Virus record (IMG/VR): IMGVR_UViG_3300030330_004014
Span: 1-29,114 of that record
Strand: one strand, 5' to 3'
Source of the DNA: a virus
Lineage: Duplodnaviria > Caudoviricetes
Length of the DNA: 29,114 nt
Positions 1 to 29,114 of this stretch are shown piece after piece. The notes under the pieces were generated by a model. It was not told the origin of the DNA. It ran no database searches and saw only the letters and a program-made list of their open reading frames with translations. How positions within the stretch are numbered: position 1 is the first letter of the stretch; each line of letters opens with the position of its first letter. The position numbers and the translations under genes were made by a program.

Positions 1-134
1 GCTGGGTCTTTTTCCCCTAACGCCGTTAAACCTTGCACAAGTGACCCGAAAGTTTGACCAATAGCAGCCCCAGCCGGACCACCTAAAGCAGTGCCAATGC
101 CAGCGGCCACGCCTGTTATCATAGATGCCGGATC
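1..134. repeat. Terminal direct repeat, copy 1 (circular assembly overlap)
   Basis: 1-134 is identical to 28981-29114 except A78 vs T29058. The tape measure frame reads through the junction, implying a unit length of 28,980 bp. Confidence 0.95.
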
Positions 135-2072
135 GCTTAATTGAGAAAGGGCATTATCTAATTGATTTAATGCGCCTTGAATTTTATCTACAATAATGGT
201 GGCTTTTATTTCTGTTCTGGCTTTATCTTCAAAAGCCTTTAAACCATTTTCTAAAAGTTTTAATTGAGTTTCAACATCTGGGATCACGCCTTCATTTCTA
301 ATTGTTGTTATCTGTGATCGAATATCAGCTAAACTATTGTTTAACTCTGCATATGGGTCATCTGTTTGATTTAGGCTTGTGTTCAAACCATTGATAGCAA
401 ATTTAATTGATTCAATGTTTGCTAACTGTGTCTGGGTCTTTTGTTCATCTTGTAATTCTGCTTCTGCGTTGTTTTTTGTTTGTTCGCTGTGGTTTATGTT
501 TCTAATTGATCTTTCATTCTCACCATATTTTAAACGTGCTGCATTTAACTCTTTTTCGCCTTTGCCTATAGCTTCATTGATGGCCGTAATTTGTTTTTTT
601 GAAGCTCTGTTTTTTTCTAAAACTTTTAATTGATCTCTTAAAAGCTTTAGGTTTGTTTCATGCTTTTCTATTGCTGCTTTGTCGGCAGCTAAAATAGCGT
701 CTTTCTCTTGTCTTTGTTGATCTAAAAAAATTGCGCTTCTTCTAAGCTCCATGGCTGCTATTTTTGCCAATGCGGCTTCTTTGGCTGTACCCGTTAAACG
801 TTTTGCTATTAGCTTTTGGCGCTCTATTTCTAAATCCAGCATTGCCAGTACATTTGTTTGGATTTTGTTCTGTATGTTTTGTTGTGTTTTTAAAAGGGTG
901 TTTTTTGTTCCGCTTAAGGCGTTGCCTAAAGAAAGCATTTTATTGATTGCGCCTTCTCTATTTCTTTCTCTTGCTTGTCTTCTTGCTCTGGCTGCGGCTA
1001 TTGCTCTTTGTCTTTTTGCGGCTTTTTCTCTTCTTTTTTCTGCGTCTTTTTCTGCTTTTTTGATTTTTTCTAATAAATCCAAGTATTCAAAGGCATCTTC
1101 GGCAGCTGGGCTTTGAGCGTCTTCCGCCGTACCAGATAAACCACCTGTTATTTCGTCAATGCCTTCTCTTGTTTGGGTTAATTCCCTTTGCAAATCTTTA
1201 AGGGATTCTTTTTGGCGATTTGTGTTTGATGTCAGATTGGCCAATGCTGTTGTGAAATTATCATGTGCATTTGTGCCAATTTTAGTCTCTTTGTTTATGT
1301 CTTTTAAATGCTTCCTCTGTATTTTGTTGGCTGCTATATTTCCTTTGATAACTTTAATTTTGTTTTCTAATACAGATGCTTGGGCTTCTTCTGTTTGAAT
1401 CCTTTTTTCAATAAACGCGTCTAATTTTTGACCTATTTCTAAATCTTCACTTTGTCTTTTATGATAGCTTTTTGACGTGCCATTTAATTCATGAATCCGC
1501 AATTCTAAAGCTTTAAAAGTATCTGCCTGGGTATGGTATGCGCTGTTTACTGATCTTTGGGCACTGGCTAAACCTTCTTGTGCTGTTTTAGCTTGATCCA
1601 TTGCAGATTTTAAACGATTTAATTCTTTTTCTTGTCTTTCAATGGCGGCGGTAGATGCTTCAGCGTCATTTGTAAATAAAGCATAAGCGGCGCCAGCGGC
1701 GGCCAAAACAGCTGTTATAATAATCATTTTTTTGCCGAGCAGACTTATAACAGTATTCAATCCTTTAAAAGCAGTAATGGCGGCTCCAACGCCAGCGACC
1801 ATTTTACCGAGCGCAGGGCTAAACATAGAAACCACACGCGAAATTTGGCCCAATCCCCTTCCACCTTGCTGGGCTGAATTTGCCAAATTATCCATAGAAT
1901 TAGAACCAGATTCGGCAGAAGAGCTTAAACGATCCATTGATTCTTCCGCTGCTTCTGCTAATTCTGTGAAGTTTTCCTGTGCAGTATCAACAGTATCAGC
2001 CAACATTTCTAATTGTTCTGTGGCTTCATTTGCAATAATTTCTATGCCATAGCTTACGCTTTCATCTGCCAT
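1..2072 (-). CDS. Tape measure protein, 5' part (continues across the origin to 28389; 887 aa in total)
   Basis: ATG at 2072 (MADESVSYGIEIIANEATEQLEML...). It is in frame with ORF 28389..29102 via the overlap (29102 equals 122; 2072-122=1950). The product is Ala/Gly-rich with hydrophobic and long charged helical stretches, and it precedes the tail-tip genes. It is absent from the ORF track, consistent with running off the window edge. Confidence 0.85.
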   Translation of the reverse strand, partial: MADESVSYGIEIIANEATEQLEMLADTVDTAQENFTELAEAAEESMDRLSSSAESGSNSMDNLANSAQQGGRGLGQISRVVSMFSPALGKMVAGVGAAITAFKGLNTVISLLGKKMIIITAVLAAAGAAYALFTNDAEASTAAIERQEKELNRLKSAMDQAKTAQEGLASAQRSVNSAYHTQADTFKALELRIHELNGTSKSYHKRQSEDLEIGQKLDAFIEKRIQTEEAQASVLENKIKVIKGNIAANKIQRKHLKDINKETKIGTNAHDNFTTALANLTSNTNRQKESLKDLQRELTQTREGIDEITGGLSGTAEDAQSPAAEDAFEYLDLLEKIKKAEKDAEKRREKAAKRQRAIAAARARRQARERNREGAINKMLSLGNALSGTKNTLLKTQQNIQNKIQTNVLAMLDLEIERQKLIAKRLTGTAKEAALAKIAAMELRRSAIFLDQQRQEKDAILAADKAAIEKHETNLKLLRDQLKVLEKNRASKKQITAINEAIGKGEKELNAARLKYGENERSIRNINHSEQTKNNAEAELQDEQKTQTQLANIESIKFAINGLNTSLNQTDDPYAELNNSLADIRSQITTIRNEGVIPDVETQLKLLENGLKAFEDKARTEIKATIIVDKIQGALNQLDNALSQLSDPASMITGVAAGIGTALGGPAGAAIGQTFGSLVQGLTALGEKDP

Positions 2073-2096
2073 TTTATGCCCCACTATTTATTTTTA

Positions 2097-2122
2097 ATCA
2101 TATCACGCTATGTAAGATTAGG
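2097..2122 (-). promoter_or_regulatory. Putative promoter of the tape measure/tail-tip/lysin unit
   Basis: The minus strand reads CCTAAT-N14-TATGAT with an extended -10 TG. The same CCTAAT-N14-TATAAT arrangement precedes terS. Confidence 0.45.
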
Positions 2123-2132
2123 TTAAAAACAT

Positions 2133-2170
2133 AAAAAAGGCAGCGGCTGGTAGGCGTTGCCGCTGCCTTT
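2133..2170 (-). terminator. Rho-independent terminator of the leftward non-structural operon
   Basis: 12-bp stem AAAGGCAGCGGC/GCCGCTGCCTTT ending in a T6 run on the minus strand, just after the stop at 2197. Confidence 0.8.
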
Positions 2171-2196
2171 AAAAGCACGTCCAGGCGCCTACCTTT

Positions 2197-3090
2197 TCAA
2201 TCACCCATGATATCACCAGTTAAGCCACAGTATTTTGAATCATTGTTATGGGTGGATTCTGTGGCGTTTATTGTTGTTTGACTGATTAGACTTTGAATGG
2301 TTTTGGCTGTTTCATGTGCAAAAGCCATGTGTGGGTCTTTTGGTGTGCCAATGTCGTTAATATCGTATTTGGGCTCAACCCCATAAGCCTGTTCTTCCAG
2401 AAGCTGTAACGCTTGTTCCTGTTTTATTTCTTCTGCTGTTGGTTTGCCTTGCCAGTTTAGATATTTTTCGTGGGTGTCTTTGGTGTTATTGATCATGCAG
2501 TCAATAAATTTATGTATTCGATCTGGCGACCATGATAACAACGGCCCAACGGCGTTTAAATAATCCCATTGATCTGTATATTCTATTAAGCGATCTAAAC
2601 CACCGTTATCATCTGCCCATTCTTTAAGCTTTATCAATGCAGCTGTGTTAGACACTGGCTCTGGTGAGTGTGGTTTGTTGTTTTCGTTTGCGTGGTCTTC
2701 TAACTCTTCCACCGTACACAGCCCAATAACGCCACCACAGATCAAGCGTAATGCGCGATTGACAGCGCGTGTTTCTGCCATTCGTTTGTATGCGTTTAGA
2801 ATGGGGCCATTGCATGTTTTAGGACATGCATCACCATGGCCGCTATAGCTTCCAGCCGCTGCGTTAGTGTTTTCCTTACATGGCCCAGCCACTTTAATTG
2901 TGGCTTTTGCTTCTGCTATGCGTTTGTCTCTGTCAATAAAGGTTATTTCTGTGTCAATGCTTACATTAACAAACAAACGGTGAACCAGATACAGTAAACC
3001 AGTTTGTAAAATAAATTCCTTTCCATGATAGGGCATAATGTGGCCGTTATCGCGTAACTCTTGCAGCCAGTTAATTTGTCTTTTTGTCAT
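2197..3090 (-). CDS. Putative single-strand annealing/recombination protein (Rad52/ERF-like)
   Basis: 297 aa with an AGGAG RBS. The N-terminal domain has 'SGHGDA...RMAETRAVNRALR', resembling phage SSAP signatures. Family recalled from memory only. Confidence 0.5.
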   Translation of the reverse strand: MTKRQINWLQELRDNGHIMPYHGKEFILQTGLLYLVHRLFVNVSIDTEITFIDRDKRIAEAKATIKVAGPCKENTNAAAGSYSGHGDACPKTCNGPILNAYKRMAETRAVNRALRLICGGVIGLCTVEELEDHANENNKPHSPEPVSNTAALIKLKEWADDNGGLDRLIEYTDQWDYLNAVGPLLSWSPDRIHKFIDCMINNTKDTHEKYLNWQGKPTAEEIKQEQALQLLEEQAYGVEPKYDINDIGTPKDPHMAFAHETAKTIQSLISQTTINATESTHNNDSKYCGLTGDIMGD

Positions 3091-3095
3091 GTTTT

Positions 3096-3114
3096 CTCCT
3101 GTTGTCGTTTGCTG
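3096..3114 (-). promoter_or_regulatory. Conserved RBS-overlapping leader box
   Basis: mRNA sense CAGCAAACGACAACAGGAG-AAAAC-ATG. 3084-3115 is identical over 32 bp to 8843-8874. Confidence 0.85.
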
Positions 3115-3131
3115 TTTGGGGCTTGTTTCCC

Positions 3132-3146
3132 CTAATCACTATATAG
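3132..3146. promoter_or_regulatory. Palindromic operator-like site (degenerate copy)
   Basis: CTAATCA-C-TATATAG matches CTAnATA-S-TATnTAG with two mismatches and lies just upstream of the leader box. Confidence 0.5.
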
Positions 3147-3560
3147 CTAATTAATCTTATCTAAGCCAACTTTTATTAAATATCTGGAAACCGCGCCTTT
3201 AGTAGATTTATAAAACTTGGCCAGCTTCTGGATCTCCGCATAATCATCATCTGGCAAAACAAACGATATCTGAGCTTTATTCTTTACGCCTCGATCTGGG
3301 CGGCCGCCTTTGCTGACTTTAGCGGGGTGTTTTATGACAGATCCACAGTTATCACAGTTTGTTTCTGTCCAGCCGAAATTATGGCGTTTAAAAATGTAAC
3401 CACAATCTTTGCAATTGATCGCCACCATTAAACGATGATGGGCCAGAATTTCTTTTCCACAGTGCAAGCATTTTGCATTGCTTAAGTTTCCAATTATCGC
3501 GGTGCGCTTTCCGCAATTTCTACAGCGCGTAGTTTCTCTTTCCATTAGTCTATCATCCAT
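3147..3560 (-). CDS. Zn-ribbon plus ribbon-helix-helix DNA-binding protein
   Basis: Four CxxC pairs (CRNC, CLHC, CKDC, CDNC), then GGRP and a CopG/Arc-like pattern 'QISFVLPDDDYAEIQKLAKFYKSTKGAVSRYLI'. Confidence 0.65.
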   Translation of the reverse strand: MDDRLMERETTRCRNCGKRTAIIGNLSNAKCLHCGKEILAHHRLMVAINCKDCGYIFKRHNFGWTETNCDNCGSVIKHPAKVSKGGRPDRGVKNKAQISFVLPDDDYAEIQKLAKFYKSTKGAVSRYLIKVGLDKIN

Positions 3561-3916
3561 TTCATAAAAGACCCATTGTGTAGGGCGTGGGCAAAATCGT
3601 TAGGGCCATCGTCTTTTTTTAAAACCGTTAGTTTTTTTGGCTCTTGATATGTGTTTATTTCTCTGCGTTGTTTGGTTGTTTGGTTTTCTTCGATCTGCTT
3701 TTTTAGCTGTTCATTTTTTATTTTTAGCTTTTTGATCTGTGCGTTTCTTTGATAAACCTTCTGGCGTGCTTTATTTAATGCCATAATTAAATCATGACAC
3801 TGATAACAGCCTTTGGCCTTGGTCAGTTCGTTTAATGCGCCCAACAACTCTAAAGCATTTTCTTTTTTTAAAAAATCCACTATTAGCCTGTAGTTTTCTC
3901 GCTCTTCTTTGGTCAT
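3545..3916 (-). CDS. Hypothetical coiled-coil protein
   Basis: 123 aa, AAGGAGG RBS, ATGA overlap with the upstream gene, one CxxC. Confidence 0.7.
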   Translation of the reverse strand: MTKEERENYRLIVDFLKKENALELLGALNELTKAKGCYQCHDLIMALNKARQKVYQRNAQIKKLKIKNEQLKKQIEENQTTKQRREINTYQEPKKLTVLKKDDGPNDFAHALHNGSFMKWMID

Positions 3917-4644
3917 TTGGCCTCCTTATCCATTTGGATTATTTCCATTTTTTTAATTCGGCTTGGCATTAGAGCGATCAGATCCAATGTATCAGCGCGA
4001 TATTTTGCCCATGTTTTTTGGCCGTTCATGTCGGTGATAATGACCACTTTTTCATGATTAGAAAAAAGGCTTATCTGCTTTTCTTCTGGTTTTTTTTTAG
4101 GCAGCTGGGCGGCGCTTTTTGCTTTAAGCTCTAAAACATTGGATTTTAACGGGGCTGCTTTTGGTTCTTCTTTTTCTGGTTTGTCGAAAAGGATATCTGT
4201 GATCCATTTGTAACGGTCAACAGGTTTAACATTATGTTTTCTTATTCTGTTTGCTGGAATGGTGAGCCAGAAAACATAGCGGCTGGATTTTGTGGCTGGA
4301 TTGGTGGCAAATAAATGATTTTTATCCAGTGCCTTTGTGGCAAAATCAGCCAAATCATAGTCAACCATCACATAAAGACAGAGCTTAACCAGGCTTTTGG
4401 TTATTTGGCGTGCTTGTTTAGTATCTGCCAAGCCTGTTGGATTTAAACGGCTGTGGGTGGCTCTTAAAATGCTGTTTATGCTGAAGGTCCTGTAGCGCGT
4501 GTTTCTGTATTGCCATTCTATGGTTTTTAATATTTCATTGGTGCAATAAATCAGCCTGTCTTTGTTGCTGCCAGCGTGCTTGGCATACTCCGCAAAAAAG
4601 GCCGCTATGTTTTCTTTGGTTTCGTGTTCTGGGTATTTTGGCAT
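3913..4644 (-). CDS. Hypothetical protein (start revised to 4644, MPKYPEHE...)
   Basis: The leader box with AAGGAG at 4654-4672 precedes the ATG at 4644. The ORF-track start at 4722 overlaps the upstream gene. Confidence 0.7.
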   Translation of the reverse strand: MPKYPEHETKENIAAFFAEYAKHAGSNKDRLIYCTNEILKTIEWQYRNTRYRTFSINSILRATHSRLNPTGLADTKQARQITKSLVKLCLYVMVDYDLADFATKALDKNHLFATNPATKSSRYVFWLTIPANRIRKHNVKPVDRYKWITDILFDKPEKEEPKAAPLKSNVLELKAKSAAQLPKKKPEEKQISLFSNHEKVVIITDMNGQKTWAKYRADTLDLIALMPSRIKKMEIIQMDKEAK

Positions 4645-4653
4645 CTGTTTGAT

Positions 4654-4672
4654 CTCCTTATGTCGTTTGCTG
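4654..4672 (-). promoter_or_regulatory. Conserved RBS-overlapping leader box
   Basis: CAGCAAACGACATAAGGAG, which contains the TAA stop of the upstream gene (ending QQTT*). Confidence 0.85.
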
Positions 4673-5233
4673 TGGTGCTGTGATTTTGTAACGCTTTTGA
4701 ATCTCCAATGGTATCGGGCCATTATTCAAATGGCTGTAGCCTTGACGGTAATGGCGACAATAATAACCCCAATGATCTGGGCTTTGCCATTCCTTTGGGA
4801 ACGGTATAACGCTGTAGATGGAGGGATACAGCGCGTATAGCATTGGCCAGCGGTTTAACCAGCCTTGCAAAAGCTTTACACTGTCACCCGATAGGCTGCT
4901 TTCTTCTGCTGTCGTTATTGGCTCTGGGCTGGGCTCTGTTTCTGGCTTTTGTTGGACAATCGGCGCCGCTTTCGGTCTGTTTGGGCGTTGGGTTCTTATG
5001 ATCCAAGCTTGTAAACGGTTCTGCCAATCCTCACGCCACCAAAACGCCTTTTTGGGGTTCTTCTGTAGGTATTGATCGATAGCATTGAATTCATAGACCA
5101 GATCTAAATCATTGGGATTTTGGAGCCCGTCCATGTAGGTTTTAAGGTCTTCACTACTTATTGAATTAAGATTATTATTATTTATTATATTATATATAAT
5201 ATTATATATATATACAGAATTAGAATCTGTCAT
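4658..5233 (-). CDS. Hypothetical protein, possible replication initiator
   Basis: First gene of the leftward operon. Its Y/I/N low-complexity N-terminus and 'EDWQNRLQAWI' resemble the linker and C-terminal DW..W motif of phage replisome organisers. The resemblance is weak. Confidence 0.4.
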   Translation of the reverse strand: MTDSNSVYIYNIIYNIINNNNLNSISSEDLKTYMDGLQNPNDLDLVYEFNAIDQYLQKNPKKAFWWREDWQNRLQAWIIRTQRPNRPKAAPIVQQKPETEPSPEPITTAEESSLSGDSVKLLQGWLNRWPMLYALYPSIYSVIPFPKEWQSPDHWGYYCRHYRQGYSHLNNGPIPLEIQKRYKITAPQQTT

Positions 5234-5238
5234 TTTCT

Positions 5239-5260
5239 CTCCTTTTGATATTCGTTTGCT
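5239..5260 (-). promoter_or_regulatory. Leader box variant
   Basis: AGCAAACGA-ATAT-CAAAAGGAG-AGAAA-ATG, i.e. the box with a 4-nt insertion. Confidence 0.65.
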
Positions 5261-5267
5261 TTTTCGC

Positions 5268-5311
5268 TTGACGCGTAAAGTCTACATAGTATGTAGATAT
5301 AGACAAGTCAA
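5268..5311. promoter_or_regulatory. Overlapping divergent promoters centred on a perfect palindrome
   Basis: Plus strand TTGACG(5268)-16-TATGTA; minus strand TTGACT(5311)-17-TATGTA. The two candidate -10 hexamers are the arms of TCTACATA-G-TATGTAGA (5281-5297). The -10 matches are imperfect. Confidence 0.6.
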
Positions 5312-5338
5312 CAAAACAGCAAAAGAAAAGGAGTTATC

Positions 5339-5434
5339 ATGACATTAAACGAGCTATGGGCAGACATTAAAGAAATAAATTGGGCAGAAATGGCGGCGCT
5401 GGTTTGCTTCATTTATGCAGCTATGCTAATCTAA
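5339..5434 (+). CDS. Small hydrophobic peptide, 31 aa (MTLNELWADIKEINWAEMAALVCFIYAAMLI)
   Basis: AAAGGAG RBS 5 nt before the ATG and a C-terminal hydrophobic helix. Below the ORF-track size cut-off. Confidence 0.65.
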   Translation: MTLNELWADIKEINWAEMAALVCFIYAAMLI

Positions 5435-5482
5435 TGATGACATTTAAGGGCGGTGGCATCTGCTCCTTTTGTCGTTTGCTGG

Positions 5483-5515
5483 GGTGGCTCGGATAGTCCG
5501 GGCCACCTATTCTTT
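5483..5515 (+). terminator. Hairpin/terminator
   Basis: GGTGGCTCGGA-TAG-TCCGGGCCACC (11-bp stem, one G-U) followed by TATTCTTT. Confidence 0.7.
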
Positions 5516-5534
5516 AAAAACATTGGACGTGTTT

Positions 5535-6014
5535 ATGGATTTGCAAAAGCTCACCAGCTTATCACGCTGGCGTTTGCCCATATTTAATGGAAAAGTACAT
5601 ATCGAAGGCCGCATTTTATCAGTTTCTGAAGCAGAAACCAGCGGTTTAGCTTCTGGTTTATTGTTGGCGACCATGGCCAGCCCAGAAGTTTTAGCCAAAA
5701 CCGCTTCTTTAAAAACAGAAGAAGAAAAGACAGCGGCAATTATTCGCATGTCAAAAAATATAAGCGCCGCCCAGATATCTAAACTTAACGAGGCCAATGA
5801 TTTAATTATCTGTAAAGTAATAAAGATGGCCAGCTTAGATGGCGGTAAAAACTGGCAAAAAATACAAATAGTCGCGGCAGAAGAGCAACAGGACCATGAA
5901 CAAAACCGTTTATGGGTTGGCGTACTAAATGAAAAAGACAGAGACGCAATTTTAGAAAAAGCCTTAGAAGGGCATAAGGAGGCCGTAACGCGTATTGCCT
6001 CCTTTCCAGGCTGA
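5535..6014 (+). CDS. Putative tail assembly chaperone (gpG-like)
   Basis: 159 aa from ATG 5535, followed by an overlapping short ORF of gpT-like character. The call rests on the pair architecture, and the location is atypical. Confidence 0.5.
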   Translation: MDLQKLTSLSRWRLPIFNGKVHIEGRILSVSEAETSGLASGLLLATMASPEVLAKTASLKTEEEKTAAIIRMSKNISAAQISKLNEANDLIICKVIKMASLDGGKNWQKIQIVAAEEQQDHEQNRLWVGVLNEKDRDAILEKALEGHKEAVTRIASFPG

Positions 6015-6228
6015 TAAAGACTATCTAAACATGCTGGATATAGTGGCTTCTAATTATGGGGTTTTACCTTCACAGGTGGCCCAGTTAGATTGGAAAGATT
6101 TAGCGGTTTGTGTTGCTGCTTTGCGTACCAGAAACGACAGACTAAACAAGCTGATTAAAAAAACCACGCGCAAAAAAACAACGATTTTTCCCACTTTAAA
6201 TCTAAGTGATTTGATTAACAGTTTGTGA
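5995..6228 (+). CDS. Putative tail chaperone extension (gpT-like), probably reached by frameshift
   Basis: 'IVASNYGVLPSQVAQLDW' resembles the ..G..PS.. pattern of gpT domains. It is in the +1 frame and lacks a clear RBS. Confidence 0.5.
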   Translation: MPPFQADKDYLNMLDIVASNYGVLPSQVAQLDWKDLAVCVAALRTRNDRLNKLIKKTTRKKTTIFPTLNLSDLINSL

Positions 6229-6231
6229 AAG

Positions 6232-6257
6232 CCTAATTTCTATGGCATTTGTATAAT
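6232..6257 (+). promoter_or_regulatory. Putative promoter of the terminase unit
   Basis: CCTAAT-N14-TATAAT with a consensus -10, 18 nt before the ATG at 6276. Confidence 0.5.
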
Positions 6258-6275
6258 ATAAAAAAAAGGGTTAAT

Positions 6276-6710
6276 ATGGCCAGGCCGTCTAAATTTGATA
6301 AAGAGAAATTGGATCTGATTTGCAAAGCGGTAGAAGTCGGAGCCACACGCAAACTGGCAGCCATGGCCGCTGGAATTGATGTTAGTACGCTATATGCTTG
6401 GCTTCAAAAAGGTAGAAATAGCACAGATCAAAACTGTCTTTTTAAAGAGTTTTCAGATCGAATAAAAAAGGCTGAAGGTTTCAGCGCTTTGCGTGATCTG
6501 TCGATTATTACAGCTGCATCAGAAACAGACTGGCGGGCAGCCGCTTGGCGATTAGAAAGGCGTCATGGTTATGTGGTTGGCCAATCGCACCAAATAGAAG
6601 CGCCGATAGAGGCCAATGAGTTAGACATAAAAACACTTATGGAAGAAATAAAAGAAAGTGATAAACTTATTTCTAAACTGTCTGGGCCAGTGATAGATTT
6701 AGAGGAATAA
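6276..6710 (+). CDS. terS: Terminase small subunit (HTH)
   Basis: Starts 'MARPSKF', has HTH 'AAMAAGIDVSTLYAWL' and 'DWRAAAWRLERR', and lies upstream of terL. Confidence 0.8.
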   Translation: MARPSKFDKEKLDLICKAVEVGATRKLAAMAAGIDVSTLYAWLQKGRNSTDQNCLFKEFSDRIKKAEGFSALRDLSIITAASETDWRAAAWRLERRHGYVVGQSHQIEAPIEANELDIKTLMEEIKESDKLISKLSGPVIDLEE

Positions 6711-6713
6711 AAA

Positions 6714-6962
6714 ATGCCAGAAAAAACATGGTTACAAAAAACTCCATTGACATCAAAAAAGTTTCTTTTTGCTTCAGCAGTTAATTTTATTTGGCTGCTG
6801 TTGATTGGATTTGGCATTAGTCGCGAACTGAGCCCAGAAACGCTTAACGCTATGATCTATTCAGCCGCTTTAACCCAGAGCCTTTATCTGGGTGGCCAAT
6901 CGGCTGTTGATGCGTTTGTTAGGGGTGCTTTTGCCAGATCAAGACCAGACCCAAAAGAATAA
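6714..6962 (+). CDS. Small two-TM membrane protein, holin-like
   Basis: 82 aa with GAGGA RBS. 'LTSKKF' is followed by two hydrophobic segments and a charged C-terminus. Confidence 0.55.
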   Translation: MPEKTWLQKTPLTSKKFLFASAVNFIWLLLIGFGISRELSPETLNAMIYSAALTQSLYLGGQSAVDAFVRGAFARSRPDPKE

Positions 6963-8475
6963 ACCTGATTTAGTCAAGGCGTTAAAAAAACGCCAAGCTC
7001 TAATAAGCATAGCCAAAAAATATCCTTTGGCCGTTGCGCGTTTGTGGGTTCCGCATTGCTGCCGCTGGGATGGTAAAGGCGAAAACAGCCCACGCGCCAA
7101 GGGCTGTGGCCAGCCCATGGAAAGGTTAGGGCCAAACCGCTGGATTTGTAGATCATGCCAAATAACTGAACAGCGCACAAGCCAAATAGAAGCCTTTCAC
7201 AATTTAGATAAAATTAATTCTATTTTGTGCAGTGGCGGCAATAGAGCCGGAAAAACCCAATGTGGGGCCATGCTGGCAGTGGCCAAGGCGGCTGGTTCAG
7301 ATCAATGGTGGGTTAAAGAATGGCTTAAGCTTAACGATCTGCCACCTGATTTAATACAGCCTGGACCCACTACAGTTTGGGCCTCTGCTCTGTCCTATTC
7401 TGATTCATTGGCATATGTCAGACCAAAAATAACTGAATATCTACCCCATGATACCATTTTTAAAAACTGGCATGGACCAGGCAGAAGCCAAGTGATTTTA
7501 AAAAATGGTGGGCGCATTGTTTCCATGTCTGCCGATTCTGGGCGCGAAAAATATCAAGGTGCTGGTGGTGGCCCAATACCGTTATCAATGGTTTGGCTGG
7601 ATGAAGAACACAATAACAGTATCCATCAAGAATGTTTAATGCGGCTGGTAGATTTCAAGCAGGTCCATAACGGTAAAAAATACACTGGATTTACCTTCTT
7701 AACGATGACACCATTAAAAGGCGTGACGTGGCCCCATGCCCTTTACATTGAAAATGAAGATCCAGCCTTTAAACATGTAAACATTAGTGGGTTGGATAAT
7801 CCTTGGATAAGCTCGGCGCTTCTCTATAAGGCCGTTAGCCATATGTCCGAAGAAGCCAAGGCCAGCCGCCTACATGGTTCTTTCACAAATCAACAAGGCG
7901 TGGTTTATTCGTCGTTTGATAAAAACATCCATGTCATAAAAGCCCACGATCCTAAACCAGATTGGTCTATTGATCTGGCTTTTGATTTTGGGGTCCGTAA
8001 CCCGTTTTGCTGCCTTGCTTTTGGATACGATCACAAAGACGATTGTTTACATGTATTGGCTGAGTTTTTCCAGACAGAAAGAACCACCATCCAAAACGGT
8101 TTAGAAGTCAAAAAACGATTTAAAAAATATTTGACCCACCCAAATTACCGTTGGGCTGTAGCTGATCCAGAATCATTGGATGCCAGAAGAACCTTAGCCA
8201 ATAACTGTGGAATCGAAACGGTTAAGGCTCCAAAATATCTGGGGGTAATTGACACCATTAATTTAGTTATGCAGCGTTTAGCTCTAAATGCTGAAGGTAA
8301 GCCAGCGTTATACATCCATGATAACTGTGTAAATCTGCTTAAAGAGTTTCGTCTTTATCGCTGGCAAGAAAACACCACAGGAAAAGACAAGCCAAAAAAA
8401 GTTAATGATCATGGCTTGGACTGTTTGCGCTATCAAGTCGCTTTTTTAGATAAGTGGCTTAAATATCAGTCTTAG
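6892..8475 (+). CDS. terL: Terminase large subunit (true start may be ATG 6910 or TTG 6931)
   Basis: Walker A GGNRAGKT, Walker B VWLDEE, coupling motif TMTP, and RNase H-like nuclease residues (AFDFG, ADPE, NDHGLDCLRY). Confidence 0.95.
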   Translation: MANRLLMRLLGVLLPDQDQTQKNKPDLVKALKKRQALISIAKKYPLAVARLWVPHCCRWDGKGENSPRAKGCGQPMERLGPNRWICRSCQITEQRTSQIEAFHNLDKINSILCSGGNRAGKTQCGAMLAVAKAAGSDQWWVKEWLKLNDLPPDLIQPGPTTVWASALSYSDSLAYVRPKITEYLPHDTIFKNWHGPGRSQVILKNGGRIVSMSADSGREKYQGAGGGPIPLSMVWLDEEHNNSIHQECLMRLVDFKQVHNGKKYTGFTFLTMTPLKGVTWPHALYIENEDPAFKHVNISGLDNPWISSALLYKAVSHMSEEAKASRLHGSFTNQQGVVYSSFDKNIHVIKAHDPKPDWSIDLAFDFGVRNPFCCLAFGYDHKDDCLHVLAEFFQTERTTIQNGLEVKKRFKKYLTHPNYRWAVADPESLDARRTLANNCGIETVKAPKYLGVIDTINLVMQRLALNAEGKPALYIHDNCVNLLKEFRLYRWQENTTGKDKPKKVNDHGLDCLRYQVAFLDKWLKYQS

Positions 8476-8481
8476 AAAATG

Positions 8482-8518
8482 AAAAAGCCCCAGCGTTAAC
8501 TAAGGCTTTTTATTTTTT
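8482..8518. terminator. Probable bidirectional terminator
   Basis: AAAAAGCC...GGCTTTTT between the convergent terL and 8556..8849. Confidence 0.65.
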
Positions 8519-8555
8519 CGATGTCAAAAAACTTTTTATTACTAAAATTTATAGT

Positions 8556-8849
8556 TTAATCATTTATCTCCTTATGCAGCTGGCTTATCAAGCCTTTATG
8601 GGTTGGGTTAAAATAATCTTTCCACTGTGCCAGATTATAAATCTTTACACCGTCTGCCAGTTCTACACAAAAGCGTTTTTTTGTTTTTACGCCTTTTGGT
8701 GTGGTGGTTGTGACGTTTAAGCGGTGAATAACCTTTATGTGAGCTTCAGCGCCGCCCACAAATCCATTTAAGCCATTCAAGTCTTCCGCTATTTTGTAGC
8801 AGCCTTTCAATGTGAGGGTATATTTTGATTTTTGTTTGGTGGTTGTCAT
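8556..8849 (-). CDS. Hypothetical protein, stand-alone cassette
   Basis: 97 aa with its own palindrome, leader box with AGGAG, and terminator. Confidence 0.75.
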   Translation of the reverse strand: MTTTKQKSKYTLTLKGCYKIAEDLNGLNGFVGGAEAHIKVIHRLNVTTTTPKGVKTKKRFCVELADGVKIYNLAQWKDYFNPTHKGLISQLHKEIND

Positions 8850-8854
8850 GTTTT

Positions 8855-8889
8855 CTCCTGTTGTCGTTTGCTGTCTATATAGTATTTAG
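8855..8889 (-). promoter_or_regulatory. Leader box (8855-8873) and adjacent palindrome (8875-8889)
   Basis: CAGCAAACGACAACAGGAG and CTATATA-G-TATTTAG. Confidence 0.8.
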
Positions 8890-8940
8890 TCAATAAAAAG
8901 GGACTATGCCAATTTATTTTTAAGTATTTTTATTTTTTTT

Positions 8941-8972
8941 AAAATGCGGCAAAAAAAAGATCGTGGTAAATA
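8941..8972 (+). promoter_or_regulatory. Putative late promoter, copy 1
   Basis: AAAATGCGGCAAAAAAAAGATCGTGGTAAATA, nearly repeated at 15001-15034. Confidence 0.6.
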
Positions 8973-8999
8973 TAGGCATGGACCCAACATGGTTAATTT

Positions 9000-9419
9000 A
9001 TGGACCCGATTTTAAACGCTCTGGTAGATTATGGCATAGCTGGCCTTTTTTTAATTTATATGATTTGGACTAAACAAAAAGACCAGAGCCGATCTGATGC
9101 CATGCGCGTTGGATATGAAGAGAAATTGGAACGGCTACAAAAAGAAAGCCAAGATAATCAAGAAAAAATAAGAGAGCGTTATCGTGAGGTCGTGGAAAAA
9201 TACGATCTTCAAATAAAAGAGTATAGCGTAGAAAGGCAGGTACAGATTCAAACCTACGCAGAAGAGCGCCAAGCGGCCAGGCGTAAAGAGCTTGAACAGA
9301 AACAAGAAATAGACCAAACTTTAAAAGAAATAAAAAAAGAAGTGGGTGAAAATGGCAAGTCGATAACAAGACTTCAAACCCAGTTAGAAAGCGTCATGTT
9401 AAGGTTTAGCACTAATTAA
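9000..9419 (+). CDS. Membrane-anchored coiled-coil protein (holin/BhlA-like)
   Basis: N-terminal TM 'YGIAGLFLIYMIW' followed by a long charged coiled coil. Confidence 0.55.
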   Translation: MDPILNALVDYGIAGLFLIYMIWTKQKDQSRSDAMRVGYEEKLERLQKESQDNQEKIRERYREVVEKYDLQIKEYSVERQVQIQTYAEERQAARRKELEQKQEIDQTLKEIKKEVGENGKSITRLQTQLESVMLRFSTN

Positions 9420-9436
9420 AACATGGACGTTAAAAA

Positions 9437-9835
9437 ATGAATCTTAACACCTTATCTGTTAAAAACTATGACACAATAGCAATAACAAACGCTTGGGATG
9501 CCAACAGGTCTAAAGAAATTGGCATAGACGTAAACGGCCACCAGGCTATTTTTACTGGAAACATTCAAGGCGTTTACATAAACTGTGATAGCATTGTGAC
9601 CGCCAAATCTATCACCATTTGTATCACTAAAGATGCAGCTGGGGATAACATCATTTTACCAGATACATTGGCTTCACTTTCATATGGTAAAACAACGATA
9701 ACTAACGGCGCTGCTGTTTGGAAAGTCGATTTAGACGCCACGATCACAAATAAAATTGTTTACTTGCATTTCAAGACAGATGCTGGCACTTTAAATATCA
9801 ATAAAATAAAATTAGTTTATAGGAGGCTTGGATAA
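9437..9835 (+). CDS. Putative virion structural protein
   Basis: 132 aa, beta-rich composition, co-oriented with the fibre gene. Confidence 0.55.
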   Translation: MNLNTLSVKNYDTIAITNAWDANRSKEIGIDVNGHQAIFTGNIQGVYINCDSIVTAKSITICITKDAAGDNIILPDTLASLSYGKTTITNGAAVWKVDLDATITNKIVYLHFKTDAGTLNINKIKLVYRRLG

Positions 9836-10084
9836 ATGCCCATATCAGATATTTTTAATCAAGCTTCTTCTGTTTTAAAAGTAGAAGATTTAACCAGCCA
9901 GTGTAATGGATCGCGGCAGGTTTTTACCATATCAGAAGCTTTTGATTCGTCATCTCTCCGCGTGTACTGGAACGGCATACGGCAAACCACGACAGAAATT
10001 GTAGTAGAATCATCTCTAACTTTTTCCACTACTTTTACACCAGCCACAGGCGCTCCGCTTGTGGCGGAATTTTACACGCTATAA
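9836..10084 (+). CDS. Small virion/fibre-associated protein
   Basis: 'VYWNGIRQ...TFTPATGAPLVAEF' resembles the C-terminal domain of the next gene ('VFRNGLR...TFGAAPNTDKIVVDY'). Confidence 0.55.
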   Translation: MPISDIFNQASSVLKVEDLTSQCNGSRQVFTISEAFDSSSLRVYWNGIRQTTTEIVVESSLTFSTTFTPATGAPLVAEFYTL

Positions 10085-10099
10085 ACAAGGGGTTTTAAA

Positions 10100-11983
10100 A
10101 TGGCGGTTCAGATAGTCACCGATCAGATCGGCGCTCAACAGGTAACAGCGGCAAAAGTCGCTAACAATTCAATCACATCTAACCAGATGGACATGGGGCA
10201 AACTTTTAATTTTACTGGTACGCTTCAAACTGGTGGCTCTGTAGTCGCCAGCCAATCTTATGTGGATGGCAAAATAGCTGGGCTTTCATGGAAAGAAAGC
10301 GTTAAGGTGGCGACTGATGCCGCTTTACCTTCTGCCACTTACAATAATGGAACATCTGGCGTAGGCGCTACGCTTACCGCTTCTGCTGATGGGGCGTTGT
10401 CGGTAGATGGCCAAGCGCTTTCCAGTAATGACAGAATATTGGTCAAGAATCAGGGTTTAGGGCAACAAAATGGCCTATATATTGTGACTAATCCAGGTGG
10501 AGCAAGCGCCGCTTTTGTCCTTACCCGTTCATCTGATGCAGACACCAGCGCAGAATTAGAAAATGCCGCTGTTTTTGTAAAAATGGGTTCTGAAAATGCT
10601 AACATTGCATTTACCCAAACCGCTGATAACATCACGATTGGAACAACGGTTTTGGCTTTCACTGCTTTCTCTGGTACAGAAGCCATTAACGCTGGCGAAG
10701 GAATCGCCAAATCTGGAGACGTGCTTTCTTTAGCTCTTAACGAGCTAAGCCCAGCGGTGTTAAATGTCTCTACTGATTCCATTCCTTTTATCGATGGCAG
10801 CGGTAATAACAAAAAAGAAAGCCTTGTGGATCTTGCTGGTGCTATGGCTGGTTCTGGCCTATCTGCAAGCAATGGCGCTATTGCACTCACCAATAACGCA
10901 GTTACTGTAACGGCTGGTGCTGGTCTTTCTGGCGGTGGTTCTATTGCCTTGGGTGCTTCTGGTTCTGTTGCTGTTGATCTTAATGGCTTGGCCGCTGCCT
11001 CTGTTAATGTCGGCGCTGATTCTATCGCTATCATTGATGCCGATGGCTCTAACGCATCGAAAAAAGAAGCTATTGCCGATTTGGTTACCGCTATGGCTGG
11101 TTCTGGTATTTCTGCCAGTTCTGGCGTTATGTCACTAACTAATAACGCTGTTACTGTTTCTGCTGGTACTGGTTTAACTGGTGGTGGCTCTGTGGCCTTG
11201 GGTGCTTCTGTCACCATGAACAGCGATTTAAACAGCTTTCCAGATTTGGCATCTGTTGACATGAACGCCGATAAAATGCCTATTGTTGATGGTGGTGATA
11301 ACTCATCCAAAAAAATCACCTTGGTACAATTGGCCAGTGGTTTGGCTGGATCTGGCATTTCTGCCGCTTCTGGTGTTCTTGGATTGACAGCCAACAGCGT
11401 TACCGTTTCTGGTGGTAATGGTCTTTCTGGCGGTGGTGCTGTTACTTTGGGTGGTTCTACGTCTTTGGCGTTGGACCTTAACGAGCTTAACGGCGCTGCA
11501 TCTGTTGACGTTGCTAATGATTTTATTGCTTTCATTGATGCCAATGATTCAAACGTATCTAAAAAGCAGTCAATCAGTCATTTAACAACAGCCTTGGCGG
11601 GTACTGGGTTAGCCAATGATTCTGGCCAGCTTAAAATTAACACTAATGGCGTAACCGCTAATGAATTGGCCAATGATGCTGTCGATACAGCTGCAATTGC
11701 TGATGATGCTGTAACCATTGCCAAGATTGGTGCGCGTGCATATACAGAAAGCTTTGCTGGTAATGCCGGGACCACTTATGATTTGGCGCGTGCTGTCGAT
11801 GCCAATTGGGCAGATAGAGTTATGGTCTTTAGGAACGGGCTCAGATGCGTCAAGAAGGCAAGCGGGCCCGCTGACGCCTCAGAGTATACGGTAGGCGTAA
11901 CGGCTGGCACTGGTGGCGTTTGCCGTATCACTTTTGGCGCTGCACCAAATACAGATAAAATCGTCGTCGATTATATGACTTAA
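10100..11983 (+). CDS. Fibre protein (tail or head fibre) with internal repeats
   Basis: 627 aa, G/A/S-rich. It has 'KESVKVAT...DRILVKNQ...NGLY...LTRSSDAD' as seen in phage fibres, AGxGL repeats, about four copies of an ~80-aa unit, and 'AVTxAK' pentapeptides. Confidence 0.75.
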   Translation: MAVQIVTDQIGAQQVTAAKVANNSITSNQMDMGQTFNFTGTLQTGGSVVASQSYVDGKIAGLSWKESVKVATDAALPSATYNNGTSGVGATLTASADGALSVDGQALSSNDRILVKNQGLGQQNGLYIVTNPGGASAAFVLTRSSDADTSAELENAAVFVKMGSENANIAFTQTADNITIGTTVLAFTAFSGTEAINAGEGIAKSGDVLSLALNELSPAVLNVSTDSIPFIDGSGNNKKESLVDLAGAMAGSGLSASNGAIALTNNAVTVTAGAGLSGGGSIALGASGSVAVDLNGLAAASVNVGADSIAIIDADGSNASKKEAIADLVTAMAGSGISASSGVMSLTNNAVTVSAGTGLTGGGSVALGASVTMNSDLNSFPDLASVDMNADKMPIVDGGDNSSKKITLVQLASGLAGSGISAASGVLGLTANSVTVSGGNGLSGGGAVTLGGSTSLALDLNELNGAASVDVANDFIAFIDANDSNVSKKQSISHLTTALAGTGLANDSGQLKINTNGVTANELANDAVDTAAIADDAVTIAKIGARAYTESFAGNAGTTYDLARAVDANWADRVMVFRNGLRCVKKASGPADASEYTVGVTAGTGGVCRITFGAAPNTDKIVVDYMT

Positions 11984-12020
11984 AAATTGGGTTTATCCTT
12001 TGAGCAGTCGGGTAACCTGT

Positions 12021-12050
12021 GGCGGGCCATTAATTTGGCCCGTCACTTTT
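12021..12050 (+). terminator. Terminator of the fibre unit
   Basis: GGCGGGCCA-TTAATT-TGGCCCGTC followed by ACTTTT. Confidence 0.7.
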
Positions 12051-12105
12051 CCACAGAGTTTTCCACAGAGTTTTCCACAGGTTATTGATAAGTCTATGGA
12101 AAACT
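12047..12105 (+). repeat. Array of DnaA-box-like repeats, copy A
   Basis: TTTTCCACA at 12047, 12059 and 12071 (12-bp period), then GGTTATTGATAAGTC and an inverted near-box TATGGAAAA (12095-12103). Confidence 0.85.
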
Positions 12106-12124
12106 AAAACAGGCAGGTAGTAAA

Positions 12125-12397
12125 ATGGAGCCACTTAAATATCTTGACAACCTTTTTAGATCGTTGGGCAATAGAAACAAATGGGATAGCTGGACGTTTA
12201 TCTTCCGTCTTCTGGATGGTGGCCACTTAAAAATGAAAGACGTTTATGATGTGGGTGAATCGTTAGGCTATGAAAAAGCATTAATCGATATTAGGCGAAA
12301 ACAATATCTGGATAAAATGACGCCAGACCAAAAGCGATCCAAAAAAAGCAGAGCCAATAAAAGATTAAAAACAGAAATAAAAAAGTTTTGTAGCTAA
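12125..12397 (+). CDS. Hypothetical basic protein
   Basis: 90 aa with a K/R-rich C-terminus and a purine-rich RBS, directly after the box array. Confidence 0.65.
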   Translation: MEPLKYLDNLFRSLGNRNKWDSWTFIFRLLDGGHLKMKDVYDVGESLGYEKALIDIRRKQYLDKMTPDQKRSKKSRANKRLKTEIKKFCS

Positions 12398-13575
12398 TTA
12401 ACAATCGGGATCACAGTGCACCTACAGTTAATGTCCATCTCTGGCGCTCCAAAGGACCCCGGGTTTTGGGCTGAATAGCTATCAATAACAAATTCAGCAT
12501 TAACGTCTATGGCTTGATCATCTCGGCCATATTTGGCTTCTAAATCTAAATGTAAGTCTCTGGTTCTGCTGTCTCTGTTTGCCACCCATGCCTTTTTAAC
12601 TGTCAAACCATATTCTTCTTTAGCTTTAACAAAGCTTCTATTTTGTGCCCCAGAAATTATGCGCGTGCTTTCTGTTCTGGCTATCGTTCTGGCTCTGGCA
12701 TATCCGAAAATGGGATCTTTCTTTAAACCTTGATCACTAATGTTTAAAGCTATCTGGTCAATGGTTAAACCTTCTTTAACGCCATCTACTACTTTTTTCT
12801 GTACCTTCTTAGATGTAGTGGTCACGATTTCTTTTACTGCTTGATCAAGCATTTTATCTAAATAAAACTGCTCACCAAAAAATAAATAAGATGGCTCTTG
12901 GACATTGCCAAGCTTAAGCAGTCGTTTTAACATGCTTTTACCTGTTTTTTGCCAAGTGCCTTGATATGCGCCAGGTTTACCTTTGATCAATCGGCCATTT
13001 ACTATTTTATCTGGCGTGCCTTTAAGAAAGTCTTTTAAAATTACTTCCTCTTCAGCGGATGCCATTATTTTAAAATAGTCGATTCCTTTTGTTATGCTGC
13101 CATTGTAATTTTTTTGTTCTTTTATGCGTGATAAATATCGCTTTTTAGCGCCTTTCATGTATTTATTAAAAGCGGTTTGTAGCTTGGTTTCTGCTGGCTT
13201 CTGTGTTTTTTCGATATAGCGTAACCATATTGCTGTTCTTTTTTCATATTGCAGATCATAAGATTTTTGCTCTTCATCTGCCTTATCCATTTGTGAAACT
13301 ATTTTATTTGAAAAAGTTACTCCAGCATCACCAGCCCATAACGCCCACGCCACGCGGCCGGCACTTGGATAACCGTTTTGATCTGGATAAAAACCTTCAC
13401 CTTTTTTATCTTCTTCATGGCGTGCTAACCATGCGCGCATTTTACGCGCTTTTTCTGGGCTTATGTCAGAACCATTAGCCATTCTGGTGGCCCAATTAAC
13501 TGTGGCAGGTGTTAAACCCTCACCGCTTTTACCTTGGGCGTGCCATTTTAAACCCAATTGCAATTCTGCCACCAT
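12394..13575 (-). CDS. Minor head morphogenesis protein (MuF/SPP1 gp7-like)
   Basis: 'RARTIARTE', 'KKAW...DSRTRDLH' and 'INCRC' are gp7/MuF signatures. The frame stays open upstream into the portal 3' end. Confidence 0.9.
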   Translation of the reverse strand: MVAELQLGLKWHAQGKSGEGLTPATVNWATRMANGSDISPEKARKMRAWLARHEEDKKGEGFYPDQNGYPSAGRVAWALWAGDAGVTFSNKIVSQMDKADEEQKSYDLQYEKRTAIWLRYIEKTQKPAETKLQTAFNKYMKGAKKRYLSRIKEQKNYNGSITKGIDYFKIMASAEEEVILKDFLKGTPDKIVNGRLIKGKPGAYQGTWQKTGKSMLKRLLKLGNVQEPSYLFFGEQFYLDKMLDQAVKEIVTTTSKKVQKKVVDGVKEGLTIDQIALNISDQGLKKDPIFGYARARTIARTESTRIISGAQNRSFVKAKEEYGLTVKKAWVANRDSRTRDLHLDLEAKYGRDDQAIDVNAEFVIDSYSAQNPGSFGAPEMDINCRCTVIPIVN

Positions 13576-13625
13576 TCCTTTGGTGGGCTTAAAATCAATA
13601 TGGCTGTATTTATCAGGAACAGCCT

Positions 13626-14858
13626 TTAAAGTAATTTTTTTTTTAACAAAGAAAAATCTAAGGCTTCTGCTTCTGCCAATGGTTCGTCTATGTTTTGCTC
13701 TTCTTCTATGTTAGGCGTTTCCAAACCTTCATAGGCATAAGCGGCGCTGGGGCTGAATCCAAAAAGTATGTGTTTTTCTACTCTGGCCAATTGCGCGTCA
13801 CGTTTGGCCTGTAAAACTTCGACATTAGAATAATCAAATTTAACGTAGTATTCTGGATCGAAACGCTTAGCTATCTGGGTAAACATGTATTCAAAACGCG
13901 CACCTTTGATAATTTGGTTTTGCCAATATGTAGACGCCTGAGCTTGGGCTGTGGCGTAGTTAGCTGTAGGCAGCCCCAAAACGCTTGGGACCACACCGCT
14001 AACGGCCGATATACTTTCACGTGAAATGGATCTAATATTAGAAAATTCCATATCTCGCATTGATAGATTTAATGGTGTGACGTCGATTTGACCAGATAAA
14101 ACAAGAGCCCCACCTTCTTTGCTTAAATCATTATATTGGCTTAAAATGCGCTGGCGTCTTTCTGCGCCCCATATGTCTGATTCATCTTTAGGGCTTAACA
14201 AAATATCTGGGCGGCCTTTTTTGGCACTAATGCTGGCCAGCTTGGCCGCTGATAAATCCGCTGATATTTCAGAGTTAAGAGGCTGGACTATTCCTGTACC
14301 ATATAAACCTTCTGGGCCAGTGGCATAGGAAGCGCCGCGAATGTGGATAACTCGATCTGTTGCATATAAAACAGTTTGGCCGCCAGAGGTGTGTAAATAT
14401 CCGCTAACCCCCATGGCTGGCTCTGTTTGGATTTTCACTTCTTCTGGATGAAGTCTTATTATGCTGGTTGGCTGTTCGGTTAAGCCAATAATTAATAGAT
14501 AACAGTTACCCGACAATAAAAGGTCTATAGCCAATTGTTCTCTAAGTAAGAATGGATCCGAATTTGTGCTGGGGTTATCCATTAAATCTAAAAAAGGGCT
14601 GTCTTCTACCAGTTCAGCATTAGAGCCTTTTCCTTTGAAAAGCCTTAATGGCAATGCAGCTAAATCTTGTGAGCTTCTTAAAACCGCTGCATGGGTGTAA
14701 CCATGGCCACCATATGCAGACAAAGCAGTCATGGCGCTGTAAGGGTTAGCCGCTCCGCTTGGGCTATTCCAGTTAACCCCATGATTTGGCAGCTGGGGTT
14801 TTTCTACCTTCTTAAAGTATTTTGTGATTCCACCAAACAAATCATTAAACCAGCCCAT
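13626..14858 (-). CDS. Portal protein (HK97-like)
   Basis: 410 aa with 'LAALPL', 'LLLSGNCY', 'RVIHIR', 'GLYGTG', 'DMEF' and 'GVVPSVLG...NYAT'. Confidence 0.92.
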   Translation of the reverse strand: MGWFNDLFGGITKYFKKVEKPQLPNHGVNWNSPSGAANPYSAMTALSAYGGHGYTHAAVLRSSQDLAALPLRLFKGKGSNAELVEDSPFLDLMDNPSTNSDPFLLREQLAIDLLLSGNCYLLIIGLTEQPTSIIRLHPEEVKIQTEPAMGVSGYLHTSGGQTVLYATDRVIHIRGASYATGPEGLYGTGIVQPLNSEISADLSAAKLASISAKKGRPDILLSPKDESDIWGAERRQRILSQYNDLSKEGGALVLSGQIDVTPLNLSMRDMEFSNIRSISRESISAVSGVVPSVLGLPTANYATAQAQASTYWQNQIIKGARFEYMFTQIAKRFDPEYYVKFDYSNVEVLQAKRDAQLARVEKHILFGFSPSAAYAYEGLETPNIEEEQNIDEPLAEAEALDFSLLKKKLL

Positions 14859-14947
14859 TTTTTATTCTCCATTTTGTTTTGAATCTATCACAAGATTAGA
14901 AGGCCAATAACCCTTAAATCAAAATGATGGCTAATAAATTAGCGCGC

Positions 14948-14962
14948 CCATATAGTATTTAG
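14948..14962. promoter_or_regulatory. Palindromic operator-like site
   Basis: CCATATA-G-TATTTAG in the divergent portal/protease intergenic region. Confidence 0.6.
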
Positions 14963-15000
14963 CTCAAACCGTCAAGGAATAAATTAATTTTTTTTAATAA

Positions 15001-15034
15001 AAAATGCGACAAAAAAAACCGCGTGTGGTAAATA
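15001..15034 (+). promoter_or_regulatory. Putative late promoter, copy 2
   Basis: AAAATGCGACAAAAAAAACCGCGTGTGGTAAATA, 6 nt before the protease ATG. Confidence 0.6.
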
Positions 15035-15040
15035 CCCAAT

Positions 15041-15964
15041 ATGATAAAAAAGTTTCTACAAGTCCAAAAAAATACAGATCGTGAAAATGATAGTGGTGTT
15101 TCAACCTTTATCGCTTCCACTTCTGCTGTTGATCGTTATGGTGATATAGTTTTAAATGGTCCAGAAAATTGGGATTTAACAAACTATCAAAAAAATGGCG
15201 TGGTTTTATTCAATCATGATCAAAATGGTCTACCCGTTGGGCGTGGTGAAGTCAGATTGGAAGATGGCCAATTATTAATTGACGTTACATTTGATAAAGG
15301 CCAAGAAAGAGGTGCTGAAATTGCGCGAATGGTAAAAGAAGGCTTTTTATCTGCTGTTTCTGTTGGTTTTCAGCCGTTAGAATTTGTTGAAAGATCAGAG
15401 CTTCCAAAAGACCACGCTAAACATGGCCCAATTGGCCGCATGTTTACTAAATCAGAGCTTTTAGAAGTTTCTGTGGTAACCATACCAGCCCAGGGCCAAG
15501 CGGTAGCCATTAGCCGCAATTATCAAGATTTTGATCGGGACGATTTAAACATGATGCTTAAAGACTGGAAACAACGCAAAGCGAAAACGCGCTTTATTGC
15601 TTCAATGCGTAAACATATTTTGAGAGTAGAAGAAGAGGAAAACGCTTGGGTGGTTCATTTTGCTAAGGGTGAAATGTCGGAAGACTTAGAAGAAGAGTTA
15701 GAAGACATGGCAGAAGAAGCAGAAGCAGAAGAAGCCCAAGAGCCAGAGGAAGAATCATATTATGATAAATATATGGCTTCTGATGAAGATAGCGAAGAAG
15801 AAAAAGACCACGCAGAAGATCACGCAGAAGAAGAAGAAGAGTTAGAAGAAGAGTTAGAAGAAGAGTTAGAAGAAGAAGAAGAAGAAGAAAAAGAAGAAGT
15901 GGATAAAAACTTTTCTTTTGCTCTTCTAAAAGCCATGACAAATTTTTATAAAATGGAGAAATAA
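15041..15964 (+). CDS. Prohead protease (HK97 type) with acidic C-terminal extension
   Basis: 'VDRYGDIV', 'VLFNHD', 'AVSVGF' and 'ELLEVSVVTIPA', followed by a Glu-rich tail. Confidence 0.92.
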   Translation: MIKKFLQVQKNTDRENDSGVSTFIASTSAVDRYGDIVLNGPENWDLTNYQKNGVVLFNHDQNGLPVGRGEVRLEDGQLLIDVTFDKGQERGAEIARMVKEGFLSAVSVGFQPLEFVERSELPKDHAKHGPIGRMFTKSELLEVSVVTIPAQGQAVAISRNYQDFDRDDLNMMLKDWKQRKAKTRFIASMRKHILRVEEEENAWVVHFAKGEMSEDLEEELEDMAEEAEAEEAQEPEEESYYDKYMASDEDSEEEKDHAEDHAEEEEELEEELEEELEEEEEEEKEEVDKNFSFALLKAMTNFYKMEK

Positions 15965-15968
15965 AGCC

Positions 15969-17456
15969 ATGTCCAAAGTAAATGCAAAAATGCAAGCTGA
16001 AGCCAATAAAATCATTAAAGGGATAATTAGCCACCAGCGAAACAGTGAAGAGCGCCTAAGTAATTTCGAAGCACAAGTCAAAGATTTAAAGCGCGCCAAC
16101 AGATTGTTGACTGAGTCTGTCCAAACAGCTGCTTATGTGCCTAATGGAGACGATTCTGAGCTAAAGCAATTTATTAACGCAGATGGCACAATCCAAACCC
16201 AAGAAGAACGCGCAGAAATTAACATTCCAGGCACTGGCACTGTAACCTATAAAAAGGCTGGCCTTTTGGATACTACAGAGCCCGTTAATGATTGGCATCA
16301 AGATTTAATTCGATTGGCACAAAAGCGCGCTTTTGTTCGGATGATTATGCCAAGCCTAAACCCAGAAACACCAAAATGTGATCTGGCTTTACACAAACAT
16401 CTTCAAAAAGCACCTGCATCATTTCGCCCAGCCATCCAAAAAAGCTTTTTTGACGGTGCGGGCTCTGGTGCTGAATGGATTGATCCAGAGTTCAAACCAG
16501 AATTGTGGGAAGGTTACACCACACCGCGTAACCTAAGAAGCTTGATTCAAAAGCAAAACGTAGAATCTAACGTGGTACAGATTCCCCGGCTAAATTCGGG
16601 CGGTACTCCATTTTTAAAGGGCGTTGTCAGTTCAGACGATCCGGCGCTATATACCAAAAGCTCTGTGGCCACATCTCAAAAGTCCGTAAACATCAAAGGG
16701 CTGGCCTTGTCTTTTACTGTGGATGACGCAGCTATGGAAGACTCAGCCATAAACGTGGCCGCTTCTCTGGCTAAGCGTGCCAGTGACTCATTAGAGAGTG
16801 CGTGGGAAGATGCAGCCCTGAACGGTTCAACAACGGCAGTCCATCCAGATACAGGTTTAGCTAACTGGAACCCACGCGGGCGCTGGGATGCTGGGGCCAT
16901 TTTGGGTACTGCTGCCGATCATCGGCGCTGTTTTACGGGCTTCAGACATGCCGCGATTGCTAAAGGCACTTCTGGCCAGATTGCTTCTGGTGCTGGAACA
17001 ACCTTGGTAATTGGTGACATTCTTACCCTTTTGGGTAATATGGGCGAATATGGAGCACAAGACCGCTATATCGTGACATCACCAGAAGTGGTAATTCAAC
17101 ATATTTTTGGATTGACTGAATTAATTACATTGGACAAGGCGGGCAGCCTGGCCACCTTGATTAGTGGATCAGTCGGGAGCCTGTTTAATGTTCCTGTTGT
17201 TCTGTCTCGCTTTATGACGGCCGACATGAACGCCACAGGGCTTTATGATGGTTTGGTTACTAATCGTTCTGGTATTGTTTGCTTCAATGCAAACTCATGG
17301 TATCAATATGAGCGCCGAGGTATAACCACAGAGACATCTAAAGACATCAGATCGGGCGCTGTGTCCATCGTTTGTACACAAAGAAACGTCATGGACAGCC
17401 CAGATTTAGATGACGCTAAAAACTGTTCATATATCAATAACATCGTTTGCACCTGA
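15969..17456 (+). CDS. Major capsid protein (HK97 fold)
   Basis: 495 aa after the protease, with an N-terminal coiled coil, 'EDAALNG' and 'GSLFNVPVVLSRFM'. Confidence 0.88.
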   Translation: MSKVNAKMQAEANKIIKGIISHQRNSEERLSNFEAQVKDLKRANRLLTESVQTAAYVPNGDDSELKQFINADGTIQTQEERAEINIPGTGTVTYKKAGLLDTTEPVNDWHQDLIRLAQKRAFVRMIMPSLNPETPKCDLALHKHLQKAPASFRPAIQKSFFDGAGSGAEWIDPEFKPELWEGYTTPRNLRSLIQKQNVESNVVQIPRLNSGGTPFLKGVVSSDDPALYTKSSVATSQKSVNIKGLALSFTVDDAAMEDSAINVAASLAKRASDSLESAWEDAALNGSTTAVHPDTGLANWNPRGRWDAGAILGTAADHRRCFTGFRHAAIAKGTSGQIASGAGTTLVIGDILTLLGNMGEYGAQDRYIVTSPEVVIQHIFGLTELITLDKAGSLATLISGSVGSLFNVPVVLSRFMTADMNATGLYDGLVTNRSGIVCFNANSWYQYERRGITTETSKDIRSGAVSIVCTQRNVMDSPDLDDAKNCSYINNIVCT

Positions 17457-17480
17457 TAAAACAGGCAGGAGATAAAGACA

Positions 17481-17867
17481 ATGCCAAGCATGGAAATAGC
17501 ATCATTTAAATTTGAAACAAGCGCACCAGCCGACACAATAGAAGCATATTACGCTTTTAGTGATCGGTATCAATTGGTATCTGCCAAAGTCATTGATGAA
17601 GCAGGTATAGCGCAAAGCCCAACAGCATATAGAAACTTTTTTATTCAGTTAGCTGATGGATCTGCTACAGTTATGAAATATGCGACACAAACAGCACAAC
17701 AGGGCGCTTTAGCGGCTGGTGTTGCTGGTTCGTTTATTTTTGACGATCAGAGCAAATCTATCTTTGAGGCTGGTGCAGGTATTAAAATCCGCTCTACTGC
17801 TTCTGGTGCTGGTAAAGATTGCAAATGCACTATTGTTATGAAGTTTGAAAAAGCGCGCAAATACTAA
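17481..17867 (+). CDS. Putative head decoration/structural protein
   Basis: 128 aa directly after the capsid gene, AGGAG RBS. Confidence 0.55.
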   Translation: MPSMEIASFKFETSAPADTIEAYYAFSDRYQLVSAKVIDEAGIAQSPTAYRNFFIQLADGSATVMKYATQTAQQGALAAGVAGSFIFDDQSKSIFEAGAGIKIRSTASGAGKDCKCTIVMKFEKARKY

Positions 17868-17882
17868 AAAGTAAAATGTTAA

Positions 17883-18506
17883 ATGCCTATCGTTACCAAT
17901 ACAATATTGAAAACCTACATGCCAGAATTGGCGCAGGGCTCAGCGGCTGATAGCGATTTAACTGCATTAATTGAACGGGTAGAGGCCGCTGTAGCAAGCT
18001 GGCTAAACTACCCGTTTTTTAATAATGGTGCGCGGTATGGTTCTTTTTTAGATGTCTACACCTACACGCTTTTTTTTAATGGTCCAGATCCCAAATATCC
18101 ATATATGCTTGATCTGAATTTAAAGCCTGTTCATAGTGTAACCAGCATCCATAGCGATCCATATCAAGAGTATGAAGCAGACACGTTAATTGCTGGGTCT
18201 ACTTATACTTTAGATGGCAATGTGGGCCAAGTTAGATTAATCCCTAAAAAAGCAGTAGATGTTTTTAACCGGGGTGATCGTGCTATAAAAGTGGTTTGCT
18301 CTGCCGGATATACGACAGCCACAGCGCCGCCAAATCTTATCCATGCCATTTGTGTTTGGGCTTCACAGCTGCAAAGAAATAAACAAAATCAAGGAAAAGA
18401 AAACGTAAGCCAACGCGGTGGAAGCGTTACCCTTTCCCCTAAAACAATGCCTTTAGAAGTTAAAGAGCTTTTAAACCCATTTCGGTTGAATGGGGCTGTG
18501 TTATGA
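17883..18506 (+). CDS. Head-tail connector/adaptor
   Basis: 'PVHSVTSI', 'IKVVCSAGY...PPNLIHA' and 'VKELLNPFR' are typical of gp6-like adaptors. Confidence 0.8.
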   Translation: MPIVTNTILKTYMPELAQGSAADSDLTALIERVEAAVASWLNYPFFNNGARYGSFLDVYTYTLFFNGPDPKYPYMLDLNLKPVHSVTSIHSDPYQEYEADTLIAGSTYTLDGNVGQVRLIPKKAVDVFNRGDRAIKVVCSAGYTTATAPPNLIHAICVWASQLQRNKQNQGKENVSQRGGSVTLSPKTMPLEVKELLNPFRLNGAVL

Positions 18507-19030
18507 CACCAGAAGACTTTGCACAAAGATTAAGACAAGGTGGCCCAAATTTAAAAAAAGACATTGGCAATGTTCTTTTAAGTTTAGGCTTTAAAATCCA
18601 AGCTGGCGCCGCGCGCAATTTCACAGAAGATGATTTGCCAGTATACACCAGAGTTAAAGACACATCTAACACGCGCACAGGTGGAAAACCCGGCACGCAA
18701 TACTCCAGTTATTTGGTTTATAATGATGCAGGTGAACCAGAAGCGTTTAAATCTGGTATGTCTGGCTTTAAAGTAGGCCCACGTTCGATAACTGGTAATT
18801 TAAGACGTTCACTTTTTACAAAGTTAGGTGAAAAAAATGGTAACCCAGCTGTTTTTATAACTGCTGGCGTTAAAGATCCTTTACCCTATGCAGCGGCTAT
18901 AGAATTTGGATCACCAGATAAAAACATCTTGCCACGTTTTTACATTGGCCGATCATTTGAAGAAGTAAATAAATCTGACACTAAAAGAGATTTATTAAAA
19001 CATCTTCACACCGCGTTGGGTGGTGCATAA
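18503..19030 (+). CDS. Neck/tail completion protein (HK97 gp10-like)
   Basis: 'TGNLRRS', 'YAAAIEFG' and 'PRFYI'. Confidence 0.8.
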   Translation: MTPEDFAQRLRQGGPNLKKDIGNVLLSLGFKIQAGAARNFTEDDLPVYTRVKDTSNTRTGGKPGTQYSSYLVYNDAGEPEAFKSGMSGFKVGPRSITGNLRRSLFTKLGEKNGNPAVFITAGVKDPLPYAAAIEFGSPDKNILPRFYIGRSFEEVNKSDTKRDLLKHLHTALGGA

Positions 19031-19482
19031 TGCCAGATAGCAGAATTGTTAAAGTCCATAAAAAAATTGTAGAGTTAATTAGCGTTAATTTTGCCGCTGG
19101 ATATTCTGGTTTTGATATGACGGGCAGAGTTATAAGGGGCAGCACTATTGACCCCCCTTATCAACCCTTTAGCTCTGTGCAGTTCGAGCAAGCCATTAGT
19201 AATTATGGCCCAACCTTGGACCGCTACTTTTTTAACGGTGTGTATAATATATATGCGTTTGTGGGTGGCTCTACATTAGATGAGCGTTTTGATAATGCCA
19301 CCAATTTGGCTTCTGATATGATCGAAGCATTAACGACAAATAGGCAGCTGGGTTTACCTGGTGAAGTCGATGACGTTTTATGCAGTTTTACAGCCATTGA
19401 CGGCGCTAAATATGGGTTAGACAATATGGGCATAAGTTATATCAATGTCACAGTAAAATGCGTTACCTCTACTGGAGCTTAA
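19030..19482 (+). CDS. Putative tail terminator
   Basis: 150 aa, canonical size and position between the neck gene and the tail tube. Confidence 0.6.
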   Translation: MPDSRIVKVHKKIVELISVNFAAGYSGFDMTGRVIRGSTIDPPYQPFSSVQFEQAISNYGPTLDRYFFNGVYNIYAFVGGSTLDERFDNATNLASDMIEALTTNRQLGLPGEVDDVLCSFTAIDGAKYGLDNMGISYINVTVKCVTSTGA

Positions 19483-19486
19483 AAAA

Positions 19487-20263
19487 ATGTCTGGCGCGTC
19501 TTGGTTTAATGAAAACTTCAGATATCGTTACCCTGTTAGCGTTAATGCTACTTCTGGCGCTGCTGGTGCGGGTAATTATGAGTTATCAATAGTGATCCCA
19601 GATAAGTGGTCTGCTTTTTGGTCTGTGATTCAATCATCTGGGCATGATGTTTATGTGGTTGACTGCCAAGGCAATTTAGCAGAATACAAGCGAGACACAT
19701 TTAACTATGCCAATAAGTCTTTGACTTTAAGGGTTAGAAACGTAGCGGCCACAGATTTAGATAATGTCCATTTAGTCTACATATACTGGGGGTATGCTGC
19801 CGCCCCAGATGCGGCCACAACATTTACACCATCTGGCACACCATACAGCGGCCAAATCTTTTTAGGCACACCCACAAATATGGTGGCGTCAGATACCAGA
19901 TCGACAAAAGGCAGTGAATCGGCCGCGTCTGCATTTACGAAACCAGATAGCCAAGGTTCTTATATTTGGTTTTCTTATTCTGCGCTGATGTCAAAAAGAA
20001 TATCAAGTTACAATAAATTTTTATTTTTTGAGGGTGTCCAGTATTGTTTGCCGCGTGTCGAAAACAGTAGTGGAGCCGCCCAGGCTTCTATGATTGACGT
20101 AAATAAAACACGTTTTTTACCAGGCTGGGTTGGCGTATTTGTGCAAGCTGGCACAGATGATCAAGATTATGCGGCTATAGTGGACATAACGACAACAGAA
20201 AACCAAGTTTTTAGCCTACGGGCTATTGTATCAATTAGGAATCAATTACCTGCTGTAAGGTAA
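19487..20263 (+). CDS. Virion-associated protein, DUF2341-like N-terminus
   Basis: 'WFNENFRYRYPVSV...GHDVYVVD...VYIYWG' resembles DUF2341. Lies inside the structural operon. Confidence 0.45.
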   Translation: MSGASWFNENFRYRYPVSVNATSGAAGAGNYELSIVIPDKWSAFWSVIQSSGHDVYVVDCQGNLAEYKRDTFNYANKSLTLRVRNVAATDLDNVHLVYIYWGYAAAPDAATTFTPSGTPYSGQIFLGTPTNMVASDTRSTKGSESAASAFTKPDSQGSYIWFSYSALMSKRISSYNKFLFFEGVQYCLPRVENSSGAAQASMIDVNKTRFLPGWVGVFVQAGTDDQDYAAIVDITTTENQVFSLRAIVSIRNQLPAVR

Positions 20264-20278
20264 AAAGGAGAATAAAAA

Positions 20279-21235
20279 ATGGCTGTCATATTTGGAAGAA
20301 ATACCTTTGTGGTAACTGCACCAGAAGTTACATGGGGAGTAACGCCAGCATTTAACACAAATGCAAACCGCGTTATTTCTACAACATTAGCGCGATCAAT
20401 AGAGCGCAGCGGTGCTACGCATTTAAGTGTCTCAGATGGCGCAGTGCGCCGATCCTATTTTGACGTCTCAGAGTCCACAGGGGGAAATCTGACTACTCCT
20501 CTTTACTGGGATTCGTGCGGATTATTTCTAAAAGCTACTTTGGGTGATGTATCTACAACACCGTCAGGATCTGATTTTGTTCATGAATACAAGACAAATA
20601 CCACTGATTTGCCTTCTTTTAGTTTAAAGCTTCAGCGTGGAAGTGATGCCAATGGAATGGAAGAGTTTAGTGGCCTAAAAGTTAGCACAGCTTCCATCGA
20701 CGTGGCGAATGGTTCAGAAGCCACCATATCAATGGAGCTAATTGGTAAAACAGGTTTGACAAGGGGCAGTAAAATAACGCCCACATACAACGCCACAGCC
20801 CAACAGGTTTACCACTATCAAGGTGGGCAATTAACCTTCGACGGTAACAGCTATCACATTAGCTCTATGTCTATTTCTATTGATAATAAATTGAGCCGTA
20901 GAATGGTCCTCGGGAGTCTTCTCACCCTTGAGCCTGACGTGACAGATTTTAGAGATATCCAAATGTCTATTTCTCTTACGGCAGAAAATAACAACTTATA
21001 TAATGCTATGCTTAACAAGACTGAAGGCCCAGTAGAAGTAGTTTTTACAAAAAGTGGAACCACAGACACTATGGGCTTTCGTTTTCAAAATGCTGTTATC
21101 ACAGATTATAGTGATGACATTGGCACTGTTGGAATCATAGAGCAATCGGTAACCTTTGCAGCATTGGCAACAAATACCACAGAAGCTTTTAGAATCAGAT
21201 TGTTAAACCAAAATGCCAGCGCGATTACGCCTTAA
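20279..21235 (+). CDS. Major tail tube protein
   Basis: 318 aa, AAGGAG RBS, with 'EVTWGVTP', 'LPSFSL', 'FSGLKV' and 'SISIDNKL'. Confidence 0.82.
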   Translation: MAVIFGRNTFVVTAPEVTWGVTPAFNTNANRVISTTLARSIERSGATHLSVSDGAVRRSYFDVSESTGGNLTTPLYWDSCGLFLKATLGDVSTTPSGSDFVHEYKTNTTDLPSFSLKLQRGSDANGMEEFSGLKVSTASIDVANGSEATISMELIGKTGLTRGSKITPTYNATAQQVYHYQGGQLTFDGNSYHISSMSISIDNKLSRRMVLGSLLTLEPDVTDFRDIQMSISLTAENNNLYNAMLNKTEGPVEVVFTKSGTTDTMGFRFQNAVITDYSDDIGTVGIIEQSVTFAALATNTTEAFRIRLLNQNASAITP

Positions 21236-21236
21236 A

Positions 21237-21623
21237 ATGGATTGGTTAATCTATATTCTTATTGGTGCTGGTTCTGCTGGTGCTGGTAGTGGAATAACAG
21301 CGTGGCTAATGGGCAAAAAAGAGCCCATTGTCGTTAAAGAAGAAGTGGCAAAAGAACAGATCCAAGTACAAAAAAATCTAACTCAGCCAGATTTGCTTAA
21401 AGAGCCATGCTCTAAAGACTACATAAAAGAAAATGGGGAATCACTTTGTCGTGAATTGTTTTGCCGCATGACCACAAGGGGAATAGACTCTAAAACCAGT
21501 GGCGCAGAATGTGAAAGCATTAGCAACACCATAAACAAACTGGTGATTCTTAAAGCATGTGATAAAAAGGAAACGGCAGAAGAAAAACGCAGCTGTATTG
21601 AATTTTTTGATAGGCGTATGTAA
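21237..21623 (+). CDS. Membrane-anchored Cys-rich protein
   Basis: ATG 21237 directly follows the tail tube stop. N-terminal hydrophobic/Gly segment and six Cys. Confidence 0.65.
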   Translation: MDWLIYILIGAGSAGAGSGITAWLMGKKEPIVVKEEVAKEQIQVQKNLTQPDLLKEPCSKDYIKENGESLCRELFCRMTTRGIDSKTSGAECESISNTINKLVILKACDKKETAEEKRSCIEFFDRRM

Positions 21624-21892
21624 TGCAAGACATAAGACAAGCTTTAAACCTTTTAAACCAATTGATTACTGCTTTCACAGAAGCAGAAAGCCACGTCATT
21701 AAACAGGCTTTACATGGCCGCCAGCCCCATGAAAAAGAAGACGCTAAAGCATGGTTAAACAAATATGCTAATCTAAAGCTTTCTATTTTAACTGGTCAAA
21801 TGGGCGTTAAAGACTTCACAGTGGAAGACATTAAAAACACTGTAGATCGTTACCCAATTAAAAGCATTTTAGATGTTTCATCTAATGGATAA
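21623..21892 (+). CDS. Hypothetical protein (paralog 1)
   Basis: 89 aa, TAATG coupling to the upstream gene. Confidence 0.7.
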   Translation: MQDIRQALNLLNQLITAFTEAESHVIKQALHGRQPHEKEDAKAWLNKYANLKLSILTGQMGVKDFTVEDIKNTVDRYPIKSILDVSSNG

Positions 21893-22052
21893 TAAAACAA
21901 TAGACGTTAATCGGCTGATAATGGCCTATAATGACGCGATTGGCCATGTATACCGCCAAGCCCATAGCGGTAAACATGAACAAGACAGAATAGACGCTAA
22001 AGAATGGTTAAATAAATATGGTGACAAGCGTATAAATCACCATGGCAAATAA
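21885..22052 (+). CDS. Hypothetical protein, 55 aa (paralog 2; not in the ORF track)
   Basis: MDNKTIDVNRLIMAYNDAIGHVYRQAHSGKHEQDRIDAKEWLNKYGDKRINHHGK aligns ungapped with the preceding protein. Confidence 0.75.
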   Translation: MDNKTIDVNRLIMAYNDAIGHVYRQAHSGKHEQDRIDAKEWLNKYGDKRINHHGK

Positions 22053-22633
22053 TCGTTAAAAAGCTTTTGGCTTTCTGCGTTGTCAATACAATAAACCTCT
22101 ATCTTTATACCATTCCAGCCTTCAGTTTTAGTTAAATGGTCATAACTACAAAAAACCTTTTTTGATTCAATGGCATAAACTTGGTTATCATCATTTAAAA
22201 CCACTTCAGCCAAGGCATCCACATAAAGTTTGTCTAAATTATCCAGATCGGGTTTAACTGTGTGGGCTATAAAGCCTGGATCTGATTTGGCTTTTTTTAA
22301 ACGCTGTGGCCTTGGGAAAACATAAAGCATTTTTAAACTAACGCCTATTCCTTTCGGGATAAAAAGGTTTCTGCTGTCGCTCCAATGTTGCAATTTGATG
22401 GTGTTTACTGCTGTGTTTTTTCCATTTTTATATTTTGCAGATCCATAAAAAGCTCTGGCCTTTCCATTTTTAACGGCCACGCTGTGCCTAACTTGGGCCA
22501 CTGGCGGCCCAGCTATTAAATATTGACCAGCTTTTTTAGTCACCCGTCCAATTGCTACCTGCTCTGGGGCCATATCCACAGGGTTTATTTTTTGCTTTTT
22601 GTTTTCTTTGTTTTGCATTTTGAAAAAATCCAT
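22037..22633 (-). CDS. rusA: RusA-family Holliday junction resolvase
   Basis: 'VFPRP...KPDLDNLDKLYVDAL...NDDNQV' catalytic signature. Confidence 0.9.
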   Translation of the reverse strand: MDFFKMQNKENKKQKINPVDMAPEQVAIGRVTKKAGQYLIAGPPVAQVRHSVAVKNGKARAFYGSAKYKNGKNTAVNTIKLQHWSDSRNLFIPKGIGVSLKMLYVFPRPQRLKKAKSDPGFIAHTVKPDLDNLDKLYVDALAEVVLNDDNQVYAIESKKVFCSYDHLTKTEGWNGIKIEVYCIDNAESQKLFNDYLPW

Positions 22634-23366
22634 AAATTATTTCTACAATGTCACCAGTAATAACATCAGGCATAAAAGGAAAAATTGAAAGGTTCGCTGG
22701 ACAAAATGAAAGGGCATAACTTAACTCAATGGCTAACCATGGCGCTAAATCATAACGGTCTTTTAGATATGTTCTGATTAGCTGTTGGGGGTGATTTAAA
22801 AATAAACCCATTTCTAAATCATGTTTAATATCTAACAAATGCCAGTTAACAATTTTGCTGTAAGCTATCCATTTTTCCGCATCATATTTAAACTGGTATC
22901 CATTAAAATAATAGTGATCATCTTTTGATAATCCTGTAACCTGCTTGCAAAATGCTTTAAAATCTTCTGGCTTTATGTCGGCGCTAAATAAAACATGGTC
23001 TGGTGTTACATTTTTGATGTATTGCCAATGGACAGACGCCAGAGCTTTATTTATTAAACCGCGTTTGTATTTTTCTGTTTTGTTATCGTTTAATATCAAT
23101 CTTAATTTCTTTTGGTAATAGCTGGTTAGGGCTAACGCTAAAGCTGGGTTATCTTCTGTTTTATGTGGGTTTCTCACGCTGGTTACAATGTCATAGATTC
23201 GACATTTAACACCAGGATATCTTTCACCCATGCGCCAAATCCCATCATATTTATCTATGATCACAAAATGGGGGCCATGTGGCTCGCCATTGTCAGACCA
23301 TTTAACGCTTTTAACGCTTTTAATTGCTTTTAAGTCTTTGACTACCATGTCAATAAAGGGCGTCAT
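22536..23366 (-). CDS. Hypothetical protein
   Basis: 276 aa preceded by a leader box with AAGGAG. No recognised motif. Confidence 0.75.
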   Translation of the reverse strand: MTPFIDMVVKDLKAIKSVKSVKWSDNGEPHGPHFVIIDKYDGIWRMGERYPGVKCRIYDIVTSVRNPHKTEDNPALALALTSYYQKKLRLILNDNKTEKYKRGLINKALASVHWQYIKNVTPDHVLFSADIKPEDFKAFCKQVTGLSKDDHYYFNGYQFKYDAEKWIAYSKIVNWHLLDIKHDLEMGLFLNHPQQLIRTYLKDRYDLAPWLAIELSYALSFCPANLSIFPFMPDVITGDIVEIIYGFFQNAKQRKQKAKNKPCGYGPRAGSNWTGD

Positions 23367-23371
23367 GTTTT

Positions 23372-23390
23372 CTCCTTATGTCGTTTGCTA
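23372..23390 (-). promoter_or_regulatory. Conserved RBS-overlapping leader box
   Basis: TAGCAAACGACATAAGGAG-AAAAC-ATG, beginning with the upstream gene's TAG stop. Confidence 0.85.
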
Positions 23391-24098
23391 AAAAAGGGTT
23401 TTTTGTTGGTGTGCGTTTATGCAAAAAAGTTTTTCAACATTATGGCCAGTTTGAATGTTGGCTTTTGCTTCTACTAAAAATTCAAATGGTAACCAATTAG
23501 CGTTATCGCCTTTACAAACAATAACCGTTCCATTTCTGTTTTTTGCCCAGATAGATAAATGGGCATAATCAATTTTATTATGTGGGTAGGCGTATCCTTT
23601 TTCTTGATATGGGGGATCAATAAACCAATATCCATTATGATTTTCCAATTGTTCGTAAGATTTATTGGTTATTTGCCAATGTTTTATAAAGTTAACTTGG
23701 CTTGCAATCATTCTTTTTTTATTTTCAGACCAGAATTGGTTTTTATATCTTGGATCTTTAGCCCATTTTGACAGTGTTTTAGATGGGTGTGAATTACCTT
23801 TATTCAAATTAAACCCAATTAAATGTTTAGCCTCTTGACATATTTTTAAATCATCAACATTTTGGCCAATTTCTAAAATTGGTAAATCCAAAATATCTTT
23901 TGAGCTTGATTTAATTAAAAAATCCCAGATACCATAAATCACAGGATTCAAATCATTTAAGATTATCTTTCTGTTGTAATATCGCAATAAAAAACAAGCT
24001 GAACCAGCAAAGGGCTCTATTATTGTGTCATGTTTTGGATTTGGGTATTTTTTGGCGATTCTGTATTTTGAGCCATAGTAACTAAAAAAAGGCCTCAT
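23388..24098 (-). CDS. DNA N6-adenine methyltransferase (D12/Dam class)
   Basis: 'FSYYGSK', 'EPFAGS', 'NDLN' and catalytic 'DPPY'. Confidence 0.88.
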   Translation of the reverse strand: MRPFFSYYGSKYRIAKKYPNPKHDTIIEPFAGSACFLLRYYNRKIILNDLNPVIYGIWDFLIKSSSKDILDLPILEIGQNVDDLKICQEAKHLIGFNLNKGNSHPSKTLSKWAKDPRYKNQFWSENKKRMIASQVNFIKHWQITNKSYEQLENHNGYWFIDPPYQEKGYAYPHNKIDYAHLSIWAKNRNGTVIVCKGDNANWLPFEFLVEAKANIQTGHNVEKLFCINAHQQKTLF

Positions 24099-24103
24099 TT
24101 TTT

Positions 24104-24122
24104 ATCCTTATGTCGTTTGCTG
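24104..24122 (-). promoter_or_regulatory. Conserved RBS-overlapping leader box
   Basis: CAGCAAACGACATAAGGAT-AAAAA-ATG, containing the upstream TAA (protein ends QQTT*). Confidence 0.85.
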
Positions 24123-25124
24123 TGATTCTAATATACCGCTTTTTATTATTTGTTCAAAAACAAATTGGGCGCATTGTGGAACAATAGCGTTACCCAATGC
24201 TTTTAACTTAGCCACCCGATTGGGAACCCCATCATCTCCTCTACAAAATGCGGGTTGAGTCGGGAAGTTTTCCCAATTGTTTTTTGTGTTAAGCCTTGCA
24301 TTTTCGCCAATTCTACATTTAAGCAGTCTTTTCTTTTCCATTGGCTCGGTGTGGATGGATTGTTTTTGGCTGTGTTTGCTGTCATAGTCGGCAGCATCCT
24401 TAACGCTGTGGCCAGTTTGGGCGTGCTGACTTTCCCAGCTGCTTTTCTCTTTAGAAAGCCTTCTATTGATTCGTCTGTCATTGCTGAAGCTCTGGGCGTT
24501 GGTAATAATGCTTGATTCAACATGTAAACCAATGGGCGGCCGCCTTGGGCAAACTTCTTTTTTCTTTCCATGTGTAATGGCGTTGGTGTTGGTAAAAGGC
24601 CGTCTCTTGTTAATGCGTGTTTTGGTAACCCCAACGCAAAACCATCTTTTTCTAAGGTGTGGCGCTCCGAATTGTGCAGCCGATATAATCGACCATTCGC
24701 AGTCATACCCGATTTTGGCAAGGCTTCCAATAACTGTGGGGCCACCCACATTAGTGATGTTTGGGACATTTTCCATGACAACGATTCTGGGTCTAATGTC
24801 GCTAATAATGCGGAGCATTTCAAACCATAAACTCGACTTTTCACCATTTTCTACACCTTTTTGTAAACCTGCCACGCTAATGTCTTGGCAAGGAAAACCA
24901 CCTATTAAAATATCTACTGGATCAACGTTTTTAACTTCTCTAATATCGCTATATAAAACCGCTTCTGGCCAATGCTTCTTTAAGATCGTTTGGCAAAATG
25001 GGTTTTGTTCGATCTGCCAGCTAACTTTATGATCTATGCCAGCATTATCAAAAGCCCATTGGAGGCCAAGCTCAAAACCACCAATCCCAGAAAAACAGGA
25101 GCCTATTTTATAAACGTGATCCAT
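24108..25124 (-). CDS. DNA cytosine-C5 methyltransferase, large (alpha) polypeptide
   Basis: Motifs I (FSGIGG), IV (GFPCQ), VI (ENV), VIII (HLRKRWF) and X (LGNAIV). No motif IX is evident in this frame. Confidence 0.92.
   Translation of the reverse strand: MDHVYKIGSCFSGIGGFELGLQWAFDNAGIDHKVSWQIEQNPFCQTILKKHWPEAVLYSDIREVKNVDPVDILIGGFPCQDISVAGLQKGVENGEKSSLWFEMLRIISDIRPRIVVMENVPNITNVGGPTVIGSLAKIGYDCEWSIISAAQFGAPHLRKRWFCVGVTKTRINKRRPFTNTNAITHGKKKEVCPRRPPIGLHVESSIITNAQSFSNDRRINRRLSKEKSSWESQHAQTGHSVKDAADYDSKHSQKQSIHTEPMEKKRLLKCRIGENARLNTKNNWENFPTQPAFCRGDDGVPNRVAKLKALGNAIVPQCAQFVFEQIIKSGILESQQTT
24203..24847 (-). CDS. Nested alternative-frame C5 methyltransferase small (beta) polypeptide
   Basis: 214 aa wholly inside the alpha gene, with repeated LPTP units and a motif IX-like end 'RLNPHFVEEMMGFPIGW'. 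Confidence 0.75.
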   Translation of the reverse strand: MVKSRVYGLKCSALLATLDPESLSWKMSQTSLMWVAPQLLEALPKSGMTANGRLYRLHNSERHTLEKDGFALGLPKHALTRDGLLPTPTPLHMERKKKFAQGGRPLVYMLNQALLPTPRASAMTDESIEGFLKRKAAGKVSTPKLATALRMLPTMTANTAKNNPSTPSQWKRKDCLNVELAKMQGLTQKTIGKTSRLNPHFVEEMMGFPIGWLS

Positions 25125-25128
25125 TAAA

Positions 25129-25180
25129 TCCTTTTGTGTCTGCCTAAATACTATTTAGTATCTATTTAAGCGATATGCAA
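25129..25180 (-). promoter_or_regulatory. Promoter, perfect palindrome and degenerate leader box of the methylase operon
   Basis: TTGCAT(25180)-17-TAAATA; CTAAATA-C-TATTTAG at 25144-25158; GCAGACACAAAAGGA at 25129-25143. Confidence 0.65.
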
Positions 25181-25186
25181 AAAAAA

Positions 25187-25258
25187 AGTTTTCTATAGAC
25201 TTTTCAATAGCCTGTGGAAAACCCTGTGGAAAACTCTGTGGAAAACCCTGTGGAAAAC
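25187..25258 (-). repeat. Array of DnaA-box-like repeats, copy B (inverted relative to A)
   Basis: TGTGGAAAA at 25213, 25225, 25237 and 25249. The minus-strand flank GGCTATTGAAAAGTCTATAGAAAACT matches the flank of copy A. Confidence 0.85.
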
Positions 25259-25890
25259 TATTTCTTTGGTGTTTTCTTTTTGCCTTTTGCAGCTGGGCCT
25301 TTTTTCTCTGGGGCTAAAAGCGTATAGGTTACAGCCTTATCCCAATTTGGATGGGTTTTGAATTGCATGTCAACCAAATGAAGAACTCGGTCTAAATCTT
25401 CTGCCCTTCTTAGCGTTTGGCATCCGGCGCTATAGCGCCCTATAGTGTCAACCTCATAATCTGCGTGAGATCGATGTAAATTCACACCATAGAGTCCAGT
25501 GGATGTAGAGCCAGCATTCATATCTATGATTTTGTCTTTGTTATTATCTCTGAAGCATTTAACGGGGCGGCGCTGGCATAAAGCTTTATATTTGCCACGA
25601 TGATAATCAACGCGGTAAACGCTACGATATTGTCCAGGGCATAGAATAGCAGTCCCTAAAACATTTATGGGGTTTTTTAAAAAGTAGAGGCCGGGATCTG
25701 TTGTGATCTGGAAGCTTTCAACCTGCCACAATCCATTTTTTTTGTAGACTACAAATAAAATATCATCGTATTTATCTGGCTGGCCGTTTGGGTTTCTGAC
25801 ACCAATTAAATTTATGTCATAATCTCCAGTATCAAAAATTAAATGGCCAGCGGCCAAAACGTCTTTAAGGATTTGTGGTAGCTCTTGCAT
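25258..25890 (-). CDS. Candidate endolysin, L,D-transpeptidase (YkuD)-like (start revised to 25890, MQELPQ...)
   Basis: 'TTDPG', 'GVNLH...SAGCQ' His/Cys motif, basic C-terminal tail, AGGA RBS. Last gene of the tail unit. Confidence 0.6.
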   Translation of the reverse strand: MQELPQILKDVLAAGHLIFDTGDYDINLIGVRNPNGQPDKYDDILFVVYKKNGLWQVESFQITTDPGLYFLKNPINVLGTAILCPGQYRSVYRVDYHRGKYKALCQRRPVKCFRDNNKDKIIDMNAGSTSTGLYGVNLHRSHADYEVDTIGRYSAGCQTLRRAEDLDRVLHLVDMQFKTHPNWDKAVTYTLLAPEKKGPAAKGKKKTPKK

Positions 25891-25900
25891 TTTTTTTCCT

Positions 25901-27565
25901 TTAGTAGTAGGTGAAATTATCACGATATAAAGCCACTTGAATAGAACAATAACCGCGTGAAACTTCCCAAGAAACAGAAGTAACCATAGCGCGTTGACGT
26001 TCAAAATTACCGTCCCCTTTTATAGGGCTTTGTAAAAATCTGGTTGTGATTTCTACCAGATCACCAGCGCACAGTTTTGCATATTTAGGGGTGAGTCTTA
26101 AATCTATTGTTTCTGTGACATTTCGCGCCCATGGTAAAAGTCTTTTACTGTCATTTGTCGCCATTTGTGATGCATTTAGTGTAACGTCATATAGACGGCT
26201 TCCATCTGCATTATAAACGCTTTCAAATGGTAAGCTTGGCATATCGTTAGTTACCTTAATGCTTCCATTATTGCCGTTTGTTGTGCTGTCGATTGGGTAA
26301 AGAATAAAAACCCCAGCATATATTAAAGGATTTTGGGCACTAAATAAACTGTGGCGCGTGATTTCTATAATGTCCGTTTCTGATATTGTTACGCAATGAA
26401 TTGAAGCGTTATAAATATCTTGGCAACCACGCCAGCTAACTGAATCTTGACGCCAAACAGGCCACATGCCAAGTGGTTTAACCAAATCAGAATAACCGCG
26501 TAAACCTGCTGATAAACTGCTTTCTAATGGTATGGAAAACTTATAGTTCGTGCCTGTTCCACCAGGTGGCGTGTGAAAATATGCGCTGTGAATATTCATG
26601 TCGTTAACGTCTACCAGATCATAAGGAAAATTGCCTTCTGATGCCCATGACTGTGGGAAGCGATTTGTGTTTAATGACCCACTATTATCTCTGGAAAGAA
26701 TCATGTAGGTTAATAAATCCCATGGGTGGCCATGTATAAAAGCCAAACTGGTAACTGTCCCACTATGAAAGCTCTGTAATGGTGCGTCACCTGGATAAAT
26801 TACACTGCCGCCTTTAGATGCAGCTGTTAAAGTCAGATCACCAGAGCCAGTAGTGGCAGAAATAGCAGACCATTCAAAATGGGCCGTACCAAGCGAAGCG
26901 CCGCCAGCGTCTTTCATTTCTATTTTGCATAAGCCATTTTCAGCATATTGTTTTTTGAAAAACTGGCATTTGTTAATTGTTATTGTATTGCCGCCCAGTG
27001 TATAAGCTGAAGCGGTGGCCGTCATGCCAATGGTTCTAAAAAACTGCCCATATTTAACAGAATTTCCACCACCAGTTATATCAAATCCATCGCTGTTGCA
27101 TTTGCCGCTCGTTGTTCCTTGCAGACTTGATAACAAATCTTGGAAAACAAAAGACCATTTGCCGTTTTTACCATTTATTTCTTTTAACTGGCCAAATGCT
27201 ATTCTTTCTTCTTCATCGCCAAGAATCATGTAGAGCCCAGCAAAAACACCACGCATCAAATTTGGATAGTATTGGCTAATGTCGCCCACTATCGGCACTT
27301 CAAAGCCACCCATAGAAACGCCCCATGTCACTGGCGTTATTTTTGTGCCACTTATTCTTGGGCCTTCGGCGCTGATATAGGCGGGTTTATGCTGGTTGGT
27401 TGTTTGGGATGGATCTAAACCCCCAGAGATAGTAAAAAAACCACCAGGGCCACGCGGTGTTTTGTGAAACTTCAATTTATAGCGTGGTGTCATTTCGCTA
27501 CGATCTAAGTTTATTTTAAATCCAGAAGACCAAGCCATTTTAACCTCTATTGTATCCCGGCCCAT
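25901..27565 (-). CDS. Putative tail tip/hub protein
   Basis: About 550 aa, second gene after the tape measure. C-terminal 'KLCAGDLVEI' resembles hub proteins. The start may be 27538. Confidence 0.6.
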   Translation of the reverse strand: MGRDTIEVKMAWSSGFKINLDRSEMTPRYKLKFHKTPRGPGGFFTISGGLDPSQTTNQHKPAYISAEGPRISGTKITPVTWGVSMGGFEVPIVGDISQYYPNLMRGVFAGLYMILGDEEERIAFGQLKEINGKNGKWSFVFQDLLSSLQGTTSGKCNSDGFDITGGGNSVKYGQFFRTIGMTATASAYTLGGNTITINKCQFFKKQYAENGLCKIEMKDAGGASLGTAHFEWSAISATTGSGDLTLTAASKGGSVIYPGDAPLQSFHSGTVTSLAFIHGHPWDLLTYMILSRDNSGSLNTNRFPQSWASEGNFPYDLVDVNDMNIHSAYFHTPPGGTGTNYKFSIPLESSLSAGLRGYSDLVKPLGMWPVWRQDSVSWRGCQDIYNASIHCVTISETDIIEITRHSLFSAQNPLIYAGVFILYPIDSTTNGNNGSIKVTNDMPSLPFESVYNADGSRLYDVTLNASQMATNDSKRLLPWARNVTETIDLRLTPKYAKLCAGDLVEITTRFLQSPIKGDGNFERQRAMVTSVSWEVSRGYCSIQVALYRDNFTYY

Positions 27566-28385
27566 ATGGGCTAATGTATTCGTATGGCTGGAATTGCTCT
27601 TCTAATGTAAAGCGCTGTCTGGCGTCTTCCATTGTTACTTCTGGCGGTGTGGGTTCATCTGCAACACCGTTGAATTCTGATCTGAATTCGCTACCTTGAT
27701 CTGGATGGTATCTGAACATTAAAGAAGCATCCACCACCAATTCAACATTTAAGCTCCAGAGTATTCCGTTTTCATTGGTTATAATGCTTTGGCCGATCTG
27801 ATCAGATGGGCGCTTTAAGCCACCCCAACATCTGTACCACCTTAAAAAACTAAGCCTATCGCCATAAGTAAATGAAACATCGTTAGTGGTCATGCTGCCG
27901 CCAGTGATCGCAGAAAGCCCAGAGCTATTGGACACCTTTTTAATTTCCTGATACATGCCGGGGCCCATAGTCTCTAAAACAACATAATCATTGGCCGCTG
28001 GTGTAGCTGTTCCAACAAAATCATAAAACGGGTTAGGGTAAAGCTCTATATTGGTATCACCACCCACCAAACTGTTTTTTACTGGTGCATAAAAAGTTTT
28101 GTCTGAATCGGCAGAAAAGAAAACACTAAATCCACGATCTAAATGGTTTTGCATGGCAATTAATTGATGTGCAATTGTTTCCCCTCCGCTTAATCTATCG
28201 CGTGAGATGGTGATTCGTTCGCGTGTCATGCCGTTAACTCTTCGCATTTTACCCGATAGGGTAACGCCTGTGTCAGCGTTCCATTCTATATCAGAAAACA
28301 ATTGGCCTAATGGATCACCCAGATCAATAGTCACAAGCTTATTCCCATCTGGCTGGGGATAATAGTAAAAAATAGCGTTGCCCAT
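27540..28385 (-). CDS. Putative distal tail protein
   Basis: 281 aa immediately downstream of the tape measure gene. Confidence 0.55.
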   Translation of the reverse strand: MGNAIFYYYPQPDGNKLVTIDLGDPLGQLFSDIEWNADTGVTLSGKMRRVNGMTRERITISRDRLSGGETIAHQLIAMQNHLDRGFSVFFSADSDKTFYAPVKNSLVGGDTNIELYPNPFYDFVGTATPAANDYVVLETMGPGMYQEIKKVSNSSGLSAITGGSMTTNDVSFTYGDRLSFLRWYRCWGGLKRPSDQIGQSIITNENGILWSLNVELVVDASLMFRYHPDQGSEFRSEFNGVADEPTPPEVTMEDARQRFTLEEQFQPYEYISPYGPGYNRG

Positions 28386-28388
28386 GGT

Positions 28389-28980
28389 TTAACCTGCGAA
28401 AAGTGTTGATCTGCTCTGTCCAAATAATTGGTATCTTTGTTCTATTCTATTAACCAATTCATCAATGGCCGATCTTTCTGTAACGATTGAATTGATATTG
28501 ATATTGGTGGCATTGCTGCCGCTGCCGATGCTATCCAATGTTCTGGTTACAGCCTGTGGAGCCATTCCGCTTTGGGGTACTACAAATTCATTGGGATGTA
28601 ATAGAGCCATTCCTGTTCCTCTGGTCATACGCATACCACTACGGCCGCTTAATGGTCTGGCACTACCGCCGCTTCTCATTCCTTGATCGTCACCACCACC
28701 AAATAACCAGCCAGCCCAAAAATCAAATATCTGCGTGATTTGGCGGCCCAGATATTCAAAAAATCCTTCACCAGCTTGTGGCGTTAAAGCATCAAAAGCA
28801 CCAGTTAGAATATCACCAATGGCTTTTATCAATTCAACCAATAAAACGGGGATGGCTGATAAAATAGCCAGTGATAAACCTGTGATAAGTTTAGGCAATA
28901 GTTTAATTAAAATCTTTGGTAACACTTGCAGACCCTTAATAAAAGCTTGGGTAAAGGCCATCATTTCAGCCTCTATTTCT
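28389..28980 (-). CDS. Tape measure protein, 3' part
   Basis: Continuation of 2072..1, with amphipathic helices and a C-terminal 'ALLHPNEFVVP...NININ' typical of TMP ends. Confidence 0.85.
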
Positions 28981-29114
28981 GCTGGGTCTTTTTCCCCTAA
29001 CGCCGTTAAACCTTGCACAAGTGACCCGAAAGTTTGACCAATAGCAGCCCCAGCCGGTCCACCTAAAGCAGTGCCAATGCCAGCGGCCACGCCTGTTATC
29101 ATAGATGCCGGATC
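28981..29114. repeat. Terminal direct repeat, copy 2
   Basis: Duplicate of 1-134 with one mismatch. Confidence 0.95.

Follow-up and report, generated by a model that had tools for sequence, protein, structure and literature searches.

The 19-nt sequence at 5463-5481 of an uncultured phage genome may be the 3' seed of a rightward RNA of ~215 nt that pairs in trans with the ribosome-binding sites of the leftward genes, with gene 3913..4644 as its main target and a regulon of box-bearing genes beside it; on the sequence comparisons presented here, the chances that this reading is right are about even. The proposal is built on direct observations: the seed is complementary to the boxes ahead of leftward start codons, a terminator-like hairpin follows it on the plus strand, the arrangement recurs in the same order in four lineages, and in each of them the anti-box follows the boxes of its own genome. 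A wider picture, to which we give somewhat less than an even chance, is that uncultured phages of ~30 kb tag their leftward (early) cistrons with a box and silence all of them with one terminator-anchored antisense RNA from the late leader, that tag and anti-tag co-evolve within each lineage, and that in a sister clade the anti-tag has moved into a 25-nt terminator loop.

Genome setting

The window, i.e., the whole stretch of DNA analysed, corresponds to one complete IMG/VR virus record (29,114 bp; completeness estimate, 93%). PHROG and Pfam scans place the start of the rightward block at 5339. This block holds terS (6249), terL (6892), a tail-fibre-like gene, protease- or capsid-like genes and a major capsid gene (15041, 15969), and adaptor and tail genes; portal and head-morphogenesis genes lie inside it but on the opposite strand. 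The leftward block runs from 5233 down to 3 and, if the genome is circular or permuted, continues from 29114 to 22037; it encodes RusA, two DNA methyltransferases and an endolysin-like protein, its remaining proteins being mostly unannotated by PHROG and Pfam. Judging from this gene order, the leftward genes would be the early genes, and the region around 5463-5481 would be transcribed on the plus strand.

Neither an integrase or repressor family nor a Q-type antiterminator family was matched by the 38 ORFs compared with PHROGs and the 22 compared with Pfam, most of which matched nothing; the PHROG comparison likewise gave none of the 38 ORFs a RegA or RegB label, and a tRNA search was negative. 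Positions 4000-9000 gave no megablast match to GenBank phages, and TerL is at most 25% identical to that of cultured phages (tblastn), so the phage has no model relative. TerL relatives are present in 174 IMG/VR stretches, many of them contigs of ~30 kb, which indicates a large uncultured phage family. In the close relative G001, the contig is broken within terL (ends L062/L063), consistent with a circular or permuted genome of ~29.7 kb. A TerL fragment 51% identical to that of the window is encoded on a 1-kb contig from the bin of a Puniceispirillales (SAR116) MAG, a weak hint at the host; apart from this contig and distant matches, alignment of TerL to genome contigs returned nothing, and the 159-aa protein encoded behind the terminator has no relative among genome contigs.

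A further leftward gene, 3147..3560 (minus strand), encodes a 137-aa protein with two CxxC...CxxC zinc-ribbon motifs and a C-terminal segment (ISFVLP..., two helices) that by eye resembles a ribbon-helix-helix. All four lineages compared below encode this protein (37-56% identity); as a candidate DNA-binding protein, it might regulate either the switch region or read-through at the terminator.

A box family ahead of leftward genes

The 19-nt box CAGCAAACGACAAAAGGAG has six matches in the window, all on the minus strand: an exact copy at 5463-5481, copies with one mismatch each at 3096, 4654 and 8855, and copies with two mismatches each at 23372 and 24104. Dinucleotide-preserving shuffles of the window contained such matches in 0 of 100 cases. 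Five copies stand directly ahead of the ATG of real genes (Table 1); the sixth, the orphan at 5463-5481, precedes just a 12-codon ORF. Two looser copies, at 5239-5260 on the minus strand and 5317-5333 on the plus strand, extend the count of the original prediction, which had been drawn from the letters of this DNA and their open reading frames.

Several boxes are interlocked with coding sequence. The TAA "variable triplet" of the 4654-4672 box is the stop codon of the upstream cistron, and the TAA triplet of the 24104-24122 box is that of the upstream C5 methylase gene. A box-encoded QQTT closes two unrelated proteins, 4658..5233 and 24108..25124, because the box overlaps their stop codons. 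Likeness also reaches beyond the box: genes 2197..3090 and 8556..8849 have start regions (3083-3114 and 8842-8873) with the same 32 nt, beginning just ahead of the box and ending with ATGACAA, and the 23372 start region has GGAGAAAACATGAC in common with the 3096 and 8855 regions. These three target start regions are alike over 14-32 nt outside the stretch that would pair with the RNA, so another homogenising force must also act. Taken together, such patterns point either to strong nucleotide-level selection on the boxes or to their spread as cassettes.

The exact box pattern is found in 52 IMG/VR stretches, in more than one copy only in the close relative; the box is private to the lineage. 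The box is absent from all plus-strand structural genes of the window, which argues against a general translation enhancer, and this interpretation was rejected. The same holds for a promoter, since the box adjoins the Shine-Dalgarno sequence, some copies are operon-internal and the TATATAG-like elements are found further upstream, and for a lambda nut-like site, since the hairpins vary between sites.

TATATAG-like elements, akin to the TATAG at 5298-5302, are found upstream of several boxes. A AATACTATATAG-like element recurs 1-25 nt upstream of several boxes (window 8874-8893 and 3125-3140; lineage L068 2583-2600 and 9995-10012) and is probably the promoter -10 region of this family; if so, some boxes would form the extreme 5' end of their mRNAs.

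Table 1. Features of the predicted switch region and of the box-bearing start regions (positions in the window)
Feature	Position	Strand	Remarks
Box before gene 2197..3090	3096..3114	-	Duplex -29.4 kcal/mol; orthologue box-bearing in 4/4 lineages
Box before gene 3913..4644	4654-4672, in start region 4630..4676	-	Best predicted target; plus CAGATGCC at start codon
Variant box AGCAAACGAATATCAAAAGGAG, longer by 3 nt, before the first leftward gene (4658..5233)	5239..5260	-	Duplex -26.9 kcal/mol
Putative rightward promoter, TTGACG-16 nt-TATGTA	5268..5295	+	Found by reading the sequence; TATAG element next to it at 5298-5302
Palindrome (8+1+8), TCTACATA-G-TATGTAGA	5281..5297	.	Between the divergent units, overlapping their two putative -10 regions
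Box-like leader and Shine-Dalgarno of small ORF, CAGCAAAAGAAAAGGAG	5317..5333	+	Predicted cis partner of the anti-box (MFE pairs with 5463-5481)
31-codon ORF, MTLNELWADIKEINWAEMAALVCFIYAAMLI, hydrophobic C-terminus	5339..5434	+	Changes relative to close relatives mostly synonymous
12-codon micro-ORF, MPPPLNVIIRLA	5421..5459	-	Behind orphan box; ATG 5459-5457, stop 5423-5421
Anti-box ("seed"), GCATCTGCTCCTTTTGTCGTTTGCTG	5456..5481	+	Core 5463-5481; extension to 5456 complements CAGATGC at the 3913..4644 start codon
Intrinsic-terminator-like hairpin (5482-5508) and T-rich tail	5482..5518	+	12 pairs, 8 G-C
159-aa gene	5535..6014	+	ATG ~17 nt past terminator tail; first gene of block leading to terminase genes
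Box before gene 8556..8849	8855..8873	-	Duplex -29.4 kcal/mol
Box before gene 22536..23366	23372..23390	-	Duplex -28.8 kcal/mol; first bases TAG, the upstream stop codon
Box before gene 23388..24098 (D12-class methyltransferase domain)	24104..24122	-	Duplex -26.7 kcal/mol

A predicted leader RNA ending in an anti-box and a terminator

Read on the plus strand, the orphan is CTCCTTTTGTCGTTTGCTG, followed immediately by GGGTGGCTCGGATAGTCCGGGCCACCT and then by ATTCTTTAAA. The hairpin 5482-5508 is the strongest plus-strand terminator-like site in a scan of bases 1-15000, although its T tail is interrupted (ATTCTTTAAA). The original prediction had described this layout, with an orphan that precedes no substantial gene and lies directly before a terminator hairpin, together with the mismatch counts of the six copies; the pattern search and the hairpin scan agree with it, as they do with two of its finer points, that the orphan triplet AAA differs by a single base from TAA as well as from ACA and that the first-position mismatch at 23372 (T for C) would give a G-U pair.

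The predicted transcript would start at a promoter near 5268-5295, run through the box-like leader, the 31-codon ORF and the anti-box, and end at the terminator hairpin (5482-5518). This promoter is not listed by a consensus promoter scan, which missed it because the -10 hexamer is weak. The palindrome at 5281..5297 is a possible operator; its sequence is not conserved in the distant lineages L068, L077 and L091, which have other short palindromes at the same place. The small peptides have no PHROG match. No Rfam family, C4 included, reaches its gathering score in the whole window, and at 5200-5600 just three chance-level matches (Phe_leader, snoRNA, miRNA) appear with E up to 5. A classical attenuator was set aside on inspection: the only alternative to the 12-bp terminator stem is a 6-bp helix (GGTGGC/GCCACC).

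The terminator is followed directly by the 159-aa and terminase genes, so the anti-box would be part of all rightward transcripts, whether terminated or read-through, and rising rightward (late) transcription would therefore shut the leftward genes down. In the cell, pairing would block 30S binding or trigger decay. Because the leader of the RNA is itself box-like, the seed would fold back onto the ribosome site of this RNA as well; small-ORF translation might thereby be limited and the seed be masked in part.

Conservation across lineages

The comparison rests on four independent lineages; some patterns in it were recognised only in retrospect. The window group includes the close relatives G001, L075 and L078, in which the 159-aa protein is 89-100% and the element 97-100% identical; the distant lineages L068 (= L074, L076, L093), L077 (= L092) and L091, found by searches with TerL and the 159-aa protein, are 58-61% identical to the window in TerL and 55-62% in the 159-aa protein. 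All four lineages have the leftward gene order in common and, at the switch region, the same succession of a divergent promoter region, a leader of 150-220 nt, the anti-box, a terminator 0-5 nt on, and the 159-aa gene, whose ATG lies ~15-20 nt past the terminator. The hairpins of L068, L077 and L091 are followed by runs of 4-7 T. Changes in the terminator stem of L075 are T-G wobbles, which pair only in plus-strand RNA and are A-C mismatches in minus-strand RNA.

The box itself differs between lineages: CAGCAAACGACA..AGGAG in the window, CAGCAAACAACTAA in L068, CAGCAAACAACAACAG in L091 and ACAACAACAAC in L077. It precedes the orthologue of 2197..3090 in all four and that of 3913..4644 in three. 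In a four-by-four comparison, each orphan is closest to the boxes of its own lineage. Mean orphan-box identity over 19 nt is 17.6, 15.5, 14.3 and 13.7 within lineages and 6.8-15.0 between them; the longest exact runs are 13, 16, 16 and 11 nt within and at most 11 nt between.

As a minus-strand ribosome site, the orphan has an intact Shine-Dalgarno sequence in the window only; at this position L068 has GAAAGA, L077 GAAGA and L091 GCCAAT. The G-to-A changes in the L068 and L077 orphans keep G-U pairing with the targets possible. Counterparts of the micro-ORF have 12, 11, 6 and 31 codons and unrelated sequences. The protein of the small plus-strand ORF is conserved, with its hydrophobic tail, in three lineages (31, 31 and 24 codons): the L068 ORF has 31 codons and is 40% identical, the L077 ORF has 24. 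In L091 the small ORF is absent or degenerate, but the anti-box and terminator are kept. Bulging out of the predicted cis helix in both genomes, the middle of the anti-box (CGACA in the window, CAACTAA in L068) is shared with the distant boxes but not with the RNA's own leader. The L068 orphan and its paralogue differ by indels between conserved blocks; conserved blocks split by indels or diverged stretches fit selection on pairing better than recent conversion or copying.

Homologues of the 159-aa protein (38-40% identical) are encoded within structural operons in two family members of greater distance, L095 (19942-20433) and L097 (12187-12690), with no leader or terminator ahead of them. The setting of these homologues suggests that the protein is probably a virion or assembly protein, and the lack of a leader and terminator there that the leader module is specific to one sub-family.

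A sister clade (L065, L066, L067, L070; TerL ~49% identical) has a different box, AACAAAGGACA...ATG. Its plus-strand terminator (L066 5495-5543) is preceded by a gene for a 60-aa ribbon-helix-helix-like protein and followed by a TTGACA-17-TATAAT promoter; between members, the 12-bp stem has two compensatory pair changes and one G-T wobble that pairs on the plus strand only. A conserved 25-nt loop, TTTGTTGTTGTC..TTGTTCTTTGT, complements the start-region box of that clade, and the L066 loop, when scored against the box start regions, comes 10th among 11,446 windows; two higher sites, when examined, proved to be antisense strands of other start regions. This parallel, which was noticed after the fact and involves low-complexity sequence, is supportive only. 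The sister clade also has a palindromic CAATATAGTATATTG as the counterpart of the AATACTATATAG-like element.

Predicted pairing and targets

When the 26-nt seed (5456-5481) is ranked against 39 start regions of the window, the six box genes take the first six places (-38.1 to -26.7 kcal/mol; median, -13.8), with the RNA's own leader 8th (-20.7 kcal/mol). The strongest pairing is predicted with gene 3913..4644, whose start region comes first at -38.1 kcal/mol, or -50.2 kcal/mol with a longer stretch; here pairing resumes past a 6-nt loop into CAGAUGCC at the start codon, and none of 1000 seed shuffles reaches the observed energy. Further predicted targets are 2197..3090, 4658..5233, 8556..8849, 22536..23366 and 23388..24098. 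The seed is itself paired in the predicted folds, at an opening cost of ~17.8 kcal/mol in the full RNA and 15.8 kcal/mol in a 3' fragment, yet the net duplex energy after opening is still favourable for all six targets. The mismatches between the window orphan and five targets have no G-U bias, with G-U at one of the seven mismatched positions.

The preference for 3913..4644 recurs in the relatives: in 4/4 lineages, the 5' region of its orthologue is among the top one or two matches of the seed, with a locus-wide rank of 1 among 9,044 windows in L068, 2 among 9,607 in L077 and 2 among 14,258 in L091. Composition-preserving seed shuffles reach the observed energy in 0-1 of 1000 cases for each of eight seed/orthologous-5'-region pairs. 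The L068 orthologue pairs with 52 nt of the RNA, in four blocks across its start region and first codons. The L091 orthologue has no box at its start; instead, the seed matches codons 4-14 in two blocks, leaves the Shine-Dalgarno sequence of the target uncovered, and scores almost as high as with its top match, the box of the 2197..3090 orthologue.

The predicted interactions thus look like one main target (3913..4644) plus a box regulon rather than six equal targets. The boxes, as expected, lead the ranking of 39 start regions, and in relatives the anti-box follows the boxes of its own lineage. As to the central claim of the original prediction, a single antisense RNA acting on many cistrons, the complementarity, the plus-strand context and the conserved position give it partial support, with the complementarity extending furthest into 3913..4644 and its orthologues.

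Alternative explanations

A feature that the original prediction did not include, the pairing of the anti-box with the RNA's own box-like leader in predicted folds of the window and L068, opens a different reading: the anti-box could act in cis only, in a 5'-3' helix that hides the ribosome site of the small ORF or stabilises the RNA, its match to the other boxes being a by-product of leaders being alike. Both MFE and centroid folds contain this helix in the window and L068 (z-scores, -2.9 and -3.3), with GGAGAATGCC in the L068 leader pairing with the anti-box GGCATTCT. Inert full-length type I toxin mRNAs have a long-range helix enclosing a small hydrophobic ORF, and the helix-enclosed ORF predicted here resembles them by analogy. 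A hok-like helix over the small-ORF ribosome site is predicted in the window and L068, but the L077 fold puts the seed in a local hairpin instead, and L091 keeps the anti-box without a small ORF or a leader partner in its predicted fold. In the window, moreover, the anti-box fits the distant boxes better than its own leader, with 18/19 contiguous positions versus 7+8 bp and a bulge and with -26.7 to -38.1 versus -20.7 kcal/mol; the bulged central bases change with the distant boxes in both the window and L068, and a C-to-G change in the L075 leader breaks one predicted pair without compensation. Pairing in cis alone is therefore improbable as a full account, though the leader/anti-box helix may be part of the mechanism, in self-limitation of the small ORF or in masking of the seed. 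Less improbable, if still unlikely, is that the orphan belongs to the box family and has no antisense role: the family would be held together by a shared factor acting on minus-strand sense RNA or on DNA (for instance a translational repressor of the phage, a DNA-binding regulator or contact with the ribosome) or by gene conversion or cassette recombination, and the orphan would be a gene start that was retained or has decayed, or else a protein site located beside the terminator by chance. The orphan and the boxes are direct repeats in DNA, so that gene conversion, too, could make them follow each other. All copies have one orientation, hairpin-then-box modules are found at real gene starts as well (window 3096; L077 6731; L091 3959 and 18939), target start regions are alike over up to 32 nt, start codon included, and the boxes override the ends of coding sequences, as in the QQTT of two unrelated proteins; the conserved zinc-ribbon and ribbon-helix-helix-like protein 3147..3560 is a candidate for the regulator. 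Such a reading must, however, contend with a position beside a plus-strand terminator that is kept in four lineages, with an orphan whose Shine-Dalgarno sequence and micro-ORF have decayed in three of the four while the box part stays exact, and with the indels between conserved blocks in L068, which fit selection for pairing better than recent conversion. It also lacks an evident source of minus-strand transcription: gene 8556..8849 has a terminator-like hairpin of its own (8511-8482). Against the antisense reading, a weak minus-strand promoter-like site at 5832-5805 (9/12 consensus matches) is a candidate source of leftward transcription across the orphan.

The leader might, finally, serve an antitermination-controlled late operon and nothing else, as a terminated RNA comparable to the lambda PR'-tR' 6S RNA with a functionless anti-box. 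The terminator does lie directly before the first gene of the terminase-leading block in 4/4 lineages, so expression of the block needs read-through. This account is very improbable: it leaves unexplained an exact, lineage-following box copy in all four lineages, and the scanned ORFs include no Q-type antiterminator family. Such a leader is compatible with the antisense seed proposed here.

Comparison with known RNA regulators

P4 CI RNA is made from an operon leader and pairs both in cis and in trans. Together with the c4 RNA of P1 and P7, it is among the phage antisense RNAs described as pairing with short sites that are repeated in phage transcripts, in the case of c4 around a ribosome-binding site (PMC12197685). 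Like these RNAs, the window RNA complements at least two short phage-mRNA sites at ribosome-binding regions, namely six start regions. It differs from P1 c4 and P4 CI, which act on one or two sites in one operon, in that its predicted targets are six cistrons in at least three places of the genome; their pairing sites are in stem-loops, whereas the seed here abuts a terminator. Unlike the C4 family, the window has no Rfam C4 match.

T4 RegA, a translational repressor protein, and RegB, an endonuclease that cuts at GGAG, shut off many early messages via a common feature of the ribosome-binding region. The predicted outcome is similar here, with the agent predicted to be an RNA rather than a protein. 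In the type I toxin-antitoxin pairs IstR-1/tisB, OhsC/shoB and OrzO/zorO, regulator and target are divergent and non-overlapping, with ~19-23 nt of complementarity near the ribosome site of the target. The window resembles them in that regulator and target would be transcribed divergently from neighbouring promoters without overlap and with complementarity of similar length, but the small hydrophobic ORF lies on the regulator RNA and not on the target, and the targets encode proteins of 97-297 aa and a methyltransferase. A terminator hairpin with a U tail, interrupted in the window, is also a feature of terminator-anchored base-pairing sRNAs, whether Hfq-type or 3'-end-derived.

StxS and lambda 6S are short PR' transcripts that end at tR' before the late genes, and such a transcript is a regulatory sRNA in Stx phages (PMC7547250, PMC12197685). 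In sequence alone, the arrangement in the window is like a PR'-tR' leader, with the terminator at 5482-5518 ahead of the ATG at 5535, terS at 6249 and terL at 6892; unlike the lambda late leader, it comes with no Q antiterminator recognised in the window. The targets of StxS are host rpoS and stx1, whereas the predicted targets of the window RNA are the phage's own leftward cistrons, reached via a start-region tag. A non-exhaustive literature search found no description of a phage sRNA with a multi-cistron start-region regulon.

Implications

To our knowledge, the phage antisense RNAs described so far act at one or two sites each, and where several early genes are known to be shut off together, the agents, T4 RegA and RegB, are proteins. 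If the proposed mechanism is true, the change from early to late expression would be controlled very economically by one RNA recognising an address label common to many ribosome sites, and the silencing RNA would be produced automatically with each transcription of the late operon. It would also explain why some phages have long identical leaders before unrelated genes. Because label/anti-label pairs differ between related phages, they could serve as independent, portable translational switches, and as lineage-specific pairs they would provide a natural data set for the co-evolution of a regulator RNA and its regulon.
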